Virus record (IMG/VR): IMGVR_UViG_2687453297_000004
Length of the DNA stretch: 38,250 nucleotides
Strand: one strand, 5' to 3'
Source of the DNA: a virus
Lineage: Duplodnaviria; Heunggongvirae; Uroviricota; Caudoviricetes
Under the pieces are notes generated by a model. It saw nothing but the letters and a program-made list of their open reading frames with translations, was not told the DNA's origin and ran no database searches. The position numbers were made by a program, and so were the translations under genes. Below, in pieces: positions 1 through 38,250 of the stretch. Positions within the stretch are counted from its first letter, which is position 1; each line of letters opens with the position of its first letter.

Positions 1-390
1 TTACTCTTTTTTCTCCGTATCTACATCGGGTTCATCAGCAAATAGCTTGCCCTGCATCCGATCCAGTTCTTCTTTTCTTACCCGCTTAACCACGCTGTAG
101 ACCCACTGAAGCGAAACACCAAATTTGCGGGCCAGTTCATGGTGGTTACGTCCGTTAAACTCCCTGAAGATTTCCCGGTCGCGCTGACTGACCTTCCATA
201 CCATGCCCATCGGGAAATAAACGTTTTGCCCGCCCCAGACCTGCATCATGCGGTTCGCGACGGCCTGACCAATCTGGTCGGCAATTGCGGGCTCAATATC
301 AATAATCTCGCGAACGGTCTCAGAGGTATGCTGTGCCAGTTCCACCAGGAGTTCCGGCCCTTTACTTCGAAACTGATTCAGGTCGCTCAT
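1..390 (-). CDS. mor: Mor/C-family transcriptional activator (middle operon regulator-like)
   Basis: 129-aa ORF; C-terminal pattern QNVYFPMG...RDREIFREFNGRN..ELARKFGVS..WVYSVVKRVRK matches the conserved HTH region of Mu Mor/C as I recall it; last gene of the leftward early operon, overlapping the upstream GemA-like gene. Confidence 0.75.
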   Translation of the reverse strand: MSDLNQFRSKGPELLVELAQHTSETVREIIDIEPAIADQIGQAVANRMMQVWGGQNVYFPMGMVWKVSQRDREIFREFNGRNHHELARKFGVSLQWVYSVVKRVRKEELDRMQGKLFADEPDVDTEKKE

Positions 391-853
391 GTTTTACTCC
401 CGCAGCTCTGCGCTGCCACTTCTTCAGTTTCTCAATAACACTGCTTGCCTGTTCAGTATTGAGCCAGCGCAGGGCGCTGATGCCCGTTTCCCGCTTGATC
501 CACCGCGCTAATGCATTTTCTGAACGGTCACGAACAATGCCGGCAGCAGCCATTTCAAGCCATAGCGCACGGATTTTCCTGGACTGCGGATGGTTATCCA
601 GCGGTAAACCGGAGCTGGCTTTTCTGGCAGGCTTAACGCGAAAGCCTTTCCTTTTCATGGATTCCAGCACGCAGTTTAGTTGTGTGGTATCCATTCCTTT
701 GGTTGAGGCTTTACCGGTCAGCCCCTGTAACATCTGGCGGTAGCTGTCTTCATCCATACCCAGTTCATTACGGGCAATATGAATGAGCTGGATAAGACGT
801 TGTTTAGTCATCATCGTTGCTCCTTCTGCCTGCATCACCGATATAATCGACAT
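362..853 (-). CDS. GemA-like early regulatory protein
   Basis: 163-aa ORF immediately upstream of mor in the early operon, the position GemA occupies in Mu; family assignment from remembered similarity only. Confidence 0.5.
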   Translation of the reverse strand: MSIISVMQAEGATMMTKQRLIQLIHIARNELGMDEDSYRQMLQGLTGKASTKGMDTTQLNCVLESMKRKGFRVKPARKASSGLPLDNHPQSRKIRALWLEMAAAGIVRDRSENALARWIKRETGISALRWLNTEQASSVIEKLKKWQRRAAGVKHERPESVSK

Positions 854-1019
854 ATAAAGGAAGTGCCACAGGCCAGCACAGGAACATCACCGACCAGCTA
901 ATCCAGTAACCGGCACCACTGTAACGTGAATAAAACCCTGAACGGCGGTGCAGTTCAGCAGTACACCAACCGACAAAACAATACCAGAACAGGGCACATA
1001 CAACAGATTCAGCCGTCAT
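804..1019 (-). CDS. Small hydrophobic (membrane) protein, unknown function
   Basis: About 72 aa from the internal ATG at 1017-1019; hydrophobic and aromatic-rich (CALFWYCFVGWC, WISWSVMFLCWPVALPLY); the longer 123-aa version would overlap the upstream ORF extensively. Confidence 0.35.
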   Translation of the reverse strand: MTAESVVCALFWYCFVGWCTAELHRRSGFYSRYSGAGYWISWSVMFLCWPVALPLYVDYIGDAGRRSNDDD

Positions 1020-1239
1020 TCTGAATATCCCCCCAACTGATATGAATATTACGGGCAGCAATGACAGGGTCTTTATTCCACCATGCACCTGACATGTATT
1101 TTTCAACCTGTTCGCGTCCGGCAATAACACCAATTGTGATCCCCGGCCTGACGTTCTTAAAAAAGGCGCGGGCAAAAAGGTATCTGGCAGATATTCGGCA
1201 GGCTTTTAATTTCCGGCTGTTACCTGATAACGTAATCAT
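1009..1239 (-). CDS. Hypothetical early protein
   Basis: 76-aa ORF whose start overlaps the stop of the upstream gene (1236..1919) in a compact operon arrangement. Confidence 0.35.
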   Translation of the reverse strand: MITLSGNSRKLKACRISARYLFARAFFKNVRPGITIGVIAGREQVEKYMSGAWWNKDPVIAARNIHISWGDIQNDG

Positions 1240-1919
1240 CTGGCCTCCAGTTTCTGCTGTTCCCGCCCACTGACCGGTCGGTGCAGTCTGACGTTCTGCC
1301 CTTCTCGAAACCCCGCATAGCGCGAGGCGTCGCCATTGCGACTTCTTCCCGGTTTACGCGCCCTGGTGGTTTGCGTCTGCGGGTATTTATGTTCCAGCCA
1401 CTGCTGCATCAGTTCACGTTCGTCATCGGTCAAGGCGAAGGACTGTATTTCACTGATAACGGCCAGCACCCAGCCTTCAGCAAACTGGTCTCCACGGCTG
1501 GTGCGGGTGGCGGTTTTTATTCTTTTGTTCTGTGCACTGATATACTGCTGACGCGCCTTTTTCAGCTGACGGGCCAGCACTTCCCAGGTGTACGCGGCCA
1601 GTGCGGCCCGTTCCCGGTTGCCGTAGAACCCCACACCCGGATATGTGCCGGGGTGAATGATGGAGTTAACACCAAATGCCTCGCGGATGATGTTCATCAG
1701 GCCCAGCATGTAGCGCGGCGGACGGAGGCTGCCTGTCGGCCAGTAGTGACTGATGGTTTCATCAATATCACTCATGGCGATGTCGGAATGTGTGATGCCG
1801 TGAACATCCATCAGTTTACGGGCGCGGCGCAGTGCCAGAGCGGCCTCGTGAGGGTTGCCGGATGCGGCCAGCGCCAGCAACTTTTTCAGTTTCTCAATGT
1901 GTTTATCCTGGTCTGTCAT
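1236..1919 (-). CDS. Early protein with DUF2786-like N-terminal motif
   Basis: 227 aa; N-terminus IEKLKKLLALAASGNPHEAALALRRARKLMDVHGIT resembles the DUF2786 signature found in Mu-like early regions; start overlaps the upstream stop. Confidence 0.5.
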   Translation of the reverse strand: MTDQDKHIEKLKKLLALAASGNPHEAALALRRARKLMDVHGITHSDIAMSDIDETISHYWPTGSLRPPRYMLGLMNIIREAFGVNSIIHPGTYPGVGFYGNRERAALAAYTWEVLARQLKKARQQYISAQNKRIKTATRTSRGDQFAEGWVLAVISEIQSFALTDDERELMQQWLEHKYPQTQTTRARKPGRSRNGDASRYAGFREGQNVRLHRPVSGREQQKLEAR

Positions 1920-2221
1920 TGTTCAGTATCTCCGGTGTACATGACGCCCAGCCGTGCGGCAAGGCGTTCCAGTTTTTTCTGTTTGTGGAAGTCAATCAGC
2001 CGGTCCATCCCCTGAAGGCGCAGCTGCTCTGTCATGATTTCCACGTCTGCCAGCTCTGCCGCGAGGTCACTTTCGCTGCCCTGTCCGTTCAGGTTGCGGG
2101 CGGCACTGGCCGCCAGTTCAGCGGCCTCTTCTGTCAGTTTCAGGGCCTGTGCATCCGGACCGAAACGCTGCAGGGCCAGACGGTAGAGGGCGGTGCGGGT
2201 GAGTTCGGTGTTCCGTGTCAT
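1916..2221 (-). CDS. Hypothetical early protein
   Basis: 101-aa ORF, co-oriented and tightly packed within the early operon. Confidence 0.4.
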   Translation of the reverse strand: MTRNTELTRTALYRLALQRFGPDAQALKLTEEAAELAASAARNLNGQGSESDLAAELADVEIMTEQLRLQGMDRLIDFHKQKKLERLAARLGVMYTGDTEQ

Positions 2222-2230
2222 GCCGCGCCC

Positions 2231-2503
2231 TCAGTGTTTCCGGTCGACGGTGATGTTCAGGCCGCCTTCTGCAGTGGTTTCCACCCGGTACGGCACCTCG
2301 TGCTCTGCCGTGTGGGTGAGTGTGTTCATCAGTACCTGCAGGGCAGCCGCCTTTCCGTTGGTTGCCACAATGGCCTGAGCGGCCATGCTGATTAACGCCG
2401 TCAGGACGTGCTTCACATCGGTGAGGTCGCGGCATTCACACTCGTTGACATAGTGTTCAACAAGGGTTCGGGTGCGCTGTCGTGCTTCCTGTGGGGTAAT
2501 CAT
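2231..2503 (-). CDS. Hypothetical early protein
   Basis: 90-aa ORF; start overlaps the stop of the upstream zinc-ribbon ORF. Confidence 0.4.
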   Translation of the reverse strand: MITPQEARQRTRTLVEHYVNECECRDLTDVKHVLTALISMAAQAIVATNGKAAALQVLMNTLTHTAEHEVPYRVETTAEGGLNITVDRKH

Positions 2504-2694
2504 TGCGCGTCCTCCCTGTCAGGGCGGGAGAATTCCATGACGGGCACGTCCGCCGAAAAATGCTGGCTGCAGTACGGACAGACCAGGGTGACGCGTACCG
2601 CAGGGATGTGGTATTTACCGGACATCACGGCGATGGCGCTGTGAAAACGCAGGGCTGTTATATCCCTCTCGCACTGAATACATTTAAATATCAT
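2500..2694 (-). CDS. Small zinc-ribbon protein
   Basis: 64 aa with two CxxC pairs (CIQCERD ... CPYCSQHF); strong SD (AGAGGAGAA) upstream of the ATG on the minus strand. Confidence 0.45.
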   Translation of the reverse strand: MIFKCIQCERDITALRFHSAIAVMSGKYHIPAVRVTLVCPYCSQHFSADVPVMEFSRPDREDAQ

Positions 2695-2791
2695 AATTTA
2701 ATTCTCCTCTGTTTCCGGCGTGCAGAAGCCCACGGCGCTGACGCCGGAATAAAAAAGAAAATGTTTTTATTAAATAATTAACGTGGTGTGT

Positions 2792-3322
2792 TTACTGCAC
2801 ATCCTGCTCAAAAGGAATTATTGAAAAATCCTCAATGTCGCTTTTAATGGAAATACCGGGAATATTTTTCACGGCCTCTTTTTCATTCAGGATAGCGTCT
2901 TTATTTATTTCCTCTTTTACACGAATAAAGCGCTCAAGCCCCAGACGTCTCAGTAATTCAATAACATTATCCGCCCCACGGATACTGACTGATGGCGGAC
3001 GGTTTCGCCACTGCACCTCGCCGGTGGTGAGGTTAGCGAACTTCACCTTCCCGTTGCCGGTCAGTTCATCACGGTGCGCCTCACACCATGTCTGGATACC
3101 GGACTGCAGTTCGGCCATGCGTTTTTTCAGGCTCTCGGTGAGCGGGGCATAACGTGCAGTGATGTCGCCAATGGTGTCATTCATTTCTGTTTCAGCCCTG
3201 ACCAGTTCACGTTGCGCGTCACCAAGCAGTCTGATTCCCTCAATGACCTCTTCGCGTGTCCCCGGCACCCAGAGTGCTGCTGCGGCTTTGATACGTTTTG
3301 CCCCTTTTGTACTTTTTGCCAT
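2792..3322 (-). CDS. gam: Gam-like host-nuclease inhibitor / DNA-end binding protein
   Basis: 176 aa, similar in size and early-region position to Mu Gam; strong SD (AGGAGGAG) before the ATG. Confidence 0.65.
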   Translation of the reverse strand: MAKSTKGAKRIKAAAALWVPGTREEVIEGIRLLGDAQRELVRAETEMNDTIGDITARYAPLTESLKKRMAELQSGIQTWCEAHRDELTGNGKVKFANLTTGEVQWRNRPPSVSIRGADNVIELLRRLGLERFIRVKEEINKDAILNEKEAVKNIPGISIKSDIEDFSIIPFEQDVQ

Positions 3323-3349
3323 ATTTTATGACTCCTCCTGTTGTGCTGA

Positions 3350-3619
3350 TTACCACAAAGATTCCGGCCACACGACGCGACAGCCGTGCAGTTCGAAAAC
3401 GCCCTGACGGAAATGTCCCCTGTGGTCATGACCGGTATACAGATAACAGGCCTTTCCCTGCTCAAGCATGCGCATGCAATGCGCACTCCGGGAAACGCGG
3501 ATGACAGGTTTGTTACCCCTGATGGTGATGCTTTGTACATCCGTGTTCGTCGCCTTAAGCGCCATAATGGCTGACTGCACTTTGCTGATTTGCTGGTTGA
3601 TACCTGTGGTGGATTTCAT
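3350..3619 (-). CDS. Hypothetical early protein
   Basis: 89-aa ORF directly downstream of the MuB-like gene with a plausible SD. Confidence 0.4.
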   Translation of the reverse strand: MKSTTGINQQISKVQSAIMALKATNTDVQSITIRGNKPVIRVSRSAHCMRMLEQGKACYLYTGHDHRGHFRQGVFELHGCRVVWPESLW

Positions 3620-3621
3620 TA

Positions 3622-4827
3622 TTAAACCCCTTTGACAACGTCAGCGTTGACCTGTGGAACCCCGATTTCAGCGGCCAGATTCATGGCGGCTATTACCAGG
3701 TTACTGACGGCCAGCGGATACAGCAGGCTGACCATATTTTTACGATGACTTCCCGGATTGCTCAGGCGGGCACGTATGGCATCCACTGCGCTGGCGTCCA
3801 TAATGTCCGTCAGTTGTTTACCGGCCCGTTGCAGTTTGAACGTCAGAAACTCTTCAAGGTTATTGTCCAGAGGCAGAAGTTCGACCACCTCACAGCGCTG
3901 AACGACTTCACGGACTTCCATATTGCGTTCAGACAGTTTTGTCGCCAGTTCCGGCTGGCCAATCAGCACGATGGACAGCAGTTTTTTGAAACCGGACTCC
4001 AGCTCAAAAAAGCGTTTGAGGTGTTTCAGTGTCGGAATGGGCAGACTGTGGGCCTCCTCAATCACCAGAACGTGGCTGAACCCCGCCTGGCTGCTGTCTT
4101 TCAGGACGCGATGCAACTGGCGAAAGCGGGCGTCCTGACTGCGTCTGATGCTTTCCAGTGGTGCGATGGTACTGATAATGGCTTCGGCAATCGCTGCTGC
4201 CTTCAGGGTTTTCCCTTTCACATCGTTGTCTTCCATAGCGATGATGTATGGCTCGATAACAATTACCGGCGCATTCTCGCGGTTGATACGTTCAGTCAGG
4301 TCGCGGCGCAGCGTGGATTTACCCGCACCGGACTCACCGATGACGGCCATAAATCCACCATGACGGGCTGTCTGGTACAGCGCCTCACGCACATAGCGGA
4401 TGTCCGGGGTGGTGAACACATCATCAGAACCCTGCATGGCTTCGTCGGCGAACGGGTCACGGAAAAGACCAAACGCTTTTTTGGTTGCTGGAAATAACAC
4501 CTGTTTTTTGAGTAACATATTCTCTTCCTCACTGAGGCTCGTTTTATCTGTGGTACCCGCTGTACGGGGCGTGGCCGCGACCTGTACAGCATCAAAACTC
4601 TTCGTTGTATCAATCCCCTGACTTTCCAGCCAGGACGCAAGACGCCGGCGCACTTCTCCGGGGCGGGTGCGGGGCCACGCGTTATGATTCACAATCTGGG
4701 CCAGCGTGGCCTCAGAAACATCGACAGCTCTCGCCACCACCGCCTGTGAGATACGGGCCTCTTTCAGTTGCTGCTTCAGTACCAGCATGTTTTCCTCCTC
4801 AGTTGCCGTTAACAATGCTGATAACAC
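3622..4827 (-). CDS. MuB-like AAA+ transposition ATPase (target DNA activator)
   Basis: 401 aa; Walker A GESGAGKST; N-terminal HTH-like segment; lies immediately downstream of and overlapping the transposase gene, as B follows A in Mu. Confidence 0.75.
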   Translation of the reverse strand: MLSALLTATEEENMLVLKQQLKEARISQAVVARAVDVSEATLAQIVNHNAWPRTRPGEVRRRLASWLESQGIDTTKSFDAVQVAATPRTAGTTDKTSLSEEENMLLKKQVLFPATKKAFGLFRDPFADEAMQGSDDVFTTPDIRYVREALYQTARHGGFMAVIGESGAGKSTLRRDLTERINRENAPVIVIEPYIIAMEDNDVKGKTLKAAAIAEAIISTIAPLESIRRSQDARFRQLHRVLKDSSQAGFSHVLVIEEAHSLPIPTLKHLKRFFELESGFKKLLSIVLIGQPELATKLSERNMEVREVVQRCEVVELLPLDNNLEEFLTFKLQRAGKQLTDIMDASAVDAIRARLSNPGSHRKNMVSLLYPLAVSNLVIAAMNLAAEIGVPQVNADVVKGV

Positions 4828-6568
4828 TGCTGCGGGCCGGCGTGGTCAGCGTGGCCATGACTTCATCCAGTGCGGCTTCCGGTACGCCGTCCGGGTACTG
4901 TGCCGTTAACTGGCGGTAATGTTCCGGCGTCCAGGTAAGGCCGTCGGCGCTGAACTTATCGCGCAGGGCTTTCGCGGCCTCCACATGAGTCATGGGACGT
5001 TGTTCAGTGCGCGGCCCGCGTACGTCAGAGGCCTGACCGCGCTTCGGCATATAGGCCGGAAGTGTGGCGTCATCAATATGTTTATACGGGTCAAGCCGCC
5101 CGCCGAACGGCAGCGCCTTCGCCTTGCGTGCGGCAGCTGCATCTGTGGCGTTGTCTGTACCGGTGACCAGTGCTTCAGTTTCTTTTGCCGCCGTCTGCGC
5201 CGGTGTTTCCGGCAGGGCTTTGTAACTTTCGCCAAATACCGCCGCGCCTTCAGCAAAGCCAAACTCGTTCTTTCTGACCTCTTCGACCAGGAAGAACGTC
5301 TCGTGGCCGTCCTCACCGGTCAGAACCACCTGTGCCACATCGCTGCGCCACGGGTTACGGGTAATCATCAGTTTTTCACCGACCAGTACGCCCGGTACCG
5401 TTGATACGTCAAATTCAGTGCCCCGGAACGAGACACGAAGTTTTGGCGTGACTTTGCGGAGTTCTGGCGCCGCCACAGCCAGTTCACGACATACCTCAAC
5501 GGAAGGCGCTTTTTTCAGCTGCTCAGCAGTAATCTTCAGCCAGATATCCGTGCGGGTTTTACCGTGGCGGCTGTGAACAGCCGTGGCGTTAAAGTGGCTG
5601 CGCCATTTCGCGGCCAGCGCGTTGAGTTCTTCCAGACTGTGAACCGGCCGGAACTTCAGACCCGGCTCCAGCTTGCGTTCGATAATGTCTCGCGCCTTTT
5701 CCACCTGTCCGGTGGCGCGGGCGTTATGCGGCTTGTGCGCTATCAGGTCAATGCCCAGTGAGCGGCACATGTTTTTCGTCATACCCGCGGTGTTTGCCGA
5801 GCCGGGGTCGAGATAGAGTATTTTTGGCACGCCGTGCAGCACGTCTGCGCCGCCACGCTCCTGCATGGCGTTGATAAGCACAGAACACAGGTTCTCACCG
5901 GATTCCGCACCCGTCACATACTCAACGTAAATCCAGCCGCTGGCATGGTCGGTAATCTCATAACTCCACACGCGGTCACTGGCGATACGGGCAAGGTTAG
6001 CGGGCTTGTTCTTGTAGAATTTCGCGCTGTCCATCACCTGCAGCCCTTTGTGTCCATTGCTCAAGTAGTAAAGCGTGCAGAGCGAGGCATCAATCTGCCA
6101 GACATGATTGGGATGCAGACTGGCCACTTCGGTATGCGGCGCAGGGGCATCCAGTTGTTCCGGGTGCAGGCCATAGTTACGCAGGGCACGGCTGATGGCA
6201 TCTTCGGACAACGGGAAAAACTCACCGGTGGTTTCATCTGTTCTGCCTGCGGAGATAAAGCCGTTAGCCCGCAGGGTTTCCACTGCATCCGCGATGGAAT
6301 AGAGACGCTTACCGTTCTTGCGGGTGGCCTCACGCAGTGTGGCAGATATCAGCGCGGCTTCGTCGCGGGTCAGGGCGCTGCGCCCGGCATCGGCGCGTTT
6401 TTTGCGTTTATCAGTCACAGAGACCTCCTTCAGCCTGCGCAGCAGAGTGGCGCGGGACATGCCAAGTTCAGCACAGGCAGCGTCGTATATTGCACCGCGT
6501 TTACCATGCCCCGCGTCACGTGCCGCGCGGGCGACATAAACCAGTCGTTCAGTCAGGGCAGCATTCAT
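4799..6568 (-). CDS. DDE transposase (Mu/rve integrase-core type)
   Basis: 589 aa; N-terminal HTH region; candidate DDE residues in HVWQIDAS, LYLDPGS and GQVEKA; position between the Ner-like and MuB-like genes. Confidence 0.85.
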   Translation of the reverse strand: MNAALTERLVYVARAARDAGHGKRGAIYDAACAELGMSRATLLRRLKEVSVTDKRKKRADAGRSALTRDEAALISATLREATRKNGKRLYSIADAVETLRANGFISAGRTDETTGEFFPLSEDAISRALRNYGLHPEQLDAPAPHTEVASLHPNHVWQIDASLCTLYYLSNGHKGLQVMDSAKFYKNKPANLARIASDRVWSYEITDHASGWIYVEYVTGAESGENLCSVLINAMQERGGADVLHGVPKILYLDPGSANTAGMTKNMCRSLGIDLIAHKPHNARATGQVEKARDIIERKLEPGLKFRPVHSLEELNALAAKWRSHFNATAVHSRHGKTRTDIWLKITAEQLKKAPSVEVCRELAVAAPELRKVTPKLRVSFRGTEFDVSTVPGVLVGEKLMITRNPWRSDVAQVVLTGEDGHETFFLVEEVRKNEFGFAEGAAVFGESYKALPETPAQTAAKETEALVTGTDNATDAAAARKAKALPFGGRLDPYKHIDDATLPAYMPKRGQASDVRGPRTEQRPMTHVEAAKALRDKFSADGLTWTPEHYRQLTAQYPDGVPEAALDEVMATLTTPARSSVISIVNGN

Positions 6569-6571
6569 TGG

Positions 6572-7483
6572 TTATGCCTCCAGCCCGTTAATCTGTGGCG
6601 TCGGCTCAGTCAGCCATGAAGGCGCTGCATTGCCTGTTGGCTCGTCCGGCAGGTCAAATGTGGAGCGCAGGCTACGCGCTGTGCTTTCCAGTTGACAGAC
6701 CAGGCCTGCCATGAAGTCTCTGGGGGTATCAATCATGTTTTCAGCACAATATGCGCACAGTGTCTCAAAAGCGCTGGACAGTCGGACGGCGATAGCAGAT
6801 TCCGCCTCAACCGCTAATGCTGTCACTTCCGCCCGCAGCTTCTTAACCTCCTCATCAGGCTCAGGCGGCTGAATACGGGATTTCTTTTCCAGTCTGGTAG
6901 AGAGAGAATCAATTTTTTCATTTTTATCGGCGAGTACGCGCTGTTGTGCTGCGTTGGTTTCGCGCGCTTCGCGCAGGGCCTGGCGAAGTTCGCGTACTGA
7001 CATGCGATCAACGTCGTCAAGCGTCAGGCCGGCAACAGTGCCACCATCAGCCAGTTCGGCAAGGTTTTCATCGTCTTCCGTCATTAACTCGAATAATTTG
7101 GCTTTTCCTAAAAGCGCAAACGTCTGCGCTTTTGACTCAAGTTGTGGTGATAAATATTTTATTGATGCCTGCATCATTACCTGTGCAGTACGCTTTGACA
7201 TTGATAATTCAGACTCGACAATATTTATGAAATCACCATGTGGTTCATTTTCTTTCAGTATTATCAGTCGTTTACCTGCCTCTAGCATGGCCTCAGCACT
7301 TTGTGCCATATAAAAGCGTGCTTCGTGAACAATGCGATCTCGTTCATAAGGCAGACCATCGCCGAACTGCTGCATGATCTCCACGCGGTGTTGTGCCATG
7401 GTATTAAGACTGATGTTGAGATCATCAGACAGCGGCACCTCAGCATTCAGATCAGTGGACATTGGTGATTTGGTACGTCCCAT
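6572..7483 (-). CDS. Hypothetical early protein (acidic, coiled-coil-rich)
   Basis: 303-aa ORF directly upstream of the transposase in the same operon; no motif recognised. Confidence 0.45.
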   Translation of the reverse strand: MGRTKSPMSTDLNAEVPLSDDLNISLNTMAQHRVEIMQQFGDGLPYERDRIVHEARFYMAQSAEAMLEAGKRLIILKENEPHGDFINIVESELSMSKRTAQVMMQASIKYLSPQLESKAQTFALLGKAKLFELMTEDDENLAELADGGTVAGLTLDDVDRMSVRELRQALREARETNAAQQRVLADKNEKIDSLSTRLEKKSRIQPPEPDEEVKKLRAEVTALAVEAESAIAVRLSSAFETLCAYCAENMIDTPRDFMAGLVCQLESTARSLRSTFDLPDEPTGNAAPSWLTEPTPQINGLEA

Positions 7484-7493
7484 TGATTACTCC

Positions 7494-7802
7494 TTATAAA
7501 CGACTACCTGAAATGACACGTTGGTTGATTTCGTTAATACGATCCTGCGCTCGTGCCATCTCGTTACTGTGAGCCATGGCGATCTGCAGTAACTGGATGC
7601 CCGGTGCAAAACGTCCATTCTCCAGTTTCAGGGCCAGCCCTTCTTCAATGAGGGTGTTGAGTGCCCGATTAATGTTTGCTGGTGACTCGTGCAGTGCTGC
7701 CGCCAGTTCACCGTTGGAGATACCGTTCAGAGCGTGGCCACGTAACGCCTTAAGAACACGCAAAATACGGGTACCTGCGCTTGATGTATTTGGTTTATTC
7801 AT
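7494..7802 (-). CDS. Putative winged-helix DNA-binding protein
   Basis: 102 aa; HTH-like segment ISNGELAAALHESPANINRALNTLIEEGLA; second gene of the early operon. Confidence 0.45.
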   Translation of the reverse strand: MNKPNTSSAGTRILRVLKALRGHALNGISNGELAAALHESPANINRALNTLIEEGLALKLENGRFAPGIQLLQIAMAHSNEMARAQDRINEINQRVISGSRL

Positions 7803-8023
7803 GACACCTCCTTAAGGATACCGGGGGTAACTTCTTTACCTATTGCAACCGATAGATCTCGCAAAATCCGATAAGTCAAACGACCACGTGGTAGTTCACT
7901 TTTACCAGCCCAGCGACTGACTGCCTGTGTGACTGTTCGTGGCTCATAGCCTGCGTTAAGCGCGAACTGGCGCAAGCTACTGCCTCGTTCAACTAGTCGT
8001 GCCCGAACTTGTTGTTTATTCAT
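7799..8023 (-). CDS. Ner/Nlp-like HTH early regulator
   Basis: 74 aa; first gene of the leftward early operon, divergent from the repressor; pattern SLRQFALNAGYEPRTVTQAVSRW resembles Ner/Nlp DNA-binding proteins. Confidence 0.5.
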   Translation of the reverse strand: MNKQQVRARLVERGSSLRQFALNAGYEPRTVTQAVSRWAGKSELPRGRLTYRILRDLSVAIGKEVTPGILKEVS

Positions 8024-8096
8024 ATGCGGATAGTTCCAGTTGGGTTATCATGTACTCAATATGAATAAATGTACTTATTCAAAATAAATAAATCAA
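8024..8096. promoter_or_regulatory. Divergent early/repressor promoter-operator region
   Basis: 73-bp AT-rich spacer between divergent ner-like and repressor genes; inverted repeat TGAATAA-N6-TTATTCA (8062..8081) and two direct ATGTACT copies (8050..8056, 8069..8075). Confidence 0.4.
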
Positions 8097-8528
8097 GTGG
8101 AATTACGCAAAATGAATAACAAAGATGTTAACGCTGTGCTTTCCCGGTTAATGTCACTATTCCAAGCAGAGAATGATAGTGAGTTGGCAAGAGCGCTTAA
8201 CGTCAATAGGCAGACACTTGCAAGTTGGAGGAAGCGTGATTCTGTGCCTTATGCAATTTGCATAAACATCGCAGAAGAAAAGGGGGTTTCTTTAGATTGG
8301 TTGCTAACAGGTAGAAAACAAGGTTTATCAAAAGAAGTAGACGTAACTCCGACGCAAGTGCAGTTTAGCCAAGCTGACCTTACTATGCTTGAGCTTTTAA
8401 AGCAGCTAGACCCCGAGGTTCGTAACGATCTTCTGCGAGGCGCTGCGGAAAAACAGCGAGTGATCGAGATGGAAAAACAACTGAAGGAATTATCCGCAAC
8501 GATTGAGCGGTTAAAAAATGTGGGTTAA
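8097..8528 (+). CDS. CI-type phage repressor (HTH)
   Basis: 143 aa (start could be GTG 8097 or ATG 8112, no obvious SD, possibly leaderless); LARALNVNRQTLASWRKRDSVPYAICINIAEEKGVSLDWLLTG matches the phage CI repressor HTH signature; divergent from the early operon. Confidence 0.7.
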   Translation: MELRKMNNKDVNAVLSRLMSLFQAENDSELARALNVNRQTLASWRKRDSVPYAICINIAEEKGVSLDWLLTGRKQGLSKEVDVTPTQVQFSQADLTMLELLKQLDPEVRNDLLRGAAEKQRVIEMEKQLKELSATIERLKNVG

Positions 8529-8650
8529 TCTATTCCCAATGAGAACAATTGACAAGGTTATCAAACCTCTTCGTTATATGCGCTGATTTAAACAGTAGGA
8601 TGTGCTGTTTGCACTAACCATCTGAACTTTCCGCGTTAAGGATTAATCGT

Positions 8651-9544
8651 ATGAGTGGTGATGTGAGAAATTATCGTATTGAGTTTCATCAGCTATCGTT
8701 TAAGGCCACAGATCAGCTGGCAAATCTCGGAGATGCTTTTCAATCTGTAATTGATAAACAGAGCCCTTCCTCTTCAAACCATGAGGGTTTTACTAGAGAA
8801 ATTTGGGGGTTGAAAAAACGCGCGGATGGTTCTTTTAGTGGAGAGTTGAGAAAATTTCGCAACTCGAACATTCCGGATAAAGGTGCACCAGGGAAACAGT
8901 CTACCCCTATTCCACTTGCCAAGGATGAAGGGATCATTGAGCGCAATTTCTTTGTATTCTATCCTCGAATCAATGTTATAGGTTGGCACTATAATCATAT
9001 GGCTTGTGGTATAAGCCGTTTTAGTGCATTTCTTTCAACTATCTTTGGTTCAAAGGTTAAGCCCGCACCTTTGCTGGAAAAAGATGCAATCGCTAGGCTT
9101 ATGAGAGGAGATGTCAAAATGAAAAAAATCCAGTTGACGATTCCTCGCCCCCGTAATCCTGAGTTTTACCCTGATACTGATTTCAGTCAAAAGACACTAC
9201 AACTGCTTGGTGATGCAGGTGCCGATACAATGCAAATTGTAATGGGGATTAATACTCGCCGTGGCGATAGTGATGGTAGGCTTAAGCAGAATATAAAATT
9301 TGCTATGCAAGAGTTAGTCGAGTTTGGGGCGAAAAAGGCTGTAATTGATGTGTTCGATGCTGATGGTGTTGTCCATCCTGTGGATTTGATTGCCGAGCGT
9401 ATTTCGTCCTATCAATCGGTAGTTACTGACGCTCGTTTCCCTCCAGCCGAAACCATGTACCGTCTAATCGATACTGCGTATGCTGAAAACCGGGAGAGTA
9501 TCAATGCATATATTGGAGAAGATGAACTCGGCCCTATTGCTTAG
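8651..9544 (+). CDS. Hypothetical 297-aa soluble protein; candidate RexA-like exclusion component
   Basis: SD AAGGA 9 nt upstream of the ATG; AT-rich composition compared with flanking prophage DNA; directly downstream of and co-oriented with the repressor; followed by an overlapping 4-TM protein gene. No motif recognised. Confidence 0.6.
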   Translation: MSGDVRNYRIEFHQLSFKATDQLANLGDAFQSVIDKQSPSSSNHEGFTREIWGLKKRADGSFSGELRKFRNSNIPDKGAPGKQSTPIPLAKDEGIIERNFFVFYPRINVIGWHYNHMACGISRFSAFLSTIFGSKVKPAPLLEKDAIARLMRGDVKMKKIQLTIPRPRNPEFYPDTDFSQKTLQLLGDAGADTMQIVMGINTRRGDSDGRLKQNIKFAMQELVEFGAKKAVIDVFDADGVVHPVDLIAERISSYQSVVTDARFPPAETMYRLIDTAYAENRESINAYIGEDELGPIA

Positions 9545-9941
9545 TTTATTGATTGGATGTGGGATTGGTTTTCTCTACTGGTTCAAGTTGCCCCATATGC
9601 CAGTAGCCGCAATCCCAAACTTCATGACTACATTGTCCAGTGTCTTTGCAACGTTGTTAGGTTTTATTATTACAGCAATTGCACTACTTGCATCATTGCT
9701 TGATAAACCGTTACTTAAAAACATGCAAAAAACCGGACATTACAAGCGTCTGATGACCGATGCATTCTACACTTGCTTAGTTTTGCTAGTGTTGGTGTTG
9801 ACATGTTTGATTGGGTTGATGCTGCAAAGTAAGCATCAAGAGATTGTAGCCGCTATCCTCATTGGGCTTGTTGTTATGTCTATGTTGTGTTTATTACAAA
9901 CAGGTAGGCGATTATTCAATATAATCAAAGTGATATCATAA
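9522..9941 (+). CDS. 139-aa four-TM membrane protein; candidate RexB-like partner
   Basis: Internal ATG at 9522 with GGAG upstream, overlapping the end of the preceding gene; four hydrophobic helices (SALLLSLLIGCGIGFLYWF, LSSVFATLLGFIITAIALLASLL, FYTCLVLLVLVLTCLIGLML, IVAAILIGLVVMSMLCLL). Confidence 0.55.
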   Translation: MNSALLLSLLIGCGIGFLYWFKLPHMPVAAIPNFMTTLSSVFATLLGFIITAIALLASLLDKPLLKNMQKTGHYKRLMTDAFYTCLVLLVLVLTCLIGLMLQSKHQEIVAAILIGLVVMSMLCLLQTGRRLFNIIKVIS

Positions 9942-9965
9942 CAATGCACCATCAGGTGCATTGTT
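9940..9965. terminator. Candidate bidirectional terminator hairpin between convergent genes
   Basis: Perfect 11-bp inverted repeat AACAATGCACC-ATCA-GGTGCATTGTT between the 4-TM gene (+) and the Dam gene (-); no clean U-tract, so it may be a processing or stability hairpin instead. Confidence 0.35.
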
Positions 9966-9993
9966 ATGCAAGACTACTTACCTCCTTCTGAGC

Positions 9994-10761
9994 CTACTCT
10001 AAATTACTTACAATAAGTTCGCGCCGTAGTGTTCCCTTTCCTGCAAGACTGTAGTTGACCTTCACACAGTGAATGTTCAGACCGTTAAAAACCTGCCGCA
10101 TTTCCGGGATATCGTTGACCGATATAATCATCTTTCCTCTGATGCAACGGGCCAGCTCTGCCAACCGCGAGTAGTTCCCTTCAGGAAAATCCACACCATA
10201 GCCTTCCGTACCCAGGTACGGTGGGTCGCAGTAGAACAGCGTGTGCGGACGGTCATAACGCTCAATGCACTGTTGCCAGTCCATGTGTTCTATCACCGTT
10301 CTGGAAAGTCGCAGGTGTGCCGCTGAGAGCTCTTCCTCAATACGCAGCAGGTTGAAGCGTGGCGGGGATGTGGTGGAGGTGCCGAAACTATGCTCTGCCA
10401 CCTTGCCACCAAACGCCTGCTTCTGGAGGTAGTAGAACCGTGCCGCACGCTGGATATCCGTCAGTGTTTCTTCCGGGGTGATCTGCAGCCATTTGTAGAT
10501 CTGACGGCTGACCAGCGCCCATTTGAACTGGCGGACAAATTCTTCCAGGTGATGCTTTACCACCCGGTACAGATTCACCAGTTCACCGTTGATATCATTG
10601 ATGACTTCGATCTTGCCGGGTGTCTTAAGAAAATAGAGCGCTGCTGCCCCACAAAACGGCTCCACATAACATTCATGCGCCGGAAACAGCGGCAGAATGT
10701 GTTTTGCAAGGCGGCGTTTGCCACCAATCCACGGCACGATGGGTAATGTCTGCATTTTCAT
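9994..10761 (-). CDS. Orphan DNA N6-adenine methyltransferase (Dam-like)
   Basis: Motif I-like PWIGGKRR and motif IV DPPY (FYCDPPYLGTEGYG); start taken at the internal ATG 10761 (MKMQTLPIVPWIGGK), although the ORF is open to 10851; no adjacent restriction endonuclease gene seen. Confidence 0.8.
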   Translation of the reverse strand: MKMQTLPIVPWIGGKRRLAKHILPLFPAHECYVEPFCGAAALYFLKTPGKIEVINDINGELVNLYRVVKHHLEEFVRQFKWALVSRQIYKWLQITPEETLTDIQRAARFYYLQKQAFGGKVAEHSFGTSTTSPPRFNLLRIEEELSAAHLRLSRTVIEHMDWQQCIERYDRPHTLFYCDPPYLGTEGYGVDFPEGNYSRLAELARCIRGKMIISVNDIPEMRQVFNGLNIHCVKVNYSLAGKGTLRRELIVSNLE

Positions 10762-10865
10762 AATCTGTAAGCCTTTTACAATTATTAAAAAATATGGCAG
10801 TCTGGTCAGGTCTCGCGAGACTGACTGAACCTTGGTCGGCTCACAGCGCATTCCTGTGGGGCGAT

Positions 10866-10897
10866 GACCAGCCCGGCTTTCGGGTGCCGGGCTGGTC
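10866..10897. repeat. 11-bp perfect inverted repeat (GACCAGCCCGG / CCGGGCTGGTC) forming a GC-rich hairpin
   Basis: Read directly from the sequence in the intergenic region between the 71-aa ORF and Dam; a 12-bp perfect palindrome GTCTCGCGAGAC lies nearby at about 10809..10820. Confidence 0.6.
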
Positions 10898-10951
10898 GTT
10901 CTTTCATGATGCGGCAGGGATGGCGGGATTTCTGTTAATGTGGTTTAGGGA

Positions 10952-11167
10952 TTATCCGGGGCGATTTTCTGACCTTATCCGGTCCAGGGCATAAGTAATA
11001 CCTTCTGCAAAAACAGAAGTATCAAACTGCTTTTGTATTCCCTGAAAATGAAAAGCGGCACGACAGACACTCAGTTCTCCGCGGTATAACCGGATAATAT
11101 CTTCCAGAACATTGTTCACTGCTTCAGCACGGCGCTGATGTTCTGTTAACGTTAATCGGGGATTCAT
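10952..11167 (-). CDS. Hypothetical small protein (71 aa)
   Basis: Strong SD AAGGAG 7 nt upstream of the ATG on the minus strand; co-oriented with the Dam and NTPase genes. Confidence 0.45.
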   Translation of the reverse strand: MNPRLTLTEHQRRAEAVNNVLEDIIRLYRGELSVCRAAFHFQGIQKQFDTSVFAEGITYALDRIRSENRPG

Positions 11168-11570
11168 GATGCACTCCTTAAATGATGATTTTTATGTACT
11201 CACCGGCAAAATATTCTGCCGATTACTGAACACGCATCCGGCACCTCAGGTTTTGATTTATTCTGGTTTTTTCGATATCCCGGACCAGGTTGATCACGAC
11301 CAGAAAAAGTGCCGGTGTTTTATTGATACGCTGATATGGCTTCGGGATAACAGCTATATTCGTTACTCTCAGTTGCTGGCTGTGGGAGCGGCTGATGTCG
11401 TCCTCACGGAAAAAACGCTCTGTCTGCTCAATGCCATGCCGACCTTTCTGCAGCCCCGGCCCGTACCATTTAAAGAGTCACTTCTGGATGCAGTAAAAAC
11501 CGGTGAAAATGCAGTCATCGCTGAATGCGTATCCCGGATTATGCGTTACGTGTTTAATGAACGTAAGTGA
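11166..11570 (+). CDS. Hypothetical protein (134 aa), uncertain
   Basis: Long open frame exactly filling the gap between two minus-strand genes; weak SD; its start codon overlaps the divergent start of the 71-aa ORF, so only one of the two may be real. Confidence 0.3.
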   Translation: MMHSLNDDFYVLTGKIFCRLLNTHPAPQVLIYSGFFDIPDQVDHDQKKCRCFIDTLIWLRDNSYIRYSQLLAVGAADVVLTEKTLCLLNAMPTFLQPRPVPFKESLLDAVKTGENAVIAECVSRIMRYVFNERK

Positions 11571-12274
11571 GGTTTATCCGCTGTCTGCATAATCCCGATA
11601 GCCAGTGCGAGGGGAAGTAATTCCGGGGAAACTCTTTCAAACAGCGATGCCCATTCTCCTCTCGCCATCACTCTGTCCAGCCCGCCCCCCAACTGCATTT
11701 CAGCAATCTTCCTGATTTCCCGGAACAACGCCGCTTTGATCTCTTCATGCTCAGCTTTATTTTCCGGTGTCAGAAGGTATTCGTCGAAGAACCGGGGAGG
11801 CTGGTTAATCGGGATGTGTTCCTGTTTGCCGTACTTCGGAGACGAACAACATTCTGTTGGCTGACCGGTGAGTTTACGTAACTCCTTCATGAGCAGCTCC
11901 TGATCGTAAACTGTCATCAGTGCCGCAATGGTGGCATGCAGTGCATCGGGCAGTATCCAGGGTTGCCGGCCCGTGGGGCATATAACATCCAGCAGCTCAT
12001 TCGTCCGACAGATACGCTCCTCGCCGTATGACAACAGGCCCTGTCCCGTGTATTCCTCCAGCCTGATCACTGTGCCACCCCGTGGCTTCTGCCAGGTCGT
12101 CAGATCTTCGCCATTCATACGGCGCTCATTCTCCACGTCAGCAGCATCGACAATGACGCTGTTTCCGAGTTCCTGTTTCACCATCTCTTCTATCCGCGCC
12201 AGTACGTAACTTTTACCGCTGCCCACAGGACCGGACACAGTGACAGTGATGACCGGATTCAGTGTGTGCGTCAT
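11546..12274 (-). CDS. P-loop NTPase of unknown function
   Basis: 242 aa; Walker A GPVGSGKSY near the N-terminus and Walker B-like VIVDAADVE; strong SD GAGGAG upstream; divergent from the late operon. Confidence 0.6.
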   Translation of the reverse strand: MTHTLNPVITVTVSGPVGSGKSYVLARIEEMVKQELGNSVIVDAADVENERRMNGEDLTTWQKPRGGTVIRLEEYTGQGLLSYGEERICRTNELLDVICPTGRQPWILPDALHATIAALMTVYDQELLMKELRKLTGQPTECCSSPKYGKQEHIPINQPPRFFDEYLLTPENKAEHEEIKAALFREIRKIAEMQLGGGLDRVMARGEWASLFERVSPELLPLALAIGIMQTADKPHLRSLNT

Positions 12275-12404
12275 ATCGTATTCTCCTCTGTGAATAATTC
12301 ATCGTTTATCCTGCACATCCCGTATCCCCGGCTCTCTTAACGCGCTTTAAAATCCTTTGCGCCCTGTATTTGTGATGCTGTCTCCACCAAACGAGGAGAC
12401 ACAC

Positions 12405-12755
12405 ATGAAAAACCTGAAAAAATTCATTCCCCCTGTTAAAAAACCTCGCCTCAGCGGCTGGCTGCTGACCTCAGTGCTGTTGCTGGGCACCATCGCTCTG
12501 GTCTCACCACAGCAGCTGCCTGTTGTGATCTACAAGCTGGCACTCATCACGCTGGCAGCAGTGCTGGGTTACTGGCTTGACCGTTCGCTCTTCCCCAAAG
12601 CCCGTCCCGGTCAGTACCTGAAACATGACGACAGGCTGATGGCTGAAGGGCGTTTCCCGGTACAGACCGGCCTTCACCTGGTGTTTTCTGCTGCGTTAAT
12701 CCGCCGTGCACTGATTGTTGCAGCGGTCTGCCTGGCTGTTGCGATGGGGCTTTAA
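12405..12755 (+). CDS. Putative holin / small membrane protein at the head of the late operon
   Basis: 116 aa from ATG 12405 (SD AGGAGA); two to three TM helices; immediately precedes the endolysin gene. The ORF track's longer start at 12357 lacks an SD. Confidence 0.5.
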   Translation: MKNLKKFIPPVKKPRLSGWLLTSVLLLGTIALVSPQQLPVVIYKLALITLAAVLGYWLDRSLFPKARPGQYLKHDDRLMAEGRFPVQTGLHLVFSAALIRRALIVAAVCLAVAMGL

Positions 12756-12757
12756 TC

Positions 12758-13498
12758 ATGAACTGGCCGCAGATCACCTGGATTGTATGCATGTCCCTGA
12801 AACTGGCTTTCGAAGCCTTTCGGGTCTTCATCAGAACCGAACGCCTGTCAGTCCGCGCCGGGACCTTTCTGGTTCATATGGCATGGGTATTCTTTGTCGC
12901 AATGTTGCTCTGGTGTGGCGGCTTTTTCAGCCAGGCATGCGCAGCACAACCTCCGCAGGCTGCGCTGCAGTATCGCGATGATGTGATCCGTAATGCCCGG
13001 CTTGAATGGGGACTGTCTGCGCCGGTGGCCGATTTCGCCGCGCAACTGCATCAGGAAAGCGGCTGGCGACCTGATGCGATCTCGCCGGCTGGCGCTCAGG
13101 GACTGGCGCAGTTCATGCCTGCCACTGCCGACTGGATAAGCCAGTTGATACCGATGCTGAGCAGTCGTGAGCCGTTTAATCCGGCATGGGCTATCCGGGC
13201 GCTGGTCAGCTATGACCGCTGGCTGTGGCAGCGTGTCAGCGCCGCCAGTGACTGCGAGCGTATGGCCATGACACTGTCGGGCTATAACGGTGGTCTGGGC
13301 TGGGTACAACGGGACAGGCGGCTTGCATCACAGAAAGGTCTGGACAGCACCCGCTGGTTCGGACATGTCGCCACGGTGAATGCCGGACGCAATGCGGCCA
13401 GCTGGCGGGAGAACCGCCATTATCCGCAGCGCATCCTGCGCGAACTGGCACCGCGATATCTCACATGGGGAGGCAGCAGTTGTGTGGCATCTGGTTAA
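12758..13498 (+). CDS. Endolysin, SLT-type lytic transglycosylase with N-terminal SAR-like hydrophobic segment
   Basis: Catalytic-domain motif LHQESGWRPDAISPAGAQGLAQFMP; N-terminal Gly/Ala/Cys-rich hydrophobic stretch MAWVFFVAMLLWCGGFFSQACAA; exact start uncertain (12758 or 12878). Confidence 0.75.
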   Translation: MNWPQITWIVCMSLKLAFEAFRVFIRTERLSVRAGTFLVHMAWVFFVAMLLWCGGFFSQACAAQPPQAALQYRDDVIRNARLEWGLSAPVADFAAQLHQESGWRPDAISPAGAQGLAQFMPATADWISQLIPMLSSREPFNPAWAIRALVSYDRWLWQRVSAASDCERMAMTLSGYNGGLGWVQRDRRLASQKGLDSTRWFGHVATVNAGRNAASWRENRHYPQRILRELAPRYLTWGGSSCVASG

Positions 13499-14132
13499 AA
13501 AGCTGCCGTGGCGCGGCATTCTGCTGGCCATTCTTATCAATGCCTTTCTGGTCGGCCTGTATGCCATGGGATACAGAAGTGGTCATGACTCTGCAAAGCG
13601 TGACGGTGATACCGCGCTCAGTCAGTTGCAGTCAGCATTTGACGCGTACAAAACGGAGCAGGCAACGCTTGAGAATGCTGCGCTGTGGGCCTGGGCCAGA
13701 CGGTATCAGGAGCAGGTGGCCGCCGGGCAGCGGGCTGAAGCCGGTTATCTTGAGCAGATTGCTCAACTGGAGAGCCGGAATAAACAACTACAGGGGCAAA
13801 TTAACGATGTCACACAGCGCTGGATTGATGAAAAAGGTAAGAGCCATCCCATTGAGTGCGTGTTTACTCGCGGTTTCGTGCGCCAGTACAACGCCGCACT
13901 CGGATATGACAACGCATCCGTCGACACCGGTCATTCAGACTCAGTTGCCGCCGCTGGCACCCGCTCTGGCACAGCGACCGGGCAACCTGAAACCGCTGAC
14001 GCCCGGTTACGCAATTCGGGTGTCTCCCAGCTTGACGTCCTTGCCAACATCATCGACAACGCAGGGCAATGTCGTCGCTGGCGAAACCAGATAAACGCGC
14101 TACTGGATGAACGGGAAGGATTACAGAAATGA
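13482..14132 (+). CDS. i-spanin (Rz-like)
   Basis: GTG start with GGAGG SD; N-terminal TM WRGILLAILINAFLVGLYAMG followed by a coiled-coil-like periplasmic domain; directly after the endolysin. Confidence 0.65.
   Translation: MWHLVKKLPWRGILLAILINAFLVGLYAMGYRSGHDSAKRDGDTALSQLQSAFDAYKTEQATLENAALWAWARRYQEQVAAGQRAEAGYLEQIAQLESRNKQLQGQINDVTQRWIDEKGKSHPIECVFTRGFVRQYNAALGYDNASVDTGHSDSVAAAGTRSGTATGQPETADARLRNSGVSQLDVLANIIDNAGQCRRWRNQINALLDEREGLQK
13828..14094 (+). CDS. o-spanin (Rz1-like lipoprotein), embedded in the i-spanin gene in an alternate frame
   Basis: 88 aa; signal peptide MKKVRAIPLSACLLAVSC with lipobox-like LSAC/AVSC; proline-rich mature region; lies entirely inside the i-spanin ORF. Confidence 0.6.
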   Translation: MKKVRAIPLSACLLAVSCASTTPHSDMTTHPSTPVIQTQLPPLAPALAQRPGNLKPLTPGYAIRVSPSLTSLPTSSTTQGNVVAGETR

Positions 14133-14455
14133 CACTGCAGGTTGAATTCTGGACGGTGGTGAGTTTTTTGCTCACCTTCATGGGGTTTGTGGGAGGGCTC
14201 GCCAAATGGTTGTTCAGTAAAACAGAAGAACGCCAGGCGGCACGATTCGCCTCCCTTGAGCAGGCCCTGCAACAGTCCGCCTCCAACTGGGGCGAACTGG
14301 AAAAAGAATTTATGCGATTTAAAGCGGATTTACCGCTGAATTATGTCCGTCGCGAGGATTATATCCGTGGCCAGACAGTCATCGAGGCCAAACTGGACGC
14401 GCTCTACAACAAACTGGAAGTGGTACAGCAGTACCGCAATACCGGAGGTCAATAA
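14129..14455 (+). CDS. Membrane-anchored protein (N-terminal TM plus coiled coil)
   Basis: 108 aa; TM WTVVSFLLTFMGFVGGLAKWLF; ATG overlaps the i-spanin stop; SD GGAAGGA. Confidence 0.5.
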   Translation: MTLQVEFWTVVSFLLTFMGFVGGLAKWLFSKTEERQAARFASLEQALQQSASNWGELEKEFMRFKADLPLNYVRREDYIRGQTVIEAKLDALYNKLEVVQQYRNTGGQ

Positions 14456-14766
14456 TGGTCGATATTACCCGGGTACGCCGAGAATCCCTGCGCTGGAGTC
14501 TGCTGGTTGCCCTGAACAAGACCCGCCCTTACACCGCCAGCGAGACGCTGCTGCTGGATGTGTCCCGTGCCATCTACCCGGACACCACACCGCTGGAACT
14601 GCGCCGCGAACTGGATTATCTGGCTGACCGTAAAATGGTTGATCTGGAGAAAAAACCTTCTGGCGACTGGTTTGCTGACCTGACCCGCCTCGGCGTAGAC
14701 CTGGTGGAATACACCGTGGAATGTGGTCCGGGTATTGCCCGCCCGGAAAAGTACTGGAGTGAATAA
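14455..14766 (+). CDS. Hypothetical late protein
   Basis: 103-aa ORF translationally coupled on both sides (TAATG overlaps). Confidence 0.45.
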   Translation: MVDITRVRRESLRWSLLVALNKTRPYTASETLLLDVSRAIYPDTTPLELRRELDYLADRKMVDLEKKPSGDWFADLTRLGVDLVEYTVECGPGIARPEKYWSE

Positions 14767-15311
14767 TGGCCAGACGCAGCACAATAGAAAAGCTGCCGGA
14801 AGACGTGCGCCGCTGGCTTGAACGGGCGCTGACTGAATCCGGCTTCAGCGGGTATAACGAGCTGGAGTCCCTGCTGCGTGAGCGGGGGTACGTCATCAGC
14901 AAATCCGCTATCCATCGCTATGGACAGAAGATTGAGCGCCGCTATGGTGCTATCCGTGCGGCAACAGAAGCGGCCCGCATGCTGACCGAAGGCGCAGCAG
15001 ACGATCAGGATGCGCGTTCGGAGGCTGTGATAGCCCTTATTCAGACCGAGCTGTTCGAGAGTATTGTCCAGTTGCAGGAGGCGGAAGAAGGCGAAGTCGA
15101 TCCTAAAGAACGCGTGGCCCTGCTGTCGAAGGTGGCGAAGAATGTGGCTACGCTGTCCCGCGCGTCCGTCAACCTCAAAAAGTTCCAGTCTGAAGTACGG
15201 GCCAGAGCGCAGCAGGCAGCCAGCAACGCCGAGAAAATTGCCCGTAAGGGGGGACTGTCAAGCGACGCAGTACAGGCGCTTCGTCGCGAGATTCTGGGGA
15301 TTGCCACATGA
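14766..15311 (+). CDS. Putative small terminase / DNA-binding packaging protein (Mu gp27-like)
   Basis: 181 aa immediately upstream of and overlapping the large terminase gene; N-terminal HTH-like region. Confidence 0.5.
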   Translation: MARRSTIEKLPEDVRRWLERALTESGFSGYNELESLLRERGYVISKSAIHRYGQKIERRYGAIRAATEAARMLTEGAADDQDARSEAVIALIQTELFESIVQLQEAEEGEVDPKERVALLSKVAKNVATLSRASVNLKKFQSEVRARAQQAASNAEKIARKGGLSSDAVQALRREILGIAT

Positions 15312-16903
15312 CAAAATCATCCGGAGTGATTTTAAACGCCGCTGGCGGCGGCCCCGAAGGGATGAGTCCCATGGACGGGAGGAATAACCTTGCTCCCGTT
15401 TTGCCTGATACCTCGGCGCTGGATGCCCCTCCCGTTCTGTTGCCTTACCAGCAGCGCTGGGTGGCAGACACCTCTCCGCTTAAGGTGATAGAAAAGAGCC
15501 GTCGTACCGGTATTACATGGGCTGAGGCATCCGATAACGTACTGACCGCCGCCTCTTCTGCGCCAGCAGGCGGGATGAATGTGTATTACATCGCTTATAA
15601 CCAGGACATGACCGTCGAATACATTCAGGCGTGTGCGATGTGGGCACGGGCATTCAACTATGCGGCCAGTGAAATTGAAGAAGGATTCTGGGAAGAGGAC
15701 GACGACGACAAACACATCAGGACTTACACCATCAAATTTCCTGACTCCGGCTTTCGTATTGTTGCGCTCTCCAGCCGCCCGTCTAACCTGCGTGGCCGTC
15801 AGGGTATTATTGTTATCGACGAAGCGGCGTTCCATGAGCAACTGGACGAACTGCTGAAAGCGGCGCTGGCGATGCTTGTCTGGGGGGGAAAGGTACGCGT
15901 TATCTCCACCCATAACGGTGACGACAATCCGTTCAATACCCTTATCGGGGATATCCGTGCCGGACGTCAGGGAGGCAGCATACATCGCATCACTTTCCGG
16001 GAAGCCGTATCTGAGGGGCTGTTCCGGCGCGTCTGTCTGCGCACCGGGAAGGAATGGTCGGAGGCATCCGAGCAGGCCTGGATGGCATCGGTGTACAAAT
16101 TCTACGGTGCCGGCGCATCCGAAGAGCTTGACTGTATTCCGGCCAACGGTGGCGGTGCCTGGCTGTCCCGTGCCCTGATAGAGTCCCGCATGTCCGCTGA
16201 TACGCCGGTATTGCGTCTGACCTGCAAGGAAGGTTATGAACTGCTGTCTGATGAGGTTCGCTTCCGCGAGACGCAGGACTGGCTTGATGAGTATCTGAAA
16301 CCCTTGCTGGAGGCACTCCCCACTGATGCCCGCTCTTTCCTGGGGCGCGACTTTGGCCGTAGCGGTGATTTGTCGGTGGACTATCCCCTGCTGCAGGAGA
16401 AGAACCTGGTACGACGCGTGCCATTCGTACTGGAGCTGCGTAACGTGCCGTTCAGACAGCAGGAGCAAATCACCTGGTATCTGATGGATGGCCTGCCCGG
16501 TCTGCTGGGTGCAGCGTTTGATGCCCGTGGTAATGGTGCCTATCTGGCTGAATACGCCATGCAGCGCTACGGCTCCAGCCGGGTTCAGCAGGTGATGCCA
16601 ACCGAAGGCTGGTACCGGGAGCATATGCCTCCGGTCAAAGCTGCACTGGAAGACGGTAACCTGGTGGACTTACCAAAGGATGAAGACACACTGGATGACC
16701 TGCGGGCCGTTCAGGTGGTGAACGGTGTCCCCCGCGTACCGGAGCAACGCTCAAAAGCAAAGGCTGACGGTGGTAAACGCCACGGGGATTCAGCCATCGC
16801 ACTGGCGCTGGCGTATTTCGCCAGCCGTGAAATTAACAAAGGGCCGGTGAAGGCAAGCTCACGCCGTCGTCGTCAGGCGGCCCGCATGCTGGAGGGGTAC
16901 TGA
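15308..16903 (+). CDS. Terminase large subunit (Mu gp28-like)
   Basis: 531 aa; position before the portal; start overlaps the upstream stop (ATGA). Confidence 0.75.
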   Translation: MTKSSGVILNAAGGGPEGMSPMDGRNNLAPVLPDTSALDAPPVLLPYQQRWVADTSPLKVIEKSRRTGITWAEASDNVLTAASSAPAGGMNVYYIAYNQDMTVEYIQACAMWARAFNYAASEIEEGFWEEDDDDKHIRTYTIKFPDSGFRIVALSSRPSNLRGRQGIIVIDEAAFHEQLDELLKAALAMLVWGGKVRVISTHNGDDNPFNTLIGDIRAGRQGGSIHRITFREAVSEGLFRRVCLRTGKEWSEASEQAWMASVYKFYGAGASEELDCIPANGGGAWLSRALIESRMSADTPVLRLTCKEGYELLSDEVRFRETQDWLDEYLKPLLEALPTDARSFLGRDFGRSGDLSVDYPLLQEKNLVRRVPFVLELRNVPFRQQEQITWYLMDGLPGLLGAAFDARGNGAYLAEYAMQRYGSSRVQQVMPTEGWYREHMPPVKAALEDGNLVDLPKDEDTLDDLRAVQVVNGVPRVPEQRSKAKADGGKRHGDSAIALALAYFASREINKGPVKASSRRRRQAARMLEGY

Positions 16904-18399
16904 TGGCTAAAGGTATCTGGGTTTCACCCGATGAATTTGTTGCTTTTTCTGAGCCTCAGAAATCACTGACCGCGCAGATTGCCTCCCGCAGCCGCGCGAT
17001 CGACTTTTACGGACTGGGCATGTATCTGCCCAATCCTGATCCCATTCTCAAGGCTCAGGGACGGGATATCCGTATCTACCGCGAACTGCGCACCGACCCG
17101 CTGGTCGGGGGCTGTATCCGCAGACGTAAAGCAGCGCTCAAATCACTGGAGCGTGGACTGGAGCGCGGTCACGCTTCTGCCCGGGTCTTCCGTTTCATCC
17201 GCGACATGCTCGACGATCTGGATCTGTCCCGCATCATCGGTGAGATGAGTGATGCCGTGCTCTACGGGTATCAGCCCTGTGAAATCATGTGGAGCCGTTC
17301 GGTCAGGGCGTGGGCAGTGACGGATATTGTCGGCAAACCGCCTGAGTGGTTTCAGTTTGATACGGACAACTGCCTGCGCTTCCGGGCGCGTGATGCGGGT
17401 GTGGAGGGTGAGCTGCTGTCACCGTCAAAATTCGTGGTGCCGGCACAGGATGCCTCGTATGACAATCCTTACGGTTTCCCGGACCTGTCCATGTGCTTCT
17501 GGCCGGTCGCCTTCAAGAAAGGCGGGATGAAATTCTGGCTCCGCTTTGCCGAAAAGTTTGGCTCCCCGTGGGTGATCGGTAAGCACCCGAGGGGTGCAAA
17601 TGATGCAGAGATTGAAAAACTGCTGGACTCCATGGAGCAGATGGTGGAGGACGCGGTGGCCGCCATCCCCGATGACAGCAGCATCGAACTCAAAGCCGCG
17701 GATGGTAAGGCGGACAGCAGCGAGGTATTCCGCGAGCTGATCACACTGTCACGCAGTGAGATCTCCATTGCATTACTTGGTCAGAATCAGACCACGGAAG
17801 CGAACAGTAACAAGGCCTCTGCACAGGCCGGGCTGGAGGTAACGGCTGATATCCGCGATGCGGATGCGGACATCATTCAGGCAGCAGTGAATCAGGTTAT
17901 CAGAACGGTGGTTACCCTGAACTTCGGCGATGTGCCGTGTCCGGTCTGGGCCATGTGGGAACAGGAGACCATTGATGACACCCGCGCCACCCGCGACGAA
18001 AAACTCACCCGGGCGGGTCTGCGTCTGACCCCGCAATACTTTAAGCGTGAGTACCAGCTGCAGGACGGCGATATTGACGAGACACCACCGTCGGAACGCC
18101 AGAATAACATGCTGCCGCTGTCATTTGCCGAGGCGATTGATGCCGATATTCAGGCTCAGCAGCAGCTTGACGACGCGCTGGACATTCTGATGAACGGAGG
18201 TGTGTTAAATGGCACGCTGGAACCCGTCCTGGCACCTCTGTTTAAGCGGGTCGAAAACGGGGTTAACCCGTCTGAGCTGCTGGGCGAACTGGCGGAGCTC
18301 TACCCTCAGATGAACACGGACGATCTGCAGGAACGGCTGGCCCGCATTCTCTTTGTGGCAAATATCTGGGGGCGTCTGCATGAGCGTGACAACGGCTGA
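16903..18399 (+). CDS. Portal protein (Mu gp29-like)
   Basis: 498 aa; between terminase and head-morphogenesis genes; start overlaps the terminase stop. Confidence 0.75.
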   Translation: MAKGIWVSPDEFVAFSEPQKSLTAQIASRSRAIDFYGLGMYLPNPDPILKAQGRDIRIYRELRTDPLVGGCIRRRKAALKSLERGLERGHASARVFRFIRDMLDDLDLSRIIGEMSDAVLYGYQPCEIMWSRSVRAWAVTDIVGKPPEWFQFDTDNCLRFRARDAGVEGELLSPSKFVVPAQDASYDNPYGFPDLSMCFWPVAFKKGGMKFWLRFAEKFGSPWVIGKHPRGANDAEIEKLLDSMEQMVEDAVAAIPDDSSIELKAADGKADSSEVFRELITLSRSEISIALLGQNQTTEANSNKASAQAGLEVTADIRDADADIIQAAVNQVIRTVVTLNFGDVPCPVWAMWEQETIDDTRATRDEKLTRAGLRLTPQYFKREYQLQDGDIDETPPSERQNNMLPLSFAEAIDADIQAQQQLDDALDILMNGGVLNGTLEPVLAPLFKRVENGVNPSELLGELAELYPQMNTDDLQERLARILFVANIWGRLHERDNG

Positions 18400-19201
18400 A
18401 CTGGCGTACTGCATGACGCTTCCCCCGAAGCGGGCAGTCAGTTACCTGAAGTCCAAAGGGTATCAGATTACCTGGGACTGGGAAGAAATGTGGCAGGAAG
18501 CCCATGCCCGCGCCTTTACCGTCGCTAAAGTGACCCGCCTGGATATTCTGGAAGATATTCGCGGGGCACTGCAGCAGGCTGTCGATGAAGGAAAAACCGA
18601 TCGCTGGTTCCGGCAGGAGCTGGAGCCGGTGCTGAAGCGTAAGGGATGGTGGGGACCACGTGACACGACTGACCCGGTAACGGGTGAGCCGGTCACCATT
18701 CAGCAGGGCAGCCCGTGGCGGCTCGACACCATCTTTCGCACCAATATGTCCGTACTCTACAGCGCCGGTCGTTGGGCGGAGCAGATGGAAAACGTCGACG
18801 ACAGGCCGTACTGGATGTATACCGGCATCAACGACAGCCATACCCGCAGGAGCCATCTGGCGCTGCATGGTCTGGTGCTGCGCTGGGATGACCCGTTCTG
18901 GCAGGCATTTTACCCGCCGAACGGCTGGCGCTGCCGCTGTAGTGTGATTGCCCTGAGTGCGGCGGATGTCCGTGCCCGTGGCCTGAAGGTTATCAGCTCC
19001 GGCTCTGCCATGGGCCAGGAACTGAAACTGGTCTCAGAGAAAACCGGCGAAATGCGGAACGTGGCCACCTTTAATACCGGCACCACGAAGGTGACCACCG
19101 ACGTCGGCTGGTCTTATGCACCGGGGGCAGCATACCGTCCCGACCTGGCCCGCTATCAGGGTACGCTTCAGCCACTGGCACAACAGGAACTGAGAGGATA
19201 A
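18380..19201 (+). CDS. Head morphogenesis protein (Mu F / SPP1 gp7 family)
   Basis: About 273 aa from the internal ATG 18380; contains the family-typical segment NDSHTRRSHLALHG. Confidence 0.75.
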   Translation: MSVTTAELAYCMTLPPKRAVSYLKSKGYQITWDWEEMWQEAHARAFTVAKVTRLDILEDIRGALQQAVDEGKTDRWFRQELEPVLKRKGWWGPRDTTDPVTGEPVTIQQGSPWRLDTIFRTNMSVLYSAGRWAEQMENVDDRPYWMYTGINDSHTRRSHLALHGLVLRWDDPFWQAFYPPNGWRCRCSVIALSAADVRARGLKVISSGSAMGQELKLVSEKTGEMRNVATFNTGTTKVTTDVGWSYAPGAAYRPDLARYQGTLQPLAQQELRG

Positions 19202-19203
19202 CA

Positions 19204-19662
19204 ATGGCTTCCGATAACCTGGTCAGTATCACCATTAACGATAAGTCCCTGCGCCGGAGCCTCCGTGCGCTGGATCTTGCTGCCACAGACCTGGAGCCCG
19301 CGATGCGCAAAATCGCCGGAACCCTGCTGGCGGAAACACAGTTTAACTTTCTTGATGAGGGGCGTCCGGGGTGGATGCCCTCGCTGGCAGCGGAAGAACG
19401 TGACGGGCAGACACTGCAGGATACCGGGCGTCTGATGGGGTCAGTATCAACCGACCATGACGACCGGCAGGCTGTTGTGGGGACCAACGTTGTTTACGGT
19501 GCCATTCACCAGTTCGGGGGTAAAACGGGGCGTAATGAGTCTGTTGAACTTCCGGCCCGCCCGTTCCTGCCGGTGACGGGGGATGGAGAACTACAGCCTG
19601 AAGTGGTAATCCCCATCCTCGATACCATTGTCCGCCATCTTGAATCAGCGGCCCGTCGCTGA
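19204..19662 (+). CDS. Virion morphogenesis protein (Mu G-like)
   Basis: 152 aa; position after the F-like gene; remembered similarity to Mu gpG. Confidence 0.6.
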   Translation: MASDNLVSITINDKSLRRSLRALDLAATDLEPAMRKIAGTLLAETQFNFLDEGRPGWMPSLAAEERDGQTLQDTGRLMGSVSTDHDDRQAVVGTNVVYGAIHQFGGKTGRNESVELPARPFLPVTGDGELQPEVVIPILDTIVRHLESAARR

Positions 19663-19704
19663 GTTTTCTCTCTTCAGGCGGGTGATTTATCATTGCCAGC
19701 GAAT

Positions 19705-19750
19705 GAGGGGCTGTATTACCTTTATAAAGGCTTTACAGCCTCTGTTTTAT
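19705..19750 (+). terminator. Candidate intrinsic terminator / regulatory hairpin
   Basis: Stem GAGGGGCTGTA ... TACAGCCTC around a loop containing the perfect palindrome CCTTTATAAAGG, followed by TGTTTTAT, in the 214-bp gap between the G-like and I-like genes. Confidence 0.4.
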
Positions 19751-19876
19751 AACCACCTCCGGTTCACCGCATTGCTTTCCCTGTCCTTCTCCCCTGATGT
19801 TTTCTAAAGCAGATTAAAATCGCCGGGCCTGCATTTCTCACAAACTGTCTCCGACAACATAACGCGGGACAGCAAA

Positions 19877-20992
19877 ATGTCAGCCATTCACATTTTTAAA
19901 GCCGGTACTCATACCGATATGCACGGCAAAAAACTGCCGTTCACGCCAGACGATCTTGCCGCCTGCGTGAAAGCCTATGACCCGTCCGTCCATGAAGCAC
20001 CACTCGTGATTGGTCATCCCAGAACGGAAGACCCGGCGTGGGGCTGGGTGAAAGCCCTGTCGCTCAGCGGCGTCGATCTGATGGCAGAGCCTGCCCAGCT
20101 GGACCCGCAGTTTGCTGAGATGGTCACCGACGGACGATTCAAAAAAGTGTCCGCCTCTTTCTACCTCCCGGATTCACCGTCCAATCCGAAGCCCGGCGTG
20201 CTCTACCTTCGCCATGTGGGCTTTCTCGGGGCACAGCCACCTTCCGTCAAGGGGCTGAAACAGGTGTCCTTCAGTGAGCAGGAAGAAGGTGTGGTGGAGT
20301 TCGCCGACTGGCAGGCCATCACGAATGCCTCCCTGTGGGGAAAGCTGCGCGATTTTCTGATCGCCCGCTTCAGTCTGGACGAGGCAGAAAAAGTCCTGCC
20401 GGAATGGCAGCTCAACAGTCTGCGCGAAGAGGCGTACCGCGACACACTGTCGCAGGATGCAGCAGGTGCACAATTCAGTGAGACAGGCCCGGGGCCGTCT
20501 TCCGCAAGTAACGAGGAATCATCGATGACAAAAGAAGAGATTGAAGCCCTTCAGGAGGAGAACCGCCGCCTGAAGCAGCAGGCTGCTGATCGCGATGCGC
20601 GTGATGCACAGGTCAGACAGGAGCAACTGCATAAGGACAATGTGGCCTTTGCAGAAAAACTGGTCGCAGAGGGCCGTCTGGCTCCCCGCGCCTCCTCCGT
20701 GGTGGTTGCCCTGCTGGATGCCGTCGCCGGTGGCGACAAGCCGGTGGAGTTTGCTGAGGGGGAAAGCCGCACACCGCTGGCCACCGCCTTTCGTTCATTG
20801 CTCTCCGACGGGGAGCCGGTGATGAATTTCGCCGAACAGGCCACAAAAGAGCGTGTCGGCGACACGGTGAAGGTGGATGTGGCAGAGTTTGCGGAAGCCG
20901 ATCCTGAGCGTCTGGCCCTGCATCAGAAAGCAGTGGCCCTGTCCAAAAAAGAAGGCATCAGCTATGAGGCTGCTGTCGCACGCTGCCTGTAA
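19877..20992 (+). CDS. Head maturation protease / scaffold (Mu I-like)
   Basis: 371 aa; position immediately upstream of the major head gene; acidic and coiled-coil C-terminal half consistent with a scaffold. Confidence 0.65.
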   Translation: MSAIHIFKAGTHTDMHGKKLPFTPDDLAACVKAYDPSVHEAPLVIGHPRTEDPAWGWVKALSLSGVDLMAEPAQLDPQFAEMVTDGRFKKVSASFYLPDSPSNPKPGVLYLRHVGFLGAQPPSVKGLKQVSFSEQEEGVVEFADWQAITNASLWGKLRDFLIARFSLDEAEKVLPEWQLNSLREEAYRDTLSQDAAGAQFSETGPGPSSASNEESSMTKEEIEALQEENRRLKQQAADRDARDAQVRQEQLHKDNVAFAEKLVAEGRLAPRASSVVVALLDAVAGGDKPVEFAEGESRTPLATAFRSLLSDGEPVMNFAEQATKERVGDTVKVDVAEFAEADPERLALHQKAVALSKKEGISYEAAVARCL

Positions 20993-21006
20993 TTTAAGGA
21001 GAGAGC

Positions 21007-21960
21007 ATGTCTGATTACTTAAAAGGTAAACGTGTCGTTGATCCGGTACTGACCAGTATCGCCCGTGGCTATAAAAATGCCGCATTCATCGGCGAACGTA
21101 TTTTCCCCGTCGTGCTGACGGACAAGGAAGGCGTGCGTGTACCGACCTTCGGGAAAACCGCCTTTGTGGAATATGACACCGAGCGTGCCGTCGGGGCGGA
21201 CAGCAATGTTCTGGTCCGTGAAAAAACAGGCACGCTGGACCTGGTGCTGGGTGAACACGATCTGGCTGCGCCGGTGGACTATCGCGAGCAGGCGGAGTCC
21301 ATGTTTAACGAAGAGAGCAAGGCCATCCGTCGCGCCACGAATGGCGTGAACCTGCGCCGTGAACTTATCGCTGCCCGTCTGGCTCAGGATGAAAAGGTCT
21401 ACCGTACCGGGCACGTCAAAAAACTGACAGCCAGTGATCGCTGGGCCGGTGGTAAGGGGGACCCCATCGGGGTGATTGAAGCCGGTATGGAAGCGGTCCG
21501 TACGGCCACGGGGCTGCGTCCTAACCTGATGACCATGGGGGCCGGCGTGATGGCGCTGCTGAAGTTCCACCCGGCGATTCAGGCCGCCATCGGAGCCAAC
21601 GAACGCAAGCGCATCACCACAGAAATCCTGCAGGACCTCTTTCAGATCGAAGAGATCGTCATCGGTGCCCCGGTCTCCCTGCCGTCCATGAAAGCGGCAA
21701 TGGATAAGAACAGCGTGCCGGCGGATATCTGGGGAGACAATCTGATGCTGCACTATGTCGGCAAACCGCAGCCGGGGGCGGACAGCGCGGACGAGAACGA
21801 GCCGTCCTTCGGCTACACCCTGCGTCGTAAGGGGATGCCTGTTGCCGACAAATACGACGGAGCCGGTGGCAAGGTGAAGTACTGCCGTTATACCGATATC
21901 TACAAAGTCGCCGTGGTTGGTGGCGATGCCGGGTATCTCATTACCGGTATCAGTAAATAA
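21007..21960 (+). CDS. Major head subunit (Mu T-like)
   Basis: 317 aa; follows the protease/scaffold gene; SD GGAGAG upstream. Confidence 0.75.
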   Translation: MSDYLKGKRVVDPVLTSIARGYKNAAFIGERIFPVVLTDKEGVRVPTFGKTAFVEYDTERAVGADSNVLVREKTGTLDLVLGEHDLAAPVDYREQAESMFNEESKAIRRATNGVNLRRELIAARLAQDEKVYRTGHVKKLTASDRWAGGKGDPIGVIEAGMEAVRTATGLRPNLMTMGAGVMALLKFHPAIQAAIGANERKRITTEILQDLFQIEEIVIGAPVSLPSMKAAMDKNSVPADIWGDNLMLHYVGKPQPGADSADENEPSFGYTLRRKGMPVADKYDGAGGKVKYCRYTDIYKVAVVGGDAGYLITGISK

Positions 21961-21969
21961 GGAGGCGTT

Positions 21970-22308
21970 ATGGGAACCACTCAGCAGGTCATTCTGATCA
22001 CAACCGTAACGGCAGGGGCAGCACTGGCACAGCAGCGTTTTGTCGGGGCAGATAATACCCCCTGTAAAGCCGGTGCCGCAGCGCTCGGGGTTGCCGAAGT
22101 GGATGCTGTTACCGGCGACAGCACGCCGGTGAGCGTTCTGGGCATTATTGCTGTCGAGGCCGGGGCCGCTGTCAGCCGTGGTGTGGCTGTTCAGTCAGAT
22201 GCTCAGGCCAGAGCCGTGCCGCAGTCCGGCGACGGTAAATCCTGTGGTATTGCACTTGATGAAGCCGGGGGTGAAGGCGACGTCATTCGTATCCTGCGCG
22301 GGGTGTGA
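21970..22308 (+). CDS. Hypothetical head-associated protein
   Basis: 112-aa Ala/Gly/Val-rich ORF directly after the major head gene with SD GGAGG. Confidence 0.45.
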   Translation: MGTTQQVILITTVTAGAALAQQRFVGADNTPCKAGAAALGVAEVDAVTGDSTPVSVLGIIAVEAGAAVSRGVAVQSDAQARAVPQSGDGKSCGIALDEAGGEGDVIRILRGV

Positions 22309-22309
22309 C

Positions 22310-22756
22310 ATGTACTGCACCCTGGAGGATTTGCTTGCGCAGGTGCCGGAGCGGACGCTTATCGAGCTCACCAGTGAAGAGATGGACTTCGACTCACCTG
22401 CAACAGTGAATACCCGTGTGGTGGACAGCTGTATCCGCTATGCCGACGAGCTGATTGATGCCCATCTGCGCGGACGCTATATCCTGCCACTGGCAGAGAT
22501 ACCGACTGTTCTGCGGGACATTGCCATCACGCTGGTCCGTTACCGGCTCTACGCCCGCCGCCCGGAAGGTGACCTCCCGGATACGGTGAAGGATGACCAC
22601 AAAGAAGCGCTGCGGCAACTCAGGGAGTTACGTGATAACAGGCTCACGCTGGGGCTGCCGTCCACTCAGAAAGATGTGCCTGAGCCTGGCGAGTTTCGTG
22701 TACGCAGTCGCCCGGCTACTTTCGGCGGTCGTGACGGTTTACTGGAGAAATACTGA
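22310..22756 (+). CDS. Head-tail connector/completion protein (Mu gp36-like)
   Basis: About 148 aa from ATG 22310, directly after the upstream stop; conserved position in Mu-like head modules. Confidence 0.5.
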   Translation: MYCTLEDLLAQVPERTLIELTSEEMDFDSPATVNTRVVDSCIRYADELIDAHLRGRYILPLAEIPTVLRDIAITLVRYRLYARRPEGDLPDTVKDDHKEALRQLRELRDNRLTLGLPSTQKDVPEPGEFRVRSRPATFGGRDGLLEKY

Positions 22757-23220
22757 TGAACGTTCTGCCCGTCCTTGATGCGGTACTGGCCCGGTTACGC
22801 GAGAAGCTGCCGCAACTGCAGGTGGAGTACTTCCCGGAGAAACCGGCTGAATATCGCCTGAACCATCCGGTTGGCGCGTTGCTGCTGAGCTATGCCGGTT
22901 CGCGCTTTGACAGGCCGGATGATACCGGTGCGGTGATCCAGTCTCAGACTATCCAGCTCTGCGTCACGGTGGTCTTCCGCCAGCTCAACGGTAAAAAAGG
23001 GGCGATTAATGTCCTGGATGCTGTCCGCCGCATTCTCGGTGGCCACACCCCGCCCGGCTGCCGCCGCCGTATCTGGCTGACCCGCGAGGTGTTTATCGGT
23101 GAAGTCAGGGGGCTGTGGCAGTACGCCCTCGACTTCGCGACTGAAAGCGTCTTTATCGAAGACAGCGATTTACCGTCCGGCCCGCTGTTAACCGAAGTGA
23201 ACTATGAGGAAAGCGAGTGA
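22756..23220 (+). CDS. Head-tail joining protein (Mu gp37-like)
   Basis: 154 aa; ATGA overlap with the upstream gene. Confidence 0.5.
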   Translation: MNVLPVLDAVLARLREKLPQLQVEYFPEKPAEYRLNHPVGALLLSYAGSRFDRPDDTGAVIQSQTIQLCVTVVFRQLNGKKGAINVLDAVRRILGGHTPPGCRRRIWLTREVFIGEVRGLWQYALDFATESVFIEDSDLPSGPLLTEVNYEESE

Positions 23221-23471
23221 TGAAAGAATACCGCTATTCCGGCCCGGCCAGCGGCGTCACGCTGTCGGACGGAACCGAAATCCTGCTCTGGCCGGGGAAG
23301 ACGGTTTCCCTGCCGGAGGAGCATGACTACGTGAAGGTACTGGTGGCGCTGAAACATCTGACGCCGGTACCTGAAGAGACTAAACCCGCCGGCACACCGG
23401 CTGTGCAGTCACCAAAGCGCAGAAGCAGCAGTGACAGCGAAGTGAAAACGGAGGACACCCATGGCAGCTAA
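23217..23471 (+). CDS. Small protein upstream of the sheath gene (Mu gp38-like)
   Basis: 84 aa; overlapping start and stop with both neighbours. Confidence 0.45.
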   Translation: MMKEYRYSGPASGVTLSDGTEILLWPGKTVSLPEEHDYVKVLVALKHLTPVPEETKPAGTPAVQSPKRRSSSDSEVKTEDTHGS

Positions 23472-24888
23472 CTATCTGCATGGTCCCGAAACCATTGAGG
23501 TGGAAAACGGTGCCCGCCCGGTTAAAACGGTGAAATCTGCCGTTATTGGCCTGATTGGTACCGCCCCGATGGGGGATGTCAATACGCTGGTACAGTGCCT
23601 GTCTGAGAAAGACGCAGCGGCATTTGGCAGCCAGTTCACCGGCTTTACCATTCCGCAGGCGCTGGATGCGATTTATGACCATGGTGCAGGTACCGTTCTG
23701 GTCATTAACGTCCTCGACCCGGCGAAACATAAAACGGCGATCGAGGATGAGGTGGTTACCTTTGACAAATCGACAGGGCAGGCCAGACTGGCGCATCCGG
23801 TTGTCGCTAATGTGGTGGTGAAAAACAGTGAAGGCAGCACCACCCACACGGCGAACACGGACTACCGTGTTGATGCGCAGGCGGGTGTGCTCACGAACCT
23901 GGGCAAGGCTATTGAGGCCGGTGGCAGCGTGAAGGTGAGCTATGAGTACGCGGACCCGTCGAAGGTGACTGCGGCGGACATCATCGGCGGGGTGAACAGC
24001 GCCGGAAACCGAACCGGCATGAAGCTGCTTAACGACAGCTTCAACCTGTACGGCTATTTCGCCAAAATTCTGATTGCGCCGGTGTTCTGCACCCAGAAGA
24101 GTGTCGCAGTTGAGCTTATCGCCATGGCAGAGAAGCTGGGCGCGGTAACCTACATTGATGCGCCTGTCGGTACCACCTTTGCACAGGCTCTGGCAGGTCG
24201 TGGCCCGGAAGGCACCATCAACTTCAATACCAGCTCCGACCGCGTCCGTCTGTGCTATCCGCATGTGAAGGTATATGACCCGGTGACAAACACAGAGCGT
24301 CTGGAGCCGCTCAGCCAGCGTGCAGCAGGTCTGCGTGCCAGAGTCGATCTGGACAAGGGCTACTGGTGGTCATCCTCCAATCAGGAGATTCTGGGGATCA
24401 CCGGCGTGGAGCGCCAGCTGTCCGCGATGATTGATGACCCGCAGAGTGAGGTGAACCTGCTTAACGAACAGGGGATCACCACGGTATTCAGCAGTTACGG
24501 CAGCGGCCTTCGTCTGTGGGGTAACCGGACGGCAGCATGGCCAACGGTCACCCATATGCGTAACTTTGAGAACGTTCGCCGCACCGGTGATGTGATCAAC
24601 GAGTCCATTCGTTATTTCAGCCAGCAGTACATCGACATGCCGATTACTCAGGCGCTGATTGATGCACTGACGGAGTCGGTCAACGCCTACGGTCGCAAAA
24701 TGACTGGTGATGGTGCGGTACTGGGCTTCCGTTGCTGGTTTGATCCGGCCCGCAATCCGGAGACGGAGCTGGCCGCCGGGCACCTGTTGCTGAGCTACAA
24801 ATATACGCCACCACCGCCGCTGGAGCGACTGACGTTTGAGACTGAGATCACCTCGGAATACCTGTTAACCCTGAAAGGGGGCAACTGA
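23461..24888 (+). CDS. Contractile tail sheath protein
   Basis: 475 aa; immediately followed by the tube gene. Confidence 0.85.
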   Translation: MAANYLHGPETIEVENGARPVKTVKSAVIGLIGTAPMGDVNTLVQCLSEKDAAAFGSQFTGFTIPQALDAIYDHGAGTVLVINVLDPAKHKTAIEDEVVTFDKSTGQARLAHPVVANVVVKNSEGSTTHTANTDYRVDAQAGVLTNLGKAIEAGGSVKVSYEYADPSKVTAADIIGGVNSAGNRTGMKLLNDSFNLYGYFAKILIAPVFCTQKSVAVELIAMAEKLGAVTYIDAPVGTTFAQALAGRGPEGTINFNTSSDRVRLCYPHVKVYDPVTNTERLEPLSQRAAGLRARVDLDKGYWWSSSNQEILGITGVERQLSAMIDDPQSEVNLLNEQGITTVFSSYGSGLRLWGNRTAAWPTVTHMRNFENVRRTGDVINESIRYFSQQYIDMPITQALIDALTESVNAYGRKMTGDGAVLGFRCWFDPARNPETELAAGHLLLSYKYTPPPPLERLTFETEITSEYLLTLKGGN

Positions 24889-25409
24889 TGTCAAAGATTG
24901 AGATAAACCGCATCACGAATGCCAACATCTATCTGGATGGTACTAACCTGCTGGGACGGGCTGAGGAAGTTAAACTCCCCGATGTCTCCATGATTATGCA
25001 GGAACACAAGGCGCTGGGGATGGTGGGTAAGGTGGAACTCCCGGCTGGTTTTGACAAACTGGAAGGCGAAATCAAATGGAACAGCTTTTACCGCGATGCG
25101 ATGCTGTCTGCCGCGAACCCGTACAGGTCGCTGGCACTGCAGTGTCGTTCCAGCGTCCAGCGCTACAGCTCGCAGGGGCTGATTGACGAAATCCCGCTGG
25201 TCACCTTCCTGACGATTATGTTCAAGAAGAACCCGCTGGGGACGTTCAAACAGCACGAGAACGCCGAGTTCTCCAGTAGCTTCACCTGCACGTATATCAG
25301 ACAGGTACTGGATGGTGAAGAGCTGCTGCAACTGGACTATCTGGCCAACATCTTCCGGGTCGGCGGTGTTGATCAACTGACTGACTACCGTATCAATATC
25401 GGGGGCTGA
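24888..25409 (+). CDS. Tail tube protein
   Basis: 173 aa; ATGA overlap with the sheath gene. Confidence 0.8.
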   Translation: MSKIEINRITNANIYLDGTNLLGRAEEVKLPDVSMIMQEHKALGMVGKVELPAGFDKLEGEIKWNSFYRDAMLSAANPYRSLALQCRSSVQRYSSQGLIDEIPLVTFLTIMFKKNPLGTFKQHENAEFSSSFTCTYIRQVLDGEELLQLDYLANIFRVGGVDQLTDYRINIGG

Positions 25410-25411
25410 CG

Positions 25412-25693
25412 GTGAGTGTTGAACTGACGGATAAAGGAGGACGATGTGCGGCACTGGGCATGTCAAATGGTACGTGGTTTACCCTCCTTGATATTCCGGG
25501 GGTGGAAACCCTTTTTAATACCCGTAAAACCAATGACCCGATTGACTGCACACGTTCAAAGGCCCGCAAACTGGCGGATTTGATTGAAGCATGGGAGCCT
25601 CCCGACCACTGGTTCTCCGGCACCGGCAAATCTGAGGGAAAGACGCTTCTCATCGCTTTCCTGCGTAACTGCAAGGGGTTTCGCACTTGCTGA
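25412..25693 (+). CDS. Hypothetical protein downstream of the tube gene
   Basis: 93-aa ORF from GTG 25412; weak start signals. Confidence 0.3.
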   Translation: MSVELTDKGGRCAALGMSNGTWFTLLDIPGVETLFNTRKTNDPIDCTRSKARKLADLIEAWEPPDHWFSGTGKSEGKTLLIAFLRNCKGFRTC

Positions 25694-25699
25694 CATCAC

Positions 25700-25722
25700 A
25701 GGGGCTCCGGCCCCTTCTTCTT
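25700..25722 (+). terminator. Candidate intrinsic terminator/attenuator after the sheath-tube genes
   Basis: AGGGGC-TCCG-GCCCCT hairpin followed by TCTTCTT. Confidence 0.35.
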
Positions 25723-25790
25723 AATCTCCTTTAATATCCGTCACGCGCTTCTCCCGACATACTGCCCTGAACTTACACAGGAGCACAATC

Positions 25791-26126
25791 ATGTCACAGA
25801 CCCCATCCGATACTTTTAAATTGTCTTATCCCTTCACCACTGCTGCAGGCACCAGAATTGAGCTGGTTGAACTGAAACGCCTGACGGTAAAAGACCTGAA
25901 GCAGGTGCGCAAAATCAGCAAAAACCCGGCAGACTGGGACGAACCGCTGATTGCCCGCAGTACTGGTCTTCTCCCGGAAGATCTCGACAATATGGATCTG
26001 GCTGATTACCTGCAGTTACAGAAACGATTTCAGCTCATCACGGGGATGGGTGAGAGCAACCAGGGCGCTGACGCAGGCGCAGGGGCTGCTGGCGAGATGG
26101 TTCCGGTTTCAGCCGGGGGAGATTGA
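25791..26126 (+). CDS. Tail assembly chaperone (short form)
   Basis: 111 aa; SD AGGAG upstream; located between tube and tape measure genes, with an overlapping ORF in another frame. Confidence 0.6.
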   Translation: MSQTPSDTFKLSYPFTTAAGTRIELVELKRLTVKDLKQVRKISKNPADWDEPLIARSTGLLPEDLDNMDLADYLQLQKRFQLITGMGESNQGADAGAGAAGEMVPVSAGGD

Positions 26127-26208
26127 TGCCCTCGATACTGACGATCTGGAGATGTGGCTGGAGCAGGCTGAAGAGCAAATCAAAAGCGAGTACGGCGACA
26201 AATCATAG
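25791..26208 (+). CDS. Tail assembly chaperone, frameshift-extended long form (predicted shift at the G5 run about 26115..26119)
   Basis: A second ORF (25951..26208) overlaps the 3' end of the chaperone ORF and lies in the +1 (equivalently -2) frame relative to it; GGGGG run sits 2 codons before the stop. Confidence 0.4.
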
Positions 26209-26283
26209 TACAGACAGCCGCCAGTAGCGGCTGTTCTGCGTTATCCCCTCACGTCTTTTCACCTTCCCCGGAGGTTAACCACT

Positions 26284-29200
26284 ATGTCGGGACAGTTTTC
26301 AGTCGGCGTTGTTATCGGCGGGATGATTGGCAGCACATTCCGTTCTGCAATGAGCGGTACCCGCCGTGCGCTTGATTCCCTGAGCGATACCTCACGCCGC
26401 CTGCAGGAACGTCAGAACGCTTTAACCCGTGCAACAGAACGTTATGGTCAACTGGGTTCTTCCCGGATGCAGCATCTCAACAGCGAGCTGCTGCGGGTAA
26501 GCCGCACCATGGAGCAAATTGAGCGCCAGCAGCGCCGTCTGTCAGCGGCATCCGCTACCAGTGATGCGCTGAAAGCTAACCGCATGGCGCTGTATGGTCA
26601 GGGGATTGAAGCGTATGGCATGGCACAGACTGTTTATCATACGGTTTCCCCTGCCGTTCAGCAGTCCATGTCTTTTCAGGACAAAATGATTGATATGTCG
26701 ATCACCGCAAAATATGACAATAAAACGCGGGATGCACTTGCCGGACAGATAAAAGGCTGGGCGCTTAAATACAATCAGTATCAGGATGAGCTGCAGGAGG
26801 CGGTGGGTTCACTCATCAGCGACAATATTGATAATGTGTCAGATATCGGTTTTCTGATGCCGGATATTGCCCGCGCGACAACGGCAACACGCACGTCTGC
26901 TCAGGACTGGGCAAAAGTGGCCGCAGTCTGGCAAAACTCCCTGAAAGGTGCGGCCAGAGATTTTGGTGCCGTTCAGAATATTATGGCTTATGCCGGTGAC
27001 CAGGGGTCATTTGAAATCCCGGATCAGGTCAAGTGGATGCAGTCCCTGGCCCCAATGATGGCGGGTATTGCCAGTGGAAAAGAGGCTGTTGCTGAAATCG
27101 GGGCCAGTCTCCAGATAGCAAAAATCGGTGCAGGTTCCACCGACGAAGCAGCCAATAATTTTAAAAACTTTCTTACCAAAATTTTTGCCCGCGATACTCA
27201 GAAACAGTTTGCTGATCTGGGTATTGATTTGCAGGGATCTATTGCGAGTTATAAGGCTGCGGGGATCTCTCCGATTGAAGGGATGTTGAGTGTTATAGAA
27301 CGTTACCTCAATGCCAAAAGCCCCGAAGCGCTGGCCGGCTTCAAATCCGCCATGAAAATAAAGAATGATACGGCAAGAGATGAGGCACTTCAGGCTCTGG
27401 CGAAAAACTTTGGTCTGGGTGATATGTTCGCGGATATGCAGGTCATGGCATTTATCCGCCCGATGCTGGCCAACATGGACAGATATCGAGAGATCCGTGC
27501 CGGTGCTCTCAGGGCTGCGGATAACGATTTGCTTGCCAGTGCTTACGATCAGCGACTGAAATCTCCCCTTGAAGCCACTAAAACACTTATGGTCAGCAGT
27601 CGCGATCTGGCAATTACGCTGGGCGATCAATTAGCTCCATCTTTTATTTCTTTGACTCAGGAACTGCTTCCACTCATTCAGGGGGCAAAACACTGGGTAG
27701 CGACTCACCCGCAATTTGTCAGTGGGGCTTTTAAGCTCATCAGTGCGCTCCTTGCGATTAAGATAGCGACTGTTGGTCTCAAACTGGGGCTGAATCTCCT
27801 TATTTCCCCCTTTGTAAGTGTCTGGAAAAATGCTGTTTTACTCCGGACCAACTGGCATCGACTGACTACCGCACTCGGAGAAGGTGGCAAATTACGCTGG
27901 CTTGTCACTGGATTCAGCCGACTGACCAGCGGAGGACTGAAACTCAGCAAAGTTCTGGCGGGCAGCCTCGTTCGCGGTTTTATGAGCGCTGCACGTGCCG
28001 TTCTCTGGATTGGGCGAGCGCTGATGATGAATCCCATCGGTCTCGTTATCACCGCTGTCGCGGCAGCAGCTTACCTTATCTACCGCAACTGGGGGCTGTC
28101 AGTGGTTGGTTTAAACAGCGCTGGGCTGACATTCAGGAAGCCTTTAACGGCGGCATTGTGGGAACTGGTAAGTTGCTGATTAACTGGTCGCCGGCAGGCC
28201 TGCTCTATAAAGCCTTTGCGGCTGCGCTGAAATATTTCGGCGTTGCTCTGCCGGCAAAGTTCACCGACTTCGGTGGCCATCTTATCGACGGTCTGATTAA
28301 CGGTATCAAAAGCAAATGGGGGTCGCTCAAATCCAGTGTAACCGGAATGGGTGACAGCATCAGTAGCTGGTTTAAACAGCGCTGGGCTGACATTCAGGAA
28401 GCCTTTAACGGCGGCATTGTGGGAACTGGTAAGTTGCTGATTAACTGGTCGCCGGCAGGCCTGCTCTATAAAGCCTTTGCGGCTGCGCTGAAATATTTCG
28501 GCGTTACTCTGCCGGCAAAGTTCACCGACTTCGGTGGCCATCTTATCGACGGTCTGATTAACGGTATCAAAAACAAATGGGGGTCGCTCAAATCCAGTGT
28601 AACCGGAATGGGTGACAGCATCAGTAGCTGGTTTAAACAGTGCTGGGCTGACATTCAGGAAGCCTTTAACGGCGGTATCGCGGGAACTGATAAGCTGCTG
28701 ATTAACTGGTCGCCGGCAGGTCTGCTCTATAAAGCCTTTGCAGCTGCGCTGAAATATCTTGGTGTTGATCTGCCGGCAAAGTTTACCGACTTCGGTGGCC
28801 ATCTTGTCGATGGTCTGATTAACGGTATCAAAAACAAATGGGAGTCGCTCAAATCCAGTGTAACCGGAATGGGCGACAGCATCAGTGGCTGGTTCAGCGA
28901 AAAGCTGGGCATTCATTCGCCGAGCCGCGTGTTTATGGGCTTTGGTGACAATATCGCGCAGGGGGCCGCCATTGGCCTGCAGCGGACCACTCCGCTTGCA
29001 GCTCTGGCCGGGCAGCGAATGGCCAGTGAACTGCTCCCCAAAATGCCCGTGAGCATTCAGGGGCCAGAAATACGGGATAACACTTCAGGTGTTCGCTTCA
29101 GTATGCCGTTGCCCGATATCAATGGGTTTATGTCGTCTGCTAAAAATGCGATCGGAGCCGTAATCAATAGTTTGTCTTCCATGCCCGCTATTCCGCTCTC

Positions 29201-29495
29201 CACCCGGGCATCGATTTTACCAGGGCAACGTCTGGCAAATGAGATGACACCGGATGTTCCCCGTATCCCCTCGCCTGAAATCCTGGCTGCCGGATATTCA
29301 GGCCGTGGTGCAGCTGCAACCGGCGGTGGAACGTCTGGTGGTATCCAGGTCAGCTTTAATCCTCAGTTTTTCCTCAATGGCAGGGAAACCACAGCGCCTG
29401 CAGGACTGACTGGTGCCCTGAATATGAGTCTGCATGAGCTGGAAAAAATGCTGGAGCGTCTGCTGGCTCAGAAACAACGTAAGGAGTACCGCTGA
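26284..29495 (+). CDS. Tail tape measure protein, interrupted by an apparent frameshift at a G5 run (28091..28095)
   Basis: ORFs 26284..28179 and 28158..29495 are in different frames; the protein-like reading switches frame at TGGGGGCTG, and one extra G would fuse them in frame; the C-terminal part contains three tandem 87-aa repeats. Confidence 0.7.
28098..28892 (+). repeat. Three tandem copies of a 261-bp (87-aa) coding repeat within the tape measure gene
   Basis: Near-identical units starting about 28110, 28371 and 28632; matching antisense ORFs at 28205, 28466 and 28727 are spaced exactly 261 bp apart. Confidence 0.9.
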
Positions 29496-30379
29496 TGTTT
29501 GCCGTACTGGGTGATATTGAGTTTGAGCTGATTACCTACTGGGACGGCTTCGAGGCCACGTTCGGCGTCGATTATGCGGAGCATGCCCGCATCGGGGGTA
29601 AGCCTGGCCTGCAGTTCGTCGGCGACAGGCTGGACGAAATCCAGATAACTCTGGTTTTCCATCAGCATTATTGTGTACCCGATGTGGAGCTGGCGAGACT
29701 GCGAACAGCCATGAAAGCCCATCAGGCACTGGCGCTGGTCTTCGGCAACGGTGACTATCGCGGCTGGTTCGTGATTACCGATGTGACTGCAACCAGCGAG
29801 CAGACTGACAGTACCGGCAACGTGCTGGCTGTCAGTGCCACCGTGTCTCTCCGGGAATACACCGGTGACCCGAAAAATCCTCTGCAACCACCGGCAATAC
29901 GCACGAAGCTCCCGGGTGTCGGGGCGGTCTCCGGTGCCATTCCTTCACCTTCCGGGGTGGCGCAGTTCATCCGCAACGGCGTCAACTATGCGAAACAGGC
30001 GCAGTCTGTACTCCAGACCACTATCAGCGCCGTTCGGGTGACACAGAAAATGAAGGATAACCCCGTTGTCGCACTGACCCGTGTGCCGGGGCTGATGAGC
30101 GGACTGGGTAATATCTCCGGGGCTCTGGGGAAAAGTGTTCCGGCGTTTAACGCACTCTCTGAATCCATGCCCGATGCCATCAGTCTGGCCAGAACAGCCA
30201 GCGAAGCAGCCACGTATGTACAGCAGGCACAGTCTGCGCTGAGTGGTGTGGACAAAAGAAATATTGCAGGTGCTCTGGATACCGTTTCCGGGCAGCTTAA
30301 CGCCGTCGGAACAGCATTCAACCGCATGTCTCCGGGATTAAGTGCAATGGCCGCCAGAATACTGACGAGGAGTGTGTGA
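29495..30379 (+). CDS. Tail protein (gpU / DNA-circulation N-terminal domain-like)
   Basis: 294 aa; ATGA overlap with the tape measure stop; assignment mainly from its position in the tail module. Confidence 0.55.
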   Translation: MFAVLGDIEFELITYWDGFEATFGVDYAEHARIGGKPGLQFVGDRLDEIQITLVFHQHYCVPDVELARLRTAMKAHQALALVFGNGDYRGWFVITDVTATSEQTDSTGNVLAVSATVSLREYTGDPKNPLQPPAIRTKLPGVGAVSGAIPSPSGVAQFIRNGVNYAKQAQSVLQTTISAVRVTQKMKDNPVVALTRVPGLMSGLGNISGALGKSVPAFNALSESMPDAISLARTASEAATYVQQAQSALSGVDKRNIAGALDTVSGQLNAVGTAFNRMSPGLSAMAARILTRSV

Positions 30380-30591
30380 TGTTTCTTGAACATGTTACCC
30401 GTGACGGAGAGCGCTGGGATTCGCTGGCATGGCAGTACTACGGTGACCCGCTGGGCTATCCCCGGATTATTGCCGCCAATCCGCACGTGGCCATCACGCC
30501 GGTGCTGCCCTCCGGGCTGTTGTTACTGATCCCGGTGATTGAGGCTGAAGAAGCCCGTACAGAAGAGGATATTGCCCCATGGCTGAGATAA
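30376..30591 (+). CDS. Tail protein X-like
   Basis: 71 aa; resembles P2 gpX-like small tail proteins; lies between the gpU-like and gpD-like genes. Confidence 0.6.
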   Translation: MMFLEHVTRDGERWDSLAWQYYGDPLGYPRIIAANPHVAITPVLPSGLLLLIPVIEAEEARTEEDIAPWLR

Positions 30592-31733
30592 ACAGCACTG
30601 CGCAAGTCACATCAGCGTTAACCGGCGTCAGCGATGTGCTGACACCGGTGTTCACTCTGTGGTATCTGCAGAAAAACATCACCTCTGATATCGCGCCTTA
30701 TGTCACCCGTGTGACCTGGAGCGATAACATCAAAAATGAGTCCGATACCATTGAGGTGGAGCTGGACGACACCGATGGCCGCTGGCTGGATAAGTGGTAT
30801 CCGGGCAAGGGTGACACGCTGACGCTGAAAATGGGCTATCAGGGCGAGAAGCTGCTGTCCTGCGGTACGTTCTCTATAGACGAGATCGAAGTGAGTTCGC
30901 CCGCTTCCGTTGTTTCTATCCGTGGGGTGGCCACCTCGGTTAACAGTGCCCTGCGGACTAAAACCAGTCGTGGTTTTGAGAACACCACGCTGGCAGCTGT
31001 TGCGGGGCGGATTGCCAGAAAGCACCGACTGAAACTGGTGGGCAGCATTGAGTCCATCAGAATCGACCGGGTGACCCAGTATGCTGAAACCGACGTGGGT
31101 TTTCTGCGCCGGCTGGCCAGCGAGTATGGTTATGCAGTGAAAGTGGTCAGTGACCAGCTGATTTTTTCTCATCTGGCCACACTGCGCAGTCAGGAGCCGG
31201 TCAGGCAGTTAAAACCGCAGGATGTGGCCCGCTTTTCCCTGCGTGACACCATCAACCGGGTCTATAAATCTGCAAAGGTAAAACACCAGAAAAGCAGCAG
31301 TAAAAAACTGATCGTCTACGAAGCTGATGGTGGTACCCGTGAAAGCGACAAAAAGCTCAAAGGTGGTAAGGTTACCAGCGCTGACTCACTTAAAGTTAAC
31401 AGCCGCGTCAGCGACCCGGACAGTGCCCGGATTAAAGCGGATTCAGCACTGGCCAGACATAACGAATACCAGCAGAACGGCTCCCTGACGCTGACGGGAA
31501 CACCTCAACTGACAGCAGGCAACAAAATTGAACTGGTGGGTTTTGGGCAGTTATCCGGGCCATGGCTCATAACCACTGCCCGCCATGCGTTTGACCGTAA
31601 CAGCGGCTACACCACAGAGCTGGAAGTGGCACGGGGGCCAGTCACAAGAGGGAAAAAACAAAAAACTCAGAAACTCACGGTTTATCACCCGGATGGCAGT
31701 ACATCGACGGTGATTAAGGAGAAGAAAAAATGA
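30579..31733 (+). CDS. Late control protein D-like tail/baseplate protein
   Basis: 384 aa; resembles the P2 gpD family; upstream of the spike gene. Confidence 0.7.
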   Translation: MAEINSTAQVTSALTGVSDVLTPVFTLWYLQKNITSDIAPYVTRVTWSDNIKNESDTIEVELDDTDGRWLDKWYPGKGDTLTLKMGYQGEKLLSCGTFSIDEIEVSSPASVVSIRGVATSVNSALRTKTSRGFENTTLAAVAGRIARKHRLKLVGSIESIRIDRVTQYAETDVGFLRRLASEYGYAVKVVSDQLIFSHLATLRSQEPVRQLKPQDVARFSLRDTINRVYKSAKVKHQKSSSKKLIVYEADGGTRESDKKLKGGKVTSADSLKVNSRVSDPDSARIKADSALARHNEYQQNGSLTLTGTPQLTAGNKIELVGFGQLSGPWLITTARHAFDRNSGYTTELEVARGPVTRGKKQKTQKLTVYHPDGSTSTVIKEKKK

Positions 31734-32326
31734 CTGGTGTCACTCGTCAGGTCGGTACGGTCAGTGCCGTTGATGCCGACAGGGTTCAGGCCCGCGTTCG
31801 TCTGCCTGAATGCGATAACCTGCGCACAAACTGGCTTAACGTGCTGCAGCGCAATACCCAGGATAACAAAGATTACTGGCTCCCTGACGTGGGGGAGCAG
31901 GTTGAGGTGCTGCTCGATGCCAACGGCGAGGATGGTGTTATTCTGGGCGCGGTGTATTCAGACGTCGATAAACCACCGTTCAGTGACAAAAATATCCGGG
32001 GAACCCGGTTTGCTGATGGTGCAGAGTACAGCTACAACCGGAAGACGCACACTCTGACCATCCGGGGCGGCATTGAGCATATTGTCATTGAGTGTGGTGC
32101 TGATGTGGTATTGAAAACACAGAAAGCCACGATTGACGCACCGGAAACCGAACTTACCGGAGATCTGCGTGTCAGGGGTAAGCTGATTTACGAAGGAGGC
32201 ATGGCGGGTTCTGGTGGTGAAGGTGTTACCGCGACCATCCATGGCAATATCGAGATTAAAGGGAATGCCCATGCCACGGGCAGTATGTTGTCTGATGGCG
32301 AAAACTCCAGCCACCACTCCCACTGA
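31730..32326 (+). CDS. Baseplate spike protein (gpV-like)
   Basis: 198 aa; N-terminal region and position consistent with a P2 gpV-type baseplate spike. Confidence 0.7.
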   Translation: MTGVTRQVGTVSAVDADRVQARVRLPECDNLRTNWLNVLQRNTQDNKDYWLPDVGEQVEVLLDANGEDGVILGAVYSDVDKPPFSDKNIRGTRFADGAEYSYNRKTHTLTIRGGIEHIVIECGADVVLKTQKATIDAPETELTGDLRVRGKLIYEGGMAGSGGEGVTATIHGNIEIKGNAHATGSMLSDGENSSHHSH

Positions 32327-32380
32327 GCTTTTTAAACGCCTTTAATATCAGCGTTCCCGCACGGGGGCAATACTGCCCCC

Positions 32381-32728
32381 ATGAAAACAACCTCAGTATT
32401 CTGGCAACCAGCCCTGCAGGCTCCCGGCGAAATTGTCCGGGGGCTGGATGATATCCGGCAGGCGATTCAAATTATCCTGCGGACTCCCCGCGGCAGCGAC
32501 CCGCATCGCCCGGAGTTCGGCAGCAATCTGCATCTTTATATCGACTGGCCTGTAGACCGGGCCATTCCGCATGTGGTGCGCGAATCCGTCGATGCCATCC
32601 GGCGCTGGGAGCCCCGCTGCCAGCTTATGTCAGTTAAACCCGCCGTCGACGGCGAACATCTTACGCTCCGGGTGAGCTGGAAAGGCTCAGACGGACAGAC
32701 CCGGACTCAGGAGCTGCTATGGCGCTGA
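32381..32728 (+). CDS. Baseplate wedge protein (gpW / T4 gp25-like)
   Basis: 115 aa; pattern IRQAIQIILRTPRGSDPHRPEFGSNLH typical of the gpW/gp25 family. Confidence 0.7.
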   Translation: MKTTSVFWQPALQAPGEIVRGLDDIRQAIQIILRTPRGSDPHRPEFGSNLHLYIDWPVDRAIPHVVRESVDAIRRWEPRCQLMSVKPAVDGEHLTLRVSWKGSDGQTRTQELLWR

Positions 32729-33822
32729 CAGAACCCGATTTTATTGAACGCGATGCCGACAAAATTACGGCAGAAATGATTGCGAAGTATGAAGCGGATA
32801 CCGGCAAAACGCTGTACCCGGCACAGGCAGAACGTCTGCTGATTGATCTGTGGGCCTATCGCGAAATGCTGGTCAGGGTTGCGGTACAGGAGGCAGCAAA
32901 GCAGAATCTGGTCGCCTTTGCCCGTGAGCCGATGATTGATTACCTCGGTGAACTGGTTGGTGTATACCGTCTTGCCGCGCAGCCTGCCACCACCACGCTC
33001 CAGTTCTCCGTAGATGAGGCACTGGCCATTGATGTGCTGATCCCGGCAGGCACCCGCGTCAGCGCTTCCGACAGCGTTATTTTTGCCACCGATACAGATG
33101 TGGTACTGAAGGCCGGATTGCTGCTGGTCAATGTCACGTCCACCTGTACCGAACCCGGTACCGCTGGTAACGGCTGGCAACCTGCGCAGGTCAGTCAGTT
33201 ACTCGATGAGATTGATAACGTCGACCTGCTGGTGAGCAATCTGACGGCCAGTTCCGGCGGTTCAGAACAGGAAGACGATGACAGGCTCCGGGAGCGTATC
33301 AGGCTGGCCCCGGAGTCATTCACCAATGCCGGAAGCCGTGGCGCATACCGCTTTCATGCCATGCAGGCCCATCCCAACATTGTCGATGTTGCTGTGCTTT
33401 CCCCGGTTCCCGGGACCGTAGATCTGTATCCGCTGCTCAGTACCGGTCTGCCGGACGGCGGTGTTCTCACGCTGGTAGAGAGTTTCTGCTCTGATGAGAA
33501 AGTCAGGCCACTCACTGATACAGTGCGGGCTAAAACACCAGTGAAGGTGGATTACACCATTGAAGCCAGGATTACGATCTATCGTGATCAGGATGCCAGG
33601 TCTGTAAAAGATGCCGCTAACAGCGCCATACAGAACTGGGTGGCATCACGTGCCGCCACGCTGGGGCGCGATATTGTCCCCAGCCAGATTATCAGTGCAT
33701 TGTCCGTTTCCGGGGTGTACCAGGTTGAACTGGTGACACCGGCACTGCGGGTGGTGGCAGAAAACGAATGGGCAAACTGTACGGCAATCACTCTTAACAT
33801 GACTGGAGTGTCTGATGACTGA
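32719..33822 (+). CDS. Baseplate J-like protein
   Basis: 367 aa; follows the gpW-like gene with overlapping start. Confidence 0.7.
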   Translation: MALTEPDFIERDADKITAEMIAKYEADTGKTLYPAQAERLLIDLWAYREMLVRVAVQEAAKQNLVAFAREPMIDYLGELVGVYRLAAQPATTTLQFSVDEALAIDVLIPAGTRVSASDSVIFATDTDVVLKAGLLLVNVTSTCTEPGTAGNGWQPAQVSQLLDEIDNVDLLVSNLTASSGGSEQEDDDRLRERIRLAPESFTNAGSRGAYRFHAMQAHPNIVDVAVLSPVPGTVDLYPLLSTGLPDGGVLTLVESFCSDEKVRPLTDTVRAKTPVKVDYTIEARITIYRDQDARSVKDAANSAIQNWVASRAATLGRDIVPSQIISALSVSGVYQVELVTPALRVVAENEWANCTAITLNMTGVSDD

Positions 33823-34393
33823 GCCATTACAACTCCCGCCACCGCTTGAGGGTGATATCAGTCTCAGGACGCTGGGAAGACTGGCAGGACGGCTGGATAA
33901 CATCGACCTGAGCGTACTGATGGTCTTTCTCGTCGATATCGTCGACAGTTCCGCGCTGCCATGGCTGGGCGAGCAGTTCTCACTGTCTGGCGATGGCTGG
34001 GAGCTGGCGGAATCGGACGGTGTTCGCCGCATGCTTATAAAAGCAGCCATCGAACTGCACCGGTATAAAGGGACGCCGTGGTCAATCCGGGAAGTTATCC
34101 GCCGTTTTGGCTTTGGTGAAGTGGATCTGATTGAAGGCACAGGTCGTCTCAGTTACGACGGCAATCGCAGCTATAACGGACTGTTTGTTCATGGAGATGC
34201 AGCCGCCTGGGCAGTTTATCGCGTTATTCTGAAACAGCCCATTACTAACGATCAGGCCGCGATGCTGCGTCAGACGCTGGCTGCATTTGCACCGGCCCGC
34301 TGCCATCTGGCCAGCCTGGAGTATCAGTCTGTGGCCATTCGCTATAACAATACAGCCATCCATGATGGCAGTTATAACCACGGGAGCAGTTGA
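33815..34393 (+). CDS. Tail protein (P2 gpI-like baseplate component)
   Basis: 192 aa between the J-like and tail fiber genes. Confidence 0.6.
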   Translation: MTEPLQLPPPLEGDISLRTLGRLAGRLDNIDLSVLMVFLVDIVDSSALPWLGEQFSLSGDGWELAESDGVRRMLIKAAIELHRYKGTPWSIREVIRRFGFGEVDLIEGTGRLSYDGNRSYNGLFVHGDAAAWAVYRVILKQPITNDQAAMLRQTLAAFAPARCHLASLEYQSVAIRYNNTAIHDGSYNHGSS

Positions 34394-35991
34394 TTATGGG
34401 AAACCTGAATGAAACAGAAAAGTGGGAAGAAAATATCTATCAACTGGAGACATCAGATCCGGTTCTGGGTGGTGCAGACGGGATATCAAATCGAGCCCCC
34501 CGGCAACTGGCAAACAGGACGAAATGGCTGAAGAAGAAAACGGAGGAAGCCGCACAGTCACTGGCTGAACACGTACGTTCCCGTAACCACCCGGACGCGA
34601 CACTGACAGCTAAGGGGTTCACCCAACTGAGCAGTGCCACCAACAGCACCTCTGAAACGCTGGCCGCCACACCAAAAGCGGTCAAGGCTGCATACGACCT
34701 GGCAGCCGGCAAGGCGCCTGCCAGCCACACTCACCCGTGGAGTCAGATAACGGGAGTGCCTGCGGCTTCACTGACGGCAAAAGGCACCGTACAACTGAGC
34801 AGCGCCACGGACAGTCAATCAGAAACTGAGGCTGCCACGCCGAAGGCTGTGAAAATCGCGTATGATCTGGCCCGGGGAAAATACACAGCCCAGGATGCAA
34901 CAACGACCCGTAAAGGGATCGTACAACTGAGCAGTGCCATCAACAGCACGTCTGAAACGCTGGCCGCCACACCAAAAGCGGTCAAGGCTGCATACGACCT
35001 GGCAGCCGGCAAGGCGCCTGCCAGCCACACTCACCCGTGGAGTCAGATAACGGGAGTGCCTGCGGCTTCACTGACGGCAAAAGGCACCGTACAACTGAGC
35101 AGCGCCACGGACAGTCAATCAGAAACTGAGGCTGCCACGCCGAAGGCGGTCAAGGCTGCATACGACCTTGCAGCCGGCAAGGCGCCCGTCAGCCACACTC
35201 ACCCGTGGAGTCAGATAACGGGAGTGCCTGCTGCCTCGCTGACGGCAAAAGGCACCGTACAACTGAGCAGTGCCATCAACAGCACGTCTGAAATACTGGC
35301 CGCCACACCGAAAGCGGTCAAGGCTGCATACGATCTGGCAAACGGAAAACAACCGGCAGATGCCACGCTCACTGCTCTGGCAGGACTTGCCACTGCAGCA
35401 GATCGGTTGCCTTATTTTACCGGAGCAGACCGCGCAGCGCTGGCAACCCTTACAGCTATTGGTCGCGCTATTATCGCTAAGGGCAGTATAAAAGATGTCC
35501 TCAATTACCTTGGTTTGGGGGAAGGCTCGGCGCTGCCCGTTGGTGTACCTGTTCCGTGGCCCACTGCCACACCGCCAGCAGGCTGGTTACAGTGCAACGG
35601 AGCTACGTTCACCAAAGAACAATATCCTGTTCTGGCCAGAGTCTACCCGACCCTCCGTCTTCCCGATTTGCGCGGTGAGTTTATCCGTGGATGGGATGAC
35701 GGACGAAAGATTGACACCGGGCGTGCCCTGCTAAGCAGCCAGAGCGGAATGATTGAGAAACACCGTCATATTGTTGTTGCCAATGATGGTTACGACACAA
35801 AAGATGAATGGGAACTGGCTGCGATTTTCAAAAAAACATACACACAAGGACGAGGACTTGATGCCACAAATACAGGAGGGAGTCTGACCCCATCACCAAC
35901 ACTTCATTCGCGAGGGAGTATCGGTAATACTGGCGGGAGGGAAACCCGTCCACGAAATATTGCCTTTAACTACATTGTCAGGGCGGCCTAA
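34390..35991 (+). CDS. Tail fiber protein (constant N-terminal part, internal fiber repeats, currently fused to C-terminal cassette 1)
   Basis: 533 aa; five copies of the motif VQLSSAxxSxSETxAATPKAVKxAYDLA; C-terminus PRNIAFNYIVRAA; a conserved linker (VPVPWPTATPPAGWL...) recurs in two downstream cassettes. Confidence 0.8.
   Translation: MIMGNLNETEKWEENIYQLETSDPVLGGADGISNRAPRQLANRTKWLKKKTEEAAQSLAEHVRSRNHPDATLTAKGFTQLSSATNSTSETLAATPKAVKAAYDLAAGKAPASHTHPWSQITGVPAASLTAKGTVQLSSATDSQSETEAATPKAVKIAYDLARGKYTAQDATTTRKGIVQLSSAINSTSETLAATPKAVKAAYDLAAGKAPASHTHPWSQITGVPAASLTAKGTVQLSSATDSQSETEAATPKAVKAAYDLAAGKAPVSHTHPWSQITGVPAASLTAKGTVQLSSAINSTSEILAATPKAVKAAYDLANGKQPADATLTALAGLATAADRLPYFTGADRAALATLTAIGRAIIAKGSIKDVLNYLGLGEGSALPVGVPVPWPTATPPAGWLQCNGATFTKEQYPVLARVYPTLRLPDLRGEFIRGWDDGRKIDTGRALLSSQSGMIEKHRHIVVANDGYDTKDEWELAAIFKKTYTQGRGLDATNTGGSLTPSPTLHSRGSIGNTGGRETRPRNIAFNYIVRAA
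34621..35340 (+). repeat. Near-identical 300-bp tandem duplication inside the tail fiber gene
   Basis: 34621..34856 and 34921..35156 are almost identical by direct comparison; a partial third unit follows to about 35340. Confidence 0.85.
35498..35523 (+). other. Candidate serine-invertase crossover site (gix/hix-like), site a, inside the tail fiber gene
   Basis: ...ACC TT GGTTTGGGGGAA at the 5' boundary of a homology block of about 190 bp shared with the inverted cassette at 37410..37606. Confidence 0.45.
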
Positions 35992-36008
35992 ACGTTGGTT
36001 TAGGAGAA
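35983..36008 (+). other. Candidate crossover site b (direct orientation relative to site a)
   Basis: CCTAAACG TT GGTTTAGGAGAA with imperfect dyad CCTAAAC/GTTTAGG, overlapping the tail fiber stop, at the 5' edge of cassette 2. Confidence 0.4.
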
Positions 36009-36029
36009 GGCTCGGCGCTACCCGTTGGT

Positions 36030-36512
36030 GTGCCTGTTCCGTGGCCCACCGCCACACCGCCAGCAGGCTGGTTAAAGTGCGACGGGCGCGCCTTTACAAA
36101 AGAACAATATCCTGTTCTGGCCAGAGCCTACCCGACCCTCCGTCTTCCCGATTTACGCGGTGAGTTTATCCGTGGATGGGACGACGGGCGCAAAGTTGAT
36201 ACAGGACGTAAGTTGCTGTCCGCACAAGGGGCAACGCTGTTAAGAACAGCAATGCTGGATTATTATAACCAGGACACTACGGGAACCTCGGGGATAGTCG
36301 GCATGGGATTCAACAATGAAGATTCCATTACAGACCTTCGTGAGGGCAGCTTTAAAATGCCGGACGGGACAACATTCAGCGATCCTGTCGTGGCAATGTC
36401 AGACAATGGTATGCAGGCTACTATTCTGACCTCTATCAGAAGCGGGTATGCGAAGGGTATCACTGTCAGACCCCGTAGCATTGCACTTAATTACATTGTG
36501 AGGGCAGTTTAA
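36030..36512 (+). CDS. Alternative tail fiber C-terminal cassette 2 (no independent start; frame open from about 35970)
   Basis: Begins with the conserved linker VPVPWPTATPPAGWLKCDG...LRGEFIRGWDDGRK, then a divergent distal domain ending SIALNYIVRAV; its stop overlaps the start of the tail fiber assembly gene. Confidence 0.6.
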   Translation: MPVPWPTATPPAGWLKCDGRAFTKEQYPVLARAYPTLRLPDLRGEFIRGWDDGRKVDTGRKLLSAQGATLLRTAMLDYYNQDTTGTSGIVGMGFNNEDSITDLREGSFKMPDGTTFSDPVVAMSDNGMQATILTSIRSGYAKGITVRPRSIALNYIVRAV

Positions 36513-37126
36513 TGAGTAACACTGCAGTTCTGGATGAAAACGGTATCGCCACTGTAGCGGGCGATATCACTGTATATCACTATGACGAGGAAACCCGGGA
36601 ATACACCTCATCCTCTGTGGAGTATCTCGCCCTTGGGGTGGGTACTCCGGCACATTCGTGCGCCGATGCACCGCCGGAGGCAATTTCGGGTTACGTGGTT
36701 TGCCGGACTGCCACGCTGAACGGGTGGGAGCATGTGCCTGATCACCGCGGCGAGACGGTATACAGCACGGAGAACGGTAACCCCGTTCTGATTACCCAAC
36801 CGGGTGATTACCCGGCGGACACCACCACAAAACAGCCAGCCACGCCATGGGATACCTGGAACGGTGAGGCGTGGGTAACCGATACTGAACGGCAGCGAGC
36901 CGCAGAACTGGAGGTTGCCAGACAACAACGCCAGCAACGGGTGAAACAGGCGATGGCGTCCGTCGATCTTATCAACCTCAAACTGCGTGCTGGTCGCAGT
37001 CTGACACCAGAAGAAACGGCAAAACTGAACGCCGTGCTGGATTATATCGACGAGCTGAACGCACTGGATATCAGCACGGCACCTGAAATCAGCTGGCCGG
37101 AAGCGCCACTGGCACTTGCCAGTTGA
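36512..37126 (+). CDS. Tail fiber assembly protein (Tfa/U-like chaperone)
   Basis: 204 aa; TAATG coupling to cassette 2; sequence character typical of tail fiber assembly proteins. Confidence 0.7.
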   Translation: MSNTAVLDENGIATVAGDITVYHYDEETREYTSSSVEYLALGVGTPAHSCADAPPEAISGYVVCRTATLNGWEHVPDHRGETVYSTENGNPVLITQPGDYPADTTTKQPATPWDTWNGEAWVTDTERQRAAELEVARQQRQQRVKQAMASVDLINLKLRAGRSLTPEETAKLNAVLDYIDELNALDISTAPEISWPEAPLALAS

Positions 37127-37132
37127 ACGGTA

Positions 37133-37606
37133 TCACGCCGCCCTCACGATATAGTTAAACGCGATATTGCGGGGGCGGGTTATGTTAAAGAATGCTCCGT
37201 TTAATTCGGCTTTTGCGCGACTGTTTGTTCCACCCAGCACTGCGTACCACAAATAATCGCTACGGTAATTCCCCGCAAACACCTTATCGCCGCCATAGTC
37301 AATATTATTTCCGTTACTCATGTACGAGATATCAAGCGAAGAATCGTTATCGTCATGACCGCCGACCAGTGTACCTTTCTGCCATGAAAGCAACTTACGC
37401 CCCTCGTCAATCTTGCGCCCGTCGTCCCATCCACGGATAAACTCACCGCGTAAATCGGGAAGACGGAGGGTCGGGTAGACTCTGGCCAGAACAGGATATT
37501 GTTCTTTGGTGAACGTAGCTCCGTTGCACTGTAACCAGCCTGCTGGCGGTGTGGCGGTGGGCCACGGAACAGGTACACCAACGGGCAGCGCCGAGCCTTC
37601 CCCCAA
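37133..37606 (-). CDS. Alternative tail fiber C-terminal cassette 3 (inverted, no independent start)
   Basis: Minus-strand ORF encoding the same linker followed by a third distinct distal domain ending PRNIAFNYIVRAA; the first 190 bp or so are nearly identical to 35511..35700 in inverted orientation. Confidence 0.6.
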   Translation of the reverse strand: MGEGSALPVGVPVPWPTATPPAGWLQCNGATFTKEQYPVLARVYPTLRLPDLRGEFIRGWDDGRKIDEGRKLLSWQKGTLVGGHDDNDSSLDISYMSNGNNIDYGGDKVFAGNYRSDYLWYAVLGGTNSRAKAELNGAFFNITRPRNIAFNYIVRAA

Positions 37607-37623
37607 ACCAACGTTTATCTCTC
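37598..37623 (-). other. Candidate crossover site c (inverted relative to sites a and b)
   Basis: Reverse complement reads AGATAAACG TT GGTTTGGGGGAA, at the boundary of the inverted homology block and 55 bp upstream of the invertase gene. Confidence 0.45.
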
Positions 37624-37677
37624 AAATCCTCCCCACATTATCTCAGTACTTTAACCACTCAAAAGGGAGTATTTTTA

Positions 37678-38250
37678 ATGCTGATTGGCTACATACGTGT
37701 GTCAACAAATGACCAAAACACAGATTTGCAACGCAATGCATTAATGTGCGCAGGATGTGAACAGATTTTTGAGGACAAAATGAGCGGAACCAAGTCGGAA
37801 CGACCAGGCCTGAAACGCGCTTTAAAGTGCCTTAAAAGAGGGGATACATTGGTGGTCTGGAAGCTGGATCGGTTGGGTAGAAGAATGAAACACCTCATTG
37901 CTCTCACAGAAGAGCTACGCGCAAAAGGTGTCAATTTTCGCAGTCTGACGGATTCAATCGATACCAGCACTCCGATGGGAAGGTTCTTTTTTCATATGAT
38001 GGGTGCACTGGCAGAAATGGAGCGTGAACTGATAGTTGAGCGCACGCTGGCTGGACTGGCTGCTGCGCGAGCACAAGGAAGAGTTGGAGGACGTCGCCCG
38101 AAACTGACGAAGGAGCAGCATGAGCAGATCGCAAGATTGCTCCAGAAAGGGTATGACAGAAAGCGGCTGGCAATTATCTATGATATTGGACTGTCAACGA
38201 TCTACCGCTATCACCCTGTTGGGACTGTCATAACGCAACCTGAAATGTAA
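37678..38250 (+). CDS. gin: Serine recombinase, DNA invertase (Gin/Hin/Cin/Pin family)
   Basis: 190 aa; N-terminus MLIGYIRVSTNDQNTDLQ with catalytic-serine context; near-colinear with Mu Gin as I recall it; SD AAGGGAG upstream. Confidence 0.9.
   Translation: MLIGYIRVSTNDQNTDLQRNALMCAGCEQIFEDKMSGTKSERPGLKRALKCLKRGDTLVVWKLDRLGRRMKHLIALTEELRAKGVNFRSLTDSIDTSTPMGRFFFHMMGALAEMERELIVERTLAGLAAARAQGRVGGRRPKLTKEQHEQIARLLQKGYDRKRLAIIYDIGLSTIYRYHPVGTVITQPEM

What the first reader, a model, noticed from the sequence alone, without database searches (positions are those of the whole stretch)
26100..26126. Tail chaperone frameshift that is +1/-2 rather than the usual -1
The extension ORF (25951..26208) is in the +1 frame relative to the chaperone ORF (25791..26126). 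The only obvious slippery element is GCC GGG GGA GAT TGA, a G5 run two codons before the stop. Most tail-chaperone programmed frameshifts are -1 on XXXYYYZ heptamers, so a +1 or -2 slip on a G-run near a stop codon would be the less common mechanism.
Basis: partly seen in the sequence, partly recalled or inferred. Interest (0 to 1): 0.5.

Follow-up and report, generated by a model that had tools for sequence, protein, structure and literature searches.

The report
Tail chaperone +1 frameshift, site relocated

Summary
A 111-codon tail assembly chaperone ORF (25791..26126, Pfam PF10109) is overlapped by an ORF open in the +1 frame (25951..26208), between the tail tube and tape-measure genes of a BcepMu-like E. 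coli prophage. A G5 run lies at 26115-26119.

The proposed slip site is wrong. In 97 unique homologues, purifying selection switches from frame 0 to frame +1 about 90 nt upstream of the G-run. In many relatives the frame-0 stop lies before the G-run, or the run is absent. The run simply encodes Pro-Gly-Glu of the conserved +1 peptide LLARWFRFQPGEID, which is homologous to P2 E'.

Across 173 unique +1-type loci the two frames can only be joined within -8..+18 nt of one Phe codon. All 173 have exactly one in-frame TTT_C there. None of 6 relatives that use the -1 frame has it.

In the window the motif is CGA_UUU_C (26025-26031). CGA is used in 96/97 sequences and TTT in 97/97, against the gene's codon preference.

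The best explanation is a +1 programmed frameshift at UUU_C giving a 138-aa long form. No conserved start codon or RNA structure was found. The product is unannotated in the records examined. Nothing has been tested experimentally.

The parts
25791..26126 (+). Short form of the tail assembly chaperone (111 aa, frame 0). The conserved core is residues 1-80. Residues 81-111 are a poorly constrained tail read across the overlapping +1 frame.
   Evidence: Pfam PF10109 over residues 8-81, E=5.5e-21. Frame-0 omega is 0.22 in the core, 0.81 just after the site and >1 further on. The position of the frame-0 stop varies from +18 to +108 nt after the Phe codon among relatives.
26025..26031 (+). Proposed +1 frameshift signal CGA_UUU_C (Arg79, Phe80, first base of codon 81). 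tRNA-Phe moves from UUU (26028-26030) to UUC (26029-26031).
   Evidence: CGA in 96/97 and TTT in 97/97 unique sequences, with the next base always C. Two other conserved Arg positions use CGC/CGT, with CGA in 1/97 and 0/89 of the Arg codons there. It is the only in-frame TTT_C in the gene. 173/173 unique +1-type loci have exactly one in-frame TTT_C in the overlap, against 0/6 -1-type loci. The region where a shift is possible in every locus is -8..+18 nt around this codon.
26032..26208 (+). +1-frame extension: 58 codons plus stop (SSSRGWVRATRALTQAQGLLARWFRFQPGEIDALDTDDLEMWLEQAEEQIKSEYGDKS). The predicted long form is 25791..26030 joined to 26032..26208, 138 aa.
   Evidence: Translation. +1-frame omega is 0.47, 0.09, 0.11 and 0.22 in successive segments. 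Trp at +19 is TGG in 97/97, and Gly at +16 uses all four codons. hhalign of the extension profile against P2 E': probability 89.7%, E=1.9e-6. Weak Pfam PF06528 match of 18.4 bits, below the cut-off of 23.
26115..26119 (+). Here it is read as the +1-frame codons CCG GGG GAG (Pro-Gly-Glu) and is not the shift site.
   Evidence: The run length is stable: exact G5 in 583 of 636 complete E. coli genomes that carry the region, and G4 in none.
25951..26024 (+). Part of the +1-frame ORF that is open in this window but not under +1-frame selection. It is open by chance and is closed by stops in relatives as late as 11 nt before the TTT.
   Evidence: +1-frame omega is 1.19 in the core. The last upstream +1-frame stop lies at -11 in Pandoraea and Verminephrobacter prophages, Ralstonia phage YO107_2 and Pseudomonas phage Komp_PAO1_1.
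24888..25409 (+). Tail tube gene (context).
   Evidence: PF04985, E=2.9e-53.
26284..28179 (+). Tape-measure gene, 5' part (context). In this copy it is split at a G-run.
   Evidence: PF10145. Comparison with the intact RefSeq copy.

Best explanation
The gene encodes two proteins with a shared N-terminus, as in lambda G/GT and P2 E/E+E'. Most ribosomes read frame 0 and make the 111-aa chaperone. A minority shift +1 at CGA_UUU_C (26025-26031), most likely when peptidyl-tRNA-Phe (anticodon GAA) re-pairs from UUU (G:U wobble) to the overlapping UUC (Watson-Crick). They then read 58 further codons in the +1 frame to the stop at 26206-26208. The 138-aa long form joins the 80-residue chaperone core to an E'-like domain (LLARWFRFQPGEID...W...QIK). 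By analogy with lambda gpGT, this domain should link the tape-measure/chaperone complex to the tail tube protein during tail assembly. The conserved 5' CGA codon is read by tRNA-Arg(ICG) through a weak I:A wobble and probably raises the shift frequency. Shown here: the frame relation, where selection changes frame, the invariance of the motif, homology of the extension to P2 E', and the absence of a conserved start or RNA structure. Inferred: that the shift is ribosomal, its tRNA-level mechanism, its efficiency, and the function of the long form.
For: (1) The switch of selection between frames maps to the Phe80 codon. Frame 0 has omega 0.22 upstream, and frame +1 has 0.47-0.09 downstream (97 unique sequences). 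The same holds in the window's own sublineage. (2) Position. +1-frame stops occur as late as -11 nt, and frame-0 stops as early as +18 nt. A shift at a homologous position must therefore lie within -8..+18 nt of the TTT. Trp at +19 in the +1 frame is invariant, while the overlapping frame-0 residues vary only in ways that keep TGG. (3) Motif. There is exactly one in-frame TTT_C in 173/173 unique +1-type loci, including clades with under 35% chaperone identity. None of 6 -1-type relatives has it; three of these carry TTT_A at that Phe. (4) Synonymous constraint. CGA is used in 96/97 and TTT in 97/97 sequences, whereas other two-fold sites are about 50:50 and other Arg positions use CGC/CGT. CGA makes up 12/180 Arg codons in the window's tail genes. 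(5) The extension is homologous to P2 E' from AQGLLARWF onward. (6) No conserved start: 21/97 sequences have no ATG/GTG/TTG in the +1 frame before the invariant Trp. (7) Literature. TTT_C is among the most efficient +1 tetramers in an E. coli cell-free screen (bioRxiv 10.1101/2025.10.02.679949). UCC_UUU_CGU is the influenza PA-X +1 site (PMC3498833), and BcepMu carries TCC_TTT_CGC at this position. CGA can replace GCG in the yeast Ty3 +1 site, and CGA_AAG is a B. subtilis shift site (PMC5009743).
Against: There is no experimental evidence of any kind here. The frame-0 codon after UUU is CAG in the window, which is neither a stop nor a notably rare codon, unlike classic +1 sites. No Shine-Dalgarno-like or RNA-structure stimulator was found, so efficiency may be low. 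The Phe is also conserved as an amino acid (P2 has Phe at its own -1 site), so part of the TTT conservation could be protein-level. CGA is absent in 52/173 loci, most of which have UUU_CGN instead. The dN/dS figures come from all-pairs counts without phylogenetic correction. Some prophage copies are probably defective.
Confidence: 0.8

Rival explanations
1. Same site and same product, but a different tRNA-level mechanism (Ty3-like). With tRNA-Arg(ICG) on CGA in the P site, the distorted I:A wobble lets incoming Phe-tRNA pair out of frame with UUC instead of UUU, without slippage of a P-site tRNA. This reading is nested within the best explanation's site call.
For: CGA is kept in 96/97 enterobacterial-type sequences against codon preference. 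CGA is one of the few codons that can replace GCG in the Ty3 +1 site, and CGA_AAG and IS1222 shifts also involve I:A apposition (PMC5009743).
Against: 52/173 +1-type loci lack CGA but keep UUU_C. The element common to all loci is therefore UUU_C and not CGA.
Confidence: 0.25
2. One reading: a -2 or +1 slip on the G5 run (GCC GGG GGA GAT TGA, 26112-26126), as in phage Mu. It would give a 138- or 139-aa product ...VSAG(G)EIDALD....
For: The G5 run is in the overlap and GGG_G allows re-pairing. Mu gp41 uses a verified -2 shift and its overlap holds CGG GGG CGA.
Against: +1-frame purifying selection starts about 90 nt upstream of the run, also within the window's own sublineage. The frame-0 stop precedes the run in the 104-aa variants, and the run is absent in 37/97 sequences. 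The product would lack the E'-homologous LLARWFRFQP.
Confidence: 0.04
3. A +1 slip at the other in-frame GGG_G (GCA GGG GCT, 26082-26085), giving ...DAGAG-LLARWF....
For: The tetramer allows perfect re-pairing, and the product would keep LLARWFRFQP.
Against: That codon is GGC or AGC in 34/97 sequences. The conserved +1-frame residues upstream of it (Trp at +19, Leu at +40, Ala at +49) would not be translated. Relatives have frame-0 stops at +18 to +45, before this position.
Confidence: 0.03
4. The downstream ORF is translated independently from its own start codon, and there is no frameshift.
For: In the window the +1 frame holds a TTG at 25951 and a GTG at 26050.
Against: No start position is conserved, and 21/97 sequences have no start codon at all before the invariant Trp. 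In several clades the +1 frame opens only 8 nt before the TTT with no start codon. Homologues in P2 and Mu are made as fusions.
Confidence: 0.03

Closest known systems
Phage P2 gpE / gpE+E' (-1 frameshift at GGT TTT TTG)
   Same: Same Pfam chaperone family (PF10109), and the same position between tube and tape-measure genes. The extension is homologous (hhalign 89.7%). The long forms are similar in size (142 against 138 aa). In both, the shift involves a UUU Phe codon at the end of the chaperone domain (P2 Phe84 at about profile position 77; window Phe80 at about 74, estimated from hit end-points).
   Different: P2 shifts -1 on a U6G heptamer 7 codons before the frame-0 stop. Here the extension is in the +1 frame, the motif is CGA_UUU_C, and it lies 32 codons before the frame-0 stop. 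A residue-level alignment of the two chaperones could not be obtained.
Phage Mu gp41 / Mu_56 (verified -2 frameshift)
   Same: A chaperone of a transposable myovirus whose extension lies in the +1/-2 frame. It matches PF10109 weakly. This shows that non -1 chaperone shifts are already known (PMC3498833, PMC5009743).
   Different: Mu's overlap has a G5 run (CGG GGG CGA) and no UUU_C at the junction. Mu gp41 belongs chiefly to PF23746, which the window protein does not match. In the window's family the G-run is not the site.
Lambda gpG / gpGT
   Same: The functional model: two products in a fixed ratio, the long form linking tape measure to tube, and neither present in the virion (PMC5009743).
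   Different: -1 shift on a G_GGA_AAG-type heptamer (from my own knowledge). No detectable sequence similarity was sought or found here.
+1 shifts at UUU_Y: influenza A PA-X (UCC_UUU_CGU), E. coli UUU-pyrimidine sites, Yersinia YopN-TyeA
   Same: tRNA-Phe can re-pair from UUU to UUC. BcepMu-clade relatives carry TCC_TTT_CGC, nearly the PA-X motif (PMC3498833).
   Different: Those sites rely on a slowly decoded following codon or are regarded as errors. Here the following codon is CAG, and a 5' CGA is conserved instead.
Burkholderia phage BcepMu gp41/gp42
   Same: Orthologous arrangement: the gp41 chaperone with gp42 in the +1 frame and the same extension motif.
   Different: The GenBank record calls gp42 the G-like protein and gp43 its slippage product. 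This does not match the conserved architecture. No record examined annotates the gp41 to gp42 +1 fusion.

Membership tests
Tail assembly chaperone with programmed frameshift (lambda G/GT, P2 E/E+E' type) | The gene lies between the major tail/tube gene and the tape-measure gene. | tested here: met
   Tube 24888..25409, chaperone 25791..26126, tape measure 26284...
Tail assembly chaperone with programmed frameshift (lambda G/GT, P2 E/E+E' type) | The upstream ORF belongs to a chaperone family. | tested here: met
   PF10109 Phage_TAC_7, 74.8 bits against a cut-off of 25.
Tail assembly chaperone with programmed frameshift (lambda G/GT, P2 E/E+E' type) | There is an overlapping ORF in another frame, conserved as protein and without its own conserved start. 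| tested here: met
   +1-frame omega 0.09-0.47. No conserved start. 173 unique +1-type loci.
Tail assembly chaperone with programmed frameshift (lambda G/GT, P2 E/E+E' type) | The extension is homologous to a known T/E' domain. | tested here: inconclusive
   Pfam PF06528 scores 18.4 bits, below the cut-off of 23. Profile against P2 E': probability 89.7%, E=1.9e-6 over 33 columns.
Tail assembly chaperone with programmed frameshift (lambda G/GT, P2 E/E+E' type) | Canonical -1 slippery heptamer X_XXY_YYZ. | tested here: not met
   The extension is in the +1 frame and no such heptamer is needed or present at the junction. This feature is typical of the family but not defining, since Mu uses -2.
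Tail assembly chaperone with programmed frameshift (lambda G/GT, P2 E/E+E' type) | The fusion protein is actually made and is required for tail assembly. | not testable with these tools
   Needs western blot or mass spectrometry, and genetics.
Mu-type -2 frameshift on a G-run | The slip occurs on the G-run within the overlap. | tested here: not met
   Selection on the +1 frame begins upstream of the run. The run is absent, or lies after the frame-0 stop, in many relatives.
Mu-type -2 frameshift on a G-run | The chaperone is of the Gp41_Mu family (PF23746). | tested here: not met
   The window protein matches only PF10109, whereas Mu gp41 matches PF23746 at 119.5 bits.
+1 frameshift by tRNA-Phe re-pairing at UUU_Y | An in-frame UUU followed by a pyrimidine at the point where the frames join. 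| tested here: met
   TTT_C at 26028-26031, and in 173/173 unique +1-type loci.
+1 frameshift by tRNA-Phe re-pairing at UUU_Y | A slowly decoded frame-0 codon (rare or stop) follows the slippery codon. | tested here: inconclusive
   CAG in the window, CGN in 48/173 relatives, never a stop. tRNA supply was not measurable here.
+1 frameshift by tRNA-Phe re-pairing at UUU_Y | The junction peptide shows one Phe followed by +1-frame residues. | not testable with these tools
   Needs protein sequencing or mass spectrometry.

The most novel reading that the evidence does not exclude
CGA_UUU_C (with the alternative UUU_CGN) would be a distinct, stimulator-free bacterial +1 recoding signal. An Arg CGN codon read by the inosine tRNA-Arg(ICG), placed directly next to a UUU_C tetramer (168/173 loci), would set the shift frequency. 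The signal would have been conserved across gamma- and beta-proteobacterial myophage tail chaperones, while sister lineages of the same gene family use -1 (P2, Pasteurellaceae) or -2 (Mu). The family would then be a natural series for studying how the direction of a frameshift changes while the two-product output is kept.
Probability: 0.3. Interest if true: 0.6.

Novelty: new variant of a known kind. Interest (0 to 1): 0.4.

Why it matters
Practical. This prophage type is present in 640 of 5426 complete E. coli genomes. The long chaperone form, expected to be essential for tail assembly, is not annotated in RefSeq or in the phage records examined. An annotation rule (join at TTT_C in PF10109 genes that have a +1 E'-like ORF) would fix this.

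Mechanistic. Natural bacterial +1 frameshift signals that do not use a stop codon are few. A 7-nt motif with a conserved CGA and no detectable stimulator is easy to test in reporters.

Methodological. Choosing the homopolymer nearest the stop codon picks the wrong site here. Comparing which frame is under selection locates the site to within about 25 nt.

Tried and rejected
1. The G5 run as the slip site was rejected.

2. The G5 run as a variable or phase-switching tract. A fused 138-aa protein (...VSAGEIDALD..., G4 instead of G5) is on 242 contigs of the large collection. However, none of 636 complete RefSeq E. coli genomes has G4 and 583 have exact G5. I read these as homopolymer errors in draft assemblies or rare mutants. 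Other fused database proteins (P0023, P0060, L044, L149, L014) are single-base indels at various places, consistent with errors or decaying prophages.

3. A conserved RNA stimulator. RNAalifold finds only 6 pairs with no covariation (-3.5 kcal/mol). The window's own fold has z=-0.84.

4. An own start for ORF2 was rejected.

5. Residue-level alignment of the chaperone with P2 gpE by hhalign failed (probability 0.5%). The statement that the P2 and window sites are homologous positions therefore rests only on Pfam hit end-points.

6. No solved structure matches the predicted fusion by sequence.

7. Xu et al. 2004 (Mol Cell) could not be read. I cannot exclude that it lists a +1 prediction for a relative. 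Literature searches for BcepMu-like chaperone frameshifts found nothing.

8. Structure prediction was not attempted, because a fusion sequence is not a contiguous window translation.

Full report
**What is there.** The window carries the tail module of a BcepMu-like (Bcepmuvirus) transposable prophage of E. coli. It is 99.8% identical over 601 nt to Escherichia phage PhiKM. The same region is present in 640 of 5426 complete E. coli genomes. The gene order is sheath (23461..24888), tube (24888..25409), a 93-aa ORF, a 111-codon ORF (25791..26126) and the tape-measure gene (26284..). The 111-codon ORF is a tail assembly chaperone of Pfam family PF10109, described as "E, or 41 or 14" (E=5.5e-21). 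This family includes P2 gpE and, weakly, Mu gp41. A second ORF is open in the +1 frame from 25951 to 26208. The chaperone ends GCC GGG GGA GAT TGA, with a G5 run at 26115-26119.

**Known background.** Tail chaperone genes of tailed phages usually make two proteins through a programmed frameshift. -1 is the rule, Mu uses a verified -2 at about 2% efficiency, and +1 is also reported (PMC5009743, PMC3498833, PMC2628397). The Mu record annotates the -2 product, and Mu's overlap contains CGG GGG CGA.

**Comparative data.** I collected homologous loci with flanking DNA from bacterial genomes and IMG/VR. These were 65 and 80 loci with an enterobacterial profile and 80 with a BcepMu/beta-proteobacterial profile. 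I added phage records. The +1-frame peptide ...LLARWFRFQP[GS]EIDxL...W...QIK.E... is conserved from E. coli to Pectobacterium, Photorhabdus, Pandoraea, Pseudomonas and Burkholderia phages.

**The G-run is not conserved.**
- Most relatives have CCG AGT GAG at that place.
- In 37/97 unique sequences the Gly codon is replaced by Ser.
- In the very common 104-aa variants the frame-0 stop (GTT TAG) lies upstream of the run.
- Substitutions in TGG TTY CGN/AGR TTY CAG, just upstream of the run, are silent in the +1 frame but missense or nonsense in frame 0.

**Where selection changes frame.** Nei-Gojobori counts were made on 97 unique sequences with identical spacing. Positions are in nt from the first T of the Phe80 codon TTT.

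| Segment | Frame 0 omega | Frame +1 omega |
|---|---|---|
| Chaperone core | 0.22 | 1.19 |
| +4..+54 | 0.81 | 0.47 |
| +55..+75 | 42 | 0.09 |
| +76..+96 (includes the G-run) | 5.1 | 0.11 |
| Rest of the extension | not listed | 0.22 |

The same pattern holds in the 22 unique sequences of the window's own type (111 aa, with a G5 run). In the 33 nt upstream of the run, frame +1 has pS 0.284 and pN 0.011. Frame 0 has pS 0.011 and pN 0.115. Ribosomes that make the long form are therefore already in the +1 frame well before the G-run. In that frame the run simply encodes Pro-Gly-Glu.

**Locating the site.** Across 173 unique +1-type loci, the last +1-frame stop upstream lies as late as 11 nt before the TTT. 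The frame-0 stop lies as early as 18 nt after it. A shift at a homologous position must therefore fall within -8..+18 nt. Within that interval the +1-frame Trp at +19 is TGG in 97/97 sequences, and the Gly at +16 uses all four codons. The overlapping frame-0 codons vary only as NTG and GNN, which is the signature of +1-frame constraint.

The only slippery element in the interval is an in-frame TTT_C.
- Every one of the 173 loci has exactly one in-frame TTT_C in the overlap.
- None of six relatives whose E'-like ORF is in the -1 frame has it (Pasteurella/Haemophilus types with CAA AAG GGA AAG). Three of these have TTT_A at that Phe.
- In the enterobacterial set the motif is CGA_TTT_C: CGA in 96/97 and TTT in 97/97 sequences, with the next base always C.
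- Other two-fold sites in the gene are about 50:50, and two other conserved Arg positions use CGC/CGT (CGA 1/97 and 0/89).
- CGA is 12 of 180 Arg codons in the window's tail genes.
- In other clades the context is NNN_TTT_CGN (48 loci; BcepMu has TCC_TTT_CGC). 168/173 loci have a CGN Arg codon directly next to the TTT.

In the window the motif is at 26025-26031, 96 nt upstream of the frame-0 stop. It is the only in-frame TTT_C in the gene.

**The product.** Joining 25791..26030 to 26032..26208 gives a 138-aa protein: the 80-residue chaperone core followed by SSSRGWVRATRALTQAQGLLARWFRFQPGEIDALDTDDLEMWLEQAEEQIKSEYGDKS. A profile of the extensions aligns with P2 E' from AQGLLARWF to ...EQAEE (hhalign probability 89.7%, E=1.9e-6). 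Pfam PF06528 (Phage_P2_GpE) matches weakly, at 18.4 bits against a cut-off of 23. P2's E+E' is 142 aa. Its -1 site (GGT TTT TTG) also uses a Phe codon at the end of the chaperone domain. A residue-level alignment of the two chaperones could not be obtained.

**Mechanism.** The most economical reading is a +1 shift of peptidyl-tRNA-Phe from UUU (G:U wobble) to UUC (G:C). Three published observations fit this.
- TTT_C is among the most efficient +1 tetramers in an E. coli cell-free screen.
- UCC_UUU_CGU is the influenza PA-X +1 site.
- UUU-pyrimidine sites are cited as prone to +1 shifts.

The conserved CGA is read through an I:A wobble. CGA can replace GCG in the yeast Ty3 +1 site, and CGA_AAG is a B. 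subtilis shift site. CGA may act from the E site. Alternatively, as a Ty3-like variant, it may act from the P site and promote out-of-frame decoding of UUC. Both routes give the same protein.

A -2 shift is not plausible at CGA_UUU_C, because there is no re-pairing. No conserved RNA structure and no conserved start codon were found. The codon after UUU (CAG) is not a classic slow codon, so I expect a low efficiency. That is what chaperone systems normally use.

**Status in databases and literature.** RefSeq/PGAP annotates only the 111-aa "phage tail assembly protein". PhiKM, KP12, Komp_PAO1_1, vB_E274 and Bise likewise annotate no fusion. The BcepMu record proposes a different gp42/gp43 slippage that does not fit the conserved architecture. 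The exact predicted fusion sequence is absent from a collection of 15 billion proteins. I found no paper describing this site. Xu et al. 2004 was not readable.

**Verdict.** The frame relation and the claim that this is not the usual -1 shift are right. The proposed site and the Mu-like mechanism are not supported. The feature is a new variant of a known kind: a chaperone frameshift that uses a conserved CGA_UUU_C +1 signal far from the stop codon. All of this is computational. The site call is strong (about 0.8), and the tRNA-level mechanism is inference.

Noticed in passing
window 28092-28096 (tape-measure gene 26284..28179 and 28158..29495): The tape-measure gene is split into 631-aa and 445-aa ORFs by a G-run one base shorter (G5) than in RefSeq E. 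coli copies (G6, a single 1070-aa protein). Almost all of 614 complete genomes carry the longer run. This copy is therefore either defective or has a homopolymer error.
   Followed up: partly
window about 28099-28894: There are three tandem copies of a roughly 261-nt (87-aa) repeat inside the tape-measure gene, 92-96% identical to each other.
   Followed up: no
window 25700-25725: A terminator-like hairpin (AGGGGCTCCGGCCCCT followed by TCTTCTT) lies between the 93-aa ORF and the chaperone gene, inside the tail operon.
   Followed up: no
window 26215-26233: A hairpin CAGCCGC-cagta-GCGGCTG lies just after the stop of the +1 extension and before the tape-measure start. It was seen by eye and not flagged by the terminator scan.
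   Followed up: no
window 25412..25693: A 93-aa ORF between the tube and chaperone genes has a sub-threshold match to DUF7739 (24.6 bits against a cut-off of 27). It is annotated as hypothetical in PhiKM, KP12 and RefSeq.
   Followed up: no
window 26104-26110 (+1 frame): The +1 frame itself contains CGG_TTT_C (encoding ...FRFQ...), echoing the frame-0 CGA_TTT_C (...KRFQ...). Its codons are not synonymously conserved (TTT 76 / TTC 16; four Arg codons), so it is probably a coincidence.
   Followed up: partly
public protein collection; G-run at window 26115-26119: A 138-aa protein equal to the window gene with G4 instead of G5 (...VSAGEIDALD...) is recorded on 242 contigs, including NCBI BDY93827.1. 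It is absent from all 636 complete RefSeq genomes that carry the region.
   Followed up: yes
L004 (BcepMu AY539836) 4603-5364: The GenBank annotation of BcepMu gp42 as the lambda G-like protein and gp43 as its slippage product does not fit. gp41 is the PF10109 chaperone and gp42 is its +1-frame E'-like extension. In the related phage vB_E274, the region corresponding to gp43 holds a gene on the opposite strand.
   Followed up: partly
L044 (Apirhabdus apintestini CP138906) about 1700-1915: This is a natural constitutive fusion. A 1-nt deletion 14 nt upstream of the TTT puts the chaperone core in frame with the whole E'-like extension. L149 and L014 instead carry an indel at or beside the G-run. 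These are probably decaying prophages or assembly errors.
   Followed up: partly

Follow-up and report, generated by a model that had tools for sequence, protein, structure and literature searches.

The window, by which we mean the whole 38,250-nucleotide stretch analysed here (IMG/VR record IMGVR_UViG_2687453297_000004), is almost a whole BcepMu-like (Bcepmuvirus) or Mu-like transposable prophage of Escherichia coli. Among deposited phages, Escherichia phage PhiKM (PQ738613, genus Bcepmuvirus) comes closest, being 97.7% identical over the gene for the tape-measure protein (TMP), and relatives are carried by approximately 640 of 5,426 complete E. coli genomes. The prophage is inserted within ssuB in SK1144 and within a DUF2300 gene in Ecol_745, which fits a transposing phage. 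The prophage in the window is a mosaic: its early and lysis region (1-16880) is nearly identical, with 4 mismatches, to the prophages of Ecol_745, E8 and R4, and its late region (15425-35147) most resembles the SK1144 group (99.7%). Substitutions are concentrated at 15445-19755, suggesting a recombination junction. Within the tail-fibre region (34600-37700), there are several internal matches to the SK1144 locus, some direct and some inverted; one of them is an inverted block of 1.66 kb (35956-37614) adjoining the recombinase gene at the right end of the window. This pattern fits an invertible host-range segment of the Gin/Cin type that lies here the other way round.

The tail genes are arranged as sheath (from 23461), tube (24888), a small ORF, the Phage_TAC_7 gene (25791), the TMP gene (26284-29495) and a gpU-like gene (29495), followed by genes for tail X, gpD and the baseplate proteins V, W and J. 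The TMP gene lies where it is expected for the family, with the pair of tail assembly chaperone genes directly ahead of it and the baseplate and tail-completion genes behind. The features around the gene are as follows.

25791..26126, plus strand: tail assembly chaperone (Phage_TAC_7, from Pfam), immediately upstream of the TMP gene
Open to 26208, plus strand: overlapping extension of the chaperone in the +1/-2 frame (phrog_8286)
26284..28179, plus strand: upstream TMP fragment of 631 codons, comprising 604 native residues (to ...YRNWG) and 27 out-of-frame residues
28091..28095, plus strand: G5 run, from which one base has been deleted; G6 in the relatives (TGG GGG GCT, read as W G A)
28095..29495, plus strand: downstream TMP part in the -1 frame, 466 codons and a stop, without a start of its own
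28099-28894, plus strand: tandem array of three copies of a 261-bp (87-aa) repeat (Tandem Repeats Finder, 95% matching, no indels)
29495..30379, plus strand: intact gene for a gpU-like tail protein, starting at the TMP stop codon

The break in the TMP gene can be read directly from the window. Positions 28081-28100 are TACCGCAACTGGGGGCTGTC, and the G5 run at 28091-28095 lies in the local sequence CTGGGGGCTG. The native part of ORF 26284..28179 ends in ...AAAAYLIYRNWG, after which come 27 out-of-frame residues, LSVVGLNSAGLTFRKPLTAALWELVSC, and a premature TGA (28177-28179). The out-of-frame peptide of the truncated product (LSVVGLNSAGLTFR) resembles nothing found downstream. Open over 27762-29495, the -1 frame reads ...LPQLGAVSGWFKQRWADIQEAFNGGIVGTGK..., from the G run onward ...AVSGWFKQRWADIQEAFNGGIVGTGK...; its earliest possible start codon is a GTG at 28158, preceded by a weak GGCGG 4 nt upstream. 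As the tandem array starts at 28099, the G run sits 4 nt before the repeats. When one G is added to the run, the computed translation is an uninterrupted TMP of 1070 aa, in agreement with the length of about 1070 aa proposed in the first-pass annotation and with that of the SK1144 orthologue.

Profile searches identify both ORFs as tape-measure sequence. The restored TMP matches Pfam PF10145 (PhageMin_Tail) at residues 159-340 with 71.3 bits, the cutoff being 33.2. Two PHROG profiles annotated as tail length tape measure, phrog_28 (E = 3.9e-113) and phrog_5690 (E = 4.8e-143 and 8.3e-186 for the two halves), reach residue 603/604 of the upstream ORF and carry on in the downstream ORF. Positions 106-677 of phrog_28 correspond to residues 1-603 of the upstream ORF and positions 678-770 to the downstream ORF; positions 112-600 of phrog_5690 are found in the upstream ORF and positions 633-893 in the downstream ORF. 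Because consecutive parts of the same profiles are distributed over them, the two ORFs are pieces of one TMP gene, broken exactly at the G run. Their adjacency is no chance juxtaposition, as the profiles continue across the break and the orthologues are collinear with exactly one extra G.

The relatives were compared with the window at the G run by several searches. Both SK1144 and PhiKM have CTGGGGGGC at this site, one G more than the window, and the SK1144 orthologue (DAECLI1_RS15465) is open over 1070 codons and differs from the restored TMP of the window at 3 of 1070 residues. With a query of 80 nt that has the G run at its centre, the site was found to be covered in 612 complete E. coli genomes; 59 full-length rows, taken at even intervals from the ranked hits, all span 81 nt, and only a partial match of 32 nt reaches 99% identity or more. 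A 42-mer with the G5 junction at its midpoint, which is unable to seed on the G6 allele, gave no match among the complete E. coli genomes with either the flanks of the window or the commoner CAGTCAGTGGCTGG flanks, while the corresponding G6 43-mer, our positive control, matched 91 genomes. A pattern permitting G4 to G8 returned 17 IMG/VR, 1 GTDB representative and 25 metagenome contigs. The regular-expression check took in 43 loci (42 pattern hits and PhiKM), all 43 of which, from IMG/VR, metagenomes, GTDB representatives and PhiKM, carry G6. Klebsiella phage KP12, approximately 85% identical, has an in-frame G6 as well. G5 in a clean context was found in none of the other public sequences searched, and the exact products of the 631-aa ORF and of the downstream ORF, whether begun at GTG 28158 or at ATG 28347, are absent from a collection of 153 billion genes.

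Given this uniform G6 state of the relatives, the window carries a one-base deletion. A single continuous ORF for the whole ruler is present in all relatives examined and is broken only in the window, at 28091-28095; thus, the TMP copy of the window is a disrupted member of the family and, as encoded, a pseudogene. The first-pass annotation had placed a frameshift that splits the TMP gene at the G5 run, and this is borne out by the run itself, by the continuity of the PHROG profiles and by G6 in the orthologues. Orthologues made of two separate genes, which had been named there as an observation that would speak against a split, were looked for and not found, all orthologues being one ORF with G6.

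The surroundings of the G run also vary among the relatives and have caused difficulties in public records. The 87-aa repeat is present in one, two or three copies among the relatives (loci L004-L046 and L054), giving stop-to-stop frames of 921, 1008 and 1095 codons, respectively; KP12 (L054) has a single copy. This variation predicts polymorphism in tail length of roughly 13 nm per repeat, if a rise of about 1.5 Å per residue holds. In SK1144 (NZ_AP018784.2, locus L001, 1585-4797), PGAP calls the TMP gene a pseudogene ('incomplete; missing C-terminus') ending at 4350; the gene is actually open over 1070 codons, and the repeat array is probably the source of the mis-call. In IMGVR_UViG_2740892433_000005 (L006), an expanded repeat array is joined via N, GGCAGGNGGGGGGCTG. 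We considered this locus as an independent frameshift, as it has the same out-of-frame tail PLTAALWELVSC, and rejected it, the mis-joined array with N being an assembly artefact. Contig NZ_PJIO01000028.1 (L021; 8,241 bp), deposited under 'Arthrobacter sp. GMC3', carries an E. coli-type Mu-like TMP gene with G6 and two repeats at low coverage, and an IMG/VR contig (L020) equals it in length and in the position of the match; the contig in the Arthrobacter assembly is most likely a contamination. This G6 run, lying just ahead of a 3 x 261-bp repeat, gives assemblers and annotators repeated trouble: among the relatives, bases have been lost from homopolymers, a repeat array has been joined wrongly and an open ORF has been called a pseudogene.

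The first-pass annotation had offered three causes for the split: a sequencing or assembly error, a genuine inactivating mutation and ribosomal -1 slippage. The first two remain, whereas the third finds no support as a programmed signal, given G6 in the relatives, a motif that is not prone to shifting and a downstream region without structure, as detailed below. We lean, with no great confidence, towards a genuine and recent deletion by replication slippage, private to this strain; that the G is missing from the DNA rather than from the reads is what we infer from the quality of the surrounding sequence. Compared with the Ecol_745 prophage, the window shows 4 mismatches and no indel over 16.9 kb, and compared with SK1144 it shows 60 substitutions over 19.7 kb, with the G-run indel as the only one. 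The deletion is therefore the only indel in about 35 kb against near-identical relatives, 38 kb of the assembly being visible. All of the 137 other homopolymer runs of at least 5 bases in 1-35147 have the length found in the relatives, including long ones (a G7 at 15882-15888, a G6 at 15248-15253, three C6 and two A7), and 21 other late genes are open. By contrast, an error-bearing assembly of a relative (GCA_039615175.1, L047) has 24 indels in 8.4 kb against the window.

If the deletion is genuine, the TMP gene, the equivalent of Mu gp42, would have lost one G from its G6 run, TGG GGG GCT becoming TGG GGG CT, and translation as encoded would stop 27 codons past the deletion. The 631-aa product would be without the C-terminal 466 residues, which hold all three copies of the 87-aa repeat as well as the C-terminal domain. 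Judging by lambda gpH and other well-studied tape measures, a TMP shortened in this way should not support the assembly of tails of correct length. The prophage would then be tail-defective and non-infectious, with its early, lysis, head and other tail genes intact. An otherwise pristine Mu-like prophage unable to build tails would represent a very recent first step of decay.

When the three residue differences from SK1144 are polarised on the 43 loci, A137D and L880P are derived in SK1144 and G803D (28690) is derived in the window. A test for relaxed selection after the frameshift accordingly finds one derived substitution only, G803D, in the downstream part, too few to speak for or against such relaxation. 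Because this part is undecayed beyond G803D, a real mutation would have to be very recent.

The main competing explanation is that the strain truly has G6 and an intact 1070-aa TMP, and that one G was dropped in base-calling or in the consensus. We give this reading a considerable chance of being right, albeit one short of even. The intact downstream reading frame is as it predicts. The G5 allele occurs only once in a set of about 655 related sequences, and neither fragment has its exact product on record in the collection of 153 billion genes. Other allele backgrounds, at least four of them (proteins P0001, P0002, P0003, P0005 and P0012), show an identical loss from G6 to G5, and wherever the context of these other G5 cases was inspected, the assembly proved to be riddled with indels; in Canu 'tig' assemblies carrying G5, the sheath, tube, TMP and gpD genes are all fragmented. 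Since the other G5 cases lie in such assemblies, the G run is a demonstrated hotspot of sequencing error. The search with the truncated protein tail gave 46 short-fragment candidates, a number to be read with the proviso that clean 631-aa alleles may hide in clusters represented by full-length proteins. A single leftover homopolymer deletion per 38 kb would also fit a reasonably polished long-read assembly. Nevertheless, an error-prone platform should miss the length of some of the longer runs, which are all right in the window, and no further indel is seen in about 35 kb. If the split is an artefact after all, the correct annotation would be an unbroken gene for a tape measure of 1070 aa. Either way, a one-base indel in a homopolymer of a prophage structural gene, be it mutation or artefact, is routine, and the significance of this case beyond annotation is small.

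A third explanation accepts G5 as genuine and regards it as functional: full-length TMP would still arise when tRNA-Gly slips by -1 on G_GGG or when the polymerase slips, as a leaky 'savior' indel or as programmed or phase-variable control of virion production. A -1 slip of the P-site tRNA on G_GGG re-pairs perfectly and would give the wild-type ...NWGAVSGW..., as read from the sequence. A background trickle of full-length TMP is therefore conceivable, since the slip regenerates exactly the wild-type sequence. A few copies of the tape measure per virion suffice. A precedent for low-level compensatory frameshifting on a G run is known from the herpesvirus thymidine kinase (PMC5009743).

The motif and its surroundings argue against this explanation, which we regard as very improbable. 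The zero frame, AAC UGG GGG CUG, contains no X_XXY_YYZ heptamer and only the tetramer G_GG.G. In a systematic study in E. coli, tetramers (Z_ZZ.N) without a stimulator gave approximately 0.15% frameshifting against a background of 0.11%, even a pseudoknot did not make G_GG.N motifs prone to frameshifting, and the small G_GG.G signal was ascribed to Shine-Dalgarno-like internal initiation (PMC4066793). The 94 nt downstream (28097-28190) fold no better than their shuffles (minimum free energy -23.1 kcal/mol, mean of the shuffles -23.6, z = 0.17), and we found no stimulatory structure there. The conserved two-frame arrangement expected of a recoding site is absent at the G run from all relatives examined. 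Run length does not vary among the relatives in clean sequence context, all of them having G6, so the polymorphism among strains that marks a phase-variable tract is absent as well. A G5 run is also too short for appreciable transcriptional slippage. We accordingly reject programmed -1 slippage at the G run, and nothing suggests that slippage at this site is selected or significant. A weaker form, in which the prophage is throttled and wild-type TMP is restored by a rare -1 slip or by reversion from G5 to G6 during replicative transposition, strikes us as similarly far-fetched. If it held true, the low number of TMP copies needed per virion would let a small share of the induced cells go on producing infectious phage, which would make the G run a leaky or reversible switch of infectivity.

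That the repeat-containing part is a genuine second gene with its own start has a negligible chance of being correct: the GTG at 28158 with GGCGG 4 nt upstream lends it some weak support, but this context is incidental because repeats 2 and 3 contain it too, no start codon occurs in the -1 frame between 27762 and 28158, so that 21 conserved residues (AVSGWFKQRWADIQEAFNGGI) would be lost, all orthologues have a single ORF, and the profile matches cross the junction unbroken.

The chaperone gene and its overlapping frame are expected to be decoded by Mu-type recoding like that of lambda G/GT, and a -2 shift is given for Mu in a review (PMC5009743). We examined a second G5 run, at 26115-26119, as a conserved slip site of the chaperone and rejected it, because the zero-frame stop lies upstream of that run in KP12.

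Comparison with known systems places the split gene as follows. The programmed frameshift of tail chaperones (lambda G/GT; -2 in Mu; PMC5009743) belongs to the same tail module, and the neighbouring gene at 25791..26126 has the extension frame. Chaperone recoding is conserved, whereas the TMP shift affects another gene, runs in the -1 direction and has no counterpart in any relative. The 'savior' indel in the thymidine kinase of herpes simplex virus (G7; PMC5009743) resembles the present case in that an indel in a G run is in principle partly reversible by slippage; the run in the window is shorter than G7, and it bears no sign of selection for the indel or of compensating slippage. The split is like the homopolymer-indel pseudogenes and errors of bacterial assemblies, in which one base is lost from a short mononucleotide run and the downstream frame stays intact. 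Unlike in noisy assemblies, the indel of the window is the only one in about 35 kb, so the usual signature is missing. The closest counterparts are the TMPs of BcepMu-like and Mu-like phages, namely Mup42 of PhiKM (PQ738613) and DAECLI1_RS15465 of SK1144, which share 97.7-99.9% nucleotide identity and the same 87-aa repeats with the window. As in the window, the tail assembly chaperone gene precedes and the gpU-like gene follows the TMP gene in both; the difference is G5 in the window against G6 in PhiKM and SK1144, which leaves the window with a 631-codon ORF and a start-less remainder of 466 codons.

Follow-up and report, generated by a model that had tools for sequence, protein, structure and literature searches.

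The window analysed here, namely the whole 38,250-nt stretch of DNA, encodes a transposase, a MuB-like ATPase, and a tail module in which the sheath, tube, and chaperone genes are located upstream of a tape measure gene, and the genes for gpU (29495–30379) and gpD (30579–31733) downstream. The phage, a transposable Escherichia coli prophage of the BcepMu-like kind with a contractile tail, shares the order sheath, tube, chaperone, tape measure, gpU, gpX, and gpD with the nearest isolated phage, Escherichia phage PhiKM (PQ738613; Bcepmuvirus), whose tape measure gene is 97.7% identical to that of the window at the DNA level. The features of the tape measure region are as follows.

25791–26208, + strand: tail assembly chaperone gene (PF10109), composed of the chaperone (25791–26126) and an overlapping +1-frame extension ORF ending at 26208
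26284–28179, + strand: tape measure gene, 5′ part; 631-aa ORF as sequenced, taken from the ORF list, with the PF10145 core at aa 159–340
28091–28095, + strand: G5 run at which one nucleotide is deleted by comparison with all relatives, which have G6 or, at greater distance, TGGGGNGC
28098–29495, + strand: tape measure gene, 3′ part, in the shifted frame; three repeat units, LGIHSPSRVF motif, C-terminal region, and stop codon (29493–29495)
28098–28358, + strand: repeat unit 1, a-type (YFGVA, HLID, KSKWG), starting with the 5′ junction codons of the array, GTC AGT GGT (VSG)
28359–28619, + strand: repeat unit 2, a chimera whose first 9 nt are of the internal-junction (b-side) type (ATC AGT AGC) and whose remainder is a-type
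28620–28880, + strand: repeat unit 3, b-type (YLGVD, HLVD, NKWE)
28882–28894, + strand: partial fourth copy, TCAGTGGCTGGTT (ISGWF), matching TCAGTGGTTGGTT at 28099–28111 (VSGWF)
29010–29252, + strand: older, diverged internal duplication of 71 aa (GQRMASELLP / GQRLANEMTP), absent from the 821-aa relative L006

The gene bearing the array is the tail tape measure gene, as had been proposed from the DNA letters alone in an earlier, sequence-only reading. Its product matches the PF10145 profile (PhageMin_Tail, the TP901-family core) with 71.3 bits (cut-off, 33.2) and phrog_28, "tail length tape measure protein", at 9.7e-135. The gene lies directly after the chaperone gene and before the baseplate/hub genes, the position expected for a tape measure; a chaperone gene with a frameshift extension is the usual upstream partner. 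Two hydrophobic segments are encoded in the 5′ part (27715–27816 and 27997–28083), and the conserved LGIHSPSRVF motif is located 3′ of the array (28905–28934). A sequence search of the PDB with the tape measure protein found no relative, and the AlphaFold2 single-sequence model of the 1070-aa protein, unreliable at a mean pLDDT of 39.4, is mostly helical, with short predicted helices and Gly-containing breaks.

Tandem Repeats Finder reported a single array in this gene (28099–28894; period, 261; 3.0 copies; 95% matches; 0% indels; score, 1438), by far the stronger of only two arrays in the window. In register, it consists of three head-to-tail 261-bp units (28098–28880, 783 bp) and ends with 14 nt of a partial fourth copy, reaching 28894; the tape measure protein thus has an 87-residue module triplicated in frame within its C-terminal third. 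The three units had been described as perfect to near-perfect, which overstates their identity: units 1 and 2 differ at 5 of 261 nt (98.1% identity; 4 of 87 aa), units 2 and 3 at 18 nt (93.1%; 7 aa), and units 1 and 3 at 21 nt (92.0%; 10 aa). Likewise, the 87-aa translation had been given in the correct frame, with a consensus that fits units 1 and 2 only; in unit 3, a G-to-A substitution at 28690 that is specific to the window replaces Gly by Asp. The proposed recent duplication agrees with units 1 and 2 (dS, 0.017) and not with the a- and b-type units (dS, about 0.2). With a dN/dS of about 0.2 in the + frame, the codon pattern indicates purifying selection on both unit types, whose divergence reflects an older duplication maintained under such selection. 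An antisense ORF of 278 aa (28080–28916, minus strand) was dismissed as a by-product of the unit having no stop codon in that frame, because the substitutions between units obey the codon pattern of the + strand.

In the window, the frame of the repeats differs from that of the 5′ part of the gene. The G5 run shifts the frame 3 nt before the array, and the 631-aa ORF reaches a TGA 29 codons past the frameshift; the 3′ part is listed as a separate 445-aa ORF (28158–29495) in a different frame from that of 26284–28179, whereas the gene is intact in relatives, at 1070, 983, or 896 aa. This frameshift ahead of the array was missing from the sequence-only reading. Addition of one G to the run restores a 1070-aa ORF. 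Since the frameshift lies immediately before the array, a full-length ruler is not encodable by the window as sequenced, and the tape measure gene, judging from its reading frames, is non-functional in this form. Over the whole gene, the window differs from the three-unit relative L001 only by two substitutions and this one base, and when 19.7 kb are aligned with the ZH063 prophage (99.69% identity), the deletion is the sole gap. Neither local sequence variant has a G5 allele in 613 E. coli genomes, the major one (with two nearby substitutions) having been covered by a separate search with a synthetic G5 query, and about 90 loci of relatives likewise lack it. Exact-match scans for the window's own local variant found no G5 in viral, genome, and metagenome contig collections, in which the G6 positive control was found, and an exact look-up found no record of the 631-aa truncated product. 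A private inactivating mutation and a homopolymer sequencing error account for G5 with about equal probability. If it is real, the prophage would be unable to build normal tails; if it is an error, the gene would encode an intact 1070-aa ruler with three units.

The comparison of copy number among related prophages, which had been suggested earlier as a check, revealed one, two, or three units, always in frame, in E. coli prophages with near-identical flanks (0–11 differences); an identical copy number in all relatives was thus not found. Among the matches listed, the gene spans 3213, 2952, or 2691 nt in complete E. coli genomes, and the intact ORFs of 1070, 983, and 896 aa correspond to three, two, and one units, respectively. 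The same three length classes appear among the best 120 clusters of the protein database, with the largest clusters in the 983-aa class. In a systematic sample of 60 of the 635 matching E. coli genomes, three units were found in 13, two in 39, and one in five (two of the 896-aa type and three of a divergent 821-aa type), these counts being of genomes rather than events in a sample dominated by a few clones such as ST131-type strains. The best 80 IMG/VR loci comprise 65 with one unit, 12 with two, and two with three. A four-unit allele (1157 aa or 3474 nt) was found neither among the best 120 protein clusters nor in about 100 listed E. coli genomes or these 80 loci.

Copy number differs even where the flanks are practically the same. 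L001 (three units) and L002 (two units) show one difference in 8,430 flanking nt, L004 (one unit) and L008 (two units) none in 2,430 nt, and L005, L009, and L007 (one, two, and three units, respectively) 7–11 nt differences, the three copy-number-variable lineages being 20–74 nt apart from one another. The module is single in more distant relatives, and two diverged units, a and b, are present in the E. coli lineage around the window. More widely, it is matched by 553 cluster representatives of distant tape measure proteins; counting the full-length ones among the top 150, there is one module match per protein in 59, two in 24, three in seven, and four in two. Other in-frame duplications in the same region, found in other lineages, comprise 564 nt at 99.8% identity (L068), 705 nt at 90% (L076), and 101 aa (P0001). 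A literature search found nothing specific on this copy-number polymorphism.

How the units have been exchanged can be read from the sites that distinguish a- from b-type. In the window and L001, the change from b- to a-type in the middle unit falls within unit positions 9–22, and in L007 the switch in the middle unit lies between positions 62 and 76. The single unit of L004 passes from a- to b-type within positions 23–101, that of L005 and L024 within 102–123, and unit 1 of L008 carries a b-type tract within an a-type unit. Unit 2 of the window would accordingly be the product expected from unequal crossover with a breakpoint at unit positions 9–22. Chimeric units with differing breakpoints bear out the earlier proposal that homologous recombination expands and contracts the array, and imply that unequal homologous recombination has expanded the array at least twice and contracted it at least twice, independently, the direction of each gain or loss being a parsimony inference from only about 20 sequences.

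In the mechanism that we propose, the first duplication would have arisen in a single-unit ancestor at the 13-nt microhomology TCAGTGGYTGGTT (V/I-S-G-W-F) bracketing the unit, whose two copies, now at 28099–28111 and 28882–28894, would have stood one unit length apart in that ancestor. Between the resulting near-identical 261-bp copies, unequal homologous recombination or slippage during replication could then occur, giving rise to chimeric units and a changed copy number. Repeated gain and loss of whole units yields the alleles of one, two, and three units, always with the frame preserved. Each unit may add or remove about 13 nm of tail, equivalent to about three tube/sheath rings, leading to three discrete lengths.

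Control of tail length by a protein ruler is textbook knowledge, and nearly all the evidence for it was obtained with mutants engineered in a small number of phages, most of them with non-contractile tails. Internal in-frame deletions and duplications, by Katsura and Hendrix in 1984 in lambda gpH and by Abuladze and co-workers in 1994 in T4 gp29, reportedly led to proportionally shorter and longer tails (both cited in PMC13585406), and T4 gp29 is, to our knowledge, the only myovirus precedent for such a ruler. A change in copy number therefore probably alters tail length stepwise, the value of about 13 nm per unit following from the tape measure rule of about 0.15 nm per residue as extrapolated mainly from phages with non-contractile tails. 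In TP901-1, deletion of 347 aa shortened the tail from 118 to 65 nm, i.e., 0.15 nm per aa (PMC5099701), and tail lengths of phiCbK are predicted by the same per-residue rule (PMC3556154). Taken jointly, module triplication in a BcepMu-like prophage, recurrent gain and loss of units, tail-length steps as inferred here, and a private G6-to-G5 deletion constitute the reading that we consider likely.

It is conceivable, if rather unlikely, that the copy-number polymorphism is real and hardly alters tail length, if at all, with the module lying outside the measuring part and the number of units being nearly neutral or tuning another trait; for example, a compact helical hairpin beside the hydrophobic segments might act in membrane penetration or DNA entry. 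The module indeed directly follows the two hydrophobic, membrane-like segments, and Gly-containing breaks are abundant between the short helices predicted in the low-confidence model. Moreover, the TP901-1 tape measure also acts in infection beyond setting length (PMC5099701), and a 2026 survey found myovirus tape measure proteins to be mostly without tandem repeats, which makes repeats atypical as a length device of contractile tails (PMC13585406). However, deletions in the repeat region and in the hydrophobic region of TP901-1 both made the tail shorter in step with the number of residues lost. All variants seen here are whole-unit, in-frame changes, and the purifying selection on both unit types means that the extra residues are expressed and constrained. 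Going by lambda gpH and T4 gp29, no tape measure protein is known to take large internal insertions at constant tail length.

A stepwise effect on tail length, which we prefer, might be extended to the view that the array is a fast-switching dial, with the one-, two-, and three-unit alleles interconverting by recombination within single prophage lineages of widespread E. coli clones, producing three contractile tail lengths about 13 nm apart, and being kept polymorphic by selection and not by drift. We regard this extension as improbable; if true, selection could act, for instance, for matching the thickness of the capsule or O-antigen in different hosts, or for escaping host immune sensors that recognize tape measure proteins.

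That the three-unit array of the window is an assembly artefact, with the repeat wrongly expanded or collapsed, is very improbable. The array does break assemblies elsewhere: the PhiKM record declares a sequencing gap exactly in the array, so that the repeat number is not readable there, and the apparent "seven-unit" allele of L022 (IMG/VR) is an impossible structure, rejected as a scaffold artefact with N exactly at the junction (CCGGCAGG N GGGGGGCTGTCAG); a suspicious homopolymer indel also adjoins the array in the window. Nevertheless, among the matches listed, exactly these three units, identically ordered, are present in 19 complete E. coli genomes with 99.9% identity over the gene, the units are distinguishable by 5–21 differences, which makes spurious expansion unlikely, and three-unit alleles have arisen independently in other lineages (L007 and L018). 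That the G run is functional, either as a site of programmed ribosomal frameshifting or by turning tail production on and off through phase variation, has a negligible chance of being correct: the two ORFs overlap at G5, where tRNA-Gly could re-pair in the –1 frame, and tailed phages commonly use programmed frameshifting in the adjacent chaperone gene (PMC5009743), yet every relative examined reads through in one frame, distant loci have TGGGGCGC or TGGGGTGC with no homopolymer, and neither the run-length polymorphism expected of a switch nor the conservation expected of a programmed shift is seen, G5 being absent from the genomes, loci, and contig collections searched above.

In-frame repeats of VNTR-like character are known from bacterial surface proteins such as the streptococcal alpha C protein, whose length changes by recombination. 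The present array is similar to these in its near-identical units of a few hundred bp, the gain and loss of whole units, and the preserved frame, and differs in that the alpha C-type repeats alter the size of a surface antigen, whereas here a phage assembly ruler is changed and the predicted phenotype is virion geometry. Among phages, tandem units that vary in number by duplication and loss have been described in siphophage tape measures by Belcaid et al. 2011 (PMC3271669) and, for TP901-1, by Mahony et al. 2016 (PMC5099701); a stepwise change in tail length was proposed for such units, and the TP901-1 tail becomes proportionally shorter when repeats are deleted (PMC3271669, PMC5099701). The two systems share in-frame tandem units inside the tape measure and a copy number differing between related phages. 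The siphophage units are of 11 or 18 aa with Trp/Phe at fixed spacing, in contrast to the 87-aa (261-bp) units here, which are near-identical in DNA, long enough for ordinary homologous recombination, and located in a phage with a contractile tail. Units of the Belcaid type ([FW]-x(10) repeated six times, or the mixed 11-11-18 pattern) were not found in this tape measure protein, nor were even three F/W residues spaced 11 apart. Compared with the engineered mutants of lambda gpH and T4 gp29, the 1-2-3-unit series is natural and occurs in near-isogenic prophages. Tape measure repeats with duplication and loss are thus an already established concept, of which this locus is a clean natural example.

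For databases, neither the copy number nor the integrity of such genes is to be trusted at face value, because short-read assemblies break in the array and intact three-unit tape measure genes are marked as pseudogenes by the NCBI annotation pipeline; with the array mis-assembled in some drafts, as in PhiKM and L022, copy numbers from short-read drafts are less certain than those from complete genomes. For the phage family, which includes an isolated member (PhiKM), prophages that are 0–1 nt apart in their flanks and carry one, two, or three copies of the module constitute a ready-made natural series with a contractile tail, which makes testable the length per residue in a myovirus, changes by whole rings, and the relationship between tail length and host range.

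The tape measure gene in the window carries a tandem array at 28099..28894 (period 261, 3.0 copies, 95% matches, no indels in Tandem Repeats Finder), confirming the three 261-bp repeats proposed in the sequence-only reading. The units are arranged as follows:

28098-28358, unit 1, in register
28359-28619, unit 2, in register
28620-28880, unit 3, in register
directly after unit 3, 14 nt, start of a fourth copy

Their description as perfect to near-perfect was overstated: units 1 and 2 are 98.1% identical (5 differences in 261 nt), and unit 3 differs at 18/261 nt from unit 2 (93.1%) and at 21/261 nt from unit 1 (92.0%). Likewise, the 87-aa translation offered there is right for units 1 and 2, but 7-10 residues are different in unit 3. 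The array is flanked by TCAGTGGTTGGTT (28099-28111) and TCAGTGGCTGGTT (28882-28894). A 278-aa antisense ORF (28080-28916, minus strand) covers the entire array; most likely, it exists simply because the repeat unit happens to lack a stop codon in that frame.

In the window, the gene is split into two ORFs in different frames, 26284..28179 (631 aa) and 28158..29495 (445 aa), which the sequence-only reading missed. Alignment with the three-unit gene of the closest complete genome, Escherichia coli ZH063 (L001), revealed three differences in total, one of them being the absence of one G from the run at 28091-28095 just 5' of the array (five G in the window, G5; six in L001, G6); this is the sole gap over the 19.7-kb late region, 99.69% identical to ZH063, and restoring one G gives an uninterrupted 1070-aa protein. 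The G5 allele was not found in any of the 613 complete E. coli genomes holding the stretch (both local sequence variants tested) or in ~90 fetched loci, and had no exact match in viral, genome, and metagenome contig collections, where a G6 control gave four matches; an exact look-up found no record of the truncated 631-aa product. More distant loci have TGGGGCGC or TGGGGTGC at the site, not a homopolymer. Given its absence from all genomes, loci, and collections checked, the one-base deletion is private to the window sequence; it is either a genuine mutation that inactivates the gene or a sequencing error in the homopolymer. A programmed frameshift or phase switch at the G run is excluded for practical purposes, because the arrangement is neither common to nor variable among relatives. 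Small frame-breaking indels, either errors or real decay, also occur at different sites in the tape measure genes of other relatives: strain 83972 (L010, NZ_CP058220.1, 501-3715) has 2 extra bases near the gene 5' end, locus L038 is one base short in a C run at gene position 2902, and the gene of H82 (NZ_OZ369470.1) spans 2953 nt.

After repair, the protein scores 71.3 bits against Pfam PF10145 (cut-off, 33.2) and also matches PHROG tape-measure families, which bears out the placement of the repeats in a tape measure gene. Upstream lie genes for the tail sheath, tail tube, and PF10109 tail assembly chaperone, and downstream those for gpU, gpX, and gpD homologues; an rve-type transposase and a MuB-like ATPase are also encoded in the window, and PhiKM, the nearest phage to have been isolated, is assigned to Bcepmuvirus. 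Therefore, the phage is a BcepMu-like, contractile-tailed, transposable E. coli prophage, and the gene encodes its tape measure protein. Strain ZH063 carries the same prophage, which there interrupts ssuB. Relative to ZH063 the window is mosaic, its late (structural) region (15425-35147) being 99.69% identical and its early region (1-14833) 93-96% identical with many gaps. The chaperone ORF (25791..26126), with a CCGGGGGAG run at 26113-26121 just 5' of its stop, is overlapped by an extension ORF ending at 26208 in the +1 frame rather than the usual -1; a -2 shift has been reported in the tail assembly chaperone gene of phage Mu (PMC5009743). The window holds just one further tandem array, which is weaker (34912-35340; period 168, 2.6 copies, 84% matches), within the tail fibre ORF 34390..35991. 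The ZH063 prophage has 300 nt extra in this region (fibre gene of 1932 nt vs 1602 nt in the window); the tail fibre, too, differs in repeat number between relatives. Segments such as 35510-35724 and 35956-36220 match the opposite strand of the ZH063 tail-fibre end, where that prophage also has a recombinase gene; this suggests that window ~35510-37616 is an invertible tail-fibre region like the Mu G segment.

The tape measure gene is present in 635 of 5,426 complete E. coli genomes, and copy number was surveyed in a systematic sample of 60 of the 635. Two units (2952-nt gene) were found in 39/60, three (3213 nt) in 13/60, and one (2691 nt) in 2/60; a divergent one-unit gene of 821 aa and a partial gene each occurred in 3/60. 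Representatives of the three-, two-, and one-unit classes are intact ORFs of 1070, 983, and 896 aa, respectively, and the protein database matches listed fall into the same length classes, the largest clusters by far being of 983 aa. The best 80 IMG/VR loci include 65 with one unit, 12 with two, and 2 with three; those with one take in essentially all relatives below ~90% identity. These distributions make one unit the ancestral state, two the common state in the lineage around the window, and three a minority state.

Copy number varies (one, two, or three units) even within near-identical lineages. Outside the array, the genes form three lineages differing from one another at 20-74 of 2,430 nt, and unit number is variable within each. 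Over 8,430 flanking nt, the three-unit L001 and the two-unit L002 have a single difference; the one-unit L004 and two-unit L008 are identical over 2,430 nt, and L005, L009, and L007 (one, two, and three units) differ at 7-11 nt. The units belong to two types, a and b, ~8% apart, and informative sites reveal chimeras with different breakpoints. The middle unit of the window and L001 is b-type over its first 9 nt and a-type thereafter; that of L007 is b-type to ~position 62-68, with a-type sequence starting at position 76, and the outer units of L007 are those of the two-unit allele L012. In the one-unit alleles L004 and L005/L024, the change from a-type to b-type sequence falls at different places, and the a-type unit 1 of L008 contains a conversion-like b-type tract. 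Taken together, these changes require at least two independent two-to-three expansions and at least two independent two-to-one contractions, a pattern expected where 261-bp repeats undergo unequal homologous exchange or slippage. The recombination-driven change in copy number proposed from the sequence alone is thus upheld by the within-lineage variation and the chimeric units. Because dS between the types (~0.2) exceeds the divergence between lineages (<=3%), the a/b duplication is older than the lineages, and dN/dS of ~0.2 shows both types behaving as constrained coding sequence in the plus frame. The founding duplication probably arose at the microhomology bracketing the array, whole units being subsequently gained and lost by such exchange or slippage.

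In a library of 1.84 billion proteins, 553 cluster representatives match the 87-aa module. Among full-length proteins in the best 150 matches, 59 match it at a single place, 24 at two, 7 at three, and 2 at four, with variable spacings where it is multiple. Different in-frame duplications over the same region are found in other lineages, in L068 (3271-4410; tandem, 564 nt, 99.8% identity), L076 (3201-4540; 705 nt, 90%), and protein P0001 (101 aa), and protein P0098 has a 68-aa deletion between two LGD motifs. The window gene also has an older, diverged 71-aa internal duplication in its C-terminal region (29010-29252; GQRMASELLP.../GQRLANEMTP...), which the 821-aa L006-type gene lacks. Internal duplication is thus a general tendency in the C-terminal third of this tape measure family.

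Some assemblies fail at the repeat: PhiKM (L003, PQ738613.1) has a declared sequencing gap at 4914-5240, exactly in the array, and an apparent seven units in L022 (IMGVR_UViG_2740892433_000005) proved to be a false junction with an N at position 2970. RefSeq lists the three-unit genes of ZH063 (NZ_CP014522.1, 3001-6213) and AVS0969 (L007, NZ_CP124475.1, 501-3713) as pseudogenes ('incomplete; partial in the middle of a contig'), although each is an uninterrupted 1070-aa ORF; the calls are probably an annotation artefact from the extra repeat.

Rings of the tail tube are ~4 nm apart. Tail length follows tape measure length in engineered lambda gpH and T4 gp29, as cited in PMC13585406; among 56 TP901-1 mutants, a tail of 118 nm fell to 65 nm on deletion of 347 aa (0.15 nm per aa; PMC5099701), a rule that also predicts phiCbK tails (PMC3556154). 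One 87-aa unit would equal ~13 nm of tail, roughly three rings. The AlphaFold model of the protein is of low confidence (pLDDT 39). Since the module directly follows two hydrophobic segments, a role without added length is a rival reading, which we regard as unlikely; we favor the view that unit number may alter tail length by ~13 nm per unit.

Our literature search found no description of this tape-measure copy-number variation. Duplication and loss of tape measure units are known for the 11/18-residue W/F repeats of siphophages (PMC3271669), which have been discussed as facilitators of tail-length change (PMC5099701), whereas a 2026 survey found tandem repeats mostly missing from myovirus tape measure proteins (PMC13585406). 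A pattern search did not find the W/F patterns in the window's protein, and in contrast to those units, the present one is much larger, near-identical at the DNA level, and in a contractile-tailed phage. The array is therefore a fresh example of a familiar phenomenon: that tape measure units are gained and lost was already known, and what is unusually clean here is the comparative evidence for recurrent gain and loss of whole units.

Follow-up and report, generated by a model that had tools for sequence, protein, structure and literature searches.

We found that the tail-fibre locus at the right-hand end of the window (the whole 38,250-nt stretch of DNA analysed, IMG/VR record IMGVR_UViG_2687453297_000004) is very probably a host-range switch, driven by a Gin-type invertase through multiple inversions, in a Mu-like (transposable) prophage of E. 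coli. The locus reads Sc-Sv1 / Sv2-tfa / Sv3' followed by the invertase gene, where Sc is the constant 5' part of the fibre gene and Sv1 to Sv3 are alternative 3' cassettes. A single invertase gene adjoins three crossover sites of mixed orientation, as in multiple-inversion tail-fibre systems, which have more than two. Judged from the sequence, the switch is real and probably active in this copy.

In the present isomer the tail-fibre gene (34396..35991, plus strand) consists of Sc and Sv1. Its start is most likely the ATG at 34396, since RefSeq homologues begin at the equivalent ATG. Sc (34396..35511, plus) is an open reading frame with Phage_fiber_2 repeats (Pfam PF03406, E = 1.5e-93) and ends at the crossover dinucleotide. 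Sv1 (35512..35991, plus; Pfam Collar PF07484; stop codon 35989-35991) combines a collar linker with a variable tip and, at its C-terminal end, the strand NIAFNYIVRAA; it shows homology to the fibre tip of T4 gp37 (PDB 2xgf, E = 1e-17). An earlier note on this DNA had placed two further start-less C-terminal cassettes after the fibre gene, and we indeed observed both, each with a Pfam Collar domain and each silent in the present isomer: Sv2 (35997..36512, plus) and the inverted Sv3 (37133..37609, minus). Every element described there lies at the position given or a few bases from it. The cassette ends stand, whereas the starts at 36030 and 37606 have to be moved to the sites, at 35997 and 37609; the former positions are incidental, being the GTG and TTG of mechanical open reading frames. 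Each of the three cassettes is open from its site to its stop codon, and copies joined to Sc elsewhere match it at 97-100% identity. The tail-fibre assembly (chaperone) gene tfa (36512..37126, plus; Pfam Caudo_TAP PF02413, E = 3.5e-28) is coupled to Sv2, with the stop and start codons overlapping in TAATG (36510-36514), and lies beside Sv2 in the same orientation in every locus compared. It belongs to Sv2 only, Sv1 and Sv3 being without a chaperone gene. In the Sc-Sv3 isomer, and likewise in the Sc-Sv1 / Sv3 arrangement, tfa is antisense to the fibre gene, which, together with the single chaperone gene, counts against the switch reading.

A 218-bp linker opens all three cassettes with a pairwise identity of 88-96%. 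The repeats at 35507-35724 and 35992-36209 are direct (88% identical), and those at 35507-35724 and 37397-37614 (96% complementary) and at 35989-36220 and 37386-37617 (90% complementary) are inverted. In the cassette proteins the first ~78 residues are near-invariant, the middle is unalignable and the final 14 residues are conserved as RPRNIAFNYIVRAA or RPRSIALNYIVRAV, in agreement with the common linker and subsequent divergence noted before.

Homology sets in about 3 nt 5' of the central TT of a 26-bp gix-like site in each case. Exactly three copies of the motif TTGGTTTRGGRGAAGG are present in the 38 kb (at 35510 and 35995 on the plus strand and at 37596-37611 on the minus strand); shuffling gave a chance expectation of 0.07, and three matches in 0 of 100 shuffles. 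Site a (35498-35523, plus; centre 35510-35511) reads TCCTCAATTACC TT GGTTTGGGGGAA, and site b (35983-36008, plus; centre 35995-35996), which is direct relative to a and holds the Sv1 stop codon inside its left half, reads GCGGCCTAAACG TT GGTTTAGGAGAA. Site c (37598-37623, minus; centre 37610-37611) is inverted relative to both and reads GAGAGATAAACG TT GGTTTGGGGGAA on the minus strand. A site at each onset of homology, with a and b direct and c inverted, is what had been proposed, and these orientations match the repeat and motif coordinates. All three sites have the central dinucleotide TT and the 12-2-12 layout of Gin/Hin/Cin/Pin invertase sites. Alignment with the known consensus, which the earlier note had called for, gave 9-10 of 12 matching positions between the right half-sites and Mu gix half-sites; the left half-sites match poorly (4-7/12; site b, 5-6/12), which counts against the switch reading. 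Against the e14 repeat, 18-19 of 21 positions match. Site a equals the published EC958 Phi2 5' crossover site except for two right-half bases, and site c is identical to the published 3' site; it can also be aligned with Mu gixR, which lies about as far 5' of the invertase gene. In every locus compared the left half-site keeps to its flank and the exchange of cassettes sets in directly right of TT, and the junction falls at the crossover site in 16/16 loci of the window's prophage family.

The gene directly to the right (37678..38250, plus), correctly recognised earlier as gin-like, encodes a Gin-family serine DNA invertase of 190 aa (Pfam Resolvase PF00239, E = 8e-51; HTH_7 PF02796, E = 1e-12). 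It aligns full-length with the Gin structures 4m6f and 3uj3 (residues 1-181, E = 2e-93), is 77% identical to Mu Gin and differs from the EC958 Phi2 invertase at 0 of 190 positions. A mutated catalytic serine had been named as grounds for abandoning the switch; in the alignment to Gin, the RVSTNDQ motif carries the catalytic Ser9. Inspection of the same alignment showed basic residues in helix B (K46, R47, K50; LKRALK) and, in helix 1 of the DNA-binding domain, the Q, R and L of EQIARLL. The helix-B basic residues (Hin 47, 48 and 51) and Q151/R154/L155 contact Fis or the enhancer and are reported as specific to Fis-dependent invertases (McLean et al., PMC3798978), and we infer Fis dependence for the window's switch. 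A putative Fis-dependent recombinational enhancer, an element that in this invertase family has two Fis sites, lies in the 5'-terminal part of the invertase gene (37699..37762), about 95 bp from the site-c centre; the reported distance from hixL to the proximal Fis site is about 100 bp (PMC3798978). This stretch is identical to the equivalent part of Mu gin at 51 of 64 nt, but because it is also coding, the conservation is no independent evidence for an enhancer. In a simple scan of 35300-38250, which took in the region upstream of the invertase gene, no sigma-70-like promoter turned up. Natural isomers, together with EC958 PacBio data for the identical protein, lend indirect support to inversion in vivo by the window's invertase.

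Other complete E. coli genomes carry the rearranged forms of the locus. The a-by-c inversion, predicted in the earlier note to fuse the third cassette to the constant part, has its natural product in UPEC129 (L009; Sc-Sv3 / tfa' Sv2' / Sv1' / gin), and the next inversion, predicted to fuse the second, has its product in CUVET21-PYO5 (L012) and MS 21-1 (L010; both Sc-Sv2-tfa / Sv3' / Sv1' / gin); the chimeras are in frame, and the cassettes in these three loci are 97-100% identical to the window's. Isomers exist for the set Sv1, Sv2, Sv3 (window, L009, L012/L010), and likewise for Sv1, Sv2, Sv5 (L015 versus L005/L006, one large inversion apart), for Sv4, Sv2, Sv3 (L002 versus L014, one small inversion apart) and for Sv2, Sv3 (L001 versus L004). 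Sv2 is joined to Sc in L001, L003, L005, L006, L010, L012 and L018, Sc-Sv3 fusions are exemplified by L004 and L009, and Sv1 lies inverted beside gin in L005, L006, L009, L010, L011 and L012. The predicted Sc-Sv3 junction query is covered to at least 80% by 103 E. coli genomes, the top matches being single pieces of 98-99% identity, and the Sv1'/gin junction is present elsewhere at up to 99.9% identity. In-silico fusions of Sc to the three cassettes are all open (531, 543 and 530 aa); the 543- and 530-aa chimeras share 516-538 identical positions with annotated proteins of equal length in the isomer genomes, and each of the three fusions exists elsewhere as an annotated gene. These fusions speak against the suggestion that cassettes 2 and 3 might be remnants never fused to the fibre gene, and with three sites and three in-frame fusions the locus does go beyond a two-state G segment, as had been claimed. 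The fourth isomer of the window's set (Sc-Sv1 / Sv3 / tfa' Sv2') was absent among complete E. coli genomes, a further point against the switch reading, this type of arrangement being seen only for other cassette sets. These isomers were compared between genomes, coexistence within a culture being taken from the literature only. L010 has an IS21-family element in the linker, and L003 carries a fragmented fibre gene. Variants of the right half-site and linker are not strictly tied to particular cassettes, and this mosaic indicates that the 218-bp linker also undergoes homologous recombination or gene conversion.

The constant shaft Sc ends at a gix-like 26-bp site and three start-less 3' cassettes each open with one, each encoding a gp37-like tip with a conserved collar linker, a variable middle predicted to bind the receptor, and a conserved C-terminal strand. 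We propose that the invertase would pair two inverted sites and cut at the central TT, probably in a Fis/enhancer invertasome with the enhancer in its own 5' coding region, and the strands would rotate and religate, leaving the DNA between the sites inverted. Pairing of a with c would cause a large inversion (~2.1 kb) that puts Sv3 on the shaft, and pairing of b with c a small one (~1.6 kb) that rearranges the silent cassettes. Once a and c have recombined, site b would stand in the opposite orientation to the shaft site, and one more inversion would bring Sv2 and its coupled chaperone onto the shaft. Gin-family invertases prefer inversion over deletion, so the direct repeats a and b would normally be spared. 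Four DNA isomers with three fibre C-termini are expected, and a lysogen population would therefore give virions of three receptor specificities. The proposal builds on the observed anatomy, sites, invertase identity, in-frame chimeras and natural isomers; switching in cultures, gin dependence and differing host range come from the literature on an identical enzyme or homologous loci (PMC4134206, PMC4272514, PMC13418256).

Isomers could also be produced by RecA-dependent homologous recombination across the linker repeats, with the invertase uninvolved. In favour of this are the length of the repeats (218 bp), their identity of 88-96% and the mosaic of linker and right-half-site variants relative to cassettes, which shows some homologous exchange or gene conversion. 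However, an origin of the isomers by this route is highly improbable, given that the onset of homology is some 3 nt short of the crossover dinucleotide in 26-bp sites close to the consensus, that the junction is at the site in all 16 loci of the family and that an intact Gin homologue adjoins every locus. In addition, high-frequency switching within cultures has been reported for EC958 (PMC4134206) and EPEC (PMC4272514), and the homologous FRphi locus is locked by gin deletion (PMC13418256).

It is very unlikely that the window holds a frozen or decaying copy, in which cassettes 2 and 3 would be remnants and the invertase unexpressed or inactive. The three cassettes are open and 97-100% identical to copies fused to Sc elsewhere, all three sites are intact, and the invertase is the EC958 Phi2 protein, whose segment occurred in both orientations (PMC4134206); the negative promoter scan of 35300-38250 and the damaged relatives L010 and L003 point the other way. 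A switch with only two states (a x c), site b being an inactive by-product of tandem cassette insertion, would accord with the 5-6/12 match of the site-b left half to Mu half-sites and with the published EC958 table, which gives just two Phi2 sites (PMC4134206). Yet a small inversion at the internal site is exactly what separates L002 from L014, only the use of site b leads from the window's arrangement to that of L012/L010, and the small inversion was directly observed in EPEC (PMC4272514), making a two-state switch extremely doubtful. The multiple-inversion switch is our preferred reading, and its closest counterparts are already known.

EC958 Phi2 of E. coli ST131 (Forde et al. 2014, PMC4134206) is a member of the window's own prophage family and shares with it the invertase, Sc, Sv2, tfa and the outer left half-sites TCCTCAATTACC and GAGAGATAAACG. 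It holds Sv2, Sv5 and Sv6 (as Sc-Sv2-tfa / Sv5' / Sv6'), and the window Sv1, Sv2 and Sv3. Its repeat of ~227 bp was presented as part of a two-site, mirror-image switch, with PacBio reads showing both orientations; we found an internal third site, absent from Table 3 of that paper (PMC4134206). In EPEC E2348/69 (Goldberg et al. 2014, PMC4272514; NC_011601.1 1891695-1893703) three ~215-bp repeats start with ACCTTGGTTTGGGGGAAGG and code for the same collar linker; the locus also has a single tfa and a Gin-family invertase that shares 86% identity with the window's. Four coexisting variants with three C-termini were confirmed by PCR (PMC4272514). One of its three cassettes is of the Sv1 type and the other two are unlike the window's, and the locus sits in a P2-like prophage with a different constant fibre part, whereas the window's prophage is Mu-like and transposable.

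p15B Min and the P1-like phage-plasmids have the same site (AAAACG TT GGTTTGGGGGAA) and collar linker as the window, and one constant gene part again takes start-less 3' ends, many of them here. Their invertase shares 84% identity with the window's, and the cassette types are homologous to several of the window's prophage family, Sv1 included; the phage-plasmids differ in their plasmid-prophage backbone and in a far larger stock of cassettes (pPEC399_2 has at least 11). Six sites have been described for p15B. The 'shufflon' of Enterobacter phage FRphi (Nat Microbiol 2026, PMC13418256) has three C-terminal fibre isoforms with gin downstream, a layout like the window's in another phage and another host. 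Its isoforms coexist in chromosomal and virion DNA and differ in infectivity, gin deletion locks the locus, and a single isoform infects the tested host, with FhuA as receptor (PMC13418256).

The description 'shufflon-like' in the earlier note holds for the logic of the window's locus and fails for its mechanism, because the recombinase is a serine and not a tyrosine enzyme; an R64-type shufflon (Rci / sfx / pilV), in which the tyrosine recombinase Rci acts on sfx sites, is ruled out on the same ground. With Mu the window shares the Mu-like transposable phage type and the principle of constant and variable parts, but Mu G has two sites, two states and a chaperone for each variable part (U, U'), whereas the window has three sites, three cassettes of the collar type and one chaperone gene. 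The classical two-state G/C/P segment (Mu, P1, e14) is ruled out by three sites, three cassettes and one tfa. The novelty earlier attributed to the locus was overstated, as three-site and larger Gin-family systems have been published, one with an identical invertase (PMC4134206, PMC4272514, PMC13418256): the design is known from close relatives and is not new in kind.

The tail-fibre gene (34396..35991, plus strand) most likely starts at ATG 34396, although a mechanical ORF begins at 34390, and it terminates at TAA 35989-35991. It is directly followed, on the same strand and in the same direction, by the reading frame of cassette 2, which ends at 36512. A 204-aa assembly gene, tfa (36512..37126, plus strand), overlaps the cassette 2 stop codon, while cassette 3 forms a third frame on the minus strand (37133..about 37609) and a gene for a 190-aa invertase, gin, lies at 37678..38250 on the plus strand. 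In the window, a repeat finder detected one direct repeat (35507-35724 and 35992-36209, 88% identical) and two inverted repeats (35507-35724 and 37397-37614, 96% complementary; 35989-36220 and 37386-37617, 90% complementary). The cassette proteins are nearly invariant over their first ~78 residues and conserved in their last 14, and the middle is unalignable. With frames, repeats and crossover sites all present, the three-cassette layout described in the earlier note is confirmed. Its positions for the cassettes and the invertase gene needed small corrections, and the assembly gene is newly added. A promoter scan of 35300-38250 gave no match against 2.5 expected, which is compatible with promoterless cassettes but says little, since the same scan finds no promoter for the invertase gene either.

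Pfam assigns the phage tail collar domain PF07484 to all three cassettes (Sv1, Sv2 and Sv3), Phage_fiber_2 repeats to the constant 5' part of the fibre gene (Sc), a Caudo_TAP tail-fibre assembly domain to the 204-aa protein, and Resolvase and HTH_7 domains to the 190-aa protein. Tandem repeats within Sc (34590-35340) have a period of 168 nt and 2.6 copies, or, in a second description, consist of 282-nt copies spaced by 300 and 168 nt. The fibre genes of related prophages are unequal in length (1581 to 1932 nt), and the number of shaft repeats therefore appears to vary between these prophages.

Three copies of the motif TTGGTTTRGGRGAAGG, where 0.07 would be expected and no shuffle yields as many, mark three crossover sites in the window, all of 12-2-12 structure: site a (35498-35523, plus strand, TCCTCAATTACC TT GGTTTGGGGGAA), site b (35983-36008, plus strand, GCGGCCTAAACG TT GGTTTAGGAGAA) and site c (37598-37623, read on the minus strand, GAGAGATAAACG TT GGTTTGGGGGAA). 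Some three bases left of the central TT, homology between the cassettes sets in, and site c aligns with Mu gixR, whose distance from the invertase gene downstream of it is similar. In every locus compared, the left half-site keeps to its flank and the cassette switches directly to the right of TT. The left half-site is always TCCTCAATTACC beside Sc and always GAGAGATAAACG beside gin; internal sites take theirs from the 3' end of the cassette before them.

We assembled the predicted inversion junctions and searched for them in complete E. coli genomes, and further loci of the same prophage family were fetched, 16 of which were classified by BLAST and by reading of each site. The junction between Sc and Sv3 was at least 80% covered in 103 genomes, the top matches being single pieces of 98-99% identity, and the junction between inverted Sv1 and the invertase gene was matched at up to 99.9% identity. 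The window itself reads Sc-Sv1 / Sv2-tfa / Sv3' / gin, where a prime denotes inversion. With exactly the same cassette set, locus L009 (UPEC129) reads Sc-Sv3 / tfa' Sv2' / Sv1' / gin, which is the product of the large inversion between sites a and c, and L012 (CUVET21-PYO5) and L010 (MS 21-1) read Sc-Sv2-tfa / Sv3' / Sv1' / gin, as the next inversion would give. Both steps predicted by the earlier note, an a-by-c inversion fusing cassette 3 to the constant part and a following inversion fusing cassette 2, are thus found as natural products. Pairs with other cassette sets behave likewise: the large inversion sets L015 apart from L005/L006, a small inversion through the internal site separates L002 from L014, and L001 and L004 represent both states of a form with two cassettes. 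When Sc of the window was joined in silico to its other two cassettes, the chimeras stayed open over 543 aa (Sc-Sv2) and 530 aa (Sc-Sv3), and each equals an annotated protein in length, with 516-538 identical positions. Together with the natural isomers, these open chimeras support the earlier interpretation of the locus as an invertible switch. The fourth isomer of the window's own set, Sc-Sv1 / Sv3 / tfa' Sv2', was not found in complete E. coli genomes, where analogous arrangements occur only with other cassettes. Some of the loci carry lesions. In L010, an IS21-family element, ISEc10 (istA/istB, 2156-4407), splits the Sv3 cassette within the linker, and in L003 (strain B36) Sc is annotated as three pseudogene fragments (1705-2286) while the cassettes and the invertase gene are intact.

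The alignment with Gin crystal structures (E 2e-93) spans the full invertase, which shares 77% identity with Mu Gin and has Ser9 in the motif RVSTNDQ. Also present are the residues that McLean et al. (PMC3798978) reported as specific to Fis/enhancer-dependent invertases, namely the basic ones of helix B and a Q, an R and an L in helix 1 of the DNA-binding domain. Within its gene, positions 37699-37762 match the corresponding part of Mu gin at 51 of 64 positions, are conserved when the gene is aligned to those of Mu and EPEC, and lie about 95 bp from site c, compared with ~100 bp from hixL to the proximal Fis site (PMC3798978). Because this stretch is itself coding, we count the conservation as consistent with a candidate Fis enhancer and not as a demonstration of one.

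Taken together, we consider it very likely that a Gin-family invertase operates this locus as a multiple-inversion switch, which can adopt four DNA isomers and present three fibre tips. Inversion by RecA alone, a copy frozen in one state, and a switch of only two states whose internal site is dead were each weighed against it and are all highly improbable. Homologous exchange may well take place at this locus: among L001-L018, neither the two variants of the right half-site, GGTTTAGGAGAA and GGTTTGGGGGAA, nor those of the linker keep strictly to particular cassettes, Sv2 being found behind either half-site variant, which suggests that some localised gene conversion or homologous exchange acts within the linker. 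The half-site pattern, for its part, is the one that exchange at the central dinucleotide predicts, and a purely RecA-driven inversion was rejected. A two-state switch with a dead site b was rejected as well. Nor are the cassettes decayed remnants, a reading that we rejected because they are intact and are fused to Sc elsewhere.

In a sequence search, cassette 1 matched the receptor-binding tip of T4 gp37 (PDB 2xgf, E 1e-17). The match takes in the collar part at the N terminus as well as the NIAFNYIVR strand at the C terminus, and an HxH motif aligns. This fits a tip in which the chain would exit the collar, build the variable distal domain and re-enter the collar. The same kind of search found no relative of solved structure for the tfa protein. 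The tfa gene occurs only with Sv2, to which it is translationally coupled via TAATG (36510-36514). Fusion of Sv3 leaves it antisense to the fibre gene, as do some arrangements in which Sv1 or another cassette is fused, the loci concerned being L004, L009, L014 and L015; it is likewise antisense in the predominant state of the EPEC P2-like locus (PMC4272514). Presumably, Sv1-type and Sv3-type tips fold without the tfa chaperone.

Elsewhere in the window are genes for a Mu-type portal (Portal_Mu), a Mu F-like protein, a sheath protein, an rve-family transposase (4799..6568, minus strand) and an AAA ATPase (3622..4827, minus strand); the early genes are on the opposite strand to the late genes. 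Its relatives are inserted at no fewer than ten chromosomal positions (ascB, rstA, yfaL, ssuB/pepN, potG, mdfA, sinI, clbH, irp2 and aroA). Mu-type genes and many insertion positions together identify the window as a transposable Mu-like prophage. In the relatives, host DNA begins roughly 40 to 350 bp past the invertase gene; the window ends at the invertase stop codon.

Loci of this prophage family hold two to four cassettes, four being present in L011 (strain A24) and L016 (EC190759), drawn from at least seven types, and cassette types are common to Mu-like, P2-like and P1-like elements. L004 and L014, both at ssuB/pepN with the same flank, differ by one whole cassette (Sv4). Starting with the base immediately right of TT, the linker of L004 is the same as the second linker of L014, so the junction of this deletion or gain falls inside the first 41 bp of the repeat. 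The difference is compatible with a rare site-specific a-by-b deletion or gain, and also with homologous recombination at the repeat edge. A bolder possibility, which we regard as unlikely, is that cassettes move as integron-like modules. Each would carry a right half-site at its 5' end and a left half-site overlapping the stop codon at its 3' end, and the invertase would now and then excise cassettes between direct sites and re-insert them. If so, receptor-binding tips would pass between Mu-like, P2-like and P1-like elements sharing a cell, and excision and re-insertion would determine whether a locus has 2, 3, 4 or at least 11 cassettes. The shared types, the unequal cassette number and the L004/L014 difference are compatible with such modules, but homologous recombination through the conserved linker accounts for all three equally well.

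For annotation, these results mean that the pair of fragments called "phage tail protein" most likely provide functional alternatives for the fibre end and are not pseudogenes, and that any single assembly displays only one of four locus isomers. For phage biology and typing, a widespread Mu-like prophage family, present in the ST131 strain EC958 and many other E. coli, draws on at least seven collar-type tips from a pool common to P2-like prophages and P1-like plasmids. This locus leaves the accepted view of the inversion mechanism as it stands.

Closely related switches have been described. Prophage Phi2 of EC958 belongs to the same family as the window and its invertase protein is identical. 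Its crossover sites were reported as TCCTCAATTACCTTGGTTTAGGAGAA and GAGAGATAAACGTTGGTTTGGGGGAA and its repeat as 227 bp long, and PacBio reads showed the invertible segment of 2067 bp in either orientation (Forde et al. 2014, PMC4134206). In contrast to the three sites of the window, Phi2 was published as a two-site segment, and an internal site is missing from the table in that paper (PMC4134206). We found that this locus (L018, NZ_HG941718.1 1003500-1011000) holds three cassettes, Sc-Sv2-tfa / Sv5' / Sv6', with an internal third site, GGCATAGAAACG TT GGTTTGGGGGAA, at about 5011 in reverse-complement coordinates; loci described as two-state can therefore contain a third site. In EPEC E2348/69, a P2-like prophage has three ~215-bp repeats starting ACCTTGGTTTGGGGGAAGG, with four variants of the locus and three C-termini coexisting in cultures, as confirmed by PCR (Goldberg et al. 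2014, PMC4272514). Its repeats encode the same linker as those of the window, and the locus (L007) shares the window's architecture, with an Sv1-type cassette and an invertase 86% identical. The Mu-type prophage of the same strain has an invertible fibre segment at about 60:40 (Goldberg et al., PMC4272514). Beside this segment (L008, NC_011601.1 2746000-2754000) the annotation shows, before eutC, a partial ORF of 93 nt but no recombinase gene, so that inversion would need an invertase in trans from another prophage, as has been argued for EC958 Phi4 (Forde et al., PMC4134206). The P1-like plasmid pPEC399_2 (L017) carries at least 11 collar cassettes, several of them duplicated, with the same site and linker as the window. 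Its invertase, which adjoins the cassettes, is 84% identical to that of the window, and the cassette region is of the p15B Min type. Membership of the window locus in the R64 shufflon family was rejected. Enterobacter phage FRphi (2026) has three fibre isoforms, of which one alone infects, through the receptor FhuA, and deletion of gin locks the state (PMC13418256). With the EC958, EPEC and FRphi results, the experiments that the earlier note proposed have thus already been done, with an identical enzyme or at homologous loci, and the window locus comes close to being already known.

Follow-up and report, generated by a model that had tools for sequence, protein, structure and literature searches.

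Inversion systems that exchange the 3′ end of a tail fiber gene have been described in several elements. The Min multiple-inversion region of p15B was reportedly worked out by Sandmeier, Iida and Arber in 1990-92. It combines a serine invertase of the Pin/Min group with more than two 26-bp sites, a constant 5′ part of the fiber gene and several collar-type 3′ ends. The G switch of Mu (S-U/S′-U′, with Gin), the C switch of P1 (with Cin) and the P switch of e14 (stfE-tfaE/stfP-tfaP, with Pin) each work with two sites and two isomers, and every tip has its own tail fiber assembly protein (Tfa). For EC958 Phi2 of E. coli ST131, the published account (Forde et al. 2014, PMC4134206) lists two crossover sites only and depicts the region as a mirror image in which either side has its cognate minor gene, while inversion at the sites was seen in PacBio reads. 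In the EC958 Phi2 locus itself, three tips go with a single Tfa; the published descriptions missed the third crossover site and assumed the cognate gene on each side.

In the present work, we examine a stretch of 38,250 nt, called the window below, which is a complete Mu-like transposable prophage of E. coli and a member of the EC958 Phi2 family. Its last 2.8 kb hold the fiber gene, three collar-type tips, one Caudo_TAP gene, three crossover sites and a serine invertase. With the Mu, P1 and e14 switches this region shares the invertase family, the swapping of fiber 3′ ends, a Tfa directly after a tip and an invertase at the edge of the segment, whereas it differs from them in that its three sites give four isomers and a single Tfa goes with three tips. 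The one-chaperone-per-tip feature of Mu G and P1 C (U, U′) is thus lacking, as a sequence-only reading of the locus had noted. We will show that the layout is not peculiar to the window: it is an already documented kind of invertase switch, of the Min/Pin-type multiple-inversion design, and the presence of one Tfa gene among several tips recurs widely in phages of E. coli and in P1-like plasmids. Literature searches turned up no paper that treats the sharing of a chaperone in inversion systems with several tips.

Crossover sites and isomers

The tail fiber gene as now assembled (34390..35991, plus strand; Phage_fiber_2, 1.5e-93; Collar, 4.1e-15) consists of a constant part, which extends to ~35497 and has five Phage_fiber_2 repeats, fused to tip 1. 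On its 5′ side, the relatives have a P2-I-like baseplate gene. The invertase, a protein of 190 aa in the Pin/Min/Gin family (37678..38250, plus strand; Resolvase, PF00239, 8.2e-51; HTH_7, PF02796, 1.3e-12), is the last gene on the right of the prophage and borders the invertible DNA. It is 100% identical (tblastn) to WP_000904922.1, the invertase of the relatives in the EC958 Phi2 family, EC958 among them, 84% identical to that of P1-like plasmids and 76-79% identical to those in loci annotated pinE. In close relatives, host genes (rstA, ascB, aroA, uvrD) adjoin its 3′ side, and nothing phage-like was found there.

A search with the pattern ACSTTGGTTTRGGRGAA gave three matches in the window against zero expected by chance, each of 26 bp. 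Site s1 (TCCTCAATTACC TT GGTTTGGGGGAA; 35498..35523, plus strand) is inside the fiber gene and s2 (GCGGCCTAAACG TT GGTTTAGGAGAA; 35983..36008, plus strand) spans the fiber stop codon; the two are direct, and s3 (GAGAGATAAACG TT GGTTTGGGGGAA; 37598..37623, minus strand) is inverted relative to both. The region of s2 forms a 218-nt direct repeat with that of s1 (88% identity) and a 232-nt inverted repeat with that of s3 (90% identity). All three sites fit the Sandmeier consensus, to the extent that it is quoted in PMC4134206. The core and downstream half-site of s1 have the pattern of the EC958 Phi2 5′ site, from which they differ only at the core positions where G or A is allowed (PMC4134206, Table 3), and s3 is identical to the 3′ site given there and is kept upstream of all related invertase genes. 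EC958 Phi2 is thus alike in prophage family, Tfa family, invertase and sites; its tips are of types H, A and B, those of the window of types E, A and D.

From two direct sites and one inverted site, four isomers are possible: the present state, with the fiber fused to tip 1 and tfa forward; the same fusion with tfa inverted; fiber, tip 2 and tfa in line; and the fiber fused to tip 3 with tfa inverted. The fiber-tip junctions, checked on the sequence, are in frame in all of them. All four were found among sequenced relatives carrying identical proteins (state 0 in L106; state 1 in L017, L021 and L013; state 2 in L109; state 3 in L011 and L107). The tfa-inverted state occurs in 11 of the 30 sampled loci that include the fiber gene. 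This is what neutral inversion in lysogens would give, and the count is therefore uninformative on function.

The three tips and the tfa gene

Tip 1 (type E; 35506..35991, plus strand) was delimited by alignment, Collar domain and clustering, and consists of a collar domain, a variable middle that contains an HxH motif and a conserved C-terminal strand. The cassettes of tip 2 (type A; 35991..36512, plus strand) and tip 3 (type D; 37133..37615, minus strand) were identified by ORF, Collar domain and alignment. Cassette 2 starts in fact at 35991, immediately behind the fiber stop codon, and not with the GTG at 36030. It lacks its own promoter and start codon, and recombination joins it in frame to the fiber, a fusion found in L002, L011, L107 and L110. 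For tip 3, L017 and L021 provide the corresponding fusion, in which tfa is inverted.

The Collar domain (PF07484) is recognised in all three tips with E-values of 1e-15 to 4e-15. In the alignment, the N-terminal 80 aa and the last 14 aa are almost identical, confirming the near-identity of the C-termini pointed out earlier, and the middle 65-80 aa are unrelated. Judged by such comparisons, each tip is a collar tip of the T4 gp37 kind, with an invariant collar and an invariant last stretch around a variable receptor-binding insert. The gp37 tip (2XGF) matches the window tips at E 1.3e-14, and the C-terminal motif NIAFNYIVR aligns with the extreme C-terminus of gp37, a stretch not significant alone. 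In the gp37 structure, the C-terminal strand packs back onto the collar. The HxH motif (EKHRHIVV) is present in tip 1 only and absent from tips 2 and 3. An AlphaFold2 monomer model of the tip has an overall pLDDT of only 57: the collar is confident (77-89), the last 10 residues are moderate (~70) and the variable part is below 50. Such a poor monomer is expected of an intertwined trimer.

It is important to point out that the tips without a Tfa of their own appear to be under purifying selection, with dN/dS of 0.13-0.42 in their variable regions. The convergent position occupied by tip 3 has at least three alleles (D, B and F), which are intact in about 200 genomes; dN/dS is below 1 for B and F as well. 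In all cassettes the reading frame stays open as far as the conserved C-terminus, and every one of them is fused to the fiber in some genome.

The tfa gene (36512..37126, plus strand) encodes a protein of 204 aa that matches PF02413 at 3.5e-28, scoring 98.8 bits against a cut-off of 22.1; Caudo_TAP_N (PF28596) is recorded on a cluster representative 95% identical to it. Its AlphaFold2 model (pLDDT 85.8) has beta strands in residues 13-123 and helices in 125-159 and 166-184, which gives a predicted two-domain build like that described for Mu Tfa: the N-domain, which in Mu binds the fiber, is rich in beta structure, and the C-domain, which in Mu serves oligomerisation, is a helical hairpin. A structural comparison of the model with Mu Tfa (PDB 5YVQ) gave no fold match. 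Hundreds of genomes have the gene in intact form, at 95-100% identity, which disposes of the idea that it might be a pseudogene. Its ATG overlaps the stop codon of tip 2 as TAATG, and the Shine-Dalgarno sequence GAGGG (36500..36504, plus strand), 7 nt upstream of the ATG, arises from the codons for Val-Arg-Ala at the end of the tip; in the shared C-terminus RPRNIAFNYIVRAA, the codons GTGAGGGC thus double as the ribosome-binding site of tfa. Both the TAATG overlap and the GTGAGGGCnGCnTAATG junction are kept in ~50 loci. On its other side, tfa is convergent with tip 3, with 6 nt between the stop codons. The close attachment to cassette 2 and the convergence with cassette 3 had been read correctly from the DNA.

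The same holds for the statement that there is a single gene of this kind. When the 511 stop-to-stop ORFs of the window were searched by hmmsearch, using an HMM built from 88 Tfa modules, and by phmmer, using a Tfa type of 147 aa, only 36512-37126 matched. A second Tfa just outside the window had also been considered; the relatives have host genes and no Tfa beyond the invertase. A 65-aa ORF lies 3′ of a non-collar tip in P2-like loci (L003-L006), and it prompted a search for a small chaperone encoded antisense to tfa. This candidate was rejected as not conserved, the stop-free stretch being 172 codons in the window family and 54-159 in relatives.

In two of the four isomers, including the present one, where it begins 520 nt after the stop codon of tip 1, tfa is on the fiber strand. 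Tip 3 is the only tip never co-oriented with it. The earlier claim that cassettes 1 and 3 have no chaperone gene in cis in any isomer is therefore right for tip 3 and wrong for tip 1. Between the fiber stop and tfa, no terminator is predicted and there is no stable hairpin (RNA fold z-score -0.8). Rho polarity could reduce tfa expression in the present isomer, because the gene sits behind 520 nt of untranslated cassette. It had been suggested that a promoter might let tfa be transcribed in both orientations; a consensus scan of 34000-38250 found no sigma-70-like site on either strand, and a manual search for a leftward -35/-10 pair serving the inverted tfa gave nothing convincing. Only ~55 bp separate s3 from the start of the invertase gene, and this stretch differs from one invertase type to another. 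The candidates for the supply of Tfa in the tfa-inverted isomers are weak orientation-independent transcription, a Tfa provided in trans by a co-resident prophage, and partial dispensability. Tfa homologs such as tfaE, 56-63% identical to that of the window, occur in other E. coli prophages, and E. coli genomes with any match to the switch region match it at a median of three places.

One Tfa and several tips

We now turn our attention to the relation between the single Tfa and the three tips. On the strength of the comparisons below, we lean, at a little better than even, towards a Tfa that is a generalist serving whichever tip is fused. The Pin/Min-type invertase acts on three sites, so that any of the three tips can be joined to the one fiber gene. 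Because Tfa would recognise the invariant parts of the tip and not the variable insert, one tfa gene could assist any fused tip, and the other cassettes could then have shed their own tfa and shrunk to plug-in units of ~480 bp. When tfa is on the fiber strand, the protein would be made from the late fiber transcript by way of its own Shine-Dalgarno sequence.

Comparison with other Enterobacterales indicates that the norm there is one Tfa per collar tip (~50 loci). This Tfa type lies directly 3′ of a collar tip in 51 of 54 loci, and each tip has its own Tfa in the loci with two facing modules (L068, L082, L083, L087 and L113), which means that collar tips are normally clients of Tfa. All three tip types of the window are linked to a Tfa somewhere: type A in the window, type E in E. 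coli O157:H7 (L012), where a relative of tip 1 (92% identical in nucleotides) has a tfaE of its own behind it, and type D both in Erwinia (L113) and in Enterobacter (L114), where relatives of tip 3 (70-74% identical) each have their own Tfa. Linked and unlinked tips form no separate sequence classes, and tips with and without HxH are found in either role.

The Tfa N-domain is conserved whatever tip precedes it and shows no co-variation with the tip middle. In pairs of modules whose tip middles are less than 30% identical, identity is 56% in the Tfa N-domain, 43% in the C-domain and 66% in the collar. Two Lonsdalea loci (L090 and L091) have Tfas that are 95% identical (99% in the N-domain) next to tip middles of 21% identity, and for L057 and L061 the values are 86% and 18%. 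Furthermore, arrays of 2, 3, 4 and 6 tips in Mu-like prophages and of up to 9 tips in P1-like IncY plasmids have exactly one Tfa each, and the same cassette types circulate between the two kinds of element.

The proposal that one chaperone serves all tips through their shared C-termini is thus supported in its first half, by the N-domain conservation, the Tfa swaps and the Tfa-linked relatives of tips 1 and 3. It is important to note that the C-terminus itself is not specific evidence of a docking site, because its motif is common to T4 gp37 and it encodes the ribosome-binding site of tfa. What speaks against a generalist is that a strictly co-transcribed, essential Tfa fails to explain the intact tip 3 and its counterparts B and F.

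This observation speaks for another option, namely that Tfa is needed by tip 2 only, and that the other tips trimerise alone or with host chaperones, with no sharing at all. Tip 3 and its positional alleles are never co-oriented with tfa, are intact in so many genomes and, for B and F, have dN/dS below 1, and no evident promoter would express the inverted gene. Some collar-domain fibers, T4 gp12 for example, are not known to use a Tfa-type chaperone. However, we consider this option unlikely in view of the directly overlapping Tfas of types E and D in O157:H7, Erwinia and Enterobacter, the 51 of 54 loci with a collar tip directly 5′ of this Tfa type, the failure of linked and unlinked tips to form separate classes, and an N-domain that does not co-vary with the tip middle.

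Alternatively, all tips may need Tfa, which would be made only when tfa is co-oriented, so that the tfa-inverted isomers, that is, all states with tip 3 and half of those with tip 1, would be fiber-defective or reliant on the Tfa of other prophages, a price tolerated for compact cassettes. The failure to find an expression route for the inverted gene fits this scenario, and trans-complementation is conceivable given the homologs (tfaE) in other E. coli prophages and the several region matches per genome. The phage FRphi was infectious in one of three locked tip states (PMC13418256), for which its authors give receptor specificity as the reason. A tip that is always defective should decay, though, and the convergent tips are intact, apparently under purifying selection and present as at least three alleles; reliance on other prophages would also be unreliable. 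We therefore regard the scenario as quite improbable. Far less credit still can be given to the possibility that cassettes 1 and 3 are remnants, left behind by duplication or recombination and now decaying, and that only tip 2 with Tfa is functional. Annotation pipelines do label unfused cassettes as partial or as pseudogenes, and Tfa-less cassettes routinely so, but these labels merely reflect the N-terminus missing from a cassette that is currently unfused. The open frames to the conserved C-terminus, the dN/dS well below 1 in the variable regions, the fusion of each cassette to the fiber in some genome and the cassette types common to Mu-like prophages and P1-like plasmids largely refute it.

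The generalist reading can be taken one step further, tentatively and at somewhat less than an even chance: in this family Tfa may have become a universal chaperone that binds gp37-like tips by their invariant parts, the collar and the C-terminal stretch, thereby uncoupling tips from cognate chaperones. If so, arrays of as many as nine Tfa-less cassettes of ~480 bp could build up, and the cassettes could pass between prophages of the Mu-like kind and P1-like plasmids. The upkeep of tips that are never on the same strand as tfa would point to hidden orientation-independent Tfa production or to Tfa-free folding, and in both cases the rule that a fiber tip requires a cognate Tfa of its own would have to be revised. 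The layout thus raises a testable question, that of fiber building in the tfa-inverted isomers. This matters also in practice: when the host range of a phage or pyocin is engineered, tip and cognate chaperone usually have to be transferred as a pair. Should a single Tfa serve many collar tips that are unrelated, the inserts of ~65-80 aa would be plug-in specificity modules on a constant scaffold.

Comparison with known systems

The window tips resemble T4 gp37, which has the chaperones gp38 and gp57A, in the collar and the common C-terminal motif; they are much shorter (~160 aa), and only tip 1 has HxH. Compared with the Mu fiber-Tfa complex (5YVQ), as far as it is described in PMC9608196, the window Tfa is alike in its beta-rich N-domain and helical C-domain. 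As that source presents it, citing North 2019, the N-domain of Mu Tfa attaches to the distal fiber and is the part that is specific to the fiber and not conserved. In the Tfa family of the window, by contrast, the N-domain is the better conserved half, and the generalist idea runs counter to the Mu rule.

The shufflon of FRphi, an Enterobacter siphophage, has three C-terminal tips with a gin-type recombinase downstream (Nat Microbiol 2026, PMC13418256), and related loci have up to six. Its measured tip usage of 50:25:25 is the prediction for a topology of two direct sites and one inverted site with four isomers, as in the window. FRphi is a lambda-like siphovirus of another genus, the likeness is drawn from the published description, and chaperones are not discussed in that paper.

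The p15B Min region and the IncY plasmids are similar to the window in the invertase group, in having more than two 26-bp sites and in combining one fiber part with several collar tips. The P1-like IncY plasmids examined have 6-9 tips, a single Tfa and an invertase 84% identical to that of the window, and tip types E, G, H, J and B circulate between them and prophages of the window type. The Tfa-linked tip is of type A in the window and of type C in these plasmids, and the Tfas are only 56% identical. In contrast to p15B and the IncY plasmids, the switch of the window lies in the chromosome, at the end of a Mu-like transposable prophage whose baseplate is P2-like, and it operates with only three sites and four isomers.

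The prophage right end and its four isomers

The window (38,250 bases) is a complete Mu-like transposable prophage, encoding an rve-type transposase, a MuB-like AAA protein, a Mu portal, a Mu F-like protein, a contractile sheath and a P2-like baseplate. Copies in other E. coli strains are flanked by the host genes rstA, ascB, sbmC/yeeA, mdfA, aroA, uvrD, potG, yegT or clbH, and the final phage gene before host DNA is the invertase gene. These many chromosomal insertion places (loci L001, L002, L011, L013 and L106-L111 from other genomes) indicate recent transposition, with possible gene disruption; in two strains the prophage adjoins a lambda-like gpJ gene and the colibactin gene clbH.

The right-end module occupies the last 3.9 kb. 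It consists of the fiber gene (34390-35991; five Phage_fiber_2 repeats and a Collar domain) ending in tip 1, a promoter-less collar cassette (tip 2, 35991-36512), the Caudo_TAP gene tfa for the tail fiber assembly chaperone (36512-37126), a minus-strand collar cassette convergent with tfa (tip 3, 37133-37615) and a serine invertase gene (37678-38250). Within the five Phage_fiber_2 units, the constant part of the fiber gene carries long, near-perfect direct repeats at 34600-35340 (period 168 nt, 2.6 copies by TRF). The fiber has 533 aa here and about 540, 599, 611 and 643 aa in relatives, which suggests expansion and contraction of these repeats.

A core-pattern search of the window returned exactly three crossover sites, against 0 expected: s1 (35498-35523, +), s2 (35983-36008, +) and s3 (37598-37623, -). 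Because this invertase family recombines inverted sites, four isomers result. In the present state 0, the fiber ends in tip 1, tip 2 and tfa are forward and tip 3 is reversed. State 1 has fiber-tip 3 with tfa, tip 2 and tip 1 all reversed, state 2 has fiber-tip 1 with tip 3 forward and tfa and tip 2 reversed, and state 3 has fiber-tip 2-tfa with tip 3 and tip 1 reversed. Strains sharing the same invertase (WP_000904922.1), Tfa (WP_000072167.1) and fiber (WP_099582858.1) differ in state, and all four states occur among relatives (L106 in 0; L017, L021 and L013 in 1; L109 in 2; L011 and L107 in 3).

One Tfa gene among several tips

The sequence-only reading had described a single Tfa gene for three tips, with tips 1 and 3 lacking a chaperone gene in cis in any isomer. 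The observation itself is real: an HMM built from 88 Tfa modules gives a single match among all 511 window ORFs, and tfa is neither accompanied by a second copy nor a pseudogene. For tip 1, the claim fails, as in the present isomer tfa follows 520 nt downstream on the tip-1 strand, and no terminator-like site or unusual hairpin was found in this interval. Only tip 3 is never co-oriented with tfa in the four-isomer scheme. The contrast drawn with the canonical layout is also sound, because facing collar-tip modules elsewhere (for example L068, L082, L083, L087 and L113) each have their own Tfa.

Common to all three tips are 80 nearly invariant N-terminal aa and a final 14 aa, (T/V)RPR(N/S)IA(F/L)NYIVRA(A/V); their middles of 65-80 aa are unrelated. 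In the structure of the T4 gp37 tip, the chain comes back from the distal head to the collar. The tips match the gp37 collar (2XGF, E 1.3e-14), with NIAFNYIVR aligning to the very C-terminus of gp37; if the comparison holds, the invariant N- and C-terminal parts would together make up a single proximal domain, with the variable middle as the distal receptor-binding part. For tip 3, the AF2 monomer can be relied on in the collar only. Clustering by variable middles sorts tips from 112 loci into 17 types, in which the window reads fiber-E, A, Tfa, D.

The Mu-like prophage family has two tips (A/D), three (E/A/D, E/A/B, G/A/D, H/A/B, J/A/D), four (E/H/A/B) or six, and always one Tfa. P1-like IncY phage-plasmids, which have cassette types E, G, H, J and B in common with these prophages, show one Tfa for as many as 9 tips. 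Among 30 sampled loci including the fiber gene, tfa is co-oriented with it in 19 and inverted in 11, a split compatible with neutral inversion in lysogens. An IS21-family element, ISEc10, splits a cassette in the tip array of L108 (NZ_CP146670.1). Two IMG/VR contigs have odd layouts: L018 contains two Tfa genes plus a fiber fragment between cassettes, and in L025 one tip-Tfa-tip unit is flanked by two fiber genes that point towards each other. Recombination of two resident elements, or an assembly artefact, may explain them.

In a survey of this Tfa type with one genome per species (54 loci, about 40 Enterobacterales species), a collar tip immediately precedes the gene in 51. At this junction (window 36490-36514), the tip-2 stop is overlapped by the tfa ATG as TAATG, with GAGGG 7 nt upstream, and every collar tip ends in the codons GTG AGG GCn GCn TAA (V-R-A-A-stop), within which lies the tfa Shine-Dalgarno sequence GAGG. 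The arrangement is kept in about 50 loci (L003-L105) from many genera, and an RNA-level constraint may be part of the reason for the conserved C-terminus. In the P2-like E. coli prophages L003-L006, a 65-aa ORF (5575-5772) overlapping the tfa end comes directly after the alternative tip, which has 126 aa and is not of the collar type; this ORF has no Pfam match and may encode a small chaperone specific to such tips.

Shared chaperone or unaided tips

Among 3,741 pairs of tip-Tfa modules, those with unrelated tip middles (under 30% identity) have Tfa N-domains 56% identical, C-domains 43% and collars 66%. Swaps are found in nature: between the Lonsdalea loci L090 and L091, Tfa identity is 95% (N-domain 99%) but the tip middles are only 21% identical, and L057 and L061 combine 86% with 18%. 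The N-domain does not track the tip middle and therefore most plausibly reads the invariant tip parts. In the AF2 model of Tfa (pLDDT 85.8), residues 13-123 form the beta-rich N-domain and 125-184 a helical hairpin. From these comparisons we consider it somewhat probable that the single Tfa is a generalist chaperone shared by the tips.

It is unlikely that tips 1 and 3 are instead chaperone-independent. Tip 1 alone has a His-x-His after the collar (EKHRHIVV, window 35750-35775), resembling the iron-binding needle of T4 gp37, and tips 2 and 3 lack it; the motif is present in types C, E, F, M, N and P and absent from A, B, D, G, H, I and J, and tips of either class are found both linked to a Tfa and lacking one. 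Against a chaperone-free class stand the relatives of these tips in other elements. A type-E tip with 92% nucleotide identity in the variable region precedes its own tfaE in an O157:H7 prophage, and type-D tips, 70-74% identical with clearly homologous middles, precede their own Tfa in Erwinia aphidicola and Enterobacter hormaechei; all three window tip types are therefore Tfa clients somewhere. That the cassettes are relics is very improbable. Every cassette keeps an open frame up to the conserved C-terminus, dN/dS in the variable regions of Tfa-less tips is 0.13 (E), 0.13 (H), 0.27 (I), 0.30 (G), 0.42 (B) and 0.19 (F), type D having too few substitutions for a judgement, and each cassette type of the family is fused to the fiber in some genome, including B and F, which occupy the position convergent with tfa.

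An orientation handicap, or complementation in trans, is a quite unlikely account of the layout. In both state 1 and state 2, tfa runs antisense to late fiber transcription. No sigma-70-like promoter was found on either strand of 34000-38250, no conserved sequence in the 55 bp separating s3 from the invertase gene, and no conserved antisense ORF as an alternative chaperone. A 172-codon stop-free stretch antisense to tfa (36608-37123, minus) was rejected as a candidate, being 54-159 codons long in 43-63%-identical Tfa genes, and is probably a compositional by-product. Supply in these states could come from weak tfa transcription regardless of orientation or from homologous Tfas of other resident prophages, or the tips might assemble without Tfa. 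Tfa homologs are present in other E. coli prophages, and E. coli genomes that match this region at all do so at a median of 3 places. A caveat for state 0 is Rho polarity across the 520 untranslated nucleotides between tip 1 and tfa; in P1-like arrays such untranslated DNA can extend to about 4 kb.

Relation to known inversion systems

The window's system is a Min/Pin-type multiple-inversion tail-fiber switch of the already published EC958 Phi2 prophage family, and thus of a known kind. What is added is comparative evidence for a probably generalist Tfa and a sharply defined question about the tfa-inverted isomers. As PMC9608196 summarises North et al. 2019, the Tfa N-domain is usually the variable, fiber-specific half; relative to that summary the rule is reversed here, the N-domain being better conserved. 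EC958 Phi2 and the window have the same invertase protein, and their crossover sites are identical at the 3' end and nearly so at the 5' end; inversion in Phi2 was seen directly in PacBio reads (PMC4134206). The published description gives two crossover sites, a mirror-image layout and cognate minor genes (PMC4134206), whereas at this locus (NZ_HG941718.1 1003500-1010500) we find a single Tfa with three collar tips, of which A is fused and B and H are inverted; a third, internal site was apparently overlooked. The three-tip shufflon of Enterobacter phage FRphi shows 50:25:25 tip usage (PMC13418256), which is the prediction for four equally populated isomers of the window's site topology.
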